NCBI GenBank assembly: GCA_010015805.1
Contig: ML978122.1
Coordinates: forward strand, 1,460,453 to 1,524,452
DNA from: Rhizodiscina lignyota
Lineage: Eukaryota
Reading direction: 5' to 3'
Length of the DNA: 64,000 nucleotides
This document shows positions 1 through 64,000 of the stretch, one piece after another (positions within the stretch are counted from its first letter, which is position 1; every line of letters starts with the position of its first letter). The position numbers and the translations under genes are program-made. The notes beneath the pieces were generated by a model. The model did not search any database and was not told where the DNA came from. It saw nothing but the letters and a program-made list of their open reading frames with translations.

Positions 1-207
1 ACAATTTGCTAACTCCGTCTCTGCAATGTGGGTCGAACTTCGTCAAGGGCTTGGCTTCTCTCGATCTTCTTTGCTTCTGTCCTACTACAACAGGGAAACG
101 CTAAATCGAACGACTAAAATCTCATCGATGTTCTCAAATATCTAATGCATTGCGTATTACTTCGTAGGTAATGCTAACTAACTGAATCAGGCACTGCTGT
201 TGTCGCT

Positions 208-1135
208 CTAGTGGTGGCCATCGTGATGCCCTGGAAGTGATCCGGCGCCGACGCGTTCATTCGTGCGATGCTCCTCTGCCCAGGCGAACAGGCTATCATA
301 ATCTCTGCAGATGTGGGTTCCATCCCATCCAGTCGTAGATCGCCCCGTGGGAACATCCGCGTTAGCGGCGGTCGTGTCTAAGGCCGGATCCGCCGAGCAC
401 TTGATCGCTTGTCTCAGAAATTCGGTACAATGATAGGTGTGCCAAACTTCCTGATCGGGCACCTGCGACGAATTCTCCATGGCCCTGCCGAAAGACTGCT
501 GTATCATGTACTGAACGCATGTTCTGGTCAGCCGATCCTGGACTTGGTTGTCCCGCTTCGCCACTTACCAAGCAATGAAGCTGATGGAAAACCGAGACAA
601 CGTAGATGTCCTCGGACCCATCTTTCCGGCCGGTTGGGACATTCACAAATCCTCGGCCCCCTTGCTTTGCTATCAGCTGTTTGTCACATCGTGGGGCATA
701 ACGCGATTGTCTCCTTACTAGGCATGTCTGCTTCCCATACAGCTTCCACTTCCGCTGTAATTTCAGTGACAGTTACAGCCTCAAATTTCTTGGCCACTAG
801 AGGATCTAAATGTAGCACTTCATTAGATACGTAGCTCCTTGGAATATTCAAATGGTACACTTACAGTCAGGTGCCAGGAGAAGGTTCTCAGGATTAAGGC
901 TTTGCGAAAGTGAAGGCGATGACAGTGGCAGCTGTACAGCAACTTTGATAAGAGGGAAAAGTAGAAGACCCAGGAGAATTACACAACAAGCAGTGAGAAT
1001 TCTGATTTGTCGGCAGAGCTTCAAAACAAGTCGATTCTCATCGTGTGGGAAGTCCTCAGTGGAGTCGCCGCTCACCGGGCTGTAGGATTCTTTCCACAAA
1101 TGAGAAAATGGGTTTGACCGAACAGCAGGATACAT
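208..1135 (-). CDS. UstYa-like / DUF3328 oxidase (fungal RiPP tailoring enzyme), 4 exons
   Basis: Spliced model: N-terminal TM segment (ILTACCVILLGLLLFPLI), then ...WEADMP-RGRGFVNVP...VVSVFHQLHCL-YMIQ...WHTYHCTEFLRQAIKCSADPALD...GWDGTHICRDYDSLFAWAEEHR. Two HxxHC motifs plus the LRQxxxCxAD and GWxxxHxCRD motifs are typical of DUF3328. GTAAG donors at 864, 718 and 568 on the minus strand. Confidence 0.93.
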
Positions 1136-1614
1136 TTTCAGAGACGTGACGATGAAGAAACTTGACAATGTTCAGGTATGAAAGATGCGGACTTGTTGAC
1201 AGAAAGAGAGTATCGTTTATAGAATCCTAGACAGAGCTCTGACATGTTTTTATAACGTCAAGCTCAACTCTAGGGGTATGGTAAGGAACATCCCCCTCTT
1301 AAAATTGGCCACAACTCCTCCGTCTGTGTCCCACGCGAGACCTGGCAATCACCGTTGCAAGGTATCCATACAATGATACCGGATTCACCGTCGACGTCCG
1401 ATGTATGTTGGAACCAGGGTTCACCACTCTATCTCACCGCCAACCTGTCTGAATGCTACGCATAGGCACTGCATCGAGGCACTATACCTCTTCTCGCAAG
1501 ATCATCCCACGGTCGTCCACACTGGCCGCCGTTCAATGTAATTGTACGATGGGTTGGACAATCCGTCGACTAATGGGACCCGCACCGGTATTGTTTGCCA
1601 TTCCGATTCTGATG

Positions 1615-1620
1615 TATAAA
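1615..1620 (+). promoter_or_regulatory. Probable TATA box of the repeat-peptide precursor gene
   Basis: TATAAA about 110 nt upstream of the ATG at 1730, inside the 594-bp divergent intergenic region. Confidence 0.45.
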
Positions 1621-1729
1621 GAGGTCTAGTTGTCGGCCGTTCCCATTGTGCTATCCAGCTTCGTTCAAGGAATATCTTCATCCCAGAGTGTCTCAGCAAT
1701 CGTTTCATCTCTTCTCAATATCTGCCGCA

Positions 1730-2287
1730 ATGAAGTTCTCCGGTGCCGTCGCCCTCGTGGCGCTCCTGCAAATGGCCATCGCTGCTCCCACCTCACCACT
1801 GCCGGCTGCCATTGAAGAGAAGCGACAGAGTCCCGACTTGGGTACCTACGTCTACTTCAAGCGTGAGGCTGAGGCTTCCGCTGAAGAGAAGCGCCAAAGC
1901 CCGGACCTAGGAACCTACGTCTACTTCAAGCGCGAGGCTGAGGCCGAAGAGAAACGCCAGAGCCCGGACCTTGGTACTTACGTCTACTTCAAGCGTGATG
2001 CTGAGGAGAAACGCCAGAGCCCGGACCTTGGCACTTATGTCTACTTCAAGCGTGACGCCTTGGCCGAGCTTGCGGAGAAGCGCCAGAGCCCTGATCTCGG
2101 CACCTACGTTTACTTCAAGCGTGAACCCGAGGCTGCTGCCGAAGAGAAGCGTCAGAGCCCTGACCTCGGCACCTACGTTTACTTCAAGCGTGAACCTGAG
2201 CCTACCGCTGAAGAGAAGCGTCAGAGCCCCGATCTTGGCACGTATGTCTACTTCAAGCGTGAGCCTGAAGCAGAAGAGAAGAAATAA
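1730..2287 (+). CDS. Secreted Kex2-processed repeat protein (RiPP precursor), 185 aa, 7 x core QSPDLGTYVYF
   Basis: Intronless ORF from ATG 1730. Signal peptide MKFSGAVALVALLQMAIA-AP; seven identical KR-QSPDLGTYVYF-KR units separated by acidic E/A/P spacers; divergent from a DUF3328 gene. Confidence 0.93.
   Translation: MKFSGAVALVALLQMAIAAPTSPLPAAIEEKRQSPDLGTYVYFKREAEASAEEKRQSPDLGTYVYFKREAEAEEKRQSPDLGTYVYFKRDAEEKRQSPDLGTYVYFKRDALAELAEKRQSPDLGTYVYFKREPEAAAEEKRQSPDLGTYVYFKREPEPTAEEKRQSPDLGTYVYFKREPEAEEKK
1820..2260 (+). repeat. Seven coding tandem repeats of KR-QSPDLGTYVYF-KR
   Basis: Amino-acid-identical cores with variable third codon positions (e.g. Leu TTG/CTA/CTT/CTC, Gly GGT/GGA/GGC) and variable-length spacers. 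Confidence 0.95.
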
Positions 2288-3169
2288 GGGACGGTCAGTT
2301 TCCGTAGTGACAACAGCGTTGACTTGGCAAGCTCAGTACTGATCGGTATCAGATAACACGATCTGGATCCTCAATGCGGGTCTGGCAAGGCGTACTGCCA
2401 TATCGCACGACGGCATGTGGGTTGGCCATTCTGGTTTTGGGTCTGAGAGAGAGTTGGGGAGAGGTGTCGGAGATGGAAGCCACTCCTTACGTTGGTGTTC
2501 CTGCTGTTGTAGTCATTGTTGTTGTCATCTCGAATAGGCTGCTCTAGTAGTGAATCAAGTCGCTCGCTAGAATCTGATGTGGGATTTGCCTAAGCTGTAG
2601 CCTTCTTGTCCTTAAACAGATTAATGAAGCTCCCTATTCTTTGCCTATTATCTTGATACTATTCCTGGAATCGAGTAATACTAACCTTGAGCTTGGAATC
2701 CGACTTGCTCTTGCTATTGACAAATGAACTGGGGACCTGGATCTCTTGGGGTTTGACTGCTTTCGTACGCCATGGGGGAGCCGTGGGCGAACTGTGAAAG
2801 AGCTGTGCAAGAGCCTTGGGTGAGCCACGTAGTTGCTGGGTGAGCTGGCAGGTGAGCCGATAATGACCAAAACGGGCTCCGAATATCAGAACTCAAACGG
2901 CCCAACGGGTTCCTAGTAAGCCTTCTATTAAGATACTATTGCCTTGACTGAGTGCCATTAGAGAAAACAGACAGGTTCAGGGAAGAGTTTGGTTCCGATA
3001 TCTTCCTTCTAGTTCAGCGAAAAGGGAAGCTTACTAGGTATACCTCAAGCATGACTCTTAATAGTCCTCGGTAGTCTCCTCAGCCAGAATACTTCTCTAA
3101 CAGTTGCACTTCATCAATGATCAAGAAAATAGTCAAAACACCTGCTACACTCAAAATCCGTAAAATGAA

Positions 3170-5200
3170 GAGCGAGGGCGATCCAGGAAGCCGATTGCCG
3201 TGACGAATATCCCTCCACACTCGCACATTTCCTTGTCACACCGCAGGCCCGTTTTTGCGACGTGCTTCAGATACTGCTGCATCATGTGGCATCGTACGAT
3301 GTCTACACGAGCGAATTTAGAATGTGGGCAGAGGAAGCACTTCTGGGTCGAGACCTTCCGTCGACGAGTATATGCATGAATGTTTCTTGCGATGGGGTCT
3401 CGCCCGCATTCTCATTATCATCATTATCATCGCTGGTATCGCTTTCTTCTGCGTTCCAAGCTGGCCTTCACGGCTGGAGTTGGGTCTTGATAGATGTAAA
3501 GCGCTGTAAGGTTGTATGTTCCCTGAATTCTTTATTGTGAGAGCAGCATCGCCGGTTGATGAACCTGCCTCTGATCCGTAGGATGCATCGACGATGCGAA
3601 CGCGTTCCGGGCATACGTAATAGGGAGCACGTAGCTCCTAATCTTCTTCTTTCTCAGATTCCTGTTTGGATACTTCTTCGTCTGGGATGGCCCCATCCGC
3701 AGCATTGGCGAAGGTTGCCAATCTACTTGTTTGTTTCGTCATTGGGCGTATCGCGGAAGTAGTCTACTTCCATCTTGCCCTCCTCTTCCCTTCCTAAACG
3801 TTGAATCTCCCTCGTCAATTCCTTGTGCTCTTGACAAAGCTCCAGACACTGGGACTCGCCCTTCTTCAGGGTTCCTGCCGAAGATTGAATCTGATTCTTT
3901 ATCCAATTCCTCTCCGATCTCAGCTTGATGATCTTGGGATCACGGCGAATGCGCCTTGCGTGCTGGATACACCGACTATTCATGCTGATCGGCGCCAACG
4001 GATCTCGCATACTCTTACGAGCCGCTTGTCAAGGCCCTCCTGCATCGGACTAGCCAAGGTGACCTGTTGCAGGCCACCAATAAGGTCAGACTGTAGTGTC
4101 TCTCGAATCCGTGTTCCCAGACTGACTCAAGGCTTTCATCCGTCAGGGCGACGAAACTCGCTGGTGAAAGTAAACTCTGAACGATAAAGGACTATATGAA
4201 GAAAGGGAAGCTGACTGTTTACCTTGTTTGCGGCCCAGCGTCTGTATACTGCATAGAAACTTTTTTCCCACTCGTAACCAACCCTTCGGAGGCGTGCTTC
4301 AGTGCAACATCGCTGACGTCGTAGGTCGTGGGCTTCACTGGGTCTAGTTTCCATTCTTCTGCAGTCCGTTCTATACTCCGGAGAGCATGGACCTTGAGTT
4401 TATGCTCTTTTTAATAATTGGGAGCTTGGGAAGCCGAAGGTGGGTACGGAGCTTCCAGATGAGCTCAGGGCTCAGGTTTTCGTTATTAAATGCGTGGTCT
4501 CAAAATGCCATCGCAACGACTTGTAGGGTGGGGCAGTAGGCCAGCTGGTAGTCCCAATGCAGGATATATCTTGTCATATTGGAATCGTTAGTCTCAAATA
4601 TACTCTCGGGGGAACTAATTATTACCTGTCTATGCTCTTTGCTCTCTCTTTCATATTGCAGAAATTGACTATCGCGCAGGGGATATCGGGACCATTTGAA
4701 TTTGGAAGGTAGAATAACTGAATATCCTGCCAACATACTGTGTTGGAATCGGTGTCGACGGCGATGGTCTCTGGGATATGACTTTTGAAACCTGACTCCG
4801 ACTGGTATGTTCACTGGTATGGTCGCCATTCTCTTGAAGCACGCCCGGTCGTGTGCCAGTGATGGAAGACCACGGTTGAACAGTTGATTGTTGGACAAAG
4901 CAATTGTTGAATCGGAAACAAGTGGAGTGCTTCCAGAGGAAACGCTGGTGAAGGGCCTGCTCATCCGGCCGAGGATAATTTTTTAATGCTCCGAGCCAAG
5001 GGTGTTCCGGGTGCCGGTTAGGAATCTTAGGATCCCTCCAATTATTCCCCACTAAGACGATGATGTCTTTGTCGGTTGGACATTCGTGGGCTTTGCATTG
5101 ACCTTCGACCAACGCTCGTTGGGTCAGCTCACAGCCGTTGATTTGCTGCCCATTTGCGGTCGTCAGTCTTGCGGTAGTGAACAAAGTCATACTTCTTGCA
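3170..5200 (-). pseudogene. Degraded DUF3435 tyrosine-recombinase-like gene (Starship captain family); boundaries approximate
   Basis: Collinear fragments across frames on the minus strand: SSITGTRPGVL (~4837-4870), DYQLAYCPTLQVVAMAF*DHAF (~4490-4555), YRRWAANKVN (~4218-4246), LSQSG...FERHY/QSDLIG.LQQVTL.SPMQEGL (~4030-4130), RDPLAP...RRDPKIIKLRSER...DYFRDTP (3735-4007), EED*ELRAPYYVCPERVRIVD (~3585-3650), and a degenerate C-terminal Zn-finger-like segment (~3200-3300). Multiple frameshifts and stops. Recognised from remembered family consensus, not from an HMM search. Confidence 0.72.
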
Positions 5201-6111
5201 TCCGACCTGATAGATACTGGCTCGCTTGAACAATCTGTTCGGTGCTACAAGATTTCTAGGTGTAATACTGCAGCATAGTGCACATAGAGTCATACTGAGC
5301 GCTGGGCCTCTGAGCGCGCTAATGTCTTTATCATAAAGGTAAGGATCGGGAATGCGGTTACATCAAACCATATTGTGCTCACAAGAAGGACGTTAAGATG
5401 CTTGAAAGTTATGCCACTGGCTTTGCCAGTGGGACTTGTTGTAATGCACCGCTTACTGCACTCTGCATTGCAGTTGAATGGACTTTCTCTATCGCTATCC
5501 GTGTCGGAGTATCCACAGATATAGATTGGCTAATCCACACTGAGTTCGACGATAAGGTTTTGCGCACAGATGCCATAGGACTAGCAGGTGACTTTACGAA
5601 CAGGCAGCCTATCGTGGTTTTTGTAGAGAGAATGCTTTACGGGATATATTCCAGTCCGAAGGGGCTAACTAGATCAGCGTCATAAAATCCAAGAGAAACT
5701 CCACGATGATGACCTTTCAAAAACGCTAGTCCGTAAGCCATCTACTTCATATCAGTAATAATGATTGTATTCCGTACCCCTTAAATATCATGTATTGGGC
5801 GACACGGGGCCCAACGGGACTGCAATCGATGCGCGACGAGCAGGCAGTCGAAACTGAGTCTTCGACATACAAACCTGTATTCAATCACGCTTTCATGCAC
5901 CCGTACACTTCGTCTCGAATGTGCACTTGGCCTAGAAATTGAAAACTTTCATTAGTCGGAGCGGATGCAATTACTTAGTGTGTAGAAAGTTGTTCGCGAC
6001 CTTCAGGCTTGGCACCACCTTGCTCCTTCTAAACTCCGAATCTTCGATTCTCGCGGGGCCTCTTAACATCCCCAAGTCTATCTTGTCAAGCATGCCAGAG
6101 CGTAGTCAAGG

Positions 6112-7513
6112 ATGAAGAGAACGCTTCTTTTATGCTTCATACACGGTTTTAAGGTCCGACCCTTCCCTTGAACCGCGCCGCACATTGCTTAACTATTTGG
6201 ACAGGGCGGCGATGATACCTTCGAACGCTTCCCGGAAGACTTGCGCGCGCTTGTAAGCCATGCGATGCCTGATGTCACTGTCTATGCGATCCAATACCCG
6301 AAATTTCAGACTCGCGGGGATCTGAGGGACTGCGTGAGGCGCTTCAAAGAATGGTACATTACTATTTGGTGGACACTACGATGCGCCGATGCTGATGTCT
6401 TGGGCAATGGCAGGTTGCAGAATAAAGTCATAGACCTCGAGGTCGCGAATCAACAGCCTTCACCTACGGTCGATCCTTCGGTGCGCACGATATTGGTGGG
6501 ACATTCTATGGGGTACGTCGCTAGATTCCATGTTGTGGGTGACGTGGCACTGAACACTGCGTACCAGAGGCATTGTTGCAGCAGAGGCAGTGCTCTCTAT
6601 TTGCCAGGACCAGCCGATTAGTTCCTCCGGCGAGCTCTCATCCGATTCCGCTGGCTTCATGTTCCCTTATATTCAGGGCATTCTTGCATTCGACACTCCA
6701 TACCTTGGAATCGCTCCTGGAGTTGTGGCTCATGGTGCAGAGGGCCATTTGAACAATGCATCGGCCGCCTATCAAGCAATTAACAATGTCGCCACATCAT
6801 TCGGATGGGGAGCAAAGAGCGACCCGGGCCCGGCTGCGTCCGTCGAGGCGAGCAAGTTGCTTCCGCCTGCAAGCAGCAACAGCACTGCCGATGCCGCTGC
6901 TACGCCTGCTTGGCAGCGATGGGGACGCTACGCAATGTTTGCGGGTGCAGCAGGTGCAGTCGCCGCAGGTGGTGCTGCAGCTTACATGAAGAGAGATTCA
7001 CTCTCGGTGGGCTGGAAATGGGTGGGCTCACACCTCGAGTTTGTTGGATGTCTTGCACGTGGCGCAGAGATGGAGAAGCGTCTGCAGTCCATAATCGATA
7101 TGGAGAGGGAGCACGACTTCGGGTTCCTTGACATCTATACCGCTCTCGGACGAGCTGTGGAAGGAAAGAGTAGCTGGAGCAGCGGTGTGCTCGGAGAGCA
7201 GCGTACATTCTGCACATTGCCAAAGAGCGGGTCGCGGCAGAAATACTTTCTCAAGGCTACGAACGACGCTGCGGAAGATGAGACGTGGGCTCACACCGGG
7301 ATGTTCACGCCGCGTAGCAATCCTGGATATCATGCCATGGCCGAGGCTGCCAGAGAGATTATCGGCCGATGGACACAGGGCAAGTGGTATGCAGATGCCA
7401 CGATGGACGAGACGAAATTACGATGCGGGGACGATGCTGAAATCGTAGACGGACCCGGAGAGGTTGAAGAACTGGACACCGAATTTGATACCCACGGCGA
7501 CTTGGGAGCTTGA
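6112..7513 (+). CDS. DUF676-like alpha/beta hydrolase (putative serine esterase), 4 exons
   Basis: MKRTLLLCFIHGFK-GGDDTFERFP..., nucleophile elbow ILVGHSMG-GIVAA, and LAFDTPYLG motif; short GT-AG introns restore the frame. Confidence 0.85.
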
Positions 7514-8424
7514 GGCAATGATGGTGTGTTCTCCGAGAAATAACCCCTCGAAAACTCCGGTGGCTCCCTACCATCATCAGGACGAGCAGGACGAGCAGCA
7601 CGGCCAATATGAGCATTCACTGAAGGGCAAGAAACCACAAGGTGAATCTTGACCAATTGACGCTGACCAAAGCTAGATTTACTGTGAAGAGATAAACCAA
7701 CAGTTATCTCAAGAGTGTATGATGGTTGCACGAATTACGAAGTATAAGGTCGAGTCTCTTTGGAATCTCCTTCATGCCATCAATTGGAACAGTGAGGACA
7801 TCCTCACAGGGGTCTCAAGATTGACCGAAAGTCGCCCCACGGGGTCGAGACATCGAAGTGCTATGGTGTAGAGTATCTTCAATCTGGGCAGATTATGCTC
7901 CTTGGAGCCGCGCTATAGCAGTCTTGATAGACACCGCCAGAGCCCGGAGGAGATTGTACCGAGCTTTTTGTGATGCTCTCGCTTCGACTGAGGAGCGAGG
8001 CTCGTTCCTGAAGCACCTTTTCGGCCTTCATGGCTGGTTAGCTATGTAAACGTCCATAGCATTGTATTGTAGTAGCTCCTGGGGTACAACGACTCTGTAT
8101 ATTCTATGCGCCCTCCTGTTCGGCTCCGAGCGCGCGGAAAAGGGTCGCTCGGCTCTATATAGGCCGAGCCAACTCCTAGCGCTCGGGAAATCCGAGAGAT
8201 GTCCCGCCTCCCCACGTTGTTGAGATCATCTGCGTATCAAAATCCTCTTCAAATAGCTACATCGCAGCCGGAGGCACTCTTCCTGAGACATTTAGATTCC
8301 CGGATCCATTCTTGCTGAGCTATAAAACGGGCGAATAATATCCGTTTGACTATTCAACTCTAGATTTAACAGATCTCGGTGTCTTGGCACTGTCGGTGTC
8401 ACAACAATGCGGATGTGCGGCTAT

Positions 8425-9436
8425 CTACAAGTTCCTCTGGAAGAATGCATCAAGCACTTGATACGCTTCTCTAGCACGATTTGCGAGTTTGGGGTCAGCC
8501 CAATTGGACCTTGCCGACGCAAATCCATGGTGAACATCAAGCTGTAAATTCGATCAGCCAGCTCAGTCTTACATACACGAAAGGATGACCAGGCTTACAA
8601 AGTCCTGCCGGACAGATGCGTCCGCGATGGGCTTGGTCTGGATCTTGCCGTAGAAGGCATCCATTGCTTTTGGATCCTCGCCTTGACTGGGGAGCAATGC
8701 GATGGGAACATCGACATTGTCCGCGTCTTCCGGCTGAAAGTTGGTGGGGTGGATGAAGCCCATGCACTTGAAAAGCTTCAGGTGCGCGCCTTGGACGAGC
8801 TTTTTCGCACCGAAACAGAATCCATAGGCCTAGAATGCTTAAGCGACGTCGCCTTGCGTACACGAAGGGCGGAATATTTACGCCAATTGATGCAGCACCG
8901 AGCCGTCTGGCGTTCTCCACCGTTGCGATCAAGCCTGGCTGCACCTTTTCCCAGGATCCAACTTCCTGGACCCACGCGTTTAGCGCAGGCCGCCCTGCCT
9001 TGGGCGGTACTATGCAGCGTCAATGGCCGAAAACGTGTATAGAGAGTGAGACATGTCACATACTGTCATTGATGTCCCATCCCTTCCCACGGAAGAAGTC
9101 TGGAATAACGATCCGGTATCCGCGCAGTTGGGCCAAGTAGTCAGCGCCTTGTAGGGTGTTCGAATGGAGACCGAAAATATCTGGGTCCAGTTAGGTACTC
9201 CGTACACTCTCCGCAATTGAAACGGATAGACGGGTCGCTGTAGACGAGCCGCGGTATCCCTCCATACCATGGATAGCTACCAGCGCTTGCTTAGCATCGG
9301 GGTCGCCTGTTTCGTACACTTCGAGGTCATCTTGCCCTTCAATCTGGAGAGTGAACCGCTTTCCAACTGGGACGTAATCAGACTTGAACGGTGGCAGCGT
9401 GCAGCACTGTTCGTTGACTTCCGACTGTTCCGCCAT
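8425..9436 (-). CDS. Dienelactone hydrolase family protein, multi-exon
   Basis: N-terminal CCTLPP, IVIPDFFRG, nucleophile motif YGFCFGAK, IHP, and C-terminal VHHGFASARSNW...AYQVLDAFFQRNL*. Confidence 0.85.
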
Positions 9437-9912
9437 TTTCCCAGGAAGACGCAGAGGTGAGTTAGGGCTAGAGGAGGCTTAAAATTTAGGTTCGATCATC
9501 TTGAAGCTATCGAACGTCGGTTGTGAGATTTTCAAGCTCATTCGTCACTATCTCAAATTCATCACGTGCGGTGGTGGGGATGATGGAATTTCCAACTCGG
9601 ATCCATGCATCCAGAAACACGCGAGCGACGGTGGGATGATCCCAGATTTGAGGTTTCTGCGGAGATCTGCTTTTCTCACAGAGGCAGACATCGGCAAAAT
9701 GCTCCCAGAAAACGAGTTGATTCGGCGCCTGCGGAATCCGTCCGACACGTCTTAGTCGATAGAAGACTCACGGAAGGACAGTACCTGGCGATGCACACCT
9801 TCGCCCCTCCATGTATATCTTTTTAAAAGACGAGGCAAAGCGTTTCGTTTTTTGACCCATCGCTTGATTATTCAGAATTTGAACGCACGTGTATTCAATC
9901 TACAGAATAGAG

Positions 9913-11574
9913 ATGGTATGTACCAAGTCGCGATGAGCCATAACGACGTCCTGACTGACCTTTAATCAGCATATTATTGTCGTTGGTTGCGGCCTCGCCG
10001 GCCTCACGGCTGCGATTGCGCTGGCGCGCGCAGGCCACAAGGTCGAAATCGTCGAAGCAGCACCGCAGATCGCCTACGTCGGGGCAGGTCAGTTCCATCC
10101 CACGGATCACCATAGTTTGCGCTTCGTCTAAAGAGTCCCTAGGCATCCAAGTCTCGCCAAACTCATCGAGAGTCTTGCGGAAGTTGGGCGTCGACAAGTA
10201 CATCGAGAAGTACTGCACAGAGCCTGTGGATCTCCGTATGATGCGATGGGAGAATGGCAAGAAGCTTGTCGAATGTCCACTCAAGAAGCCCTCCCATGAC
10301 GAGTACGGATCGCCTTACTGGTGAGTTCGATATGGCTCCTCATCGTTACGGACCGTAGCTTACCCTTGGCCAGGCACGTTCACCGCGCCGATTTCCACCG
10401 CGGTCTACTCGAGTGCGCTCTGGAGCTGGGAATTGTAACGCACCTCGATAACCGCATCGTCGACATTGACGCTGAGGCTCCATCATTGACTAGCCATACT
10501 GGCAGGCGCTTCACTGCAGACCTTATCGTGGCTTCTGACGGTTGGTAGACACCCGCGATGTTCTGAGAGAGCTAGTACTTATGACTTTTACAGGACTGAA
10601 TTCGAAATGCCGTGAGGTTGTCGTCGGCCACGCTAGTCCTCCGATTCCAACCGGCCAGATGGTGTACCGAGTTACGATTCCAGCGCGGAAGCTTAAGGGC
10701 ATCCCTGGGCTCGAGGAGATGATCACAACTCCGAGAAACAACCATTGGATTGGTCCATACGGAACAATCCTGAGTTACCTGCTTGAAGGTATCAACGAGA
10801 CGCTAGTGAACTTGGTCATGACGTACGTCTGCTCTTCTATGATGACAAGGTCTCTTACCGCATACTGACGAGACGAAGGATCGATGTAAACGGCAGAATG
10901 CCAGACGGTGTCAACCAAAGACTCAGTTCTGCAGACGCTGCACGTGCTGCATTCAAGGGATGGGACCCTCGGGTGGACCAGATGCTGGAGCACGCCGAGC
11001 ATGTTCTCGAATGGAGGGTAAGATTCGCCTTGTCGCGGGTTCCTCATGGATCTCGAAGCTAACATGAGCGCAGTTGTTCACCCATCACGAGATCCCATCG
11101 TGGGCGCATTCGTCGAAGAAGCTCATTATCATCGGCGACGCCTGCCACGCCATGACCCCCTATCTCGCACAAGGCGCCGCTATGGGTATCGAAGACGCAG
11201 CGATCTTGGGCGGTCTCTTGGAGAAGTATCCTACTATGGATACGATCGGAAAGGTCATCACGCTCTACGAAAGGCTTCGCATCAAGCGTACGGCCCGCGT
11301 TGCCGAGGCCTCCATCGACTCCCGCTACTTTACGCAGATGCCCGACGGCCCGAAACAGGAGGAGCGCGACGCCTGGCTCGTCGAGCACCCGGGCATTTGG
11401 AAGGGCCACATCAACATCCGCAGCCGCAAAGAGTTCCTCGACTGGCTGTTCGGATATGATGCGTACAAAGCCCTTAACGAGGCGATTCAGGCGGAAGAAG
11501 GTGGTGACTCGGCGGGTAAGGGAACTTCCATGGGCGTACACTCGCACGTCGCTGAGATCATCTCTGAAGCGTAA
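9913..11574 (+). CDS. FAD-dependent monooxygenase (salicylate hydroxylase-like, group A flavoprotein)
   Basis: ATG-only first exon, then HIIVVGCGLAGL (GxGxxG), GIQVSPNSSRVL, HRADF, ADLIVASDG (DG motif), IGDACHAMTPYLAQGAAMGIEDAA (GD motif). Confidence 0.92.
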
Positions 11575-12786
11575 TGCTCCCCGCCTTCACCAAACCTTCA
11601 AGACGACAGTGGGATTTCGCATGCTTTGTACGATGTGCTTTTTTGGACTAAAATACCCAGAGTGAGCATCTGATATAGATTCATCATTCTATGAGGAGTA
11701 TGGTAGAACGGAATGATTCACGTTACTTGTTACGGCTGCCTTTGGAGCAATCCTTCAGTCTCGTCAGCACATTCCGGATCTGATGCGAAGGATCGGCGCG
11801 GCAGTTGATTTTGAGCGTGCGACGACTACAGCGTTTCGTCTTCTCTAATTTCTAATTTGTTTCCTCTTTTATGCTGGAAATTAGGGAATTCTGAAAATGG
11901 AAGTTGGCTGAAACGCGCCTCATATGAACTGGCCAGTAACAATAGAATGCGCGTCCGAAGCAATTGTGGCTCGTGAGTGAGTCAGTGAACGACTGCAGGT
12001 CGGCCCCAGCGGGGAAATGTTCAGATCCTTCAGTTGCATTGCCAAGCTGATAAAGCGTGCAAGTGCGATTTGGGCGAAAAGGCTCGATGCGTGTTCCAGA
12101 ACGCTCGGTGGGCTCTGAGACACAACGCCACATTCGCTATGCTAGCGTTCCCCTTCACGCCGTCGGCTTCTTCCGCGGCATATTGGGCGTCGTGATAGAC
12201 GTTGGATTTTGACTCATGACGGGCTGTCTCTCGTCAGACGGTGAGACAGCAGGGAGCACTGCTTTCCAGTAGATTCCTTCGACTTGGCGGTATTGCTGGC
12301 TTTGTTTCGATGCCTCCCACCAAGTTCGGATGCGCGAGGAGGAAACCGGCAACAAGTCTGCATAACCAAAGAGGGTAAGAAAGCTATCAGAGGTACCGTA
12401 GAGGATCTGGAGCATCCTGTCTAGAGCTTGCGAGCTGAGTATTAGGTTTTCGCCGTTCCCGATTGAACACACACACATCAGCTACCTCCGCCACCTCAGC
12501 TTGCTCTTGGCGCCACCGTCTGCCATCACGTGTAGGGCCGTTGCAAAGGATATCCATGGGACTGGAACTGATATTTACTCGATCTGAGTGCAACTATACA
12601 AGGATGGCACTGCCTTCCATCGCCAACGGGAGAAACTGTCGTGGCATGACTGAAGCCTACTAATACAACGCCAACGCTTTAAATAATAATAAATAGTCAA
12701 TACATCCGATGCAGAAAGGATAATTCCGAAGATCCAAAACTACAAGGAATGTCATGAACTCGTACCAGGTCGTGCCGCGTGCGGAA

Positions 12787-14632
12787 TTATATGTACTGAT
12801 GGAAAGACGGCTCGCCAAGACGCCGTCGCCACTTCTCGCCCCAGATCATTAGGGAGAGGATGGGGAACCAAAATACTAGTAGAATGAGTGCAAAAGTGGT
12901 CCAGGCCCAGTCGAATCCGATGGCTTCCCAGGTGACCACGTTGAAAAAGCCCATGACGAAAGAGAGACCGCGTGAGAGATTCATGAGGACAGCGCTCTCT
13001 GGCGTCTGAGGGCGGTAACAATCGGAGACGTAAGCGTAAAGACACGTGGACGCGATTTGGAGACCAAGCACGCCTGTCATCTAGTTAGTAGACAGTCTAG
13101 GGTGAAGTAGTAGAAGTACGTACCAACAGCTAAGCCAACCAAGGGAGGCACAAATGCAGTGCGGTGCTCAATGCACACTCCAAAAATAATCATGCCTGCC
13201 ACCATGAAACAGATGGCCGCGGTGGTCAGATACAGACGGTGTTCTGGTTTCCGAACCCCGTCGTGCTTCTTCGCTAGCCGCGTCATGAGGACGTCCGAGA
13301 GTTTGCCGGCCGTACACTCGCCAATCAAGGTGCCAATGATCAGTGGGATACCAGTGCACAGGCCAATGGCTCCGCTCTTGAAGCCATAGAACTTCGTGTA
13401 GATATTGGCCATGCTGATTGCGGGCAGAATGTTAATGAAAGTCCAGCACCACGTATAGAACCAGAAGGGGAATGCAATCGACGGGTACTTCAGCATGTAG
13501 AATGAGGTGAAGAAGTCGCGGGGTTTCAACTTCCGTTGCGGAATAAGGTTGCCGCGCAGGTTGAACAGCATCTCCCAGTACGTTCGTTCGTGCGTTCGCT
13601 GCGAGAGAAATTCCGGGCCTCGAGAAAATAGAGTCTCTGGGAAAGCGAAGAGCGCAATGCTGAAAGACAGTGCTGTAATGATGGCCGGCATCCAGAAGTC
13701 CCATTGCCAACCCAAATTTTGGCCGAGGAAACCACCGACTAAAAAAATTGTTAGGTTGTGTTGAATGTGGCCGAATGACTCGTGTACATACTAATAACTG
13801 CAATATGCGCGCCGTTGGTGACGAAGATGGTGTATACACCGCTCTTTTCTCCACGCTCATGCATGAAGAACATGTCTATTCCATGGTTAGCTTTTTGCCA
13901 AAGCAAGCCAGAACTTCTCAAACGCATACCATTCAAGCACGTAGTTCCAACGGACATCATCCCGCCCATTCCAATACCATTGATAGCACGCGTGCCCAAC
14001 AGCTGGCTGAACGTCTTGGAGTTCGCAGAGCCGATTTGTCCCACAATTGCGAATATCTGTGACAGTAGCGTAATTGGTCGCCGGCCGTATACGTTCGTCA
14101 GAGGTGTCCAAATGAACGGGGAGACGCCGCCGAGGATAATCGACGTCGTTGTGGAATATGTGACAATCTCTACGGGGCGGTGGAAAGCTTTGCCCAGCAG
14201 CACCAAGCTCGGGTTTGGCACCGCGGCATTGAAAGGGCCCAGGAACGCCATGAAACCGACCTGGATGAGAACACTCCATTTGAGCCATCTTGGCCAGTTC
14301 TGTGATCAATTTTCGTCAGTATGCCATTAACATTTTATTTTTTGGTGGGCTGTTGAAAGACGGAGGAAAAATCAAGCTGAATGATGTGCTCGTTCTGAAC
14401 GCGCAAATCTTTGCTCTACACGTACCAAGGGGTCATCTTTGAATCTGCTGGGCTGGGGCTTCAACGGAATGCCATAGGGGTCGAGTTTGAGGTCTCCGTC
14501 GTGGGCGTGGAGCTTGGAATCGGAGTCGTTGGCCTCCCAACCGCCCTTTTCATTGTCGGAGTACTTCGTCATGACCTCATGTCGTTCAGAGCCAGTGGAG
14601 CTCAATGGCGACTTTGGAATGTAGGTCGCCAT
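12787..14632 (-). CDS. Major facilitator superfamily transporter, multi-exon
   Basis: IPLKPQPSRFKDDPL-NWPRW N-terminus, NVYGRRPI (MFS motif A-like), DMFFMHERG, AFPETLF, GVRKPEHRL, YVSDCYRP; about 12 hydrophobic segments. Confidence 0.92.
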
Positions 14633-15518
14633 GGGATTGCGACAGCGATCCAGTGGAGAGGATGCGTAGGTTCGAGCGAGCGAGCGCGAGGCAGGGTGTC
14701 AGCACGTTGATTAAGGTTTGCTGGCCACGACGCTGACGGGGAGTTCTGAGGGCGTGCGAGCACAGCAATGCGAGGCGCTCGCCTCCTACCTAGCGTGCCA
14801 CAAATCTCTCGCTCCTTCCCCGCAAACCGAATGGCGGGATCAAGGTCACATCCTCGCAGCATGAACGCAGCGCCCTTGCCTGCTCCCCTGTTTCGACGCC
14901 CAAGAGCGTCCTCTGTCATGGCATTGAAGGCTGGGCGACGCACGAGCAGCACGACCGGTCCCGGCAGTTAGCTTGCTCGCTGCAATGCTCACTCCTCGCC
15001 AACTGCTCGGGGCGCGCTGATTCGCCGAGGCCGGGGAGTTAGCTGCACGAGTCGTGCAGCGGCAGCGTGCCGTATCAGTCCATTCAGGAGGAGGGTGGCA
15101 GATGCGGCGCCGCTTGCATGCTTGCGTCACCCCGGCTGCCACTCGTCGCGCGCATTCACACCTCCCCCTCTGGCACGTCTCTGCGGCCGTCCGAACCTCT
15201 CCGCCTTTCGCCTTAGCCGTGAATGGCCTGCTGAGCGGCGCCCGGCAACAGGAAGCTGATGAAGTGCCCGAGCGGCGAGGGGTTTACGCATTGCTCGACT
15301 CGTCCGCTCTGGTCACGCTGCTGCGAGTAGTAAGCTGCCCTCGCACGCGCGGTTAAGTATTAGAGGAAGTCAGCGACCGAACCCTTTCTCGCACTTCTCC
15401 ACGCTGCGGATGTAGCCATCCCAATGTCAACCACTGCGATTGTGGAGAAGACCGCCCGAGCCTAGGCGCGCAGGAACGTGCCACAGTGCCGCTTTCCGCT
15501 GAACCCGCTACACCCGCA

Positions 15519-17990
15519 ATGCCTGAGAAAATCGGCGACCGGCGGGACAGGCGGAGGGTACCAGACGGTATGTCAATTTCATATCGCATTCGATGACTCC
15601 AAGGCCCGAGTGGTCCCCCGGAGTTGATTGGTGTGTCGTCGTTGACGTGTAGAGTTGCAGAGCGAAGACGGAGAGCCTTAGCGAGCTGCGATGGCTGCAA
15701 AGGGCGACGAGTGAAGTGTCAGAGGTCGGAGTCGGAGGAAGCATGCGTGAGTTGCGTGAAGGCGGGTATTGTTTGCCAAACCACTCTTCCACGGAAGACT
15801 CGCATCTATGGCAGCGTCGAGTCGTTGAGCATTCGATATCGCGCCCTCGATGCGCTGGTGAAAGGCCTCTTTGCCGACCAAGATACCGCCGACACTAAGG
15901 TGTTGTTCCGCATCGCGCAAGAACGGAATATTTCTATGCCAGATGCAAACGATACGTCGGCCGAGCAGGACCTATTCCAGAACACCTCTGGGCCGAGTGT
16001 GAAGTCCGACTACGACAGCGACCTGGACCTACCAGACATCTTCCTTCCGGTGACCCAGGCCGACAATCCATTCGCAAGTCGCCAACCCAAGCTCGTGGAC
16101 GAAAGACTGATTCCCACCCCCCATGGAGTCTCACACTATGTCGGGCCATCTAGCTCCTTCAAGTTCGCGGCAACCATCCGCAACATGGTCGGCCAGTGCA
16201 GCATGCTGCAGCAGGATGACCATCAGTTACGGCGGAATACTCACGCCTTGCGCGCAGACTTTGCCAACATGAAGATAAGCAAAGTCATAGAACCACGTGA
16301 ACCGGATGACTCAGGCAATGATACCGCCAGCGTTGCTGGTACGGATGTTGCCACGAGTACGTCGCGGACAACGTCTCCATCGAACACCTTCAACGATCCC
16401 CACATGCAGACCATGGAGAGCGCATTTTCACTCCTGCCTCCAAGGAACGTGGCAGACGCATTGGTTGCTGGGTTCTTCGATCGTGTCCACGCCGACTTTC
16501 CTCTGTTCCACAGGAGTACCTTTCAGCAACGATATGAGCTGTCCTGGGAAGCTGCATCGGAATCGACTCAGAAGGCAGACCTTGCATGGATGTGTTGTCT
16601 CTTTATGGTTTTTGTTCTAGGAGCTCAGGCGCTCGAGGAGCACGACGTCGAGCAATCTTCACAGCTGCAGAAGCGCTATCTCGCTCTGACACGTGCCCGG
16701 CTTCATAAGTTGGTCACAACGTCTAGTCTGCAGAATGTCCAAGCTCTGGCACTTCTAATGCTCTACGAGCATAACTCCGGAGAGCGGAATACTGCATGGA
16801 TGCTGGTTGGCTGTGCCGCAAGAATGGCCATATGTCTTGGCCTGCACAGAGATAACACTGCTACGTCCTTTGACTCCATTGAGCGAAATATTCGACGCCG
16901 TGTGTGGTGGACCTTGTACATGTTTGAGCATGAGCTCTCTGTTGTACTCGGTCGACCGTCTGGTATTGACGACGCAGAAGTATATGTTGGATTACCTGAT
17001 GAAACCATTATCGAGCCAGCTGGATGTCCGGATATCCTGAAGTCCTCAATTCAGTTGACCCAACTGCAAATCAAGATGCGGGCGACGCTCTATCCTCTTC
17101 CACGGCAGCAGGAGATAGTTCTAACCGCCGGACACACCCATGCTACGTCAACTATGCTGAGAACACTGGATACTTGGTTTGCAAATATGCCAGCTCATTT
17201 ACGGCCCGAGCACAAGTCGTTATTACCTACCCATCAGAGGGCAATTCTCTTACTTCACGTCCGTTATCAGTACACGAAGACGGTAGCGACACGGCCATAC
17301 ATACTGCTGAAAGCAAATAACGACATCAACGCTCTGGCAGGCAGAAGTCCTCGGCATTATGACCAGGAGAACGAAGCAAGAGTTCTAGCCGAAACCTGCT
17401 GCGCTTGCGCGCACGAAACGATCAAGTGTCTTCTTATGCTTGGTGCAGCAGGCCTTTTGAACGGCACCAGCTGGCTGGACACGTACTTTGCCTACCACGC
17501 AATACTCGTCATTTGTCTTGACTTCCTTGCAAGGCCACGTGAACTCCCGGACACGCCCGAGGATGCAGCCCGTAAACAGTCAGTTGTACAGATGTGCACG
17601 TTCATCCGGCAAACCAGACTTGCATCGACTTATCATATTCTTGGTCAAGTCTCTGTACAGTTCGCGCGCATTGTCGGCATCCTCGACCACTCGGTTCCTG
17701 GGGAAGAGGGTGTCGGTGCCAGTGCTGGTGGCCGAGACATCGTTGCTGGCGCTCCTCACCACCTGCCACACGGACAACCTCAACTCGCTGCTGCTGTACC
17801 GGTAGCCGGTATGGCGGCTCATCACGTGGGGAATATGTACGCTACACCGACGCACGAGACGTTCAACACGCCTGGTGCAATGTGGGATTTCTTTGATCTG
17901 GCAAATCCGGAACAGGCCGGCTATGGGATGAACTTGGCTGAGTTCCCGCAAGCCGGAACCTTTGGGCAAGGCATGAATCCGGGTTACTAA
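15519..17990 (+). CDS. Zn(II)2Cys6 fungal transcription factor with Fungal_trans middle homology domain
   Basis: Exon 1 MPEKIGDRRDRRRVPD, one intron, then ASCDGCKGRRVKCQRSESEEACVSCVKAGIVC; YVGPSSS, FFDRVHADFPLFH, AICLGLHR, RRRVWWTLY, LGRPSGI. Confidence 0.92.
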
Positions 17991-20900
17991 GGATTCATAG
18001 AGGGCAATCGGTGTTTCTGCGTTCGATTGGTGGTGGTCTACCGCTTCGAAATGGCATACTAATCTGCCATTTCTATTTGTTATGGATTTAATACTGGCTT
18101 GACAAAGGTGTCTAGCCAAAGGGAAAAAGTTGTGTGCAAGTCGTCTTTACTCTCATTTGTTGATAACATATTTAACGTACAGCAACAACGTTAAGTGCGT
18201 AGCCTCGCGAGCGGCTCTAGGCAATCGAACCCATGGTCTAGCGCACCCACTCCATAGAATCAATTACTCCGTATTCACATACTATATGCTTCCAAAATTG
18301 CAATCAATGTATCTTGAGTATCCATATCGTTATACTTTCCAGGTTCGCCTGTTCTTCTATGTCTTCTGGTCGATACAAAACTATCTCCCCAACGACAGAG
18401 GCGCGACAAGAGGTAAAATCAAGGTGGCGCCCCCAATGTGATGAAAGCACGTAGCCCGAGACCGAAGATCCCATACTGGGGCTTGATGATGATCTAACTC
18501 ATTTAGAGGCTCGTATTCCTCCAGTCTCGCGTGGCGGCCCTGTCGCCAAGCAAGCATCCTTCCTCCTCCTGAGTTCTAACGCGTCCCTCTCGACGACTTC
18601 ACATCAACATTTCTGTACCTTTCATCAACCTTCATCTCTCATTATTGGGGGCCATGAAACGGTTCGAGGCCGTGGTCATTAATTGCTTGGTAAGTCGTCG
18701 TTCCGCGCGCGGGTAGATCGCGCGAGCGTGTATCCAGTTTTCATTGTCGCGCTCTGGTCGATCATGTCTCATTCTCTCTTCCCAATTCGTAGCGCCCCTG
18801 GCTGCTTTCCCGTCGGCTTTTGCGGGGTCTCAATGTCTCACACGAGGCGAATGAGACGAATTCGGCAGTTGTCCGTCACCAGTTACATTAGTCGATCTCA
18901 GACCTTGGTGACGATCATTTGAAATCAAGCCCTCCCTCAGGCCCGAACCGCGCGATGAGAGAATTCAAGATTCGCGAATGTTAAGATAAAGTCTTCTCCG
19001 TGAAAATCTGCATCTTCCATCCATTGCGGTACAGACCTAACTTGGGGGCAAGCTGTGGCAAGTTTTCCTATCGTCTCATTGGCTTCGTCTATTTCCCTCC
19101 ACATCCGAGCAATGAGCGTGCAGCCTTTCGATGCTGCATGATCCAATCACGCATTTTCAAGGCCACAATTCTGCAAGAGACCACAGGATATGCAAGTACA
19201 CCGACGATCTTCGCACTGTACTTCGACTTCGGCCTCTCGTCATTACCAATTCCGCTCCCCACGCCCAACGACGGTGAGTAACCGTTTCCGACATCCCGGT
19301 CTCATCGAGGTGGCACAGCATCGCAATCGCCGACATGGCAATCTGCAAATGTCTCATCAGTGGAACGGCAAAAGAGGACATGCACTCCACGGGCTGCTTC
19401 GACGATGTCGTCAAGGTCCAGGATGACAGCTTTTCAACGTTTTACCAGCCAGTTTCCGCATTAGTATATATCCCCGCAAATGCTTGCAGAGACAGCTTGC
19501 AGGTGGGCCAAGCATGTCCGGCACATTGGTGGAGGTCTTTCCTTAAGATTTACCCTCAATACGCATGATAGGCCTGCCTTCTTAAGCTCAGGGTTCGGGC
19601 GGGTGCTGCTCAACCATCGAGGCCACATGGCACAGAACGGTCACGCTGACCGCCCTTGCTGGATAATAGAGTCGATCAAAATCTGTGGCGACATCCTGAA
19701 TCGCCATCTATCACATCGTGACATCGCCCACGCGCGTCATGGTTCTCCGGATTTATCACACTCATATACATTCGAAAAGGACAACAGAGGACAGCCAATT
19801 TTTTATCGCGTTCCCGACTCGCCGTCTTACCCGAAACAAGGCGGCGCCGCATCTCGTCCGCCCACGCCACTACGATCGTGGCCGCCGAGCACTCCCCGCA
19901 GCAGTGGCTCTGGATGGCCACCACTCCCCGATAGTTCGGAACGGCTTGGAGTCTTCCAGCTCTACAGTTCTATAGCAGCTACCTGGAGCGGCCATCAGAG
20001 ACTTCGGAGCGACATGCATATCCAGGTTAGGGCGTGAGTGATCTCCCCAGGCCGATGCTAGTATATGGCAGGTCGCTGAGGTGGTCAGAAATGGTGGAAC
20101 AAGGGAGTGCATTGTTTTAAGTGACGAACCTGGAACGATGTCCGATGGACTCCGCTACTGATATATCGAATCTCCCTTTCTATGCGTATGAACCGCCCAA
20201 GACTCTTTCTCAATTCTCTCGCACAGAAAATATATCTTTCATAGGGGAGTTCTTTCCCCGATGCGTCGCCGAAGAGAGCAATCATCTATCATCGCCGTCT
20301 TCAGATCCACCCACATTCCGGGCAGTTTCTTCGAGAAGCCTCAAGATGGCACTGAACGGTCTTTTATGACCACGCTCTGTCACGCCAAACGTCCGTTCGA
20401 ATGTCCATTCCAGCATTGCCGTCTGAAGATACTGGCCTCAGTAACATCCGCATTTGAGAGGAGGGCCTTGTCGATGGTCTCGAGGTCACCATAGCCAAAT
20501 TTGTTCCGTCTTTCGCTGGATTGCGTTTGAAACGCTGCAATGGCTTGTTGCTGTCAAGCCCCCGTCTATCCCACGAGGTAACAGAATGGCCCTGCCGAAC
20601 TGTAAAATCCTTTGATGGGTTGCAGCTGATACTCCGTGTAAAAGCACATGGGACCTTTCGAGATTCCGATCAACTTCGATCGAGCAGCAAACTGGCGATG
20701 CCGTGTAATTTGTGCGGTTCGCTGCAGAGTTGCACGCACATTTCAGAACACTAGCAAACGCCACGGAACCGTGCTCCTGGTATGCTTGCATCGTATTTCA
20801 ACATACAGTGCAGCCGCACTTGCAGAAGCATCTTGCGCCTGCATCCGCTCCTCGAGTGCTCATCCAACTCAGAACATCAGACTGAACCCCCACGGCCAGA

Positions 20901-23900
20901 GGTTCAACACGCCGTCAATTCCTTGGTACCCACTTTTCACCAGCTCTCTGCTCCAGGCGATTCTTTGAAAGAGAGACTTATGAAACCACCAGGACACACC
21001 AATGGTCTACATCCGAACTTCATTGGCGCCGACATCGCATCGAATATTGCCCCACGTCCACGGCACCATCAACTACCTATCTCCAAGCGAAGAGTCCTTC
21101 GAAATAGAATCGCCTCGAAAGGAACATCTTGTGTTTGGCTCGAATGTTCTTCGGAACTTTTGGTCCCAAGTATGGATCCATTCTTTCATCAAGCATGCAG
21201 GCCTTGCAAGACCCCTTGACGACTTCCCCAAAATTTAGCTCTTCCAAACTCTTCCGATGCCCCGACGTATATTTAATATCCGGTCTCCTTCTAATAACGG
21301 CTTGAGGTGGGATGCTAGGTGCTTAGGCAGGAGTAACCTCCGAAATGTTGGCCTCTGTCAGCGCCGGGCATTAAGGCCGAGCCATATTTCGTCGAAATAT
21401 TTCGGGCGGGGAAGAAGAGCCTGGAGAATACGACCGACGGAAATTATAAAGTTGAAGAGAAGCTCGTCTCCAAAATCCTAGAGCGCATTTGTTCACTGGA
21501 TATCAAACTGAGTCTCTACACATCAGATGAAAAGCATCTGATCAGCATTCCTCTGGACGGCCTCTGCCACGTTGTGGAAGCTGCGTGTCCCCAATGCGGA
21601 CAAAGGCGATTCCTGATTCAGCCCAATGGAATTCCTTCCGGTCAATCCGGTTTTCTCAGTTTGCGATCATCCGCTGGGCGACGGAGATTTCCCTGGCCAA
21701 GCCTCTGTATGTTGTGCAGCCTGCGAGTATTACGCCGAATGGGGCAACTCCTCCGTCCGACCATTTCACAATTACGGAGACGATGTTATGGCTCATCACA
21801 CCCACCGAGTCCGGTCGGAGACGTAGTGTAAGGTCTTGCAAGGCTACACTGCGGTTGACGTCTACGAGTATTTATTCCCTGGGGATTTGCGGTCAAACAA
21901 GTACCAACTTTGTGTATTTCTGGGATTTCGCGCCCCCTCTCATACAAGCCTTTAAATCTCACCGGTCTGACAGCGGCCGCTGTTAGATACAGCATTCTCC
22001 ATTTCGCCCTTCGTCAACATCCAATTCGTAAAATGTCTCAGATTTCAGTTACACAGGCAGCATGCGCACAACTCGCTTTCTTTTCTCTGTCTGCGATAAT
22101 GACTAGGGCAAGCGGTAATCCCACCGCATGCGAGACCGAACACGAACGTCCAATCCGACGCGGACGCCTTGTCAACAGCACAAGACAACTCTGGGGAGCT
22201 TCAGATCCTCCGACGCCAACTTCTGCTCGAATTCTCCTACGTCATGCGTAACATGATGTTGACGTCCGACGGGCGTAAATGAGGCTCTTAGCCAGGAGGC
22301 GAGTTTCACAACAGGCATGGCGGCCAACAATAGCCCATCTGGCCCCAGTAATACCTCTATTAGATGGATGACCTCGGACTTGAGCGTTTGAGGGACTTCG
22401 TCAAGCGACAGGCGACGCAGACAATCAACGTATTTTGCTCGGCACCGGCGCCTCGAAAGCTTGTATACCCGGATCGTTTAGGCAAGAATGTGGTATTCCT
22501 TCTCGGTCTCACACCAAGACCCGCATGCACACGGGACACGCAATGGGGCTCTCGAGCGGGCGTATTACTCGTGGGAAGTTTATCGATGGATCGAGCGATC
22601 GGGGTGAGGGATCAATAACGCTGGACGGGAAGGATCTGAATCCCGGCGCCCTCCCTTGCTGTGCTATGCAGGGCCACGGTGGCTCGTTCGCCGCAGCGGC
22701 ACTTGGCACCCACACGATCTCGGTCCGTTCCTCGCATCTCCGAAGCTTGAGAAGAGCTTGATTTCCTATCGCAGTTCTCGCCGTATCGAAACCTGACGCT
22801 GGTCGCAAGCTTTGTTCTACCATCGCCTCTTTGCCGATGAGTTGTTGCTTGCTGGAGCGGAGCATCGCGTCCGAAAGTTCAGCAGAGGCCGCTGCCGCCC
22901 CCGCAGATCCCCTAGCAAGTCACAAAGCTGCTTTTAGGCAAGACTAAACGGCGTGGTCCCACTTGGATGCTGCGAGTGTTTGCTTCTGCCAAGTGGTGAG
23001 CACAGCGACTACGTCACTCGTCATATTTGGTGCTTGTCACGACGACCCGGCAGTGTGGTTGGACGTAGCACTAAAGAGCACTAAAGAGGATATGAGTGTT
23101 GTCTGTTGAGGACCGTTGAAGTGCCGAATGCGTGGATGAGTGCTCCACTTGCGCTGGGGTTGAGCGGCCGCAATTGGAGCAGCACGCGAGAGACTCGCAC
23201 ACTGGATCACGCCTATGCAGATCAGCCGGCTTGTCCGTCAACGATCGACCAGTGCTTGGCGAACGTGGTTGGTTGTATTGAGTCGCAGCTTGTTGGATTG
23301 AGCCAGGATTTCGCTTATCTTGACGTCCGCCTGCTATCCCACACCCACCTGATGGCCACATCACCACCCCCACCCCACGCTTGTCATGCTGGCCTAAACT
23401 CTACATGCCTGCGACCAGCCATTGTGAGCGCCAGGTAGGGAGCATGTGAAGCGCTGCAATGCGCTTCTAGCAGTTGGACCAACAGACACCTCCAGTAAAC
23501 GACGATGGGATTTGCTTTCGCGCCTTCCGCCACTGGCTTCGTTGCGAGCACGGTCTCTAGCGTTATGTAAGTGCTATAGTTCTTTTATCGCTCTTCTCCA
23601 CAGTACAGTCACTACAGTGCATTTCGTCTATACTGTTTTGCCGCCCCTAGTGGTAATCTTACGGTAAGGCACATTCGTAACTCAGCCACTTGCGAAACAA
23701 CGCAGCTACGGCTGAAGTTGTCCGCTATACCATGGTGGAGGTCAAGGCGTCAGGCGTCTAACCCTACGGCTCGCTATGGTATTGCAAGCATCTCAGCTAC
23801 AGGGGCTTCCCCCGTCTTGGGCTTGAATGGGTACGAGCTCTATCTATACCATACATATCCACGAACTTCCGTTATTGACCATTCGTTGCTGATCGGAATC

Positions 23901-23942
23901 CTTCACCTTTTGTATCTATTCGTTTCCTTTCTATCTTCGCCT

Positions 23943-26847
23943 ATGTCGACTCAATTTCCTCACCATCCCCCGGATATCCACTCCCAATTATCTCAAGACC
24001 TTGGCCGGTCTGGGTCGTTCAAGAAGCCCGAGATGCCAACCTCAGCTTGCATGAGCTGCAACCGCCGCAAGCTGAAATGCGACAGAGAAGCGAGCGGATG
24101 CAGCAATTGTGTGAAATCGGACGTGGTAAGAATTGCCATACGCACCTATCTTAGTAACACGCTAACATTTATGTAGACATGTTGTTCTCCCGCTTCGAAT
24201 TGCCAAGTTGTTCTCATGCTAACAGCTTCGCTAGGCATCTATCCCCCGCAGAAACGAGCAGCTAGGCGTAAACGGGGCCCGTACAACAAGGAGAAGACGA
24301 GGAGGGAGAGGGAGCTTGAAGCGTCTCTGAAGTCGTTGGGTCTCAAGTCTCTCGAACTCACCGATTCTTTTGGAAGTCAAAGTATCAGCATTCCAGGTAG
24401 CTTTGATGGGATCCCGACAACTGGAGCTGTTGGCGCTCCATTCGGTGCGGACCCTGCGGGCGCCATTGCACAGTGGGCAAATGCGATACACGGAATCAAC
24501 AGCCACTCGACAACCCCAAACAGGAGCCCGGAGAAGAAGCATGTCATGCATAATATGCAACAATGGCCTGTTCTACCGCCAATTGCAACAGACCATGCCA
24601 TACCGATGCAACACAGCGCTTCATATGGACCTCCAATGGCGTACTCCCACTCTCCAGAACAGACGCACAGCAGTCTTCTTCTTGAGAATCAGCATGATCT
24701 TATCTTCGGCTCTCCAACGTCGACGACTCCCTCGCTGTACCCTTTGCATCCACCTTCGAGCCAAATACTGGAGTATTGGCAAATATTCACGGTCAACAGT
24801 ACGTCAATCCACCTCTACACTCAGTGTAACGAAGCTAACAAGCCTAATAGTTGATCCTGTAACGAAAGTGCTTCATGTGAGTAGTGTTCCGCATGCTTTT
24901 CGACGTTCTCTGCTCAATGGCCTATCGATGGAAGTCATCGTCATTCCTCCCCAATCCTCTTTCTACGAGTCTCGAACCACGTCCATGAGAATGTTGCATC
25001 ATCAAATATCTGTTCATCGCGACTTTCGAACTTGTAATCTCAGGTCTTGATTCTCCACTGCTTCTACGGTCTTCGCCTTTGGAGTTTTCGCTCCCGGAAG
25101 TCTCACCTTGCTGATTAATCTCCAACGCTACAGGTACCTTCATTTGGGAGTCATATCATGGAAGCGAAGCTCAATCTTCAAGCGCTTGATGTCGGCCTTG
25201 AGGCTCTCATGTTCGCTGTTTATTTTGCAGCGGTCACCAGCCTAACTCCAAGCGAGTGCCAGATGCGCTTCGGAGAAGGCAAGGAAACACTGTTAGCTCG
25301 GTACAAAGTTGCCGTGGAAAAGGCCTTGGGAAAATCCAACTTGCTCACGTCACAAAATATCATGACATTGCAGGCACTTACACTGTACTTGGTAAGGTTA
25401 CGATATGGCCTCAAAGAGCTGCAGACGTGCTAACCCGAGTAAAGTCATGCCTCCGCGTCACCGATACCAGCAGGATGACATACACTCTGACTGGCCTCGC
25501 CATACGTCTTGCCAGATCCATGGATTTGCATTTAGACGATCCGCGTCTCAATCTTTCTCCGTTCGAAAACGAGATGCGAAAACGACTGTGGTGGACCATT
25601 TGCTCATTAGAGTGTCGTTCTGCCGAGGAGTACGGCTTTCATCCGTCTCTCGGCGGGCAGACATTCGATTGTTCACTCCCACTCAATGTCAACGACGAGG
25701 ACCTTGACCCGGACTCTACTGAGCCCCCTGAGTCCCGGCCCGGATGCACCAGCATGACATGGGCTCTCGTCAGATTCGAGCTGGCAAAGATTATCTTCCG
25801 CGTTTGGAACTTATCGTCGAAGCAAGACAAAGACAAAAGTCTAAACCCTCGAGACCTCGAACTGGAAAAGGAGCGGATCCTTGACGACGGCCAACGCCAT
25901 CTTGAGACGCAGTATCTGAAATATTGCCGCAGCTCCCGCCCTTTTGACTGGATGACGGCCACTTTTACCCGGCTGATGATTGTAAGTTACCGCCCCAACT
26001 ACCCCTCGCAAGTCACCCCACGGCGACCCACATGACAATTCGCCACCCATGTCAAACTTTGCTAATACTGTCGCAGACGAAATTGAGACTAATACTACAT
26101 CATCCGTTCAACCCCGATGCCGTTCATCCCTTACCCAAGGAACTGAGGGAGAAATGTTTCCATACGTCGATCGAAATCCTTGAACAGTCTTCTCTTTTGA
26201 GAAACGAGCCTCGCATCAAGCGATGGATCTGGATTTTCCTCAATCACCATCAATGGCAGGCTCTCTCGTACATTCTATCCGAACTATGCCACCGCACCGG
26301 AAGCGAGCTCGTTGACCGAGCATGGCGGATCGTAGACGAGACAGTCGCCAACTGGGACGACAGATACGACAGAGTCCGACAGAGCGTCATGTGGGAACCA
26401 ATGAATAGGCTATTGATCAAAGCCCGTCAGGTCCGCGAGCATGACCTCATCTCCAGGCAAAACTCCTACGCCAGCTCTAGCAGCGACCATAACCAGCATA
26501 CCAGTCCCAATTTTATAGATCCCTGGGCTTCGAACAATACGTTCCAGCAGACAGAGCCCTTGACCATTGCGCCGTCAGCCGTCACCACCCAAGGAGGACC
26601 TCAATTCGGGAGCTTTGAAGAGCCATGGTTCGGAAATGCTTCAGTCACGTCTGCGGACCTCATGCTACCAAATATGCCTACTTTGTGTCCAGATCCGGTC
26701 GAGTCCGGCTTCTCGACGCCTCTGCAGCCGAGCACGTCCGCTCCAACAAGGACGAATTCGGATCTGCAGTCTCTCGTTGAGGGATTCGAAAGTCTTCGGC
26801 CCGACGAGTTTGCAGCGCTTTTCGAGAATTATCCGATGACTTATTGA
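23943..26847 (+). CDS. Zn(II)2Cys6 transcription factor, candidate regulator of the adjacent NRPS-like cluster
   Basis: SACMSCNRRKLKCDREASGCSNCVKSDV-T-CIYPP (last Cys completed via a 4-nt microexon), NIDPVTKVLHVPS, GLAIRLARSMDLH, EMRKRLWWTIC, LPLNVNDEDL. Confidence 0.9.
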
Positions 26848-27372
26848 TGAAGTTATGATTGTCTCTTTTCGGAAGGGGCTTTGCCTCTATCCCGCTTTTC
26901 AGCGACCTTCGCAGTACACATCATCTGGGAGAATATGAACTTCTTTGCGGCGTTTTGGTGGAGAAACACCAAGGCGAGAACAGGATGGGAGGTCTTCTGA
27001 GGCGATTTTTTATTCATTTTGCTCCCGGCGTTTGTCGGCGTCCTAATGGCAAATATGCCTTTTATACCATACAAGAACGGTAAGGGTGGACGGTTGCAGC
27101 ATGAAACATTTCGCATCGCGTGGAGGGAGGAAATTGAGTGGACGAAACTCGGACCTACGGAGTAGTCGTAACTCCGAGGTCACATGACGTGATTGCAAAC
27201 GGGAATTAAGTGTAGCACTTTAACTTTGAAAGTCAGCTGCAAAAATGGACATACATGAGCTGACGCTCTAAATATCGAGATCGAGATCAAATTTACCCTA
27301 TGACTCGACTATTGCTCTATTTATGCACATTAGATGTCATTGGCTTAGCAGTGAAGCAGTCGAAGGGTATAT

Positions 27373-28799
27373 TTACTGCCCCAGTTCCGCGGCCTGGCCC
27401 TGCCGGCCCAAGGCCCCTTCGCCCCCCTCGCAACATGTTTCCTTACACTTGCCTCCCCTGAACCGTACACTGAGAAGTCTCTTCTCACATTTCTCGTTAA
27501 TGGTCATCTCTTTGACTGCATTCAAAGCAAGCTGTGACTGGTCGATTGGAGGAAGTAAAGAGCGTGCAGAAAGCCTCGCTTGCTGGGCCAAGATGGCATC
27601 CATGAGGACAATGGCCGCCATCGACTCTACAATAGGGACTGCTCTGGGAACGACGCATGGATCGTGCCTTCCTTGGACTTCAAGAACGCCCGGCTCCATG
27701 TCGAAGGATGTTGTGTTTTGTGTCTTTCCGATCGTTGCTGGAGGTTTGAATCCGACTCGGAAGTAGATGGGAGCGCCATTAGAGATCCCTCCTTGGACGC
27801 CACCGGAATTATTTGTCTTGGTAGTAAGGCGAGGACTTGAAAATATGCTGCTTGGGTTTCTGGAAGCTGGCGACGATGCACCAGATGGTATGAACGCATC
27901 GTTGTGGATCGATCCTGGGAATTCAGTGCCATCAAAGCCGGAACCAATCTCAAAGCCTTTCGACGCGGGAATGCTCATCATCGCAAACGACAGCATAGCT
28001 TCTAGTTTATGGAAAGCTGGCTCTCCCAACCCGGTTGGTGCATTTCGAATTACACAGGTTACACTGCCGCCGATGCTGTCTTTCCTGTCACGGTATGTCG
28101 AGATCACCTGGCCCATTCTGGAAGCGCCAAGGGGGTGTGGGCATCGTACGGGTGCATAAGAATCGACCTGTTCCCGGGTGACAGTCTTCAGGAGATGCTC
28201 GAATTCCGAGTGAGGCTCCAGAATGAGCTGGTCTACGGTTCTAGGAAACAGCTTTTCAGATCCGACCGATGAGACGAAGGCTACGATCTCGATCCCGTGC
28301 GCCTGGTATAAGTACTTTTCTGCAATGGCGCCCGCAGCTACCCGACCTTTCAGTCCCATAAAGTCAGCTGTCCGTTTAGGTTCTGTTTCGATATCTACGT
28401 ACCGATGGTCTCACGAGCACTGCTCCTACCACCTCCCGAAGATGCTTTGATGCCGTATTTCTCCAAATATGTCCAATCCGCGTGACTTGGACGAGGGTAT
28501 TGATCGATTTTCGACCTCTTATAGTCCTGCGGCCGTGTGTCTTCATTTCGGACCATTAGAGCAATGGGAGTGCCAAGGGTGACTCCGTTCTCGATGCCGG
28601 ATTGGATTTCGATTCTGTCTTTTTCGTTCCTAGGAGAGTTCAGGACGCTCTGACCGGGTCTCCTCCTGTTCAGCTGGCGATGGATGTCTTGCGAATCGAG
28701 CTGCATTCCTGGCGGCACATTCTCGACGATGCAACCTACGGAGCGACAGTGCGACTCTCCGTACGTCGTAACGCGAAAATGCTCTCCAAAACTCGACAT
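27373..28799 (-). CDS. aro2: Chorismate synthase (ARO2/aroC family), 2 exons; probably a cluster paralog
   Basis: [103 protein letters not shown]. Confidence 0.96.
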
Positions 28800-29210
28800 G
28801 ACGAAATCTCAGTGGCGAGGATTTAGAAGAAAGAAGCTTCAAAAGGGAATAAGGGTCTAACGGTGCACCCCAGATTATGTATATCAAGCTAACTCGAGCC
28901 AGAATGCCATCATCGTTTGCATCACCAGATCCATTTCTCTTGCATTCTCGATCGATTATCGATCGAGATTCAAGAATGGACCGAAGGCCTTGGCCTTTTC
29001 GGCGGTGGACCATTATGACGCTGGTTCAGACAATTTCAGGGTCGCGCAAGCTCTACAGTCCCACTGGAAGCGCGTCATAGCCCTCACGACAGGCTTTGCC
29101 ACCTCTTATACTCTCTAGCTCGAGGCAGTCTAGGCCAGTCTTTGTCTCTACATTGGCCTCCTCTGTGGAGTTGAGGCTGACGATGTTGAAATCCCCGAAT
29201 ATTTTTGCCT

Positions 29211-29222
29211 TTTCGGCCCCGA
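29211..29222 (+). promoter_or_regulatory. TTTCGG-CC-CCGA candidate Zn2Cys6 site in the chorismate synthase / prephenate dehydratase divergent promoter
   Basis: Inverted CGG triplets with a 2-bp spacer; the same pattern occurs three times in the DAHP synthase / NRPS-like promoter. Confidence 0.5.
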
Positions 29223-29431
29223 CAGGGGTGACATATGATGCGCAGACCCTGAGAGGTTTCGCCATGTGCGTTACGAAAGAGGAAAGTCCTTTCACGAATA
29301 TCCTCTTCTCAAACAGTTAAATATTCAGACCCTGGAGACCCTTTGGAAGTCATTGCCCCAAGACTTGAATATTAGACGTTCAAAAAGCCTCCTAACATAA
29401 ACACAAACACACACACAAACACACACACAAA

Positions 29432-30611
29432 ATGAACTGCGAAGAACCGATTGTTGCATACCTTGGCCCAAAGTCTAGCTGGACTTCCCAGGTTCGTTTT
29501 CATGCATGACGCTTATTCAATCCTTTACTTGCTTTTCTGCAACAGTACTAATGCTCTTCAACCAGGCTGCAGAGAAATGCTTTCCCGGTTCGGAATATCG
29601 TCTGACACCTAAAGAAACCATCCAAGGCAGGTCCACGCTGACGGTAAATGAGACTGATACTAATCCGCTTCATCACAGACGTCGTAGAGGCAGTCCAGAG
29701 CGGCAAAGTCGACCGAGGCGTAAGTACCCCGTATACTCGCAGCTTGGCAACATACTTACAATGTGAGACAGGTCATACCTTTCGAAAATAGCTCGAACGG
29801 AACCGTTATCACAACGCTAGATACCCTTTCCACGTCACACTTGGAGTGTTCGGACCTCACGATAGCTGGCGAGACGACGCTCAAGATATCGCATTGCTTG
29901 CTTGTGCGGTCAATAGAGCATGGTCAAATCACACCTCCCGACTCCCCTGCTGGTGCAGGTACCCCCGCAGACCATACAGATCAAGGCTCGCGAAGCCTGG
30001 ACGGCTCCGCATTCGCAGAATTAAAGCGGATCAAGCACGTATACTCGCATCCACAAGCGCTGGGCCAATGTCGGGAGTTCTTAGCGGCGAACTTGCCGTG
30101 GGCGGAGCTGCACCAGACCTCCTCGACTGCCGAAGCCGCAATTATCGCATCAAAGGACCATACCAACTCCTCGGCCGCCGTCGGCAGCGTGTTGGCGGCG
30201 AGGCAAATCGGCCTGCGCGTGCTGCTTGAGGGTGTGCAGGACGTGCGCGAAAACTCAACACGGTTCCTCGTGCTCAAGCGCGACCCTGCTGATGCGCCAC
30301 CGTGGCATTCTTCGAGAACCCATCCGGAAGGCGAGCAACGCAAGCTGCTCGTGTCGTTCGCAATCGACCAGCGGGCGCAGGGCAAATTGGCCCATGCGCT
30401 AAGCACGTTTAATAAACCCAGCATCCAGCTCACGAACATCCATTCACGCCCGAGCCGCAAATCGCCGTTCCACTACGTGTACTTTGTGGAGATCCAGTGG
30501 CGTGCTGAGAAGGATGGCGGACAGCAGCTTCAGGACGCGCTGCGAGACTTAGGCAAAATCTCACAAAGTCGCCGCTGTCATGGCACTTGGGGGCCGACTT
30601 TAGAGTGGTGA
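29432..30611 (+). CDS. pha2: Prephenate dehydratase (PHA2/pheA family), 4 exons
   Basis: VAYLGPKSSWT, VIPFENSSNGTV, VYSHPQALGQC, SSTAEAA, ENSTRFLVL (TRF catalytic motif), ACT domain with GKLAHAL and IHSRP. Confidence 0.93.
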
Positions 30612-33600
30612 TTAGATGCAACTGGGTGTGGGATGGGATTCCCACGGTGCAAGTTTGATGGCTAGGCGGCACCGCACCGCGTGGGATGTTCGCTTCTTGT
30701 TTGGCATGTATGTACAGTACTTTGGGATAGGGTTTGCGTTGGCGTTGGATGCGGAAATTGATCTACCAAAAAGTTTAGTATGGCAATGTACAATATCCGT
30801 GATATTTCCTGCAATGATCTGATTGTGGCTACCCTGTCTCGTGGATCGCGGTTCGGGGGTTCTGCCTCCGCTGACCGTCGTTGTGGGATGACCCTCAATG
30901 GGAGCTATTTGTGGGTGTGGAAATGCATGTGTCGCTCCACTGATCCTCGCGAGTTGGCAAAGCAAAGATAATTGTTTCGCGACCAACAGCACGAACTAGG
31001 CTTAATGGCGTTCAGTGTGCTCTGGCGTGATTCTAGCCACCCCTGCGAGATGCAGCAATCAGTCGAGATGCACTGTTCCAGGCACTTGGAGGATTTGATG
31101 AGAAGGGGTATGCAGTACGCCATCCTTTGTAAGTCGCCTTACCTACCACGCCCAGCCAGGAGTAAGAGCAGCAATCTCGAGTCTTGGACTTCTCCATACG
31201 AAGTGGTGGACCATGTGCTCTAGACTCAGTCTTACAAGACCAAACCCCACGTCATACTCGCGAGCTTCCACCGTCCTGGGCACGCGTTCAGGGTGGAGGC
31301 GCTCGCACTTGCGGGGACGTCCCTGGATGGCGGAATGGCAGCTACAGCTGCGGAAACGAGTTTCTAACGACACCCAGGCTTCGACATGCACCTTGTGGGT
31401 ATTCAGTGGGGTAGCGCCACTCTCGGGAGCCAACGTTTTGCCCAGCACCCTGTTGCCTGCGCAGATCAACGTCCTGGCGGCATCCTCTCCACCCAGTCAG
31501 CCAGGAGCCGCAATCAGCTTGCCGGTAGACTAAAAGAGTCCCTTGAATTGCACCCTCGTTCGCACGTCCATGCAAGCCGTGCCGAAATGCCTGTTGCGAA
31601 AACTCCGTAAAGCCTCGATTCGGAAATTAACTGCCAATCACCAACACTCGTTAAGGAGCAACTCCTCCGTTCCTTATACAACGTTCGGGCCCGGAAGCTG
31701 CTCCGGGATTCGTTCGTTTGCTAACCGCCCATGGCATTTCGAACCCGAACCACCTTCGAGCCTCATGCCCATTCTCCATAGTCTTGCACTAGGTACTGCA
31801 GCGTGCAGCCTGCTCCGCGAGGAATCAGTTAGCCACCATCTCAGTCCGTTCCTCAACCAGTCCAGTCGAGACCGCAACATCCTCTCCACAACTTTGAGAG
31901 ATGCATACGCGTGTTCAGACGGAGTACTTGCACTCGTTTTGCTCGCGTGGGGAGCGTTCGAGGTCGGCTATTCGCAACAGCCTTTGCACTCACGGGTACC
32001 AATTGCCCATTCACCCCTGTGCCCTCATCCGGCCCTAGGAACTGTGAATCTGTATCTTCCTAGTCAGCTTACTGAGCTTGCGTGAGGGTAGATACCAATT
32101 GCCCATTTTTACGCGGATGCCGGTGCACGTTTATCGCATCCAGAATGATATGGCTTTCGATTGTGCCATCTCCGACTCTCGTAAAATTAAAGACCCTGAA
32201 TATTCCTTCCGTCAGATTCAGTATGCCCATGTCAGGGTGAGATTCACGATTCGGATCTTGTTCTACCGTAAATAGAATAAGCAACGCCCAAGTCGCTCTT
32301 ATCTCTACCGGGCTTGTGTCGAAAGCAGACGAGGCCAGCGATCTTCTTAAAGGGTCCTTTCTGTATGCGGTAGCGGATGGCATTGACTACTTCAAGCGAA
32401 CCCTGAAGGATGCCAAAGCATTTCGCAGGCCATTTGCAGGATGACGACATATTTCTGAGAGACGTCAATCTGACCATTAAGGTAACGAGAGCGTCGCTGA
32501 CTTGTGATAAGTTTACATGATTCCACATTGAGCGCATCAATAGTCTTCACCATTATCTGGAATTGAGGTACACATTTCGTCCCGGAATGCACAATTGACC
32601 GCAGCAGGCGCTTCGAGTAGCATTCGCATCTGCCGTATGCTGTAACATCAGCCATTCGGCATCCGAAACGCTTGAGTAAGGATCCACAACGGCAAATGCT
32701 CGCTTGAGTCAGGAAGTTCGTAATCACTATCGTGAAGTGGTGCGGTTCAGCCCCAAAGCTCGCAACCGGTACTGTCAAAGGACGGAATCATCTAGTTTGT
32801 TCCGTAATCTCTCCGGATACATGCTGGCCAACATCGTATCGAATTAGCTTCCACGTCTTCTCGTGTGCTGAGGAGATCATGACTGCAGAATCGCGTTCCA
32901 CAGCATGCAAGACATTTTGCGTTCGCCTTGCTTTTTGCATGCCCATAAGCAGCTATTATCGCGGCATGGTCCGAAGCAAGTATACTAGGCGACCGGAGTG
33001 ATTTAAACACCGCGGAATCGCGGGATTTGCTCACACGATACTACCGGAGCTGTTAATTAATTAATAGAAGAGTTGAGCGTAACTGACGCGTAGCGAAAGG
33101 CGTCGACTCTCCAGACGTCCAGGATAAGTAACCCTAATGGCCGAAGCGGCCGCTGAGAAGCGCAAGCCGTATAGGCAAGGAGGTTAGGTGGAAAGAAAAT
33201 GGAATCTGGACCAAATGAGAGACGTTAATTAGGGGAGGAATTCTACTCCGGAACGTTTACTAAACTTTTGAAGATGCATTTGCTTAAAATGTCGAAATTA
33301 TGTAGATACTTTCGGAATAATCACGTGATATAAATTTGGCAAGAGCTGAGCTCTCGGCTGAGATTGAGGGAATTTGGATGATTGAGGGTAATAATGGTAT
33401 TAACGTGCAACCGAGCTTATCCTTGAAGCACTTTCAGAAAGACCCACGAAATGAAGGGTGTTTTCCAGTTGTCCGTGCCATTGCCTTGGCGTTATAAATT
33501 AGTCCGAGACGAGCCGAGCTGGCAGGCCCTGCAGTGCCGCAGCCGCAGTTTGTCGGCCAACAAACTTCGCCTCCTCCGGAAACGCTCGCCCTCCCATTTC

Positions 33601-33922
33601 ACCAACTCATCCACTTCTCTTGCGTTGTGGCTGTTCACTCTCACTTCTATCTGTGTCATGTTTCTTTTCATGTAGCAGCATAAGGATCACTTGTCTTATA
33701 TCGTCTATGACGAGTCGTTCTCGACCCATGCGTAAATGACAGACGAGATTTGGCCATGGGAACGCGTTGAAGAAAGTGCCCTAATCCCAGTGCTCGTTCT
33801 CCTTTGAATGCTGTCTACAATCTATTTCCGCCAGTATCATACAAATGCGACTCCCCAACACCTCAAGGCTAGCGATATGCGAGATCTGACAATTGGAAGT
33901 GAAGGGTGAATGAGGACTAATT

Positions 33923-35251
<1,329 letters not shown>

Positions 35252-35500
35252 CTTGAGTGAAAGGGATGTTGATGATATCTCTGGTATGTCGGGTTTTTAT
35301 CAAATCTTTGGCGTCACGTTCTCAAATGATCCTGAAGTCTGCCTCTCGACGTTTTGGGCTTCTCGAAGGATCCGCTGCTTTTCATATTGGTGATTTTCCC
35401 TTCGGGACTTACAGGCCAGCTCAAGAGCCGCTAAATTTGCCCGAGCACTATACTGAGACAGTATCTCGGCGAGGTATCGTGTTGTTCTCCGACCCGTGAC

Positions 35501-35933
35501 TTTCGGGGCCGTGTGGGTGTGGTTAGGTATGCCGAGCCAGGGTCCCTCACAACGACCATCGCAACCTTTCGCAGAGACTATGAACCAATCTTCGCGTGTC
35601 CTGGTCTCAAATTACAAGACGCGGATGACTGTAGTACAAATTCGAATTGCGTCCTGGTAGTTTACTAAAGGCTTCGAGCAGTCACATTTTTACTCGAATA
35701 TTTCGACGCCTCGCAACTCATAATTACTATCAGTGCGCAATCACCATCGGCACCGAATGTTTACTTTTCAGTGGCTGATGATACTTTTATGGACTCACTT
35801 GCCTCACAGTTCGGCTTGCATTCGGCGGCAAAGCCAGCTGTGCTTGCGAGCTCCCCAGACCAATGACGAAATCTACACTATCAATGCCAAATTGTAAGAC
35901 GAACCAACGCGCGACTGTGCCTTTCGGGACCGA
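35501..35933. promoter_or_regulatory. Three TCGG-N2-CCG sites in the DAHP synthase / NRPS-like divergent promoter
   Basis: TTTCGGGGCCGT (35501), TCGGCACCGAAT (35747), TTTCGGGACCGA (35922). Confidence 0.5.
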
Positions 35934-36161
35934 CCATGCGGATGTCGTGGTGTTCTCCATTCTCAACAGCAGGAGATCTCGATGATGTAGCACTAAGCCA
36001 AGATGCAGGATGTGAGTATACATATTGCCGAGTACTCAGGGCATCATAGATTCTTCGGATCAGTCAACGCATCTTTATATCCCTCGAAATCTCGATTCTA
36101 CACAAAAAAGGCCCTTTTACTATACTGACTCAGGGCACGGTACTATCACAGTTCATCTGCA

Positions 36162-39114
36162 ATGGCTCCAGGCCGCGTCGACCCTCTGCCTCAAACTGAG
36201 GTCCTCTCGGCCAAGGCCCCGAAGAACCTCTTCCAACTCCTCACAAACGCAGCCCGCGAAGCTACTGGCCGCGGTCTCTCCTACTATGCTCCTAACAACG
36301 TAAAGAAAGTCAGCGCGACGACGACATATGCCGACCTCCTCCAAACCGCCACTAACAATGCGAAACTCCTCCACTCCACCACGGGCATCGCTCCAGGATG
36401 CACCGTTCTCCTTCACTTCGATAACCACAGGGACAACATCGAATGGATGTGGTCCGTTCTTGCCTGCGGTTTCCTTCCAGCGATCTCGACCCCTCTCAGC
36501 AACGATAATGACCAGCGCAAGCGCCACCTCATGCATCTTCACCGACTGTTGAAGAATCCAGTCGTTCTTACCAAGGAGTCCCTCGTCATGGACTTCGAGA
36601 CCGTCAACAACCTTAACATCCAGACTATTGAGTCTATCCGCACCCTGCAGCCGAAAGAGGATGAGACTCTCGCGGAGCAAGGCCTCTTCAAGGAGGAGGA
36701 TGAGACTGCTATGCTCATGCTTACTTCTGGCTCGACTGGCAACGCTAAGGGTGTCTGCCTCCGTCACGGCCAGATGCTCCGCGCGATTAAGGGCAAGAGC
36801 TTGTTGACCGGCACCACTCCTAACGATGTCTTCATCAACTGGATCGGTCTTGACCACGTTGCGAACTTGACGGAAACTCACCTCCACGCCATGAGCTTGG
36901 GCGCTGATCAAGTTCACGTCCAGGCCGCAGATATGCTTGCGGACCCCCTTTCCTTCCTGGACCTAGTCGACAGGCACCGGGCTATGTACTCTTTTGCTCC
37001 GAACTTCTTCATGGCCAGCCTCCGCAAGGCTCTTGACAACCCCGAGGAGGTTGGTTCCCGCAAGTGGGACCTTTCCTGCCTGACCTCTCTCATCTCTGGT
37101 GGTGAGGCCAATGTTGTTGAGACGGCCGACGCTCTCACCAAGCAGTTGCAGAAGTTTGGTGCTCCTAACAACTTCATCCGCCCCGGTTTCGGTATGACCG
37201 AGACCTGCGCTGGCTCCATCTACAGCAAGGACTGCCCTGCATACGATATCGAGAACAACTGGGAGTTTGCCTCCCTTGGATCCTGCATTCCGGGTCTTCA
37301 GATGCGTGTCATGCTCGACAATGGTCTCTCCGCGCCACCAAACGAAGTCGGTGGTCTTGAGCTCTACGGCCCAGTGCTCTTCAAGGAGTACTACAACAAC
37401 CCCTCTGCCACCAGAGACTCGTTCACCTCTGATGGATGGTTCATCACTGGTGACCGCGCCTTCATTGACAAGAAGGGCCACATGGTTCTCGCTGGCCGTG
37501 CCAAGGAGACCATCATCATCAACGGTGTCAAGTACTTCCCTCACGAAGTTGAGACGGCCATTGAGGAGGCCAACATCAAGGGTGCCACCCCATCCTTCAC
37601 TGCTGTGTTTCCTCACCGCCCCAAGGGCTCCCAGACTGAGGTCCTGTGCGTTACCTATCTCCCCACATTTGAGCAGGACGACATTGAGACTCGTGTCAAG
37701 ACTACCGACGAGATCACGAAGGTCACCATCCTTCAATGCGGTGTCAAGCCGTACAAAGTCATTCCTCTTGAGAAGAAGTTGCTGCCAAAGACCACTCTTG
37801 GCAAGCTTTCCCGCGCCAAGATCCGAAATGCCTTCGAGCAGCGCAAATACGACTCTTATGCCGAGGCCGATGAGAAGCTCATCAAGGACTTCCGCAGGGC
37901 TCGCGTTGAGAAGCCGAAGACTGACCTCGAGGGGTCCATTCTGGACTGCTTTGCCGACCTCTTCGAGGTTCCGGACGATGAGGTTGGCGTCAACACTTCT
38001 CTTTACGAGATGGGCGTCAGCTCCATTGAGATCATCAAGCTCGCCACTTTCATCCGCAGGAGGCTCAACTTGGATGAGGAGATTCCAGTCATCACGATCA
38101 TGACCAACCCCACGATCCGTGGATTGGCAAAGGCTATTGAGAAGATGCAGGGCCCCGCAGAGTACGAGCCGGTCGTCTGCCTGCAGCCAAAGGGCGACAA
38201 GGTTCCGCTCTTCCTCATCCACCCTGGTGTCGGCGAGATCCTTGTCTTCCTTAACTTGGCCAAATACATCACAGACCGCCCCGTGTACGCCATCCGTGCG
38301 AAGGGCTTTGACGGAGAACAGTACCACAAGGACATTCCGGAAATCGTGAAGTGCTACCACGACGGTATCAAGAAGGCTCAGCCTAAGGGTCCGTACGCTC
38401 TTGCAGGCTACTCATACGGTGCCATGTTGGCATTTGAGACTGGTAAGCTGCTCGAGGCTGGCGGTGACGAAATCAAGTTCCTTGGCAGCTTCAACCTGCC
38501 ACCTCACATCAAGGTATGCACCCCCTCACTCCGGTCCCGAAAATTGGGCCCGAGGGGGACTATTTGCTAACCAATACCAGATGAGAATGAGGCAGCTTGA
38601 CTGGATCGAGGTGTTCCTTAACCTTGCATACTTCCTTGGTACGCATCCAACCTAGATTGAAGGCAATGCATCGATGCTGACACATAGCGCAGACCTCATC
38701 TCTGATGACTACGCCCACGCCATCTCTCCTGACATGCACAAGCTGTCGCACAGCGACGTGCTTGACTTTGTCATCTCCAAGGCGCCGCCAGAACGCATGG
38801 AGGAGATGGCGTTGTCGAAGGAGAAGCTCGCCAACTGGACCTCCATCTCCCACTGGCTGCACTGCATCGCGCACCACTACGACCCATCCGGCTCCATCTC
38901 CTGCATCGACGTCTTCTACGCCATCCCTCTCCAGGCCGTGGCCAAGGACAAGAGGATGTGGCTCGACAACCACCTCAACAAGTGGAACGACTTTGTGCGC
39001 GAGGACGTGCGCTTCACCGAGGTCGACGGCGCCCACTACACCATGATGAGCCCGTCGCACGTCGGCTCGCTGCAGAAGAAGCTGAGGGACGCCATGGCTG
39101 CTCGCGGCATCTAA
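36162..39114 (+). CDS. NRPS-like A-T-TE enzyme (aryl alpha-keto-acid dimerising synthetase family: AtrA/TdiA/MicA/ApvA-like), 3 exons
   Basis: A domain MLTSGSTGNAKGV, WIGLDHVANL, GFGMTETCAG, DGWFITGD, LPKTTLGKLSR; T domain GVSSIEI; TE domain HPGVGEIL, GYSYG, SFNLPPH, GAHYTM; no condensation domain. Confidence 0.95.
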
Positions 39115-39547
39115 GCTGGAGTAGGTGCGCGTTTCTTGCTGGCCGTAATGGAACTTTGTGTATGCGAATGAGCGAATCCACATTGTACAATATGTTTCCA
39201 TTTGTATTCTCACATCTTTCGGCGCATTGTGGCTTGCGATTAGATTGCTGGGGTACATAGAAGAATAAAGATAGAACCTTTCTTTTCAAGAACAGTTGTC
39301 TGCGCCTATTCATCCTGCATTTATCGCTCATTGCGCAAATGAGATGTACGTGAATTGTTCAATTGAGTGAAATTACGTCGTAAAGAACCGAAAATCTAAT
39401 GCGACAGTCAGATCTGAGGATTACTGGTAGTGGTTGAAACTCGGATTTGGACCAAGTAAAAATATTTTACAAGGTCGAAAACCAGATTGAATGATTGATT
39501 ACATGGATGCTCAGAATATAAATGCAATGTTTCTTGGATATTGTTTC

Positions 39548-39802
39548 CAGTGTTCTGTGTTCAGAGTGTGTTCAGAGTGTGTTCAGTGTTCAGAATGTGT
39601 TCGGTGTTCAGAGTGTGTTCAGAGTGTGTTCAGAATATATTCGGTGTTTAGAGTGTGTTCAGAGTGTGTTCAGAGTTCGGAATGTGTTCGATATTCAGAA
39701 TGTATTCAGTGTTCAGAGTGTGTTGGATGTCCAGAGTATGTTCAGAATATGTATAGTGTGTTTAGAGCTGTGTTTAGAGCTGTTTGAAGTGTGTTTAGAG
39801 TG
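39548..39802. repeat. Degenerate minisatellite with approximately TTCAGAGTGTG units
   Basis: About 250 bp of variant TTCAG(A)GTGTG units visible directly. Confidence 0.9.
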
Positions 39803-41425
39803 CCGCATCTTGCGATAGATACAGTGCTTGGACGGCGGGTCTGGTGCTGCAAAAGACATTAAGCGTATATATTCAATGTTTAAACATCTCTTGGGGAAAA
39901 TAGGGCCTCTCGTCCGATCGACCGTACTCAACCCCCAAAGAGGGAGGCTAGTACCATGGCTGGGTGACCACATGGGAATCCCTCCTGTCGTATGTTTTTT
40001 TGTTCTCCTCCAGATAGTGTCTTTTGGTTTCTTTCCTTTCAATTTGGCCATCTTCGTGCACGAATGGGGATGGATGGCAGCGACATTGGTAACCCTGAGA
40101 CAAATTTTTTCGATGTCCCCTGTCTCGCCGCTGTCGGACTTCCCAGCACACGCAGACTCCTTGCTTTCTCCTCTTTCTCACAAGCAGTTTACTGCAGACG
40201 TGCCCTTCGACCATTCGTGCGAATGGAGAACGAGGTCGGTCTTCCTGCTTTTGGCGTAATTCGAAACTGGACCTTGCAGATGTTCCCGTCCTCTTCATCA
40301 CCGCTCCCGATGGGCCCTTTCGCGCTTCTCTTCCATGTCGATAGGCTTGTCCTTCCAGATCTTCGGTCTATGAGCAATGCAGTCCGACCAGATGCAATGA
40401 ACAGCAGACGGAATTAAGTATCATGACCGATATCTCTACATTTCGATAACCTGATCTCCATCACGCGTCGTTCGAGATGTCGCGCGCTCACATAGAGTGC
40501 GGAATCTTCTCCGACACCTCAGAGCTCTATCGTTCATGGCGCGCGCTGCTCCCCTTTTGGCCGGATACAACGTAGAGCCCCTCTTGAGCTTCAATCCTTT
40601 CTCGGCTTGAAGGAGGAAGCGTCCAATGGCTACTCTAACTAATGAGCCATCTAGCAGTGCAGCATGCCGCTAGGTTTGAATTAGATGCCATTCTGACAGC
40701 TTCTGACAGCTCCCCGCAATGAAGCTTTGCGATGAAACCTTGCGTCTGCAGATCCAACCATTAAACTCTCAGGCCACCGGAAACGATCTGGACTCGGGCC
40801 AGCCGCCAGCCGCTCGCACAGCTACGCTATCCTATCAATTGCACTAGATTTGCTTTCTGAATGCTCCTAAGCGTTGCATGAGTCAAGATCGGGCGCAGCC
40901 GCCACGCACGCCATCCCCCGTCGGACAGGTGGAGTGATACCACGATCCGATGACGAGTCCTCATGTACCGGCCGAGCTCTCCACATGGTTCGACCAACAC
41001 GACATCTAGGCTCCACCAAACCTTATCGCCAATGCTGTGCACATGCTCTCACAATATTCATGATTCCGCCAGGCCGGCGTTTCCGGTCGCGAGAGGACCA
41101 ATTAGAGGCACTGGATGAAGCACCGAGAGCGACACACACACTTCTGGAGTAATGGCACCTCCGGTGATAATGGACACTATCAGGGTTGCCGTTCCTACAT
41201 GAAAGATCCGATGCGGGGCCCAGAAGGGCCCTGACGTAGTCTTCAAATTTTTTGACAGTGTAAACACGAGACCTCTGCCTACTATAAGTGCTTGTGTCCC
41301 TTTTCTGGTTTTCCTTCAACTCAATTGAATCCATCCTAACTTCGAATCCTCCACCTCTCCTCTCCCAACAAACAATTCTGGTATATCCAGCTCTACTCGC
41401 ATATCACAGCAGATACAACAGCATC

Positions 41426-42591
41426 ATGGCACAGAACATTCCCAAGAAGCAGATGGCCCAGGTCATTGAGAAGACCGGCGGCCCAGTTCAGTTCAAAGAA
41501 ATCGACGTCCAGCAACCTGGCCCAGATGAAGTCCTCGTCAACGTCAAATACAGCGGCGTGTGCCACACAGATCTCCACGCAGTAAACGGCGACTGGCCGC
41601 TACCTACGAAGCTCCCCCTTGTCGGTGGTCACGAGGGCGCAGGTGTCGTAGTTGCAAGGGGTGAGCTTGTCAACGAGATTGAGATTGGCGACCATGTCGG
41701 TATCAAGGTAGCTTTCAATTATTCTGGTTGGAATACTCCCGGAATCCTGACATCAGTTGCAGTGGATAAACGGAACATGCTTGGCATGTGACTTCTGCCA
41801 GCAATCCGACGAGCCTCTCTGCGCAAAAGCTCTCCTTTCTGGCTACACAGTAGACGGCTCATTCCAACAATACGCCATCGCCAAGGCCGCACACGTCGCT
41901 CGCTTGCACAAGGACATCCCGCTCGATGCGGTAGCGCCAGTCCTATGCGCAGGTATCACCGTCTACAAGGGCCTGAAGGAGTCCGGTGTGCGGCCTGGCC
42001 AAACTGTGGCCATCGTCGGTGCTGGTGGCGGTCTCGGAAGCTTGGCCCTGCAGTACGCAAAGGCTATGGGCCTACGATCGATTGCCATTGATACCGGCGA
42101 CGAGAAGAAAGATATGTGCGTTAATCAGTTGGGCGCTAGCGCCTTCGTCGATTTCGCAGCAAGCAAGAACATCGTCAAGGATGTGCAGGCGGCGACTGAG
42201 GATGGTCTGGGCCCGCACGCCGTCATTCTTGTCGCTGTGAGCGAGAAGCCCTTCCAACAAGCTGCTGAGGTAAGCGATCAATTCGGTTTTCAACACGAAT
42301 CAGGCTAATGTGTTGCAGTACGTTCGCCCAAGAGGAACTGTGGTGTGCATAGGTCTTCCAGCTGGCGCATACCTGAAGGCACCAGTTTTCGAGTCAGTCA
42401 TCAAGATGGTCACCATCAGGGGCTCGTACGTCGGCAACAGGAGAGACAGTGCAGAGGCACTCGACTTCTTCCGCCGTGGACTAATCAAGGCCCCGTTCAA
42501 GGTCGTCGGCTTGTCGGAACTGCAGAGCGTGTACGACTTGATGCACAAGGGACAGATTGCGGGACGATATGTGCTGGACACCAGCAAGTAA
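41426..42591 (+). CDS. adh1: Zinc-dependent alcohol dehydrogenase (ADH1/AlcA-type MDR), 3 exons
   Basis: [19 protein letters not shown], structural Zn cysteines CLACDFC...[31 protein letters not shown]. Confidence 0.95.
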
Positions 42592-43104
42592 AAGTTTTGA
42601 GACCTTTCAGCGATTCAGTGTAAATGTATATATTCAATCAATAGGACACTTATGAAACTTGCCAAAGTACGAAGGTAAAGGATGTGATGGATCACTTCGT
42701 GCTCTTTTTCTTCATTCGAGGCCAATGCCATTGTGTATATAAACCACCTCTCCGCATCGAGATTCCTTTCTCACTCACCGTTTTACGCCGTGATCTACAA
42801 ACTGTATTCACTTTAACATTGCTGTTCTTTTCACTTCGCCAGCAAATAGAGTTATTGCGATTACAGAATTTCCACTGATTCTGTGCCTATCTTGCAATTC
42901 TCAGACATTCCTAATTTCAGCTTTCTGAGGTTCCAGTATACACAATAGCTCTGCAGCTTTCGCCTCTCTTCCGTATAGACCACAACATATATACAGCCGT
43001 TAAACATCGCACAATGTAATGAAATACATCATCCCGAACCTCCCAAGTGTCTTTCAAATCACCACCCTTCCCGCCTCGACACTAGCATGCTCTCCCCAAC
43101 CCAC

Positions 43105-43815
43105 TTAATCCTCCCAAACCGACTGCTTAGCCTTCTGCTTCTCCTCCTCCGCCCTCTTGACCTCCTCCTTCTCCTTCTCCCTCCTCTTCCGCTCCGCCTC
43201 TCGCGCCACCCGATCGTACTCCCTCTCCGCCTCCGTCCGCCTCGGCGCCTTGACGCCCAGCCCCGCCGCAATCAGCCGCGACGCCGTCGCCATCGTCTTG
43301 TCCGGCCTGCGGTCCGGCCGCGCGGGTGTCGAGCGTCCCGAAGCAGTCGGGCTGCCGGTCGCGGGGCTCCGCGCCGATACTGAGCGGCTCGGTGGCTGGG
43401 CGGAGGGTGTGCTGGGCGTGGAGTTGGTGGAGGTGGTCTGGGCGAGGTGCGGGAAGCGCTCGTGCGAGTCGAGGTCGGAGTAGGAGAAGGTGTGGGCGGA
43501 GGGCGAGGCGGGCGTTGGTGGTGGTGGGTGCGGGTCGAAGTTGGTGGAGTGTCGGGAGAGGCCGATGACGGGCGAGCTGTCTTCTGAGGTCTCGGTGGAT
43601 GGGTCGTTGGTTGGTGTCGTGGCATCGTGGTCCGCTTCGTCTTCCCAGGAGTCTGCTACGTCGGCAGGCTTGGACTTGGCCTTTGCCTTGGGGATGGCGG
43701 TGGGCGCGGTGCTGATGTGGAGGTTGGAGAGGTTGGAGGGGAGATCTGGAGGACGTTAGATCGTGGGTTCGAGGTGCCATTTGATGTACGCTGTACCTTT
43801 TGTAGTAGAGCCCAT
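43105..43815 (-). CDS. Hypothetical protein, disordered S/T/P-rich N-terminus with a charged coiled-coil C-terminus
   Basis: MGSTTK-intron-DLPSNLSNLHIS...VADSWEDE...RRPDKTMATASRLIAAGLGVKAPRRTEAEREYDR...VWED*; start exon tentative. Confidence 0.7.
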
Positions 43816-44561
43816 AGCTTCTGGAGTGGAGGTTGAGGACTCAAGGAGAGTTACACGCGATCAATCACTGAAAGGGCATAGATCAAAGTACAGCGTATCA
43901 AGTAAGGGGCAGACCTCTTCGATTTATACAGGAGACGATGCACATCGATGACGGTGGAAAGGGTGAGGGCGGCGGCAAGAGCATTGTGAGCGTGCGTGCG
44001 GCTGACGTCTAGCAGAGCCAAATGAAAGCCGGCGCGTCAATTGCGGGGAATGCGAAATCTGGTGCGAAATCTGGGGAAGGGCGGGACGGAGACTGCAGCT
44101 GAAGCAAATCGCTTTTACAGGGGCAAGACACGCTCTGCTTGGTCGAGATGTCGTCGAAAGAATGCAGGCTACAAGGTGGGACGAAATGCGCGCGCACATT
44201 GTTTGTCTTTTACTCCGAGCATTACTTTGCAGCGCTTCACTTTGCTGGGCAGTGAGCGTGAAGACAGGTACCAAGTACCGGCAGCCACCGACACACGCCG
44301 ATTTCGGGAGGCTTGCTCGCCCAGGACCGCGGCGACCGCTGTTTTGCAGTAGCAAAACCCTGTCTATTTCCGGCTCTCCAGCGACCATGTCTCCGCTGCC
44401 GGACTGGCCAATAAGGTATATATCGAGCCGGCTTCAAAGCCGCCGTGGAAGCAGATGGAGAGCATCAAGATCATATTTTAGCATTTAGGATAGACGCAGG
44501 CGTTCAATTGGCTCCCATAGACCATCCCCTCATCTACTTTCTCATGTCTTGACTCTCCAAC

Positions 44562-46804
44562 ATGTTGTCCAATCGCTGCGTCCGGTTATCTACTTTCCGT
44601 AAAGCGTCTCATTCATATCAGCATGTAGCTCGCGCTGCATTCTCGTCAACATCTCCATGTCAGAGCTACGATGATACTATCGGTAACCTCAAGATTGGTA
44701 AAGACACCCGCGTCATCTTCCAGGGCTTCACGGGCCGACAGGCCACGGCGAACGCGCAAGAGTCGATAGCATGGGGCACCAAGATTGTGGGCGGTGTTCG
44801 TCCGGGCAAAAGTGGCGAGCATCTGGGCCTGCCAGTCCTGCCCACGGTAAAGGCAGCGATGGACGAGTTGAAACCAGATGCAACTGGCATCTACGTTGCC
44901 GCTCATCAGGCCGTGGGTGCGATTGAGGAAGCAATAGAAGCGGAGATTCCACTGATTGTGGTTGTTGCGGAACATATTCCTCTTCACGACATGTTGAGAG
45001 TACGCTCAAGGACGCTCCTACATGGGAATATGGAATTGACATATCCTAGGTTCACTCGATCCTGAAAACTCAATCAAAAAGCCGGCTCGTGGGAGCAAAC
45101 GCTCCCGGAATCATATCATCCATCGGCCATTGTCGTATCGGCTTCCAGCCCCTCCCATGCTTTCTGGAAGGTCACGTGGGCGTCGTTGCGAAGTCTGGCA
45201 CTCTGAGTTATGAGACTGTTGGAGGGCTTACCCGAGCTGGTGTGGGCCAATCACTCGTCATCTCAGTGGGCGGCGACGTTATAGCTGGCACTGACTTTGT
45301 GGATGCGTTGAAACTCTTCGAGAACGACGACGAGACGCAAGGCATCATCATGTGTGGTGAACTCGGAGGAAGGGCCGAAGAGGAAGCAGCTGCGTGGATA
45401 AAGGACTACCACAAGCGAACAAAGGATCCCAAGTATGATGCTGTCTTTCTAGCGTTTTATCCATCTACTGACGATGACCAGACCAATTGCCGCACTTATT
45501 GGAGGCATCCATGCTCGCCCACGCACTGTTATGGGTCACGCTGGTGCGTGGTCAGCTCCTGGCGAATCATCAGCAGCACAGAAGTACAAGATACTGGAGG
45601 ACGCTGGCGTGACCATGGTGAACCATCCTGCGAAATTTGGTAATGTTATGAAAGGCCTACTTGCAAACAGCGGACGGCTTGTTGACACCCCAGTATGTGG
45701 CCATTGTCATCCGTCCCCAAGACTTATCATGCTTACTCAATACAGCAAAAATCGGCCGCATCTCAAAGTCGTGGTTTCCACACGCTTCGACGACTCCCAC
45801 GATCGTCGCCAACTTCTACCCAATCCCAACAAAGACGTGGCCTCCATCTTCGAGCAGATCAAGCGACAGCATTGCTTGCCAAATCAGGCTTCACCGTCAC
45901 CCCATCTCCCTCAACGCCGATATCAGAATCTCGCCTTCTCTCCATGACCGTCGACCGCTCGGCTCGCTCACCATGCATCATCGCCTCGCCAACCGCAAAT
46001 CCAGACACGATCTACCAGCGCTCCCGCCACTTCCCCTTCGACTACCGAAATGGTCCAACACAGTCTGAAATGAGTGCAATCCTCGCTCATGCCGAGCTTG
46101 ACGCCGTACCTCCCGCCGTAAAAGCCCAAGCAGCGAATCTCATCCTCAAGCTCTTCGACCTCTTCAAGGCAGAAGAAGGGGTGGCACTTACCGTGAACGT
46201 CGCCGTGTCTCCGTCCGGCGACGGGATCGAAATCTTCAACCCAGACTTCAGCTTCGACGACGCCGCTTTCCGCTCTACGAAGCGTCATCCAGAGCTGCAT
46301 GCGATGCGTGACCTCAGCGTCGAGGACCCGGTGGAGGTGTCCGCCGAACAGCATGGTATAGTATACTGGAAGCTCTCAACTCCAGACGACAAGAGCGCCA
46401 ACGTCGGCACGCTGGTCAATGGCGCGGGGCTCGCGATGAACACCGTCGACGCGCTCGCCGACCTCGGCGGGAAAGCGGCCAACTTCCTCGACACGGGCGG
46501 CAAGGCGACGAGCGAGACGGTGAAGCAGTCGTTCGAGCTCATCCTGCAGGATCCGCGCGTGAAGGTCATCTTTGTGAACATTTTTGGCGGCCTGACGCTG
46601 GGAGATATGATCGCGCGCGGCGTGGTGCTGGCGTTCAAGGAGCTGAACATGCCCGTGCCGGTGGTCGTGCGAATCCGTGGCACGAACGAGAAGGAGGGCC
46701 AGAAGATAATTGCGGAGAGCGGGTTGGATTTGTTTGCGTTTGATGATTTTGAGGACGCGGCGAGGAAGGTTATGGAGTTGGCTGAGAAGGGCATGAAAGG
46801 CTGA
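44562..46804 (+). CDS. Succinyl-CoA synthetase-like alpha-beta fusion protein, 4 exons
   Basis: Alpha-like part: RVIFQGFTGRQA, GANAPGII, AKSGTLSYE, MGHAGA (phospho-His motif). An in-frame intron (45693-45745) joins it to a beta-like part: GTLVNGAGLAMNTVD, ANFLDTGG, FVNIFGG, VVRIRGTNE. Confidence 0.88.
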
Positions 46805-47283
46805 CGTAGAGAGAAAGATGAAGTTTGTAGTAAACAGACCGATATTAGGTCCCATAAAGGAGATTTCGGGACATTGCATATAGATAGAAAAACAGGTCAC
46901 ACTTCCAATGGGAACTTGCAGGACTAAGGCTTTTGGATTAGCTGAGCTTAGCATATCATTTCACCGCAGTCGCGAGATGTGCCTCTCTAACACCTCCCGT
47001 CGAACCCTCACGCCTCAGAGCACCGAAGAATTTTGAAAGCCAAGCCAGTCACTCCCCGCCCAGTTTCGCAAAATGCAACAAACACCGGTATCCTTTGGAT
47101 GCCCCACACCGCCAAGTGAACCTCAGTACCACCCACGCTGTTTGAGGATCGAAAGGGAAGAAAAAATCACAGTGACCGTTGCTACCTCTGAAGGCAGCGC
47201 TGGTCACCTGCTGTTCGAAATGATCTGAGTCATAATATTCGTGGCGGTCGTGTCTTGCCGTAGGGTGGGTTTTGCTCGCCACT

Positions 47284-47651
47284 TCAGTATGGGCCGCCGC
47301 CGACTTGTTCTTGGTGGACTTCGAGCGTGTCGCCGTCCGTCATCTCGAGCTATTCACATCCGCTATTGTTAGAAACAAAACACTTGAGGTGGCGCTGTGC
47401 GCGTGCAGACATACCGTGTCGGGCGTGTCGTTGGGCTGGACCCTCTGGCCGTCGAACAGAAACCGCACGGCCGTTGGCGACTTGCCCTGGCGCTCGCAGA
47501 AGGCGTCCATCAGCTTCTTCAGAGCGGTGGACCGCTTGATCTTGAAGAAGACCTCGTTGTTGTTGTCCGTGACCTTGATGTTCAGGTGTTCGCTGGCCTG
47601 GGGAGTGACATCGCCAGCTGGGCCGCCCGGAGTGTGATCTGCGTCGGACAT
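47284..47651 (-). CDS. SMT3: SUMO (small ubiquitin-like modifier), 2 exons
   Basis: EHLNIKVTDNNNEVFFKIKRSTALKKLMDAFCERQG...RFLFDGQRV...TPDT-LEMTDGDTLEVHQEQVGG-GPY*. Confidence 0.96.
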
Positions 47652-48434
47652 TTTGGAGTGTCTACGCTTGAGAACGGTTTGGGGAAGTTGAATGGGGTTC
47701 TGGTCGCAGATGGAAGGGGGCGCGCTTGATAGAGTGTTAGCTCGGGCGATTGTCAAGGTGTTGAGGTTGTCGACAGAGGAAGAAAGGAAAGAGAGAGAGG
47801 CTCACCCAGAAGGAAGAACTGCACCAGTCCTCTCTCTACGGAGTTAAGCGGCGGCGCAAGGATGCTAAGCAGCACTTTTGGGAGCAAGTTTGCGTGAGGC
47901 TGTGAGTCAAGGTGCTCGCGATCGCGTGGTGGTGAGGTGGAAACGAGAGAATAGAGGGTGGTCGCGGTATTTATAGGCGCGCGATTGGTGGGGGTTGTTG
48001 TAGTGGGCTGGCGTGTGAAGCCGTGAACGATGGGATGGAGCGTCGTGCCCGCCGGGTAAGGTACAAGCGAAAATCTCCTGCGTCTGCGTCACTCCTGGCC
48101 ATTTGCGACGCCACAATTGTTGCATGCCTTATTTGACGGGCTCGCGCGGGAGTTTGCATATATTTCACCTTGGACTCTTTCATGCTCTACGGGTCTCTGC
48201 AGCCACACAGCCGCGAGACTGTTGTAGACGCTTCTTTTGGCTCTTCGACCTGCGAATACGCTACCGTGACGTCTTTCCTGTCACGCCCTCGTAGAAGCTG
48301 CCAGACTCTTACGCTACATACACCATACACCGGCTTGAGCCCAGCCCACTAGGCGACTTATAAAGCGAGCTTATCCAATCCAATCATTTAAACGCCTATA
48401 TACGAAAAGGGACACCTCAAAGACCTCTCTCGCG

Positions 48435-48899
48435 ATGGTAAGTCCACTTGTTCCGCCACTGCAAAATATAGCAACTGAAGAAAAAGCAGCCCGATTTGGA
48501 GAAGGACTTAAAGACGGATCCCCCTTGTCATCCTAGGGCTTGTGCTATTCAAGGTAAACATTGCCTCATCCCTTCAGTGCAAACCTCTCATGTGGCACGC
48601 ACAGATTGTTTGGCAGCCAACCAATATAAGGAGGAAAAGTGTCAGAAACAGGTATGACATAGAATACCTTCCGGTCAAGAGACTGGTGGCTGAATTCCAT
48701 CCAGGTTGATGACCTGTACGCATGTTGCAACGTTTTCTATCAGCGAAATGGGGATGATGCGAGCACCGCGAGCTGCCCGAAAGCGAACCTGCTGAGGTAT
48801 GTCGAAAGTTCTGAGCTGTGCCTGCGTTCCCATCTTCACATATGTTTTGACGATTATATCAGGTTGAAGATGAAACAGAGAAGTGAGGGTCAGAAGTAG
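48435..48899 (+). CDS. CMC4: Small twin-Cx9C mitochondrial intermembrane-space protein (CMC4/MTCP1-like), 5 exons; absent from the ORF track
   Basis: Spliced M-PDLEKDLKTDPPCHPRACAIQ-DCLAANQYKEEKCQKQ-VDDLYACCNVFYQRNGDDASTASCPKANLLR-LKMKQRSEGQK*, with canonical introns. Confidence 0.85.
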
Positions 48900-49325
48900 A
48901 CTGCAGAAGGGCTTGTGAATGAGGCATCTGTCACACCATGTATTTCTTCAACTCTCCTCCCTCCGAGTAGAAGTCAAGCGAAGTTGGTTACATGCGTAAT
49001 CCATCTAAGACAATCTTGAGCACGCAGAGAGATCCGTAGACCTGTACAAACATTGAAAGATAGTTTGAACCGAGACTCTAATGACTGCCTATGTAAAGAC
49101 ATGAGAGAAAAAAGGACGGTTGTGCGCGAGCGAAACTTTTCGATGTCTGGCGGCACGCGCTTTCGCGCTAAGCCCAATCGCGCCTAGAAGTGTTTGGCCA
49201 GGTCCGCATCCGCTTTCAGGTGGATGAGCTGTCAACGTGATCTTCTTCACACCTCAACGGCATGATTCGCTGCCCTCTTCACAAACCGTGTTCGCTGGAG
49301 TGGAGGTGATTCTTACGTTCGGAAC

Positions 49326-52300
49326 ATGGCGCCCATCACGCGCCGGTCGACTTCGGCAGGCGTGTCGAAGCCGCCACTGCGAAAGGTTTGTTTTGCATAC
49401 TTTCCGCCCGTACGACCTGGCATAATGCGAACACCCAAACACTGACACTAGAACAGTCAAAAACTCGTGAAGATAGCTTCGACGGCACAGGTGTAGGCTT
49501 GGCCACCACAATCTTGCGATCACAGGCTGATGCCGCACTTCAGAATCACGACGGCACGAACGGTACCTCACATGCGACAATGGCCTCGGTCTTCCCCAAC
49601 GCTACAACGAACGGTGTCAACGACGTCCTTCGACCTCTGTCGACGATGGCGGAACGCGTCGGCAAAGAAGTGGAGGAATTCGCGGTGAGAATGGACAAGT
49701 GGAGAGTAGAGATGGAGAAACAAGACCTCACCTCTGAGAGGGGGTACCGAGAGACTATGGATCTGGTAGATCAACTTACCAAGATCGCGGAGGAGCGGCT
49801 TAAGGACCTGAAGAGAGAGGCATCCCGAAATCATAGTCGAAGCGTTACGCGGAGTCAGGTTGGCTCTGCAGGCCCACGATCGGAAGAGACCCGTCACGAA
49901 CTTCGAAGCGCGCAGATAGAGGTCAATACTTGGAAGCTCTTCCGCATGATGCTTGGCTTCGAGTTTCCGGACCCTAGGTTCGATCGCAATACGAATCGCC
50001 AAATTTATCTCCATCAGAGTGGCCCGTTGAACACATACACACCCGGCTCGGAGATATGGGCGAGGTTCTTGCTCGAGAATGACGATGCAAGAGAAATGGA
50101 GAACATCATCCGATGGCTGGAGGAAACAGCACGCACAAATGGAGGCAGCATGGAGGATATATTAGAAGAGTTGGAATCCAAGTCTGGCAAAGGTACCTCT
50201 CAGTGGGACAAGGGCTGGATGGATACCCGCGAGAAACTCAAAGGCGAGAAACGAATTCGCCTGTGGGATATGCCTTCATCGGCAGGCTCTCAACCGCACA
50301 ATGACGGAGAGGGCCGGCGCTTGGTCACCCAGCTTGACCCAGATGCGCCCAGCAGGCAGGGTCGCGTCCTCGAGCCTAATGACATGGAGTCTGAGAAACC
50401 AATATGGGAGACCTGCTTTCGATTGCTGAGAAGCGGAGTGCCTTGGGATGATGTAAGAGGGTGGTTCGAGGAACGTGGCGAGCAATGGCGTGCCGCAACG
50501 CTGGGCAAAATTGGCGAAACACAGCAGTGCAAAACAAACACAGCTGGACCGGATTGCGGAGCTCTATGGCGTCGAATCTGCTTCCGTATCGCTCAAGCGT
50601 CTGGTGTCCCAACTCACGAGAGAGCTGTCTACGGTCTGCTGGCAGGAGATCTCGAGTCAGCCTTTTCACAATGCCGTGATTGGGATGATTTCCTCTACGT
50701 TCACTACAACGCCTTTTTATTGAGCCGCTTCGAAAAGTACCTACGAGAAAGTGGAATCTTTCAAGATCGACAGATCAGTCTGCCAGACGAGACGCTCCCC
50801 CCGGCATCAGCTCTTGTGGCCTTCGAAGATGAAGGAACAGTCGGCGGAAATACGGTACGTCGGCTTCGACTACAGCCAGAAACCGAAAAAGAAGCTCTCG
50901 AACCGGAGAAGAATATTCAAGGCGCCTTGATCGGCAGGCAGTTGATGGAATTCATTACATCTGTCGGTATAGCAGTATCGCAAAACGTGTATGCTGCCGG
51001 TCGCCAGTCTCGCCTGGTGAAGCCGACGGAGGTACAGGTCGATTCCTCATTCGGAGCCATTGCGGACGACGAAACATCTCTACGCCTCATCACCCATATC
51101 GGTCTCATCTACCAGGCGTTCCAACCCGTCTATGACGAGAACGAGAAACAAACGGTCGACAATATATGTGTCGTCTATATGGACTACCTCCGGCGTGCTG
51201 GCAAGATTGACTTGTTACCAACCTATGCGTCGTTCATCCAGGATTTACGTGCCGAAAAAGTCCTGGGTATGATCATGGCTGACGTTACGGCCCCTCATGA
51301 ACAACGCACACTCCTTAACCTGATTGGCAGGACTCATCTTACGGCTCCCCATGCACTCGTCGAAGAATACATGTGGGCACTCGACAGTGCCAACTTGATG
51401 TGCGAGCAGACCACGGGAATATCAAATTTCAAGATTCTAGAGAGTACGCAGGGTGCCGATTTCCCCGAACAGCGAGTTGGAGCTTCGTTCACACCTCACG
51501 TGCTTGCACCGGAAGAAGAGAAGATTATCCGCAGCTGCGAGTGGTTTGTACTTACGCCTGGCTATATGTCGGGGGTCCTGACCTCCCTCACTTACGTTTA
51601 CAAGTGTCTTTTGTGTAAGTCCTCATACAGTACCTCAACGAATTGCTTTTGCGTTTAGCTTGATCATTTTCATTAACGGTGGTCTAGATAATGGGCGATG
51701 GAGCGCAGCCCTGGCGTTATCACATCGCATCACGTGGAAGAACCTGATGGACCTCAAGACGCCGTACTATTACAATGGCAAACGGGTCGATATCATGGAT
51801 GACGCGACATTGAACACCAACCATGTGGAGGAGATGCGTCGAACAACCCGCGCTGCATCCCGCCAACCTCATCCATCTGCCATGAAGAACGGTGATCAGA
51901 GTTCGCGTGAAGAGAAGTTTACGAGGCTGTATAAGATGGAAGGACGGACATATTACGAGTTGATGCAACTCACTCTTGCTCTCGAGGCTCTGAGCATCTG
52001 GCGGAAGAAGGAAGATGAAGCCCTTGCGTAAGCGAACCCTTTAGTATTTGGTTGCGTCAAGTACTGACTTGGACAGTGCGATGTACGAGGGAGCCGTCCC
52101 ATTCCAGGATGCACGCAACGCTCTCAAAAAGGCGTTCCATAACGTCTGCTCAGCTGTAGAGCCAGTTTTCCATGACTTCCTCACTCACTCCAATGATGAT
52201 GAGGATGCAGAATGGATGAAGACTATCCGACACGCCTATCTTCCTGAAGTCATTATTGCCTACAATGCCGTGCTGCATTTCGGTGGCACTTATCTTGGCC

Positions 52301-52569
52301 GTGAGAACTTCACCAAGAGCCTCGATATAGCCACTTTGATTACTTCAGAGGAGAATAAGGAGCTTGTGGAAGCACTGTTGTCAACTGGAAGGATGGAAGA
52401 GCTTGTGAGAAGCCTTGCATTGACGAGCAAGCAGCTCTTGAAATGCAATGAACTGGTTGCCAAGAACGAGGCGGCGGGTAGGAAGAGGAAGGCGAGCCGT
52501 GACATGGGGCGGAAGCGAGGATGGGATGGAAGGACAGCGGAAATATGGGACCTTGGCAAGCTGAATTAG
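49326..52569 (+). CDS. NUP84: Nucleoporin Nup84/Nup107 family, 4 exons
   Basis: AERVGKEVEEFA, IRWLEETA, GWMDTREKLKGEKR, LVTQLDPDAPSRQ, EQWRAATL, ERAVYGLLAGD, WDDFLYVHYN, AYLPEVIIAY. Confidence 0.85.
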
Positions 52570-53522
52570 AGTGTGCGGCGGAGTTTCGATGGAGTTCAGC
52601 AAAAATCGACGTCTCGTGCGAGAGCGAGACAATGGCATTGTAACATACGTTTCGGGATAATGCTAGCCCTGCTAGGTACTTTCACAAGCTACTCCTAGCA
52701 TGGGACTGTCTTACTAAATATTTCGCTCTTGGCGAACTATCGTCTTGGTACTGGACCGTACTTTCCTCTTTAAAGCGCCCAGCCAGTCAGCAATATATCC
52801 CTTTTAATCTACACTCGAAGATTAGGCCTTTCGTTGGCCGTGGCGTGAGCATGGATGTCAGCAGCGTGGCGCCTGCATGGCATGTCAGGTACGTACCCCT
52901 GGATAAGAGCCTCAATCTGCTGAGTTGCCGAGGATCAAGGGAGCCTTTCGCAACTCGAAATTCGTCTCTTCCATCACAACTAGCTCGTGCAAACTTCATC
53001 AATTACGTTGACAAGTAGTCAAGCACTTAAGCATGGCGCCACAGCACATTCGAGCAGCTATAGACAATGCAGCGGCTCACCTTCCTAAGCCCTTATAGTG
53101 AACTCGTATGAGGCATCAGACTAAACAGGCGGGAGGCATGCAAGATGTCGTATTCGGCTAGAGGCATCTTGTACAACCAGCCAACCCCTTGCTGTATCGG
53201 GCTTTTAATAGACTTCATGCAGGAAAAGGACCTTCGTCGGCTCTAGCCTTCAGGTACGTGCCGTGGCTGGTGTTCTCGTCGAGGCCGAAGCCCCATGCTG
53301 AAAACCCTTCGGGGTGAGAATTTGGAAGGAAACAGGCGTCCGTCCAGAATGCCTCTCCCGTCCCCATGGACTCCGATGCCTCTGATGAGGTGCCGGGCCC
53401 AGGTACATACAATAAAGGGCGCGCGCCGAATTTCTCACTTGCGCTCGTTATTCGCGCCGTAACCTCTAGAGGGCGGGCTATTCATTCGCTTTTGTCGCGC
53501 TGTTTCGAGTCTTTCGTTAATC

Positions 53523-56500
53523 ATGCGCTGCTCACGCGGGAAGGAGCTTTTTCTGTCGTTATTCCTAGCGGTTGCAGAAGTCCACGGACTGGGTGAGTGA
53601 GCTCTAATTCTCGTCAGATGGGCCTTGAGGTCTTGGATTTGGAATCTCTGCGATATCCTGATTCCTATTCGCTTCCGTATATTTCTCGCTGTGCTCTACT
53701 CTTTTGTTCTGAGGCGCGTCTCGCTGACTATGAGAAGTTCATGAGCGTAGGTTCGCCAATAGTTCGAGCGCGTCGAGCGCGTCGAGTGTGTCGAGAGCCC
53801 CCATTCCCTTGATTGGCTCAGCAACTGGATCGACTGGAGCAACTGGCACGGGAGCAACTGGCACGGGAGCATCACATGCTACGTCCTTTGCGAACTTTAC
53901 GGTACCTGCTGCGTTGGCATCGGCGAAATCATGCGACGAAGAGTGGGCAGCGTATCTCTCTTCGTCTTCGGCATATGTATCGAGTAAACACCTGAATGCC
54001 ACGACTTGGACGACGGATTATTTTTACAGTACTACGGTCGAATACGATGGTCCATTCACGACGCTGTGTGACGGCTATCCCAGAGCGCTGAAAGATGCCA
54101 CCACACTCACTACAAGTACCTCTGCCGCCTCGTATCAGACAACAACAGACCCGTATTCGAATATCGCAACAACTCCGACCTGTCGTATCCAGACCGATGT
54201 ATGCTCGAGCCTCGAGGATTTAGCATACAGCGAGCAAGACCTGCTTTATTCAGAATCTAAAACTGCTTCAAGCGACCTTGCTCAAGTTACCTTCCCAGCA
54301 TGCGGCTCCGAACCATACTCTTCGAAGCAATGTCCCGGATTTGGGCAATGTTTCATCACGGTAACCGCTGTCCGTCTTCTGTACTGGCCCGTGTCAACTA
54401 CTTCGGGCAATGTCTGTAACAAGACGGGCTCGACAATCTCAGCCAAGCCGACGGGGAACGGCCCGAATACTGCTGTATTCGACGGTACGACGCTTACCTC
54501 ACCTACCGTGTATGTATCTGTCGAGAAGATGCAGGCCAACGGTTGCGGAAAGACGTACAGCAACACGATCATTCCCGTAAACGCGTCCGACGTCTCAAGT
54601 ATGCGTGGAGAACCACCGTACATTCTTGGTCTGTTGAGCGAGTACCCGTTCAACTACGCCGACCTACAGGTCTCAACTTTGAATAACAGCTACAAGATCC
54701 CACAAGTGCCGGCAACGGCGTACCAAGGAATGGGACGCTGTGGCGACGACCCGACTGCCACGTGCGCCACCATCTACAACGATTACAATCCGGACATCCT
54801 CATCAACTACCAGGTCCACAACATCGATTCGGACTGGGTGGCTGCAACGTGCTTCTTTGAAGAGGACGGCGTTTTCGACCCGCCCATTGCGTTGAGCACG
54901 CAAGGAGTCTTGATTGGTCCTGGTGGCGGTGGTAACGCTGGACCGACGACGACGCATACTCCAAAGCCGCCTTCGTCGCCGGCTGTAGCGCACACTGAGT
55001 CTACCGTCCCACCCGCTCAGCCAAGCAAGACGCCGACTCACCCTGTTTCTCCAACATCTTCTCCGACCTCGTTGCCTGACAACAGCGGAAGCGGCAGCGG
55101 TTCAGGTGACTCCGGAAGCAATTCGGGGGGGGATGGCAATGGCAATGGAAATGGAAATAGTGGCAGCGGTTCAGGTGACTCTGGAAGCAATTCCGGAGGA
55201 AGTGGAAATGGTGATTCGGGTAGCGGTGATTCGGGAAGTAGTGCGGCTGGAAATGGAGGGAGCGGGGGAAGCAAAACGACAACTAATGTGGTCCCCCCAC
55301 TCATCTCAATCATCGAGTCTCCCACCCCAGGTCAGTTATCTGCTCATCTTGAGAGCTCAGTGGATGGTAACGGGTACGTAGGCAGCAGCTCTGCATCGGC
55401 AGTCGGTGGTTCCAGTGGTCATGGTGGATCTGGATCTGGATCTGGCTCACAAGGCAGTTCGAATAATGGAGGCTCTTCCAACCATGGTAGCTCTCCTGAC
55501 GGAAGCGGATCTGGGTCGAGCAGTGGCAACTCCGGAAATGGAGGATCAGGCTCAAACTCGGGCTCGGGCTCAAATTCAGGCACTGGCACCGGCTCAAACT
55601 CAGGCTCCGGCTCCGGTTCGGGCTCAGGTTCTCAGTCTCAAGCGATCGTTCCTATCGGAGGAAGTACTGCTGTTGTTACTGCTGGGCCTACAGCTACAAT
55701 CGGCGGATCTACTCTTTCTGTCGGGGGTTCCGCTGCAACAATCGGCGGACAGCAAGTCTCCCTCGCACCTGGTGGAGTTGTCGTGGGCAGCAGCACTCAC
55801 TCTTTTTCTGCCACACCTAATCCAACGGGCGCAGTCTTTACAGGAACAGGTGGTCAGACGTTCACGGCTACGACGAACCCCGGAGGACAACTGGTTGTCA
55901 ATGGACATACTTTCAGTGGATCATCTGCAACCGTCGGCGGCCAAGTTGTGAGTGTCGGTTCTGGCGGTCTCGCGGTTGCAGGCTCGACAGTATCGTTCTC
56001 AAACCTGCCTCAGAAAACTCCAGAAGCCGTGTTTACGGGAACCGATGGCCGAACCCTCACAGCTGCGACAGATTCTTCGGGGCACTTGGTTGTCAATGGA
56101 CATACCTTTAGTGGAGCGATAGCATCAGTTGGCGGGAAAGTCGTCAGCGCCACGTCGGGAGGTGTGGTTGTTGGAGGCTCAACATTGACATTCTCCGGCG
56201 CCCCTAAGGCCACGGAAGGCGCAGTCTTTACAGGAACAGACGGCAAGACCTTCACCGCTTCAGAAAACTCTGCACGGCAGCTCGTCGTCAACGGACACAC
56301 TTTCGCTGGAGCGATGGCAAGAGTTGGCGGTAAAATTGTCAGCGCCACTTCCGGTGGTGTAGTGGTTGGAGGCTCAACATTGCCATTCTCCAACCTCGCT
56401 CAGGCCACGGCAGGCGCAGTATTCACAGGAGCAAACGGCCAGACCTTCACTGCCTCAGAAAACTCTGCAGGGCAGCTCATCGTCAACGGGCACACCTTCA

Positions 56501-57207
56501 GCGGATCAGTGGCAACGATTGGCGGCCGAGTCGTGAGCGCCACATCTGGAGGCGTAGTTGTGGGCGCCACTACATTGCCATTCTCAGAGCTACCGCAAGG
56601 CTCGCAGGGTGCCGAGTTTGAGGGAGTTATTTTCACAGCGGGCTCGTCTGTCCAGACCGCCGCCGAAATATCAAACGGTGTCTTCGTCGTCGACGGCTCA
56701 ACGCTGTCGGTAGGCGGACCAGATGCTACGATCAATGGCCAGGAAATCAGTGTCGGATCAGGTGGGCTAGTGATAGGCGGCAGCAAGACACTAGCACCCA
56801 GCGAAATTACGGCAGCAGAGGCAGTTGTTACTGAAGCTGCATTTACCGCTGGTGGACACGTCGTCACGGCTACAGAAGTTCGGAATGGCGTGTATGTGGT
56901 CGACGGAACCACGCTATCGGTTGGCGGACCAGACGCAACCATCGATGGACAAGAGATCAGCGCGGCGCCAGGGGGTATTGTCGTCGGAGGAAGTACGACG
57001 GTTCATCCGTCAAAGGTCACGGAGGCGAGTGCGTCCGGGCTTGGAGGCTGGATCATCTCGGGCCTAGGCGGGTCGGCGACAGGCACTGGAGGCCCTCAGC
57101 AGTTTACCGGTGCTGGAGAGAGGATGTCGCCGTGGGGCTGGAAGGATCGGTGGAAGGTTGCGGCCGTTGGGGTCGCGGGTGCGATTGGATGTTTGATGAT
57201 ATTGTAG
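53523..57207 (+). CDS. Large secreted, probably GPI-anchored cell-surface protein: Cys-rich N-terminal domain, G/S/N linker, internal repeats
   Basis: Exon 1 signal peptide MRCSRGKELFLSLFLAVAEVHG, intron 53593-53737 in frame with the 1139-aa ORF; C-terminal QFTGAG followed by a hydrophobic tail (GPI-signal-like). Confidence 0.8.
55828..57000 (+). repeat. Coding repeats in the surface protein: 4 x ~64 aa and 2 x ~65 aa units
   Basis: GAVFTGxxGxTFTAxxNxxGQLxVNGHTFSGxxAxxGGxxVSxxSGGxxVGxxTxxFS four times, then FTAGxxVxTAxExxNGVxVVDGxTLSVGGPDATIxGQEISxxxGGxVxGGS twice. Confidence 0.9.
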
Positions 57208-58475
57208 ATGTTAAGTGCATGAATATTTAGTAAACTAATGTGTTTTGAATACGACACATGTCTATTACACTGATTTTGAGTGGTATCTTGCGCCGCCACA
57301 GCGGTAAGTCCAAGAATAGGGGAACATCATTATCAAAAGATCTGGTGTATACCTTGTTGGACCTTAACGTTCGGTCAGAGTGACAGAATAAGAGCAACCC
57401 GTACTGTATCCTACCGATAGCATTATACATTAATGCATAGTAATGTTTTATCTGCTATAGATAAACTAGGTTTCAGTGTTTGTTCAAAAGTTTAAGGATT
57501 AGGGTTCCTAACCCTAAGACTCTATTCGACCACATTAAGCAGAATACACATTGAAGTCTATATTTGCATTGATATTCTCAAGCAGAGAGTAACTCACTAC
57601 GACACCTCAATGATCAAAACTTGTCATTGCTATTGCCGAGATACTTGCACACGCTTTGAACAATAACGACACCGAGTTTACACCGACTCGTCCGATAGGC
57701 CGAATTCCCCAGCATATCAACCCCTTAACTCAAATTCGCTTCTCCCACGTATTCCACGGCACTTGGGATTTCATCAGACCACCGCATGGCATTCGCTGTC
57801 TTCGGAAAACTCCCTATGTGGGAATAAGGATTTCAAAGAAACGGGGGCTTCGACCACGATACGCTCTTCTCGCCCGTGACTCCACAGTCGGTTGCTTCGG
57901 GTGGGCTGTTCTCAGGGGGTCTTACCGCTCTTACACTCCGCTTGCGACATCTTTTCGCCTCCTTTTCTGCCCTCAGCCCTCTTCACTGGTCAGCTTGTGC
58001 GACTGTCACGAGCACCAGCGAGAAGCGAGAAGCCTAAAATTGATCAATCACTTCGCATGACAAAGCCTCGTTCGCAAGGCGCGCAACCATCGCCATTGTA
58101 GCGCGCCGCCTCGTGCCGTGGTTGGCCTGCCGATTTTATTGTGACTCAAATATCTCCATGCTTTTTGATACTGGGCAGCTGGGGACAGAGCTGCATGTCC
58201 ACCGATGCGGCTGGTTTACGCGCCACGCGGACTCCGGACTGGTTTCATTTGTTTCTTGTCGCTTACTACGTGGCACGTTCAGCTGACATTATTATGGCCG
58301 ACCACCTTTCCACTCTTTCGCGCTTATTCTCATTCTTACTCGGCTCAGCGTCTTATAACTGGATGCTTTTTATTCTTTAGGAGATCCATTTCCGCGCAAG
58401 CCTCGGACTTCCATTCTAGTTTCTTATATACCATTCTGTCGCCCTCCAGTGCTCTGGTTTCGCAGCGTTCTCAAG

Positions 58476-59147
58476 ATGGCAGAAAATATATCCTCTACTC
58501 ACCCACAGACGCAATCAGCTTTCTTTAGCTCGTTGCCTCTCGAGATCCGACTACTCATATACAGCTATGCCATCCCCAGCGAATATGTGGTCCTCGACAA
58601 ATTCGAAACCGAGAGACTCACTGCCGATCGTGGAGCGGTGAAGGTCTCGTACAAGAATCTTCGGGACAGTTTTCTATCGCCAATCCTCCTGAGCTGTCGT
58701 AGGATGTACCAAGAGGCCGCCGATATCCCCGTGAAGAACGTCCGCTTCTCAATCAACCTCCAATTCGGGCACACCAACGTCATGCCCTCGCCGTCATTCG
58801 CCTCCCGGATAAGGCGCCTCGAAGTTCTGTGCGACCTAACATACTTTGAGGCCATGGACGTCAAGCTGCGAAAGCTCGCGGAGATTTGTTCCTCTGGAGG
58901 ACAACTCAAGGATCTCCGCCTCGTTCCGTACTCTCAGCCCTACTGCATGACGAATCCACACAGCTTGAAAGAAAACCTGGAAGACATTCTCTGCCTGCGC
59001 GATTTTGGGGTGGTTGGGAAGACGGAGGTTGACTGCTCGCACTTGAAGACGAATCTACCGATCGAAGTTGCAGCGCTGCTTTGGCCAAATCTTACCAGCC
59101 CGGACGCTGTGGTGAACGCAATCCGGAGATCCCAGACGCATCTCTAA
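58476..59147 (+). CDS. Hypothetical protein with an N-terminal F-box-like motif
   Basis: QSAFFSSLPLEIRLLIYSYAI and ILLSCRRMYQEAADI, a pattern common in fungal F-box-like proteins; 223-aa intronless ORF. Confidence 0.7.
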   Translation: MAENISSTHPQTQSAFFSSLPLEIRLLIYSYAIPSEYVVLDKFETERLTADRGAVKVSYKNLRDSFLSPILLSCRRMYQEAADIPVKNVRFSINLQFGHTNVMPSPSFASRIRRLEVLCDLTYFEAMDVKLRKLAEICSSGGQLKDLRLVPYSQPYCMTNPHSLKENLEDILCLRDFGVVGKTEVDCSHLKTNLPIEVAALLWPNLTSPDAVVNAIRRSQTHL

Positions 59148-60003
59148 TGACTGCGGAAGTCACCAAATTAAGAGCTTACACGCAACTTCCTTACCCATTT
59201 GGCCGTTCCAGCGTGCATCAGAACAGTGATAGGCATCATCGAGATCACACTGCTGGAAAGCCGCCTGAAACACAACATATCAGTGCCACCGCCTAAAAGC
59301 ACCCCAGGACGCTTCATTCAAGTCGAAAATATCTCTGTTCATACATGGTGACGTCACCGAATACACTTCTTCGTTAGCCGTATGACATTCGCAGACTAAA
59401 TATGCTTTGGATCCGAGGTCGAATGGGGGCTTCGTAGCAGCTCAATTATATGGAACCGAACGATGAAGGAGACTCCCACAGAAATCAAATGAGTTGTTTG
59501 GCATGGTTACGAAACCCCACAACTTGGGGACAGATCGCGGGACTTGGAGACAAATGTAGTGGTATGAGCAAAGCTCAAGAACCATAGAATCAGCTGACAT
59601 AGATAAGAAGCAGTAAGCATTGTACAGCATTCTGAAGTCAGAATCCTAATGCGCCATCGATGAGTAATTGAGAGGGATTGCGAGAGGTTGGAGATCTGGG
59701 AAGATTGAGGAGAATTGCTCTTCGTTGGACGTAATCTCAGTATGTACAATGAAATGGGACTCGTAAATTTCGGTGTACCCATCATGACTCGTCAAACATG
59801 TGCTATTCGTACAAGGGAAAAAGTTTGATAGCCTCGGGAATGAATGAGGTCTACAGGGTATCGCTCGCCAGAAATGAAGCCGAGAGATGAGTGGAAAATA
59901 GAAAATATGCCGCATTGGTCCCGACCATACGATGCAGTGCCCAAAGTCCCGCCTGCGAGTGTCCAAGGCTGTTGATAGCGAGATTACGAAAGCCGTGCTT
60001 TTC

Positions 60004-63000
60004 TTACCTGGCTGACCGCGAGTTGAAAAAGGCATTGCTCTCGGCAATCATCCGCTCGATCTCTTGAGGCCCAATACTCTCGAGATTCTGCATCAGGCCA
60101 GCCTGTTGATCAACAGCGAGGCCACTGCCATGCATGGCCGTTGCTCCGCCTCCGACTCCCTGTGTGAGCATGTCTGCGGTCCAGTATGGATCCGGATAGT
60201 AGTCCTGATACTGCTGCGGCTGTGTGATCGCGGAGCTTGGAGACGTTCCGAACTCGTAGCTGCTGATTGACGAGAGCGGGTTGTCGAAGGACGATGTTGT
60301 GATGGACGTGTCGACATCAAGGGTCGTTGGGAAACTCCCCGGTGCCAAAAAGTTGGGGCTCACGGCCGGGAGAACGAAGTTCGGAGACCAGCTGGAAAGC
60401 TCGGCGAATGTTGTCGGAAGTTGGTTATACTGGGAGTTCGGATCGTAGGGAAGAGCGTGCGGAAGCGGCTGAGGGTGAAAGTAGTGAAGATTTTCATAAG
60501 CACTTGGTGATTGCGATGCCGTTCTTGAGCTGCCTGGCTTGTGCGATGAAACGGGAGAACCAGGCGTTGGTGGAAGATTGAAAAGAGGCAATTGGAGGCT
60601 GTCGGAGAGTGTGGATGTGTGTATTGGTCTGGCTGGGTAAATAAGTGTGGGTACGGACGAAGAAGACGTTGGGGCTGAAGTCGGGGCAGGCGGCTGTGTT
60701 GTAGGCTGGAGTCCTGGGGGAGTCACGGGAGCAATGCCTGTAGCGGATATTGGTTTATTGGGACGGTTGTAATCATCCGGTTGGATATAGCCAAATGGGG
60801 CGATTGATGGAGAGGTGGGCCCCATTAATGGACTAATCTTGTCGTTATTGTCTGTTGAAGGGTCCATTGGCGTAGAATGTGGCCGTAGTGACTCTGGTGA
60901 GACAGTCGTCGAGTCCGCAGAGATGGTGATATCGCCGTCTTTTTCATAAACTTTCAAGACCGCCTCAATAAGGTTCAGGTAGAGGTCGTGCGCAGAAGCT
61001 GCACCAGGCCACCTCTCGGCAGAGAGTGAGATGGACTCGAGTCCAACATCCAGGTAGCCTTCGACTTCCGGGCGGGGATGAAGTCTGCGGACTTCCTCAT
61101 ACGACAGAGTCCAGAGTAAGGTGTTGACGGCCATAAAGATACTTTGCACGAATATCCATGTGGTCTCGACATTCCTTCTCCTCATCTGCTCGCGGTGCAT
61201 GAGGACATTATATTGAACGGCGTCGTAACACTTGAGAGCAGCTTTTGACGATGGTTTCGGCACCTGAGGCGAAGGCCTGAAGAGGAAGACAACCATAGTA
61301 TTGTACCTTCCGTTAAACCTGATATGAGATCATTGACGTTAGCTACTTTTGAAACCAGAGCGTGTCGCAAATACAGGACTGAATTGATTTCACGCGGGTT
61401 AAGCACTAATGTGCATAAAGGCGCGCCGATGAGAGTTTGTGCTCACCAGGCTTTGTCCAAGCCAGTCCCTGTGTCCTCGAGCGGGCTCGCGTCTCTCCAA
61501 GCAATCAGCTTTTGTTCCATTTGCAGAAACCAAGGATAGCTGTCATCTATCGGTTCGGGTCGCTTCTTGAGATACAGCGCCTTTCTAATCTCCAATTGAA
61601 GGAGCCTCATCTTGAAGAAGTGCATCGATATCCATTTCTTGATGGACGGGCCAGGCGCCGGTAGTATGCCTTGGGGTGTTATGTACTCGTCATCCACAAT
61701 CTCGAAGAAATTCAAATTGATGTCCTCTTGATTGACAGACATCGCGCTTGGCCTTCCAAGGCTGTGCGCGAGACCAAAGTCCATTACAATGATGGACCAG
61801 GCCAAGCGCCTCCGCATGTCGAGCTCTAACGCATCTACAGGCTGACCACGACTGCCTCTGCCGACGGTCGCTTCATCGGTGAAACCGAGCGCTTCAGCAA
61901 GCCGCACCGCAGCTCCGATGACATAGTATATTGCAGTCCTTGTCGGCGTCAAGAGTGAATAGGCTGCAATGAGAGCGTACGCTTGGAGAGTTTGCACGCT
62001 CTTCAGTCGAACAACCTCTTCCAGAAACTTCAACGCCGCCAGATAGTACGCGTCTGCCAGCGCGGCAAACTGTTTGTCCATTCTTTGGAGCCCAACGGCG
62101 ATGACCATCCGAAGCGCAAAGTTTTTGAACGCGTCTTGCGATCCACCGTGGTAGACGTCGTCAATGTCTCGCAGAAATGACGGCTCGTGCAACATGGGGT
62201 ACATCGCATGTACCTTCATGAAGAACAAGTTCACAAGGTTTGACGTCAAATCCCTACTCGGCAGGTCTACTGCGGGAGCTTCGCTGTACATCGGTGTTGG
62301 AGGGTTCTCGGGGACGGCTATCGCTTCTTCCTCCGCAAACTGTTCTTCCACTGCTTTCACTTTCGTCTCTGATATTATTTGCTTGATGCTCTTGGAGTCT
62401 GAGAATTGCTTCGCAAGGTTCATCACCACACGGGATATGGCAATGCCGCTCGATGGGCCGAGAAACTTCGTCTCCTCGCTCTCCTTCAGTCGCACAAGGC
62501 CTGGATTGCGCACTGCAAGCTCAGAGTCGAGCTCACGGTCCTCCGCCTCAAGAATCGCCAGTTCCTGCTCCAACTGAAGTATCTTGTGCTGTAGCCACAC
62601 CACATATTTTCTCGAGACAATTGTTCGTTTCGTTACATCGAAGTATTCGCATTGAGCATTGGCTTTCTCGCAAGGGCTACATCGGGGCAGGCCAGGATCG
62701 CACTTAATCTTTCTCTGCGGTACGTCAGACTCCGCCAGATGGACGTTTCCCACTTATTCGTGCGAGACATACCTGCCGACATCGCGTGCAAACTGTCAGA
62801 GTTTGCTGGACCTGGATTCCCGACGGCTCTCTACTGGATCCCTTTGGTCTTGTGCGGGATCCAGTCGCAGCGCCCGAGACTGGAGATTTCTGCTCTGCTT
62901 GGGGAGAGATGTGGCTCGTCTCCGATGCGGAATGCATGTGCCCCGTGGGAGAAGTAGTGGACGACGATGCGCCTTGCAACTGCGAACTCGCACTCTCAGA

Positions 63001-63051
63001 CGGCTCGACATCCTCAGCAGACTGCGGGACAGCAGAAAAGGTGTGAAACAT
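60004..63051 (-). CDS. Zn(II)2Cys6 transcription factor, PPR1/UaY-like, 3 exons
   Basis: [34 protein letters not shown]...IVSRKYVVWLQHKILQLE (PPR1-like linker and dimerisation helix), KFLGPSSGIAI, MRRRLAWSI, HSLGRPSA, FRPSPQVP. Confidence 0.85.
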
Positions 63052-64000
63052 CGGCGTGCGACGAGGGAGAGGGCGTCGACTGGGTTCAAACGGAGGAGAG
63101 GCTCAAGGCTTTTCTAAGGATACAGCGCGACGTCGAAAATGGTATCACAACGATGGATGTGCATTGCCAAGCAGGCACTGCAGCCTTCCAAGAAGAGGTT
63201 AAAGCATGCATTGAAGGACTGGAGAGAGGCTAGCTGTACAGCAGCGCGCGCGCGCGTGGGAGCGATCACATCAGCGTATGAATGTCGCTTTCCTAGCGAA
63301 GGCCGAGTCCATTTGGAGCGGCGCAGATAGCCACTGAGGAGCCGATCCCCCGCTGGCAGCGTGAGAGGCAGCCCGCCGTTGCACGCATCATCCCACACGC
63401 TTCCCTTCTCGGCTGGCGCTCTTGCACCGTTCAAGTCGTAGGGCTGACGGGTGTCGATCAAAAAGGTGGGACAGCTCGTGCATGGCATTCGAGTCCGGTG
63501 GAGTTTGAGGCTCTTCTTGCTGTGAAATGCCTTCGCCGAGTTGTTCGACCACCGCGTCAAACCTCCGGGCCAACATGGACTCGGACGTAGCGAGTATAGG
63601 CTCATATTGCCACGCTAACGGTAAAAGGGTCCCGGCTAACGCGCGATGCGCGTGGCTTTATCGCTGCAAGGATTTAGTGGCATTCTCACGTGCGACCAAT
63701 ATTTCTCCATCATCTCACCTCTTGTGGGCCTCTCACGGCGCCAGGCTTCCAATGTGCTTTTCGTGCCCAAAATTCGGTTCTTAGGGGGCGTTTTTGGAGT
63801 GCTGTGCCTTCTCCTTGGGTCAATGGCTGGTTGTATTTAGAGTTTCCATTGCGATACCCCGCCTGCACTTCCTGGACGGAATCTCGACGAGCGAGTGACG
63901 AGAAGCGAGGCCTGTCGCGCGACAGCGCCCGACATACCACTCTACCTTCCAGGTGGCCTCTCTTCAACTGATCAGGGGAGGGGAAGGGCCCAGTGGTCCC

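What the first reader, a model, noticed from the sequence alone, without database searches (positions are those of the whole stretch)
208..2287. Candidate new dikaritin-type fungal RiPP: DUF3328 oxidase divergently paired with a 7x QSPDLGTYVYF precursor
Seen: a signal peptide plus seven identical 11-mer cores, each flanked by KR, head-to-head (594 bp apart) with a gene carrying two HxxHC motifs. Established: Kex2-processed repeat precursors next to UstYa/DUF3328 enzymes define ustiloxin, phomopsin and asperipin-2a type RiPPs, which are cyclised through Tyr ether bonds. This core does not match the ones I know (YAIG/YVIG, YVIPID, FYYTGY). Inference: the T-Y-V-Y-F tail supplies Tyr residues for oxidative crosslinking, and the N-terminal Gln exposed by Kex2 could become pyroglutamate. 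More cluster genes may lie left of base 1.
Basis: partly seen in the sequence, partly recalled or inferred. Interest (0 to 1): 0.88.

Follow-up and report, generated by a model that had tools for sequence, protein, structure and literature searches.

The report
Fungal repeat-peptide gene with UstYa oxidase
A wood fungus carries a small gene encoding seven identical copies of an 11-residue tyrosine-rich peptide right next to a copper-type UstYa oxidase, a conserved two-gene unit that most likely makes a so far undescribed modified peptide of the ustiloxin/asperipin kind.

Summary
Window 1730-2287 (+) encodes a 185-aa secreted precursor with seven identical QSPDLGTYVYF units, each between KR sites. 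At least 19 substitutions among the copies are all synonymous. Head-to-head, 594 bp away, lies a four-exon UstYa/DUF3328 gene (1135..208, -; 250 aa; PF11807; HQLHC and HTYHC). It is identical to an annotated Rhizodiscina lignyota protein.

The same divergent pair occurs on a soil-metagenome contig with the identical 11-mer. Related precursors occur in Thozetella and in unnamed records. All 20 of 20 cores in five precursors fit Q-x-P-[DE]-x-G-x-Y-x-Y-[F/P].

The oxidase belongs to a four-member clade (support 100/100, long stem) spanning three ascomycete classes.

No tyrosinase, methyltransferase or second UstYa lies in the 62 kb to the right. The left flank could not be read.

No paper in the searchable library holds these cores.

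Best reading: a minimal, asperipin-like, UstYa-dependent RiPP cassette that acts on the invariant Tyr8/Tyr10. The chemistry is untested. It is a new member of a known kind and of moderate interest.

The parts
208..1135 (-). UstYa/DUF3328 oxidase gene, 4 exons (1135..865, 805..719, 660..569, 510..208), 250 aa = P0004
   Evidence: The spliced translation is identical to P0004, named 'hypothetical protein NA57DRAFT_71899 [Rhizodiscina lignyota]'. Pfam PF11807 on exon 4: 49.8 bits, E 5.4e-13. Exon 3: 19.3 bits.
938..1000 (-). Single transmembrane helix of the oxidase (about residues 46-66), after a cytosolic N-terminal stretch
   Evidence: Best 19-residue Kyte-Doolittle windows start at residues 46-49, mean 2.5-2.6. 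The same holds in the three orthologs. This matches the topology described for CctR (PMC12435403, section 3 part 1).
569..583 (-). First HxxHC motif (HQLHC, residues 145-149), the last codons of exon 3 but one
   Evidence: H145, H148 and C149 are invariant in 26 UstYa sequences.
424..438 (-). Second HxxHC motif (HTYHC, residues 174-178) in exon 4
   Evidence: H177 and C178 are invariant and H174 nearly invariant in 26 sequences.
211..249 (-). C-terminal His-rich tail (GAGSLPGHHDGHH), specific to the four-member ortholog clade
   Evidence: Alignment A2: the tail is present in P0004, P0005, P0016 and P0017 and absent in the four outgroup UstYa proteins aligned.
1136..1729 (.). 594-bp divergent intergenic region (shared promoter space). 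A TATAAAG lies at 1615-1621, about 110 bp upstream of the precursor ATG
   Evidence: No conserved block against the equivalent region of L001.
1730..2287 (+). Precursor gene, single exon, 185 aa (P0001): signal-like N-terminus, 7 x QSPDLGTYVYF between KR sites, variable acidic spacers
1730..1783 (+). Putative signal peptide (residues 1-18, A-I-A before the cut)
   Evidence: Read from the sequence. Hydrophobic stretch at residues 1-19. A16, A19 and P20 are invariant in five family members. No signal-peptide predictor was available.
1826..2254 (+). Array of seven identical 33-nt core units (1826-1858, 1895-1927, 1958-1990, 2015-2047, 2084-2116, 2153-2185, 2222-2254)
   Evidence: the copies differ only at synonymous sites.

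Best explanation
This is a two-gene cassette for a ribosomally made, post-translationally modified peptide (RiPP) of the UstYa-dependent, Kex2-repeat class, in Rhizodiscina lignyota (Dothideomycetes).

Shown:
- The precursor has a secretion-type N-terminus and seven identical 11-mers bounded by KR.
- The neighbour is a membrane-anchored UstYa/DUF3328 protein with the HxxHC(x)24HxxHC signature.
- The pair and the core pattern are conserved in other fungi.

Inferred:
1. The precursor enters the ER/Golgi, where kexin cuts after each KR and a carboxypeptidase removes the trailing K and R. This frees QSPDLGTYVYF. In two relatives the last copy ends exactly at F followed by the stop codon.
2. The lumenal domain of the oxidase acts as a disulfide-linked homodimer with a binuclear copper site, as shown for CctR. 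It oxidises the peptide at the invariant Tyr8-x-Tyr10.
3. The most likely reaction is an asperipin-like ether macrocycle between a Tyr phenol oxygen and the beta-carbon of the residue two positions away.
4. The invariant N-terminal Gln either cyclises to pyroglutamate or is itself a linking partner, as the N-terminal residue is in epichloecyclins.
5. The product is secreted.

Whether the full 11-mer or a trimmed C-terminal piece is the end product is open.
For: (1) Enzyme family. PF11807 on exon 4: 49.8 bits against a cut-off of 25. Both HxxHC motifs and the Cys188/Cys218 pair are invariant in 26 UstYa sequences. There is one strong transmembrane helix.

(2) Homodimer model of P0004. ipSAE 0.87, best of 3 controls 0.00. 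The calibration mark was reached by 21 of 30 proteins solved as pairs of one chain and by 0 of 23 solved as single chains (microbes). On eukaryotes it was reached by 17 of 29 pairs, but by only 1 of the 7 with no older solved relative, and by 0 of 30 single chains. The runs agree in at least 82% of contacts and the partner's pLDDT is at least 73. The interface covers the transmembrane helix (36-58), both HxxHC helices, and C218 against C188 of the other chain. That is the layout reported for CctR (PMC12435403: abstract and section 3 part 1).

(3) Selection on the peptide. At least 19 substitutions among the seven KR-core-KR units, and all are synonymous.

(4) Conserved pairing. Metagenome contig L001 (1409 bp) has the precursor at 899-1105 (+) and UstYa exon 1 on the minus strand starting near 397. 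The orientation is the same, about 500 bp apart, with the same intron-1 phase.

(5) Identical core in a distant relative. L001's oxidase exon 1 is only 46% identical to the window's, yet the 11-mer is identical.

(6) Family. All 20 of 20 cores in five precursors fit R|Q-x-P-[DE]-x-G-x-Y-x-Y-[F/P]: the window, L001/P0006, Thozetella P0002, and the unnamed P0003 and P0014.

(7) Co-occurrence. The Thozetella precursor P0002 and UstYa ortholog P0017 are both listed on a contig of 247,591 bases.

(8) Distinct enzyme clade. The orthologs score 284-322 bits and the next hit 96 bits. The clade has 100/100 support on a stem of 2.66 changes per site.

(9) Precedent. A single UstYa homolog (AprY) with a repeat precursor makes the bicyclic asperipin-2a (passages of PMC6514808).
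Against: No product, transcript or protein data were available.

Direct adjacency was seen in only 2 loci (the window and L001). For Thozetella only an equal contig length is known. No precursor was found for Xylogone or for P0016. The contexts of P0003 and P0012-15 could not be fetched.

DUF3328 enzymes also hydroxylate, halogenate and isomerise (PMC12435403), so a cross-link is not assured.

No tyrosinase, methyltransferase, S41 peptidase or second UstYa lies in window 2288-64000. The nearest transporter (MFS, 12.8-14.3 kb) is separated from the pair by unrelated-looking genes.

In L001 the first core is flanked by ER and KK rather than KR, so processing may not be strictly kexin-type.

The dimer result is a model's confidence and not a measurement. 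On eukaryotes the calibration was weak for proteins without solved relatives.
Confidence: 0.75

Rival explanations
1. The 11-mer between KR sites is not the final product. The invariant N-terminal part (Q-x-P-[DE]-x-G) is a recognition sequence for the oxidase and is trimmed afterwards. A short cyclic C-terminal peptide is left (around Y-V-Y-F), as in ustiloxin, where 13-14-residue Kex2 fragments are cut down to a tetrapeptide. This is a variant of the best explanation and not exclusive of it.
For: Ustiloxin units released by Kex2 are longer than the YAIG core, and the flanks are removed by unknown proteases (passages of PMC6514808). Epichloecyclin units carry a follower peptide (passages of PMC10540207). 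Q1, P3 and G6 are invariant although they are far from the Tyr pair. In the P0012-15 subfamily the unit extends past the second Tyr with P-D-D.
Against: The whole 11-mer, including its variable positions, is identical between the window and L001 even though the enzymes have diverged. No peptidase gene was seen in the window. In two relatives the last copy ends exactly at F, which fixes the C-terminus but says nothing about the N-terminus.
Confidence: 0.25
2. The oxidase modifies the peptide without forming a ring, for example by beta-hydroxylation, halogenation or desaturation of a side chain.
For: DUF3328 members catalyse hydroxylation, halogenation, macrocyclisation and isomerisation (PMC12435403: abstract and section 3 part 1).
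Against: All DUF3328 enzymes paired with Kex2-repeat precursors in the passages read are tied to cyclisation through Tyr: ustiloxin, phomopsin, asperipin-2a and epichloecyclins. Here two Tyr at i and i+2 are invariant.
Confidence: 0.15
3. The precursor gives unmodified linear secreted peptides (a pheromone-like or other Kex2-repeat-protein product), and the oxidase next door works on something else.
For: The build is that of yeast alpha-factor and of the many fungal Kex2-processed repeat proteins. The nearest ESM-Atlas feature clusters include an MF_alpha cluster at 0.85, which is below 0.9 and so a lead only. The spacers contain EA/EP/DA dipeptides typical of such precursors.
Against: The head-to-head pairing is kept in a distant relative. 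The oxidase clade and the precursor family co-occur. No Pfam MF_alpha match at E up to 1. No other substrate-type gene lies beside the oxidase in the window.
Confidence: 0.08

Closest known systems
Asperipin-2a cluster of Aspergillus flavus (aprA precursor, aprY UstYa homolog, aprT, aprR)
   Same: A secreted precursor with many KR-flanked copies of a Tyr-rich core, plus a single UstYa-family oxidase and no tyrosinase. The oxidase alone makes Tyr-O to beta-carbon ether rings (passages of PMC6514808; PMC9233826).
   Different: The core here is an 11-mer unrelated to FYYTGY. No isoflavone-reductase gene was found, and the only transporter is 10.5 kb away. The oxidase sits in its own long-stemmed clade with a His-rich tail. 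No Aspergillus flavus protein was among the 27 hits at E up to 1e-10.
Ustiloxins and phomopsins (dikaritins in the strict sense)
   Same: A signal peptide, repeated cores cut by Kex2, UstYa/DUF3328 oxidases, and a Tyr linked to the residue two positions on (Y-A-I, Y-V-I against Y-V-Y here).
   Different: Those clusters carry a tyrosinase, a methyltransferase, two or more DUF3328 genes, and often an S41 peptidase and a regulator (passages of PMC6514808 and PMC12048977). None of these was found in the window's 62 kb to the right. The partner residue here is Tyr, not Ile.
Epichloecyclins (gigA/gigB/gigC/kexB of Epichloe festucae)
   Same: A multi-core precursor plus one DUF3328 protein needed for cyclisation through a conserved Tyr. 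The N-terminal residue of the core takes part in the link (passages of PMC10540207), which offers a second reading of the invariant Gln1.
   Different: The gigA units are 27-mers with a follower peptide. That cluster also has a SET methyltransferase and its own kexin, and neither is present here.
CctR, cyclochlorotine hydroxylase (DUF3328 reference enzyme)
   Same: A cytosolic N-terminus, one transmembrane helix, a lumenal helical domain with HxxHC(x)nHxxHC, and an inter-chain Cys pair. A homodimer is predicted here too.
   Different: CctR hydroxylates a non-ribosomal cyclic peptide. Here the neighbouring gene is a ribosomal repeat precursor.
Yeast alpha-factor and fungal Kex2-processed repeat proteins (KEPs; PMC7329392)
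   Same: A signal peptide, identical short peptides between KR sites, and acidic spacers.
   Different: No MF_alpha Pfam match. The core strings and the three genus names are absent from the three supplement files of the KEP survey held as text. A conserved UstYa partner is present.

Membership tests
UstYa / DUF3328 (Pfam PF11807) | Match to PF11807 above the gathering score | tested here: met
   Exon 4 alone: 49.8 bits against 25, E 5.4e-13. Exon 3: 19.3 bits. PF11807 is precomputed for P0004.
UstYa / DUF3328 (Pfam PF11807) | HxxHC(x)nHxxHC motif (PMC12435403) | tested here: met
   HQLHC 145-149 and HTYHC 174-178, n = 24. Invariant or nearly invariant in 26 sequences.
UstYa / DUF3328 (Pfam PF11807) | Single N-terminal transmembrane helix with a lumenal C-terminal domain | tested here: met
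   Kyte-Doolittle mean of 2.6 over 19 residues from residue 46-49, in all four orthologs. The topology itself is inferred.
UstYa / DUF3328 (Pfam PF11807) | [quoted passage not shown] | tested here: met
   In silico only. ipSAE 0.87, best of 3 controls 0.00. Mark reached by 21 of 30 solved same-chain pairs and 0 of 23 single chains (microbes). On eukaryotes 17 of 29, but only 1 of 7 without an older solved relative. Contacts agree in at least 82%, pLDDT at least 73. C218 contacts C188 of the other chain.
UstYa / DUF3328 (Pfam PF11807) | Binuclear copper, O2-dependent catalysis | not testable with these tools
   Needs purified protein. Copper was not among the ligands offered.
Kex2-processed repeat precursor (KEP) | N-terminal signal peptide | tested here: met
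   Judged by hydropathy and an A-x-A site only. No dedicated predictor was available.
Kex2-processed repeat precursor (KEP) | Three or more repeats separated by KR | tested here: met
   Seven identical cores, 14 KR sites.
Dikaritins as first defined (passage of PMC12048977 quoting Ding et al.) | Tyrosinase gene in the cluster | tested here: not met
   None among the Pfam hits of the 90 ORFs of 110 aa or more (47 + 43 of the 138 such ORFs listed) scanned across 2.3-64 kb. The left flank was not seen.
Dikaritins as first defined (passage of PMC12048977 quoting Ding et al.) | Methyltransferase gene in the cluster | tested here: not met
   None found. The left flank was not seen.
Dikaritins as first defined (passage of PMC12048977 quoting Ding et al.) | Multiple DUF3328 genes | tested here: not met
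   A profile of 8 UstYa sequences run against all 1619 six-frame ORFs of the window hits only the four exons of this one gene.
Dikaritins as first defined (passage of PMC12048977 quoting Ding et al.) | Repeat precursor with leader and core/recognition motifs | tested here: met
Asperipin-2a type | Repeat precursor plus one UstYa homolog, no tyrosinase | tested here: met
Asperipin-2a type | Adjacent transporter and isoflavone-reductase genes | tested here: not met
   An MFS gene lies only at 12.8-14.3 kb, beyond three other genes. No reductase of that type was found.
Asperipin-2a type | Core FYYTGY and a bicyclic ether product | tested here: not met
   The core is QSPDLGTYVYF. The product is not testable here.
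Alpha-factor type mating pheromone precursor | Pfam MF_alpha / MF_alpha_N match | tested here: not met
   No such hit at E up to 1. The Atlas feature score of 0.85 to an MF_alpha cluster is a lead only.

The most novel reading that the evidence does not exclude
The cassette is an old two-gene unit. The enzyme tree follows the order Dothideomycetes, then Leotiomycetes plus Sordariomycetes. Its 11-mer is held letter-for-letter identical in fungi whose maturase has drifted to 46% identity in exon 1. That degree of constraint fits a peptide that must fit a conserved receptor or target, that is, a modified signalling peptide rather than a lineage-specific toxin. The peptide could be made with a link type not yet described for UstYa enzymes, such as a Tyr8-Tyr10 bridge or a Gln1-to-Tyr head-to-side-chain ring, by a clade that carries its own His-rich, possibly metal-loading tail.
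Probability: 0.2. Interest if true: 0.7.

Novelty: new member of a known kind. Interest (0 to 1): 0.45.

Why it matters
UstYa/DUF3328 enzymes were only recently shown to be binuclear copper oxidases, and very few have a known peptide substrate. This is a clean two-gene pair: one oxidase, one precursor, and an invariant Y-x-Y. It has relatives in three fungal classes and natural core variants (V/I/F at position 9, F/P at position 11). That makes it a compact system for asking how these enzymes choose and link side chains. It may also yield a new cyclic peptide scaffold. The letter-for-letter identity of the core across distant fungi suggests a conserved biological target worth finding.

Tried and rejected
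- **Left flank.** No whole genome is held, so what lies left of base 1 was not seen. Laying the one public run showed a 16,552-base contig that runs about 14.4 kb beyond base 1, but its letters are not given.
- **Expression.** No RNA holder was listed. The only run (X1) consists of DNA contigs.
- **Copy number.** X1's contigs match the window with 0 differences but break inside the array (2096-2194). They do not independently confirm seven copies.
- **Promoter.** Aligning the 594-bp intergenic region with that of L001 gave no conserved block.
- **Structures.** A profile of 8 UstYa sequences found no solved chain at E up to 1.
- **Earlier findings of this scan.** None on this genome. The word search returned only unrelated bacterial and archaeal repeat peptides.
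- **Papers.** The Ding et al. 2016 paper (PMC4822579) is not held, so its list of predicted dikaritin cores could not be checked. Nagano et al. 2016 and Ye et al. 2019 were seen only as references.
- **My first gene model.** It used an intron-2 acceptor 9 nt too early (253 aa). It was dropped for the annotated model, which the Xylogone ortholog supports.
- **Pfam hits of the precursor.** MAP1B_neuraxin, Cyc-maltodext_C and the others have 0 qualifying stretches and are repeat artefacts.
- **phmmer hits.** Of the phmmer hits P0007-P0011 and P0013, the three I read (P0007, P0011, P0013) are unrelated repeat proteins. P0008-P0010 were not inspected.
- **Atlas neighbours.** All score under 0.9, so they are leads only.
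- **Shikimate genes.** I considered that the genes at 27-35 kb might feed this Tyr/Phe-rich peptide. I rejected this because they flank an NRPS-like gene 25-34 kb away.
- **Horizontal transfer.** I considered transfer via the DUF3435 relic. The enzyme tree fits the class-level species order, so transfer is not needed to explain the distribution.
Full report
**What is in the sequence**

On the + strand, ATG 1730 to stop 2285-2287 is one uninterrupted frame of 185 codons (P0001). It starts with a hydrophobic, signal-like stretch (MKFSGAVALVALLQMAIA|AP). It then carries seven identical units QSPDLGTYVYF, each with KR before and after, separated by acidic spacers that differ in length and sequence (EAEASAEE, EAEAEE, DAEE, DALAELAE, EPEAAAEE, EPEPTAEE, and the tail EPEAEEKK). 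Tandem Repeats Finder reports period 69, 6.9 copies, score 427.

The seven 45-nt KR-core-KR stretches differ at 13 nucleotide columns. These need at least 19 substitutions, and every one is synonymous. With 21% of possible single changes being synonymous, the chance of that is about 2e-13. The peptide sequence itself is therefore under strong purifying selection while the spacers drift.

On the minus strand, 594 bp from the precursor's ATG, starts a gene with exons 1135..865, 805..719, 660..569 and 510..208 (introns 59, 58 and 58 nt, all GT..AG). Its translation is identical to a database protein of 250 aa, P0004, named 'hypothetical protein NA57DRAFT_71899 [Rhizodiscina lignyota]' and 'Oxidase ustYa' by UniRef. 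My own first model used an acceptor 9 nt upstream. The annotated one is supported by the Xylogone ortholog.

Exon 4 alone matches Pfam PF11807 (UstYa) at 49.8 bits against a cut-off of 25. The protein has one strong transmembrane helix (residues about 46-66), HQLHC at 145-149 and HTYHC at 174-178.

**Annotation status of the precursor**

The exact 185-aa sequence is not in the 15-billion-protein collection that does hold P0004. Neither sequence search returned a self-hit. The ESM Atlas, however, holds it letter for letter. Some gene caller has therefore predicted it, and 'unannotated' would be too strong.

**Relatives of the precursor**

Two searches found a small family:
- P0002 from Thozetella sp. 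PMI_491, with 4 x QSPDDGQYIYF; the protein ends at the last F.
- P0003 (unnamed), with QFPEMGFYVYF plus 3 x QYPEMGYYVYF.
- P0006 (unnamed), with 2 x QSPDLGTYVYF, the same 11-mer as the window.
- P0012, P0014 and P0015 (unnamed), with 2-3 x QAPD[N/D]GAYFYP followed by DDKKR.

In an alignment of five members the invariant core positions are Q1, P3, G6, Y8 and Y10. All 20 of 20 cores fit R|Q-x-P-[DE]-x-G-x-Y-x-Y-[F/P]. Of the remaining phmmer hits (P0007-P0011, P0013), the three I read (P0007, P0011, P0013) are unrelated repeat proteins; P0008-P0010 I did not read.

**Is the pairing conserved?**

A scan of metagenome contigs with the family alignment returned one locus, L001 (1409 bp). It holds the P0006 precursor at 899-1105 (+). 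On the opposite strand, starting near 397, lies the first exon of a UstYa ortholog, followed by an intron in the same phase as in the window and the start of exon 2. This is the same head-to-head layout, about 500 bp apart.

That exon is 46% identical to the window's and 56% identical to Xylogone's. The organism is thus not a close relative of R. lignyota, yet the 11-mer is identical, encoded with different codons.

In Thozetella the precursor P0002 and the oxidase ortholog P0017 are both listed on a contig of 247,591 bases. That fits linkage but does not show adjacency. For Xylogone and for P0016 I found the oxidase only. For P0003 and P0012-15 I found the precursor only. The tool that would fetch those contigs is closed.

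**The oxidase clade**

With P0004 as query, 27 proteins scored at E up to 1e-10. Three are clear orthologs: Xylogone sp. PMI_703 (322 bits, 59%), an unnamed metagenome protein P0016 (318 bits, 59%) and Thozetella sp. PMI_491 (284 bits, 56%). The next hit drops to 96 bits and 30%.

A maximum-likelihood tree was built from 26 of the 27 hits; P0038, a 174-aa fragment without a Pfam call, was left out. The four orthologs form one clade with 100/100 support on a stem of 2.66 changes per site. The internal order is (Rhizodiscina, (Xylogone, (P0016, Thozetella))).

That order fits the class tree: Dothideomycetes outside Leotiomycetes plus Sordariomycetes. Vertical descent with many losses is enough to explain it. 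The tree tool warns that long branches meet near this clade, so its position among other UstYa proteins is unsure.

The four share a C-terminal tail, GAGxLxGHH(D/V)xxH, that the four outgroup sequences in alignment A2 lack.

**How the enzyme probably works**

A 2025 study of CctR defines DUF3328 as membrane-anchored, dioxygen- and electron-dependent, binuclear copper enzymes (PMC12435403; I read the abstract and part 1 of 2 of section 3, not the second part). [quoted passage not shown]

P0004 has each sequence feature. A homodimer prediction of P0004 scored ipSAE 0.87, with the best of 3 controls at 0.00. The calibration counts are:
- Microbes: mark reached by 21 of 30 proteins solved as pairs of one chain, and by 0 of 23 solved as single chains.
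- Eukaryotes: reached by 17 of 29 pairs, but by only 1 of the 7 with no older solved relative, and by 0 of 30 single chains.

The runs agree in at least 82% of contacts and the pLDDT is at least 73. My alignment was not used. The interface includes residues 36-58, both HxxHC helices, and C218 against C188 of the other chain. These two cysteines are invariant in 26 sequences. This supports 'built like CctR'. It is a model's confidence, not a measurement.

**How the cassette probably works**

Shown: the gene pair, the family assignments, selection on the core, conservation of the pairing and of five core positions.

Inferred from what is established for ustiloxin, asperipin-2a and epichloecyclins (passages read in PMC6514808, PMC9233826 and PMC10540207):
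1. The precursor is secreted into the ER/Golgi and cut after KR by kexin.
2. The trailing basic residues are trimmed. In L001 and Thozetella the last copy ends at F and then the stop codon, which marks F11 as the natural C-terminus.
3. The lumenal oxidase acts on the invariant Tyr8-x-Tyr10.

There is no tyrosinase here, so the asperipin-2a mode is my first choice: a Tyr phenol oxygen linked to a beta-carbon, made by a single UstYa homolog. I put it at about 0.4 within the 0.75 I give the cassette as a whole.

The invariant Gln1 would readily become pyroglutamate once exposed. Alternatively it could be a linking partner, as the N-terminal residue is in epichloecyclins.

The family also hydroxylates and halogenates, so a non-cyclising change remains possible. 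Ustiloxin and epichloecyclin units are trimmed after Kex2, so the final product may be shorter than 11 residues. Against heavy trimming, all 11 positions are identical between the window and L001.

**Cluster extent**

A UstYa profile run against all 1619 six-frame ORFs of the window hits only this gene's four exons. No other KR-rich repeat ORF exists.

I scanned 90 of the 138 listed ORFs of 110 aa or more in 2.3-64 kb with Pfam, plus 34 further ORFs, most of them shorter. None is a tyrosinase, methyltransferase, S41 peptidase or P450.

To the right come, in order:
- about 4 kb without an intact gene, which holds a DUF3435 fragment;
- an alpha/beta-hydrolase-like gene (6.2-7.5 kb; weak Pfam only);
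- an unassigned gene (8.5-9.5 kb);
- an FAD monooxygenase (10-11.6 kb);
- an MFS transporter (12.8-14.3 kb);
- a fungal transcription factor (15.6-18 kb).

I cannot tell whether the transporter or the regulator serve the peptide. The left flank is unseen.

**Comparison with what is known**

The locus works like the asperipin-2a type and is a member of the broad UstYa-plus-Kex2-repeat-precursor class. It fails three of the four features tested from the original 'dikaritin' gene set (tyrosinase, methyltransferase, several DUF3328 genes).

Literature checks:
- Two full-text searches for twelve substrings of the family's cores found no relevant paper. One search returned 0 papers. One search returned 3 papers, all for the 5-letter string 'QSPDL' in unrelated plant or human work.
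- The three supplement files of the KEP survey held as text contain none of YVYF, YIYF, YFYP or the three genus names.
- 'Rhizodiscina' together with 'RiPP' gave three papers (two listed, neither on this locus by title and abstract).

These searches cover only Creative-Commons PubMed Central papers and bioRxiv. The predicted-core lists of Ding et al. 2016 (not held) and Nagano et al. 2016 (not read) could still contain the pattern.

**Verdict**

This is a real, conserved, two-gene RiPP-type cassette with a core family that I could not find described. It is a new member of a well-populated known kind, and its chemistry is untested. It is a good and easily testable genome-mining lead, but it would not surprise a specialist. 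Interest 0.45.

Noticed in passing
window 23580-38567: A second, unrelated secondary-metabolite cluster. It holds an NRPS-like A-T-TE enzyme (36129-38567 +; AMP-binding, PP-binding, Thioesterase), a chorismate synthase (27376-28808 -), a prephenate dehydratase (29724-30608 +), a DAHP synthase (34220-35116 -) and a Zn2Cys6 regulator (23580-26844 +). Prephenate dehydratase makes phenylpyruvate. From recall, enzymes of this A-T-TE type condense aryl-pyruvates, so this looks like an aryl-pyruvate-derived pathway with its own shikimate supply genes.
   Followed up: partly
window 3726-4028 (-), within 2300-6190: A 101-aa ORF matches Pfam DUF3435 (27.7 bits against a cut-off of 25.8; profile positions 267-358 of 418). 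It lies in a roughly 4-kb stretch right after the precursor that has no intact gene. From recall, DUF3435 marks tyrosine-recombinase mobile elements of fungi, so this is probably a decayed element fragment next to the peptide cassette.
   Followed up: partly
window 211-249 (-); P0005, P0016, P0017 C-termini: The four orthologous oxidases end in a His-rich tail (GAGxLxGHHDxHH-like) that is absent from the four other UstYa proteins aligned in A2. In a copper enzyme such a tail could help load or hold metal. This was not tested.
   Followed up: no
L001 899-1105: The metagenome relative has only two cores. The first is flanked by ER and KK instead of KR. The second ends directly at the stop codon. 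Processing there may not be purely kexin-type, or only one copy may be released.
   Followed up: no
window 8537-18000: A group of genes that looks catabolic rather than peptide-related: an unassigned gene at 8.5-9.5 kb (no Pfam hit; by eye it resembles a dienelactone hydrolase, unverified), an FAD_binding_3 monooxygenase (about 9959-11574 +), an MFS transporter (12787-14305 -) and a Fungal_trans regulator (15597-17987 +).
   Followed up: partly
window 2096-2194: An independent contig set of the one public DNA run breaks inside the repeat array. A 32-letter piece there has about double depth (280 against about 150), as expected for near-identical copies 5 and 6.
   Followed up: yes
window 1730-2287: The exact precursor sequence is absent from the 15-billion-protein collection that contains the neighbouring oxidase, but it is present letter for letter in the ESM Atlas.
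   Followed up: partly

Follow-up and report, generated by a model that had tools for sequence, protein, structure and literature searches.

A 5'-truncated, decayed pseudogene of a DUF3435 (Starship captain family) tyrosine recombinase at a catalogued locus of Rhizodiscina lignyota

The locus lies near the start of a stretch of 64,000 nucleotides of Rhizodiscina lignyota DNA (GCA_010015805.1, contig ML978122.1, positions 1,460,453 to 1,524,452), which we refer to as the window and whose coordinates are used below unless others are given. On its minus strand, from 4965 down to 3181, sits a 5'-truncated tyrosine recombinase pseudogene of the DUF3435 (Starship captain) family, called the relic hereafter. 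Its closest named relative is the Eremomyces bilateralis protein P152DRAFT_463208 (erebil1_463208, here P0002), to which it is 48.6% identical over 471 positions. The pieces of the relic are collected in Table 1 together with the neighboring features. On its 5' side, about 1.1 kb without recognizable genes is followed by an alpha/beta-hydrolase-like gene at approximately 6050-7513 (weak Pfam support, E 0.019). On its 3' side lies a Kex2-repeat precursor, whose Tyr-containing cores are 11 residues long and are separated by EA/EP/DA-rich spacers; no single contig of sequencing run X1 reaches across all of its repeats, and its exact sequence is absent from the protein collection searched. Four UstYa/DUF3328 loci stand in tandem (C2:1453653-1460938; window 208-1171 and L010 3164-9176, both minus strand), and a fifth ORF (L010 4808-5728), a single ORF of 306 aa with two HxxHC motifs, has no Pfam match. 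The tandem ends, left of the window, at a PRP22-like helicase about 10.8 kb from the relic (L010 2-2389, L011 8523-9998). Beside these UstYa genes, the precursor reads as a dikaritin-type RiPP precursor. Its spacers also recall alpha-pheromone precursors (ESM Atlas lead 0.85; best feature score 0.87, both of them leads only).

Table 1. Pieces of the relic and nearby features, in window coordinates.
Feature	Position	Strand	Support or remark
Upstream stretch, expected place of the N-terminal core-binding exons; single-copy	4966..6050		No captain similarity
First surviving coding piece, Box I TGTRPG (Arg codon 4851-4849)	4793..4965	-	67% to P0002 residues 123-180, E 7e-20
Second piece, past a frameshift near 4793, ends NFCNMKE	4626..4792	-	HSPs 4801-4628 with P0003, P0007, P0054-58
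Intron remnant 1: GT donor 4625, CTAAC branch 4591, first AG ends 4570; exact ancestral acceptor uncertain	4570..4625	-	Aligner places an intron here
DYQLAYCP...AF block; stop 4502-4500; frameshifts near 4411 and 4280	4281..4574	-	tblastn and profile alignments
Box II start, FYAVYRRWAANKVN: Tyr and Arg codons kept	4217..4279	-	Profile alignment, motif positions
Intron remnant 2, GT...pyrimidine-rich...CAG	4161..4215	-	Alignments; boundary ambiguous by 1-2 bases
Box II end: stop 4145-4143, ALSQSG, FERHY	4030..4160	-	Alignments
RDPLAP and helical/coiled-coil-like region, best single Pfam match	3711..4028	-	PF11917 27.7 bits; 44% to P0002 residues 348-454
Acidic linker, stop 3640-3638, PERVRIV..YG block; frameshifts near 3532 and 3468	3468..3710	-	tblastn with P0005 and P0056
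Degenerate Cys/His (Zn-finger-like) tail, frameshift near 3322	3181..3467	-	39% to P0002 residues 570-630, E 2e-8
Kex2-repeat precursor, 186 aa, secreted-type, 7 identical cores flanked by KR	1727..2287	+	0.9 kb from the relic's 3' end, on the side where cargo would lie
UstYa/DUF3328 gene, multi-exon, first of at least four before the PRP22-like helicase	208..1171	-	PF11807 E 5e-13

Several searches identify the relic. Among four of its ORFs scanned against PF11917, the one at 3726-4028 is the sole match and lies above the cut-off (27.7 bits against 25.8, E 1.7e-6), while the relatives score 167-327 bits with the same model. When the R. lignyota genome itself was searched with PF11917, four matches were returned, two of which are collinear within the window (4416-4583, model 89-143; 3729-4010, model 267-359), each with an E of about 2e-4 per genome and slightly short of the cut-off; none of 14 control genomes matched. 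The other two matches come from a second captain gene at a distance of 0.92 Mb, discussed below. Using tblastn, P0002 aligned to the window in six HSPs that follow one another collinearly between 4965 and 3181 (linked E 1e-44; further E values 7e-20 and 2e-8), and all nine DUF3435 queries (9/9) matched the relic collinearly, each at E 3e-15 or better, with the best match to the reversed window at E 0.009 as a control. A frameshift-aware alignment to a 10-sequence profile gave the relic a score of 620, whereas 38 other segments of the window reached at most 41.1 and 10 shuffles at most 31.4. We would like to note that this profile was made from proteins retrieved with the relic as the query; the PF11917 matches and a published listing (see below) are independent of it. 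A phmmer search with one frame, stops read through, retrieved 52 proteins with E values of 0.001 or lower, led by P0002 (1.9e-26). This overcomes the weak negative evidence of a word-seeded protein search with the 101-aa ORF, in which none of 102 candidates was significant. A sequence-profile search of the PDB returned nothing below E 0.9. The earlier note on this DNA, made from the letters alone, had proposed a hidden DUF3435 recombinase relic and had named a collinear multi-HSP tblastn or frameshift-aware search, as well as PF11917 on six-frame fragments, as checks. Both kinds of search came out in its favor.

That note had also listed seven motif fragments scattered over several minus-strand frames in the order expected of a captain. 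By six-frame translation, all seven are present, the labels given to them hold, and the frame does change between them: TGTRPGVL, with the Box I Arg, at 4860-4837; LAYCPTL, for the LAYCP..AF block, at 4544-4524; YRRWAANKVN of Box II, inside FYAVYRRWAANKVN (4258-4217); ALSQSG (4133-4116) and FERHY (4107-4093) for the catalytic Tyr region; DPLAP at 4004-3990, followed by a helical/coiled-coil-like stretch; PERVRIV at 3610-3590; and a Cys/His stretch to about 3181 for the Zn-finger-like tail, with CDKEMCECG at 3240-3214 (all minus strand). Such an ordered set is far beyond chance. The catalytic residues R-K-(H/Y)xxR-(H/W)-Y can likewise be traced: their codons (R 4851, K 4651, Y 4255, R 4243, Y 4095) keep the expected order but are spread over different frames; these sites were assigned from alignment and spacing (Table S5 of PMC11162782 for spacing), plus a hand count, and not from structure. 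Catalytic site 5 is a Q (4124) in the relic, as it is in P0054-57. The Lys codon at 4651-4649, part of NFCNMKE, aligns to the conserved K of NLKGRP and is presumably the catalytic one. At the start of Box II, the relic has one codon more between Tyr and Arg than the YxxR of its relatives, and the codon equivalent to the catalytic Tyr (4095-4093) is flanked by frameshifts near 4108 and 4091.

The interval given in the earlier note, 3170..5200, holds in part. Homology runs from 4965 to about 3181, while the last ~235 bp (4966-5200) show no captain similarity and are left unsupported, since the N-terminal ~150 residues were not found. Profile positions 1-153 went undetected upstream of the relic, with a score of 18.9 against 58 controls (mean 23, max 36.7), and searches of the rest of the genome with three queries did not find a captain N-terminus elsewhere. 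Among the relatives, this region is conserved like the remainder of the protein (46-48% vs 41-42%). The relic thus lacks two features of a functional captain, i.e., the core-binding (N-terminal) domain and an open reading frame after splicing.

As the earlier note had stated, the relic is not visible as one ORF; the longest stop-free frames within 3181-4965 have 98, 154, and 106 codons. There are 3-4 in-frame stops, at 4502-4500, 4145-4143, 3725-3723 (within the RDPLAP region in the preferred alignment), and 3640-3638. When GT..AG introns were permitted in any phase, the count of frameshifts was still 10-14 in 6/6 parameter and reference settings, and 10-11 at the four stricter ones, although one of those counted (near 4627) is an intron phase effect. 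The frameshifts are mostly 1-bp deletions, and seven single-base deletions appear in the profile alignments. One could suppose that this is an intact, intron-rich captain that merely looks broken because of introns or assembly errors, given that two segments of the relic are truly intron-like (4625-4570 and 4215-4161) and that the second captain of this genome is also spread over several ORFs. However, at least ten frameshifts persist with introns freely allowed, and most of them lie inside collinear blocks that have no spare sequence, so introns are ruled out as the cause of the frame changes. Assembly error is ruled out as well: run X1 yields a single 150x contig over 2167-12000 with flat depth, no joints at the locus, and 0 differences from the window, so the lesions are present there letter for letter (X1 is the only run with the stretch, and it is probably not independent of the assembly). 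The neighboring genes, moreover, have long open frames. The supposition of an intact captain is therefore largely refuted, and we consider it next to impossible. The relic is single-copy, in that a DNA search of the genome, which skips very common words, returns only the relic itself.

Beyond P0002, the relic is 42% identical to P0005, a metagenome protein, and 36-37% identical to Eurotiales proteins; using P0002 as a lead brought in five Talaromyces and Aspergillus proteins. In a 15-row tree, which has a very long outgroup branch, no reliable root, and no curated family references, the relic groups with P0002 and P0005 in one clade (97/90). P0002 retains the N-terminal region and is annotated as one protein, whereas the relic has no N-terminus and carries 13-15 lesions. 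Nevertheless, the Eremomyces gene model omits a conserved block and has odd substitutions, and on that account P0002, too, could be a copy in decay, or else its gene may have been wrongly predicted.

The relic locus is already known, as the same coordinates appear in the tables of the starfish survey (PMC11162782). Table S3 of that survey lists rhilig1_tyr9960 at scaffold2:1464178-1465417 on the minus strand, which corresponds to window 3726-4965; Table S4 labels it fam02; and Table S8 gives the R. lignyota genome two YRs and 0 elements. The rows for rhilig1_tyr9960 hold coordinates and family alone, with no pseudogene mark, and the listed interval ends at 3726, thus omitting about 545 bp of homologous 3' sequence that includes the PERVRIV block and the Cys/His tail. 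The fam02 label is also given to P0002, to P0057, and to the HEPHAESTUS captain, and Table 1 of the survey calls family 2 Hephaestus (PMC11162782). By its own published label and the labels of its relatives, the relic belongs to the Hephaestus family (fam02, clade 1). Its sequence fits the YxxR vs HxxR motif rule of the same survey (PMC11162782) as far as the residues go: the center of the relatives reads YxYR, i.e., YxxR and not HxxR, and the relic keeps the Y and the R with the extra codon between them. According to Table S6, fam02 was found in 5/130 Dothideomycete species vs 86/200 Eurotiomycete species (PMC11162782). Horizontal transfer from Eurotiomycetes was considered because of this enrichment, but we do not claim it, as the closest named relative comes from another Dothideomycete and the tree has no safe root.

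The second captain of the genome lies about 0.92 Mb from the relic on the same contig (G000:C2:2387223-2389504; L006 4221-6600, minus strand). It is apparently intact, contains introns, and has been published as rhilig1_72239 of the fam05 Prometheus family (PMC11162782). It is ruled out as the parent of the relic, with which it shares no DNA similarity. It is of a different family, and its identity to the relic's relative P0056 is 23% over the matched stretch. Its neighbors include TPR, DUF7025, and HET genes, with a DUF3723 gene about 26 kb downstream. An AT-rich, RIP-like stretch with a composite index of up to 0.99 is located directly upstream of it (L006 6001-8000), and 3' of the gene, at a distance of about 78 kb, there are UstYa matches (C2:2305912-2309480).

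A further point of comparison for the relic is HhpA, the captain of Starship Hephaestus in Paecilomyces variotii, which shares the fam02 label and a YxxR-type center with it. HhpA is intact and nuclear, has a fold that resembles Cre, and mobilizes its own element into TTAC(N7)A sites; its residues Y381 and Y416 are both required for excision, and a frameshift in hhpA strongly lowered excision in an experiment (10.1101/2022.08.04.502770). In the relative P0054, through which the comparison was made, the two tyrosines are 35 residues apart by hand count, the same spacing as Y381-Y416, and the relic retains an identifiable codon for each. In contrast to HhpA, the relic is unable to code for a protein, and no element ends could be shown for it.

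Regarding how the relic decayed, it keeps 63/98 of the invariant columns that it covers, compared with 63/75 in P0002, 66/76 in P0004, 17/21 in P0005, and 74/100 in P0008, and its terminal branch in the 15-row tree is 0.71 vs 0.33 and 0.36 for its sisters; both the branch length and the loss of invariant sites are inflated by alignment noise near the frameshifts. RIP was rejected as the cause of decay, with dinucleotide indices, which are blind to old or light RIP, at the background of the window (TpA/ApT 0.62 vs a mean of 0.63±0.09; (CpA+TpG)/(ApC+GpT) 1.27 vs 1.24±0.09). Opposite three of the four stops, the relatives have R, W, or Q, and these stops could be C-to-T type changes. Overall, the decay looks neutral.

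A search for the element that the relic may once have served gave little. No boundary, direct repeat, TIR, or empty site was found for it, and the TIR/direct repeat search produced nothing above chance. TTACA occurs upstream of the relic at 5444 and 5265, and a TTAC(N7)A site lies at L010:2771, all at background frequency, which for TTAC(N7)A is 0.59 per kb per strand. Neither RIP nor a sharp GC step marks an element end, and no 5S rDNA or other Rfam target was matched in the 26 kb covering the relic and the left flank. No DUF3723 gene is near the relic, all three genome hits lying beside the second captain, and no FRE, PLP, or NLR gene appeared on either flank in the ORF lists and the Pfam scans of selected ORFs. 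The locus is thus outside the definition of a Starship-like region as DUF3435 together with DUF3723, FRE, PLP, or NLR (PMC9156397).

Taken with the published element count of 0, the lack of any such end means that it is family membership that places the relic in a once-mobile Starship. We nevertheless think it very probable that the captain at this locus belonged to the Hephaestus family and once mobilized its own element, that it then lost its 5' end and decayed under neutrality, and that no functional product is encoded there today. Either a whole Starship of that family (fam02, clade 1) or, at the minimum, the captain gene would have integrated here in a Dothideomycete; while intact, and like HhpA, as its family membership suggests, the captain would have been a nuclear Cre/XerD-like tyrosine recombinase that, with a tyrosine as its nucleophile, excised the element and put it back in at sites of the TTAC(N7)A type. 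The copy would then have lost its 5' ~150 codons, i.e., the core-binding domain, and subsequently have accumulated roughly 10-11 frameshifts, 3-4 stops, and substitutions at normally invariant sites by neutral decay that bears no RIP signature; it makes no recombinase today. A different history would be that of a domesticated, stationary host recombinase or DNA-binding protein, or of a solo YR free of cargo, which never captained a cargo-bearing element at this locus. The single copy between ordinary genes, the lack of element hallmarks, and the fact that no element is delimited for the locus in the survey tables (PMC11162782) fit such a history. Against this, the relatives belong to the Hephaestus family, whose type element is mobile by experiment (10.1101/2022.08.04.502770), and the patchy distribution of the family, with 5/130 Dothideomycete species, is unlike that of a conserved host gene (PMC11162782). 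We regard this history as quite improbable.

The neighboring peptide genes raise the further thought that the captain of our preferred account left cargo behind. In that extension, the region from the relic to PRP22 (at most ~10.8 kb) would be a small derelict Starship, with the Kex2 precursor and at least four UstYa genes as surviving cargo; put more fully, the dead captain of a small Hephaestus-family Starship would have brought in a complete dikaritin-type RiPP cluster, with its seven-core precursor and four or five UstYa oxidases, and the cargo would have been kept. The cluster is indeed on the 3' (cargo) side, starting 0.9 kb from the end of the relic, with the nearest UstYa Pfam match at 2.7 kb, and if insertion were uniform, only ~0.3% of positions (counting one side) to 0.6% (counting either side) would be as close as 2.7 kb to a UstYa locus, which makes the adjacency notable, though this figure is post hoc and uniform insertion is itself an assumption. 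DUF3328 genes are listed as cargo in four rows of Table S7 of PMC11162782, and cargo outliving its captain has been described (PMC9156397). In L010, TTAC(N7)A occurs a single time on the minus strand, at L010:2771, in the gap of ~0.8 kb that separates the last UstYa gene from the helicase; at the background frequency, however, such a gap would hold one site in about one case in three, so its presence is unremarkable. On the other side, 76 UstYa exon matches amount to 36 loci on 16 contigs (33.4 Mb), a large DUF3328 complement set against two DUF3435 loci, so UstYa clusters are common in this genome without captains. Furthermore, the two presumed ends share no TIR or long repeat (the best matches are of 11-13 bp, with E values no better than 0.3), DUF3723 is found solely beside the second captain, and neither end shows RIP or a sharp GC step. 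We therefore hold the derelict-Starship extension to be unlikely, and the more specific proposal of an imported and retained RiPP cluster to be a tentative idea of the same low standing.

As to what the relic means, dead or fragmentary captains and remnant Starships have been described as common (10.1101/2022.08.04.502770, PMC9156397), and the present one, while real, is ordinary, being of a common kind and already tabulated. What it adds concerns the census itself, since a heavily broken relic is counted there as a Hephaestus-family YR in a class with 5/130 species positive (PMC11162782), and part of the rare fam02 occurrence in Dothideomycetes may therefore be fossil and not live. If the peptide cluster were former cargo, it would suggest a way, open to testing, in which fungal RiPP clusters come to be spread so patchily, and Starships would be a vehicle for whole clusters of this type; a RiPP cluster as Starship cargo did not turn up in the titles and abstract openings of the literature searched. 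Farther along the window, at 24000-39300, we also observed an NRPS-like A-T-TE gene clustered with genes for DAHP synthase, chorismate synthase, prephenate dehydratase, and a fungal transcription factor.

Follow-up and report, generated by a model that had tools for sequence, protein, structure and literature searches.

A five-gene locus of Rhizodiscina lignyota with an AcyN-related NRPS-like synthetase and a putative supply line for phenylpyruvate

Does the locus described here encode, beside a synthetase predicted to consume phenylpyruvate, the enzymes that would supply it? A window of 64,000 nucleotides from scaffold ML978122.1 of the Dothideomycete Rhizodiscina lignyota (GCA_010015805.1) was analyzed, and positions 23943-39114 contain genes for a Zn2Cys6 regulator, chorismate synthase (CS), prephenate dehydratase (PDT), DAHP synthase and an A-T-TE NRPS-like synthetase. 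DAHP synthase is the entry into the shikimate pathway, CS catalyzes its last step, and PDT converts prephenate to phenylpyruvate. The placement of three enzymes of the same pathway within 8 kb, beside an enzyme that would use their product, is, we infer, far beyond chance among some ten thousand genes.

Genes were identified by Pfam searches of stop-to-stop ORFs, followed by construction of spliced gene models (Table 1). The scan covered 32 + 89 + 104 ORFs (at least 100 aa in the cluster region, at least 90 aa in the flanks; E ≤ 0.01 or 0.001) and might overlook short exons. The spliced models form two divergent pairs, CS/PDT and DAHP synthase/NRPS-like synthetase, and none of the five reading frames is interrupted, with canonical motifs present; genes, strands and pairing are thus as given in the original prediction. 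The regulator (Zn_clus, E 4.3e-5; Fungal_trans, E 3e-15; plus strand, within 23580-26032) starts with the ATG at 23943, carries the Cys-rich motif in exon 1 and ends with the stop at 26847. Aminotransferase, chorismate mutase and prephenate dehydrogenase families had no match in the 32 + 89 + 104 ORFs, nor in 43 further ORFs of at least 60 aa from the two gaps; the predicted absence of an AtrD/TdiD-type aminotransferase therefore holds among the scanned ORFs. Stretches without recognisable genes are located at 30612-33922 (28 ORFs of at least 60 aa, none reaching the gathering score of any Pfam family), 39115-41287 and ~18.2-23.9 kb, and a repeated element adjoins the 3' end of the synthetase gene.

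Table 1. Features of the R. lignyota locus (positions counted from the first letter of the window)
Feature	Position	Strand	Details or basis
Zn2Cys6 transcription factor	23943..26847	+	several introns, exon structure partial
Chorismate synthase paralog, 456 aa	27376..28799	-	exons 28799-28403, 28346-27376
CS-PDT divergent promoter, 632 bp	28800..29431	.	gene models
Prephenate dehydratase paralog, 333 aa	29432..30611	+	exons 29432-29491, 29566-29626, 29679-29719, 29772-30611
Stretch free of recognisable genes, 3.3 kb	30612..33922	.	Pfam on ORFs
DAHP synthase, type I-alpha, Aro4-like, 384 aa	33923..35251	-	exons 35251-35155, 35102-35047, 34996-34273, 34200-33923
DAHP synthase/NRPS-like divergent promoter, 910 bp	35252..36161	.	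gene models
Non-reducing NRPS-like synthetase, A-T-TE, 943 aa	36162..39114	+	exons 36162-38513, 38581-38638, 38693-39114
Zn-dependent alcohol dehydrogenase-like gene, 3 ORF pieces	41288..42588	+	Pfam

The clustered CS (Chorismate_synt in two exons, E 7.1e-50 and 1.2e-70) is identical to the public model P0122 (KAF2102922.1), and its GRHDPC and a further catalytic motif are intact. R. lignyota has two CS proteins, encoded on separate scaffolds of 3,322,451 and 2,588,593 bp. In a tree of 46 sequences, the second protein (P0154; 82% identity to the Aplosporella enzyme) lies inside the Dothideomycete housekeeping clade, among its counterparts from related species, as expected of an ARO2 ortholog, whereas the clustered CS does not; it falls into a long-branched clade of three sequences (SH-aLRT 100) outside the 43 housekeeping sequences. 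All three members of this clade share a C-terminal extension of ~40-50 aa that is absent from P0154. Since P0154, encoded on a different scaffold, belongs to the housekeeping clade, the clustered CS is, by its position in the gene tree, an extra, divergent paralog.

The clustered PDT (Pfam PDT, E 1.7e-38) is encoded by four exons, of which the fourth is 100% identical to the public protein KAF2102923.1 (P0242). The public model skips 13 residues that are present in the relatives P0246-P0248; a model that retains these conserved residues requires a GC donor, its second intron being GC-AG. The protein has a catalytic domain with an intact TRF motif ('NSTRFLVLK'), an 'SRPS' motif, and a C-terminal ACT-like regulatory domain; Pfam ACT (PF01842) is annotated in many housekeeping PDTs, though not in P0242-P0246 or P0248. 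The first regulatory motif reads GKL, as opposed to GAL in the housekeeping forms, and a tail ...RCHGxWGxxLEW is conserved among the paralogs. Among the best 120 of 1300 matches, three proteins share 67% identity with the clustered PDT, another three share 42-44% and none of the others exceeds 42%; only one PDT of R. lignyota is present. In a tree of 43 sequences, the clustered PDT belongs to a clade of eight (support 99), apart from 35 housekeeping PDTs in four well-supported groups that we label Dothideomycetes (21 sequences), two Lecanoromycete groups, and Sordariomycetes with Cirrosporium; it does not group with the enzymes of related species, as a PHA2 ortholog would. Judged by this tree, the clustered PDT is a separate lineage from the housekeeping PDTs. 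The gene trees, and for CS the second genomic copy, are as anticipated for CS as a recruited paralog of a primary-pathway enzyme and for a PDT distinct from the housekeeping clade.

The DAHP synthase (DAHP_synth_1, E 4.6e-70) could be aligned residue by residue with the structure of yeast Aro4 (1hfb, E 1.4e-101). It has the fold and the N-terminal extension, whose exons were located, as well as Gly at Aro4 position 226, the tyrosine-type residue (compared with the G226S entry 1og0), and is on these sequence features of the tyrosine-regulated (Aro4) type; the residues corresponding to D154 and Q159 of Aro3 are likewise Asp and Gln. At the position of the inhibitor-contacting Lys229 of Aro4, however, it has Glu (Glu237), and Lys is found in all seven nearest relatives. 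The feedback-resistant Aro4 allele in standard use is K229L, and K222 and Q159 are named as inhibitor contacts in Aro3 (PMC10349828, available text). The same lysine of a tyrosine-type enzyme is thus replaced as in the engineered yeast allele, by a natural Glu rather than by Leu, with an effect that is predicted. Since the enzyme appears to be tyrosine-regulated in type and has Glu at this position, feedback probably inhibits it only weakly, and phenylalanine probably does not switch it off; Glu is no proof of feedback resistance, because it is not rare in the wider family (K 44, E 17, Q 14 among 134 representatives).

The synthetase is encoded on the plus strand, with all three domains in a single ORF (AMP-binding, positions 62-422, E 5e-37; PP-binding, 604-670, E 3.3e-11; Thioesterase, 693-792, E 3.5e-23), and has the domain order and, at 943 aa, the size of TdiA/AtrA/AcyN-type enzymes (~920-980 aa). 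The McyG A-PCP didomain is its closest relative among solved structures (E 2.6e-84), and its best named match is AcyN (59%), the only characterised enzyme among the 120 relatives listed, many of which are from lichen-forming fungi. In the alignment, synthetase and AcyN are 58.3% identical over 925 positions (59-66% in each domain), with nearly identical segments between the adenylation core motifs, and with an identical thioesterase motif (GxSxG; GYSYG) and carrier motif (GVSSIE). In a FastTree of 106 sequences, AcyN being the sole characterised enzyme included, the synthetase belongs to a clade of eight (support 100) with a protein of Hortaea werneckii; this clade, the AcyN clade (25 sequences) and a clade of 42 form a fork without resolved order. 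AcyN produces polyporic acid from phenylpyruvate by dimerisation (PMC9047271), and AlfA produces it from phenylpyruvate as well (PMC12105029), according to the available text of both sources. The synthetase most likely condenses two phenylpyruvates to polyporic acid or to a closely related terphenylquinone, as its resemblance to AcyN suggests; 58% identity fixes neither substrate nor product.

The original prediction knew of no characterised precedent for such a cluster, which is not so for DAHP synthase but stands for the addition of CS and PDT. In the available text of PMC9047271, a DAHP synthase and a Zn2Cys6 regulator are clustered and co-expressed with acyN in the ascocorynin cluster (acy) of Ascocoryne sarcoides, and the DAHP synthase, co-expressed with pigment formation, is read as precursor supply. 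The allantofuranone cluster (alf) of Allantophomopsis lycopodina is described, in the available text of PMC12105029, as comprising AlfA, AlfS (a DAHP synthase), AlfR, a dioxygenase, a dehydrogenase and an O-methyltransferase. The R. lignyota locus likewise has synthetase, Zn2Cys6 regulator and DAHP synthase adjacent to each other. With acy it shares the A-T-TE synthetase (58-59% identity), the zinc-cluster regulator and the adjacent DAHP synthase, whereas gene order differs, and chorismate synthase and prephenate dehydratase are named 0 times in PMC9047271; the hydroxylating monooxygenase is unlinked in A. sarcoides, as far as that source describes it, and none was seen at the R. lignyota locus either. 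With alf it shares a (here predicted) polyporic acid synthetase, DAHP synthase and C6 regulator in one cluster; PMC12105029 contains the words 'chorismate' and 'prephenate' 0 times. A dehydrogenase belongs to alf as described, and in R. lignyota a Zn-dependent alcohol dehydrogenase-like gene (ADH_N, E 8.5e-17; ADH_zinc_N, E 1.4e-11) is found 2.2 kb downstream, as a possible tailoring gene of uncertain cluster membership. Unlike in alf, no ring-cleavage dioxygenase or O-methyltransferase was detected by Pfam among the scanned ORFs of the window, and an allantofuranone-type end product is therefore not expected. The tdi (terrequinone) and atr (atromentin) clusters follow the same logic, with aryl-pyruvate supply encoded beside a dimerising synthetase; there, supply runs backwards from the amino acid by transamination (TdiD, AtrD; for TdiD as dedicated aminotransferase see PMC9047271, available text), whereas in R. 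lignyota it would run forwards. No precedent for CS and PDT in a cluster of synthetase, regulator and DAHP synthase was found in the literature searched, and only this addition appears to be new.

We consider it probable that the locus is an AcyN-type secondary-metabolite cluster for a pigment-type compound derived from phenylpyruvate, with its regulator and a dedicated three-enzyme supply of that precursor. Upon activation of the cluster, the three copies, which would be co-regulated with the synthetase, would raise the flux from central carbon metabolism to phenylpyruvate, and the synthetase would be fed the alpha-keto acid directly, bypassing transamination of phenylalanine; for the AROM steps and chorismate mutase, the fungus would rely on its housekeeping genes. 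A relative may have the same arrangement, as a synthetase of the same clade of eight (P0004) and a PDT of the paralog clade (P0247) are both JGI entries with a contig size of 13168. Chorismate mutase is a regulated step between CS and PDT, and the lack of a gene for it in the cluster (ORFs scanned) counts against such a supply line. Another member of the synthetase's clade (P0003) lies on a contig of 712,789 bp, a length shared by no PDT or CS among the matches listed, so that supply genes probably do not accompany every synthetase of this clade. The locus suggests recruitment of three control points toward phenylpyruvate, one at the entry, one at the end of the shikimate pathway and one at the branch. 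If borne out, this would indicate which steps limit flux to aromatic precursors in filamentous fungi and would offer natural, possibly deregulated enzyme variants for the production of phenylpyruvate-derived compounds; the paralog clades are potential genome-mining markers for aryl-pyruvate-derived metabolites, lichen-forming fungi included.

The same supply logic might serve another product, if the substrate were 4-hydroxyphenylpyruvate or indole-3-pyruvate, or the core a furanone, butyrolactone or dioxolanone. Just one of the 120 relatives listed is characterised (AcyN, 59%), the DAHP synthase belongs to the tyrosine-regulated class, and thioesterase domains of the NRPS-like family set differing core structures (PMC9047271 and PMC8403587, available text). 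We nevertheless regard this as doubtful, as PDT is specific for phenylpyruvate and prephenate dehydrogenase, which 4-hydroxyphenylpyruvate would require, is absent from the scanned ORFs, and as the identity to AcyN is even over A, T and TE, with almost the same adenylation-core segments.

A further view, unlikely in our estimate, is that the three paralogs constitute a conserved, portable and feedback-insensitive 'push module', a parallel branch of aromatic biosynthesis reserved for secondary metabolism, that is older than R. lignyota and common to several fungi; the C-terminal extension of CS, the tail of PDT and its altered ACT motif would then serve assembly or channelling, and the conversion of chorismate to phenylpyruvate would escape the control exerted on the amino-acid-regulated housekeeping enzymes.

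That the genes are co-located by descent in a decaying or silent cluster, no longer working in R. lignyota, is quite unlikely: long gene-less stretches inside and beside the cluster, the repeated element that abuts the synthetase gene, and a PDT with either a non-canonical intron or a loss of 13 conserved residues would fit a relic, whereas the five open frames with canonical motifs, and a CS model equal to the public one, would not.

Divergent duplicates of housekeeping genes, when they lie within a fungal cluster, are known to point to self-resistance, and CS (65% identity) and PDT (at most 44%, among the matches listed) diverge strongly from the housekeeping forms; the copies might be insensitive targets of a product or intermediate that inhibits a shikimate or phenylalanine enzyme. 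Inhibition of DAHP synthase, CS or PDT by polyporic acid is not known to us. Duplication affects three different steps that together lead to the synthetase's expected substrate, a pattern explained more readily by supply than by a single protected target, and in A. sarcoides the DAHP synthase of the cluster is interpreted as supply and is co-expressed with pigment formation (PMC9047271, available text); self-resistance is thus very unlikely. Ordinary housekeeping genes for aromatic amino acids beside an NRPS-like gene by chance, as the single R. lignyota PDT among the best 120 of 1300 matches might suggest, are hardly tenable given the orthodox second CS on another scaffold, the position of the clustered PDT outside the Dothideomycete housekeeping clade, and DAHP synthase beside a synthetase in two other fungi (PMC9047271, PMC12105029, available text).

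With respect to the two divergent promoters, a pattern search located one CGGNNCCG site between CS and PDT, at 29214, and three between DAHP synthase and the NRPS-like synthetase, at 35504, 35748 and 35925.

Stop-to-stop ORFs of the cluster region were scanned against Pfam, and gene models were built with splice signals and homology. The original prediction of an NRPS-like cluster with its own supply line to phenylpyruvate was right in gene content, coordinates and orientation: the chorismate synthase (CS) and prephenate dehydratase (PDT) genes form a divergent pair with a 632-bp spacer, and the DAHP synthase and A-T-TE synthetase genes form another with a 910-bp spacer. No match to the aminotransferase, chorismate mutase or prephenate dehydrogenase families was obtained in any scanned ORF, though a scan of this kind could miss short exons; within this scope the lack of an aminotransferase, noted originally, also held. 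The predicted features are summarized in the following table.

Predicted features of the cluster and its surroundings (positions in the window)
Feature	Position	Strand	Evidence or remark
Zn2Cys6 regulator	23943-26847	+	Zn_clus E 4.3e-5, Fungal_trans 3e-15; partial gene model
CS, 456 aa	28799-27376	-	chorismate synthase family in two exons, 7.1e-50 and 1.2e-70
PDT, 333 aa	29432-30611	+	prephenate dehydratase family 1.7e-38
DAHP synthase, type I, 384 aa	35251-33923	-	Pfam 4.6e-70
NRPS-like synthetase, 943 aa	36162-39114	+	AMP-binding, PP-binding and Thioesterase in single long ORF
Zn-dependent alcohol dehydrogenase-like gene	41288-42588		2.2 kb downstream of synthetase
CoA-ligase-type gene (succinyl-CoA ligase or ATP-citrate lyase type)	44553-46801	+	one CoA_binding, two Ligase_CoA domains
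SUMO-like gene	47343-47801	-	
Nup84/107 gene	49310-52566	+	
FAD_binding_3 monooxygenase fragment	11068-11571	+	
MFS transporter	13080-14305	-	
Second Fungal_trans regulator	15597-17987	+	
UstYa-family ORF	211-564	-	E 5e-13; left edge of window
DUF3435 fragment	3726-4028	-	near UstYa-family ORF

The best relative of the synthetase is 63% identical (1545 relatives, E <= 1e-20), and among the named relatives AcyN of Ascocoryne sarcoides ranks first (59%). Over the full length (925 positions) synthetase and AcyN share 58.3% identity, distributed as 58.9% in the A core, 59.8% in the A C-terminal subdomain, 65.7% in T and 59.9% in TE, with near-identity in the segments around the adenylation core motifs. 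These AcyN segments were compared in place of deriving a Stachelhaus-type code, because no amino-acid-activating NRPS adenylation domain was found among the best solved relatives of the synthetase. In a FastTree of 106 rows (the window's protein and 105 of the 120 matches listed, 900-1000 aa), the synthetase falls into an 8-row clade with a Hortaea werneckii protein, which forks without resolved order from a 25-row clade (AcyN, Leotiomycete and Teloschistales proteins) and a 42-row clade. Since AcyN (PMC9047271) and AlfA of Allantophomopsis lycopodina (PMC12105029) are both described to convert phenylpyruvate into polyporic acid, phenylpyruvate is, by analogy, the most likely substrate of the synthetase, whose product would most likely have a terphenylquinone core. 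A protein search with the first exon of the synthetase gave no 100% match (best 63%), unlike CS and PDT, which are encoded on the same scaffold and did match at 100%; in the public annotation, the synthetase gene may be missing or have another model.

The acy and alf clusters share with the window a DAHP synthase and a regulator beside the synthetase. In A. sarcoides, acyN adjoins a zinc-finger regulator and a DAHP synthase gene; all three are reported to be expressed only in pigment-forming conditions, and the DAHP synthase was read as precursor supply (PMC9047271). In the alf cluster, the DAHP synthase AlfS and a C6 regulator adjoin AlfA (PMC12105029). The words chorismate synthase and prephenate are absent from PMC9047271 and PMC12105029, and full-text searches of open-access papers and preprints found no fungal cluster that combines an NRPS-like gene with PDT or CS (an account in a subscription journal is possible); likewise, the supply module is not described in the part of the R. 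lignyota gene-cluster literature that was covered. The original statement that no characterised fungal cluster with a three-enzyme supply module was known stands, within the literature searched, for the addition of CS and PDT; the one-enzyme DAHP synthase arrangement is published for acy and alf. The window's cluster is a three-enzyme extension of the published one-enzyme arrangement; the original finding is real, and the main inference drawn from it is largely correct.

The pathway genes had been proposed to be recruited paralogs, and this proposal is best borne out for CS. The clustered CS exon is 100% identical to KAF2102922.1 (R. lignyota, scaffold of 3,322,451 bp), and a second R. lignyota CS, KAF2101041.1 (P0154, 416 aa), is encoded on another scaffold (2,588,593 bp) and is 65% identical to the clustered CS. 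In a 46-row maximum-likelihood tree, P0154 is placed inside the Dothideomycete housekeeping group (82% identity to the Aplosporella enzyme), and the clustered CS forms with two other proteins a 3-row clade (100 SH-aLRT), whose long branch falls outside the remaining 43 rows. A C-terminal extension is common to all three proteins of this clade and is lacking in P0154. Judged by sequence, the clustered CS is an extra copy. Its C-terminus (27376-27530) carries a stretch, '(I/V)(N/E)(E/Q)KCE(K/R)..L.V(R/K)(F/W)R', that is conserved in 3/3 clade members.

For PDT, the proposal is supported by the tree as a separate lineage. The clustered exon is 100% identical to KAF2102923.1, located on the same R. 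lignyota scaffold as KAF2102922.1. Among the best 120 of 1300 matches, the clustered PDT is 67% identical to three proteins, 42-44% to three more and <=42% to the remainder, which includes many named housekeeping PDTs; no housekeeping PDT of R. lignyota is among these 120. In a 43-row tree the clustered PDT is one of eight rows that form a clade with 99 support, separate from the 35 housekeeping rows; the latter fall into four well-supported groups, which we labelled Dothideomycetes, Lecanoromycetes (two groups) and Sordariomycetes plus Cirrosporium. It represents a separate lineage, because a PDT that was the sole copy in a Dothideomycete should fall within the Dothideomycete group. In the subclade of the clustered PDT, the first ACT-domain motif is GKL, versus GAL in three aligned housekeeping forms, and GAL or GTL is retained in a second subclade; the GKL motif may be taken as a lead towards altered regulation. 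The public model KAF2102923.1 (320 aa) omits 13 residues, GSEYRLTPKETIQ, that are retained by the paralog-clade relatives P0246-P0248; a model that includes them needs a GC-AG intron at 29627-29678 (PDT introns within 29492-29771).

For the DAHP synthase, the divergence is compatible with a paralog without proving one. The closest named relative, a 'tyrosine-inhibited' enzyme of Salinomyces thailandicus, is 62.7% identical over 365 positions, and is itself 72% identical to another near relative. The clustered enzyme matches yeast Aro4 (1hfb; E 1.4e-101) and retains Gly at position 226, the residue altered in the G226S entry 1og0, and it has Glu at the position of Aro4 Lys229, which is Lys in 7/7 nearest relatives. 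Aro4 K229L is described as a widely used tyrosine-insensitive allele, and in Aro3 the equivalent Lys together with a Gln contacts the inhibitor (PMC10349828). The equivalents of Asp and Gln are retained in the clustered enzyme; 23 of its positions depart from a residue invariant in the relatives, several of them in the N-terminal motif and around 219-236. The Glu may be a lead towards altered regulation; against a strong reading, 134 family representatives include 44 with K, 17 with E and 14 with Q at the 229 position (those <520 aa of 150, obtained with exon 3 of the DAHP synthase as query). A cluster-specific clade could not be delimited from the representatives, as the family is too conserved to be resolved by 50% clusters.

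The eight PDT and three CS rows in the paralog clades show that these copies predate R. lignyota. P0004 (in the same clade as the window's synthetase) and P0247 (a PDT of the paralog clade) are JGI proteins, each from a 13,168-bp contig, and this coincidence is the one indirect sign that the arrangement is conserved. A further pair, CS P0202 and PDT P0250, both from a 3113-bp contig, are housekeeping-type proteins, and their coincidence may be due to chance. P0003, also of the synthetase clade, is located on a 712,789-bp contig, and no CS or PDT among the matches listed has the same contig size; the supply module is therefore probably not universal. When metagenomes were scanned with seven aligned paralog-clade PDTs, 54 loci (23-34% identity) but no fungal cluster were recovered; from identity alone, these loci were rated as distant, non-fungal relatives.

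On the basis of the genes present and their relationships, we infer all of the following kinetic and regulatory steps. The cluster regulator would induce the genes, and the Aro4-type DAHP synthase would commit phosphoenolpyruvate and erythrose 4-phosphate to the pathway; the five subsequent steps would be carried out by the housekeeping AROM, chorismate would be made by the CS paralog, prephenate by the housekeeping chorismate mutase, and phenylpyruvate by the PDT paralog, for adenylation, loading and dimerisation by the synthetase. Phenylalanine arising from surplus phenylpyruvate would not switch off an entry enzyme of the tyrosine type.

The two divergent promoters share eight 9-mers and one 10-mer, close to the numbers (about 4 and 1) expected from a rough chance estimate. 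Each divergent promoter has one copy of the 9-mer CGGCCCCGA or its complement, and the rest of the window has none. The pattern CGGNNCCG consists of inverted CGG triplets, as is usual for Zn2Cys6 sites. It has 22 occurrences in the window (15.9 expected), and four of them (29214, 35504, 35748 and 35925) are located within the two promoters (1,542 bp in all); this pattern was picked after being seen, so that it gives only a weak hint.

No recognisable gene was found in the gaps at 30612-33922 (inside the cluster), 39115-41287 and approximately 18.2-23.9 kb; the ORFs in 30.6-33.9 kb, 39.1-41.3 kb and 19-23.4 kb gave no family at threshold, and their translations are non-coding in look. At 39557-40321, the contigs of sequencing run X1 (genomic contigs without joints) break and the word depth increases 3.7-fold (150 to about 558), which indicates a repeated element just past the 3' end of the synthetase gene. 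Basidiomycete atromentin clusters also contain a dehydrogenase, like the one predicted downstream of the synthetase, and one is reported in the alf cluster (PMC12105029). The CoA-ligase-type, SUMO-like and Nup84/107 genes look like ordinary housekeeping genes and set the right-hand limit of the cluster. The FAD monooxygenase fragment, MFS transporter and second regulator are located 6-13 kb upstream, separated from the cluster by ~5.7 kb without recognisable genes; a tie to the cluster is possible, e.g. in hydroxylating or exporting its product. The UstYa family is typical of fungal ribosomal-peptide clusters, and a DUF3435 fragment is usually a transposon relic.
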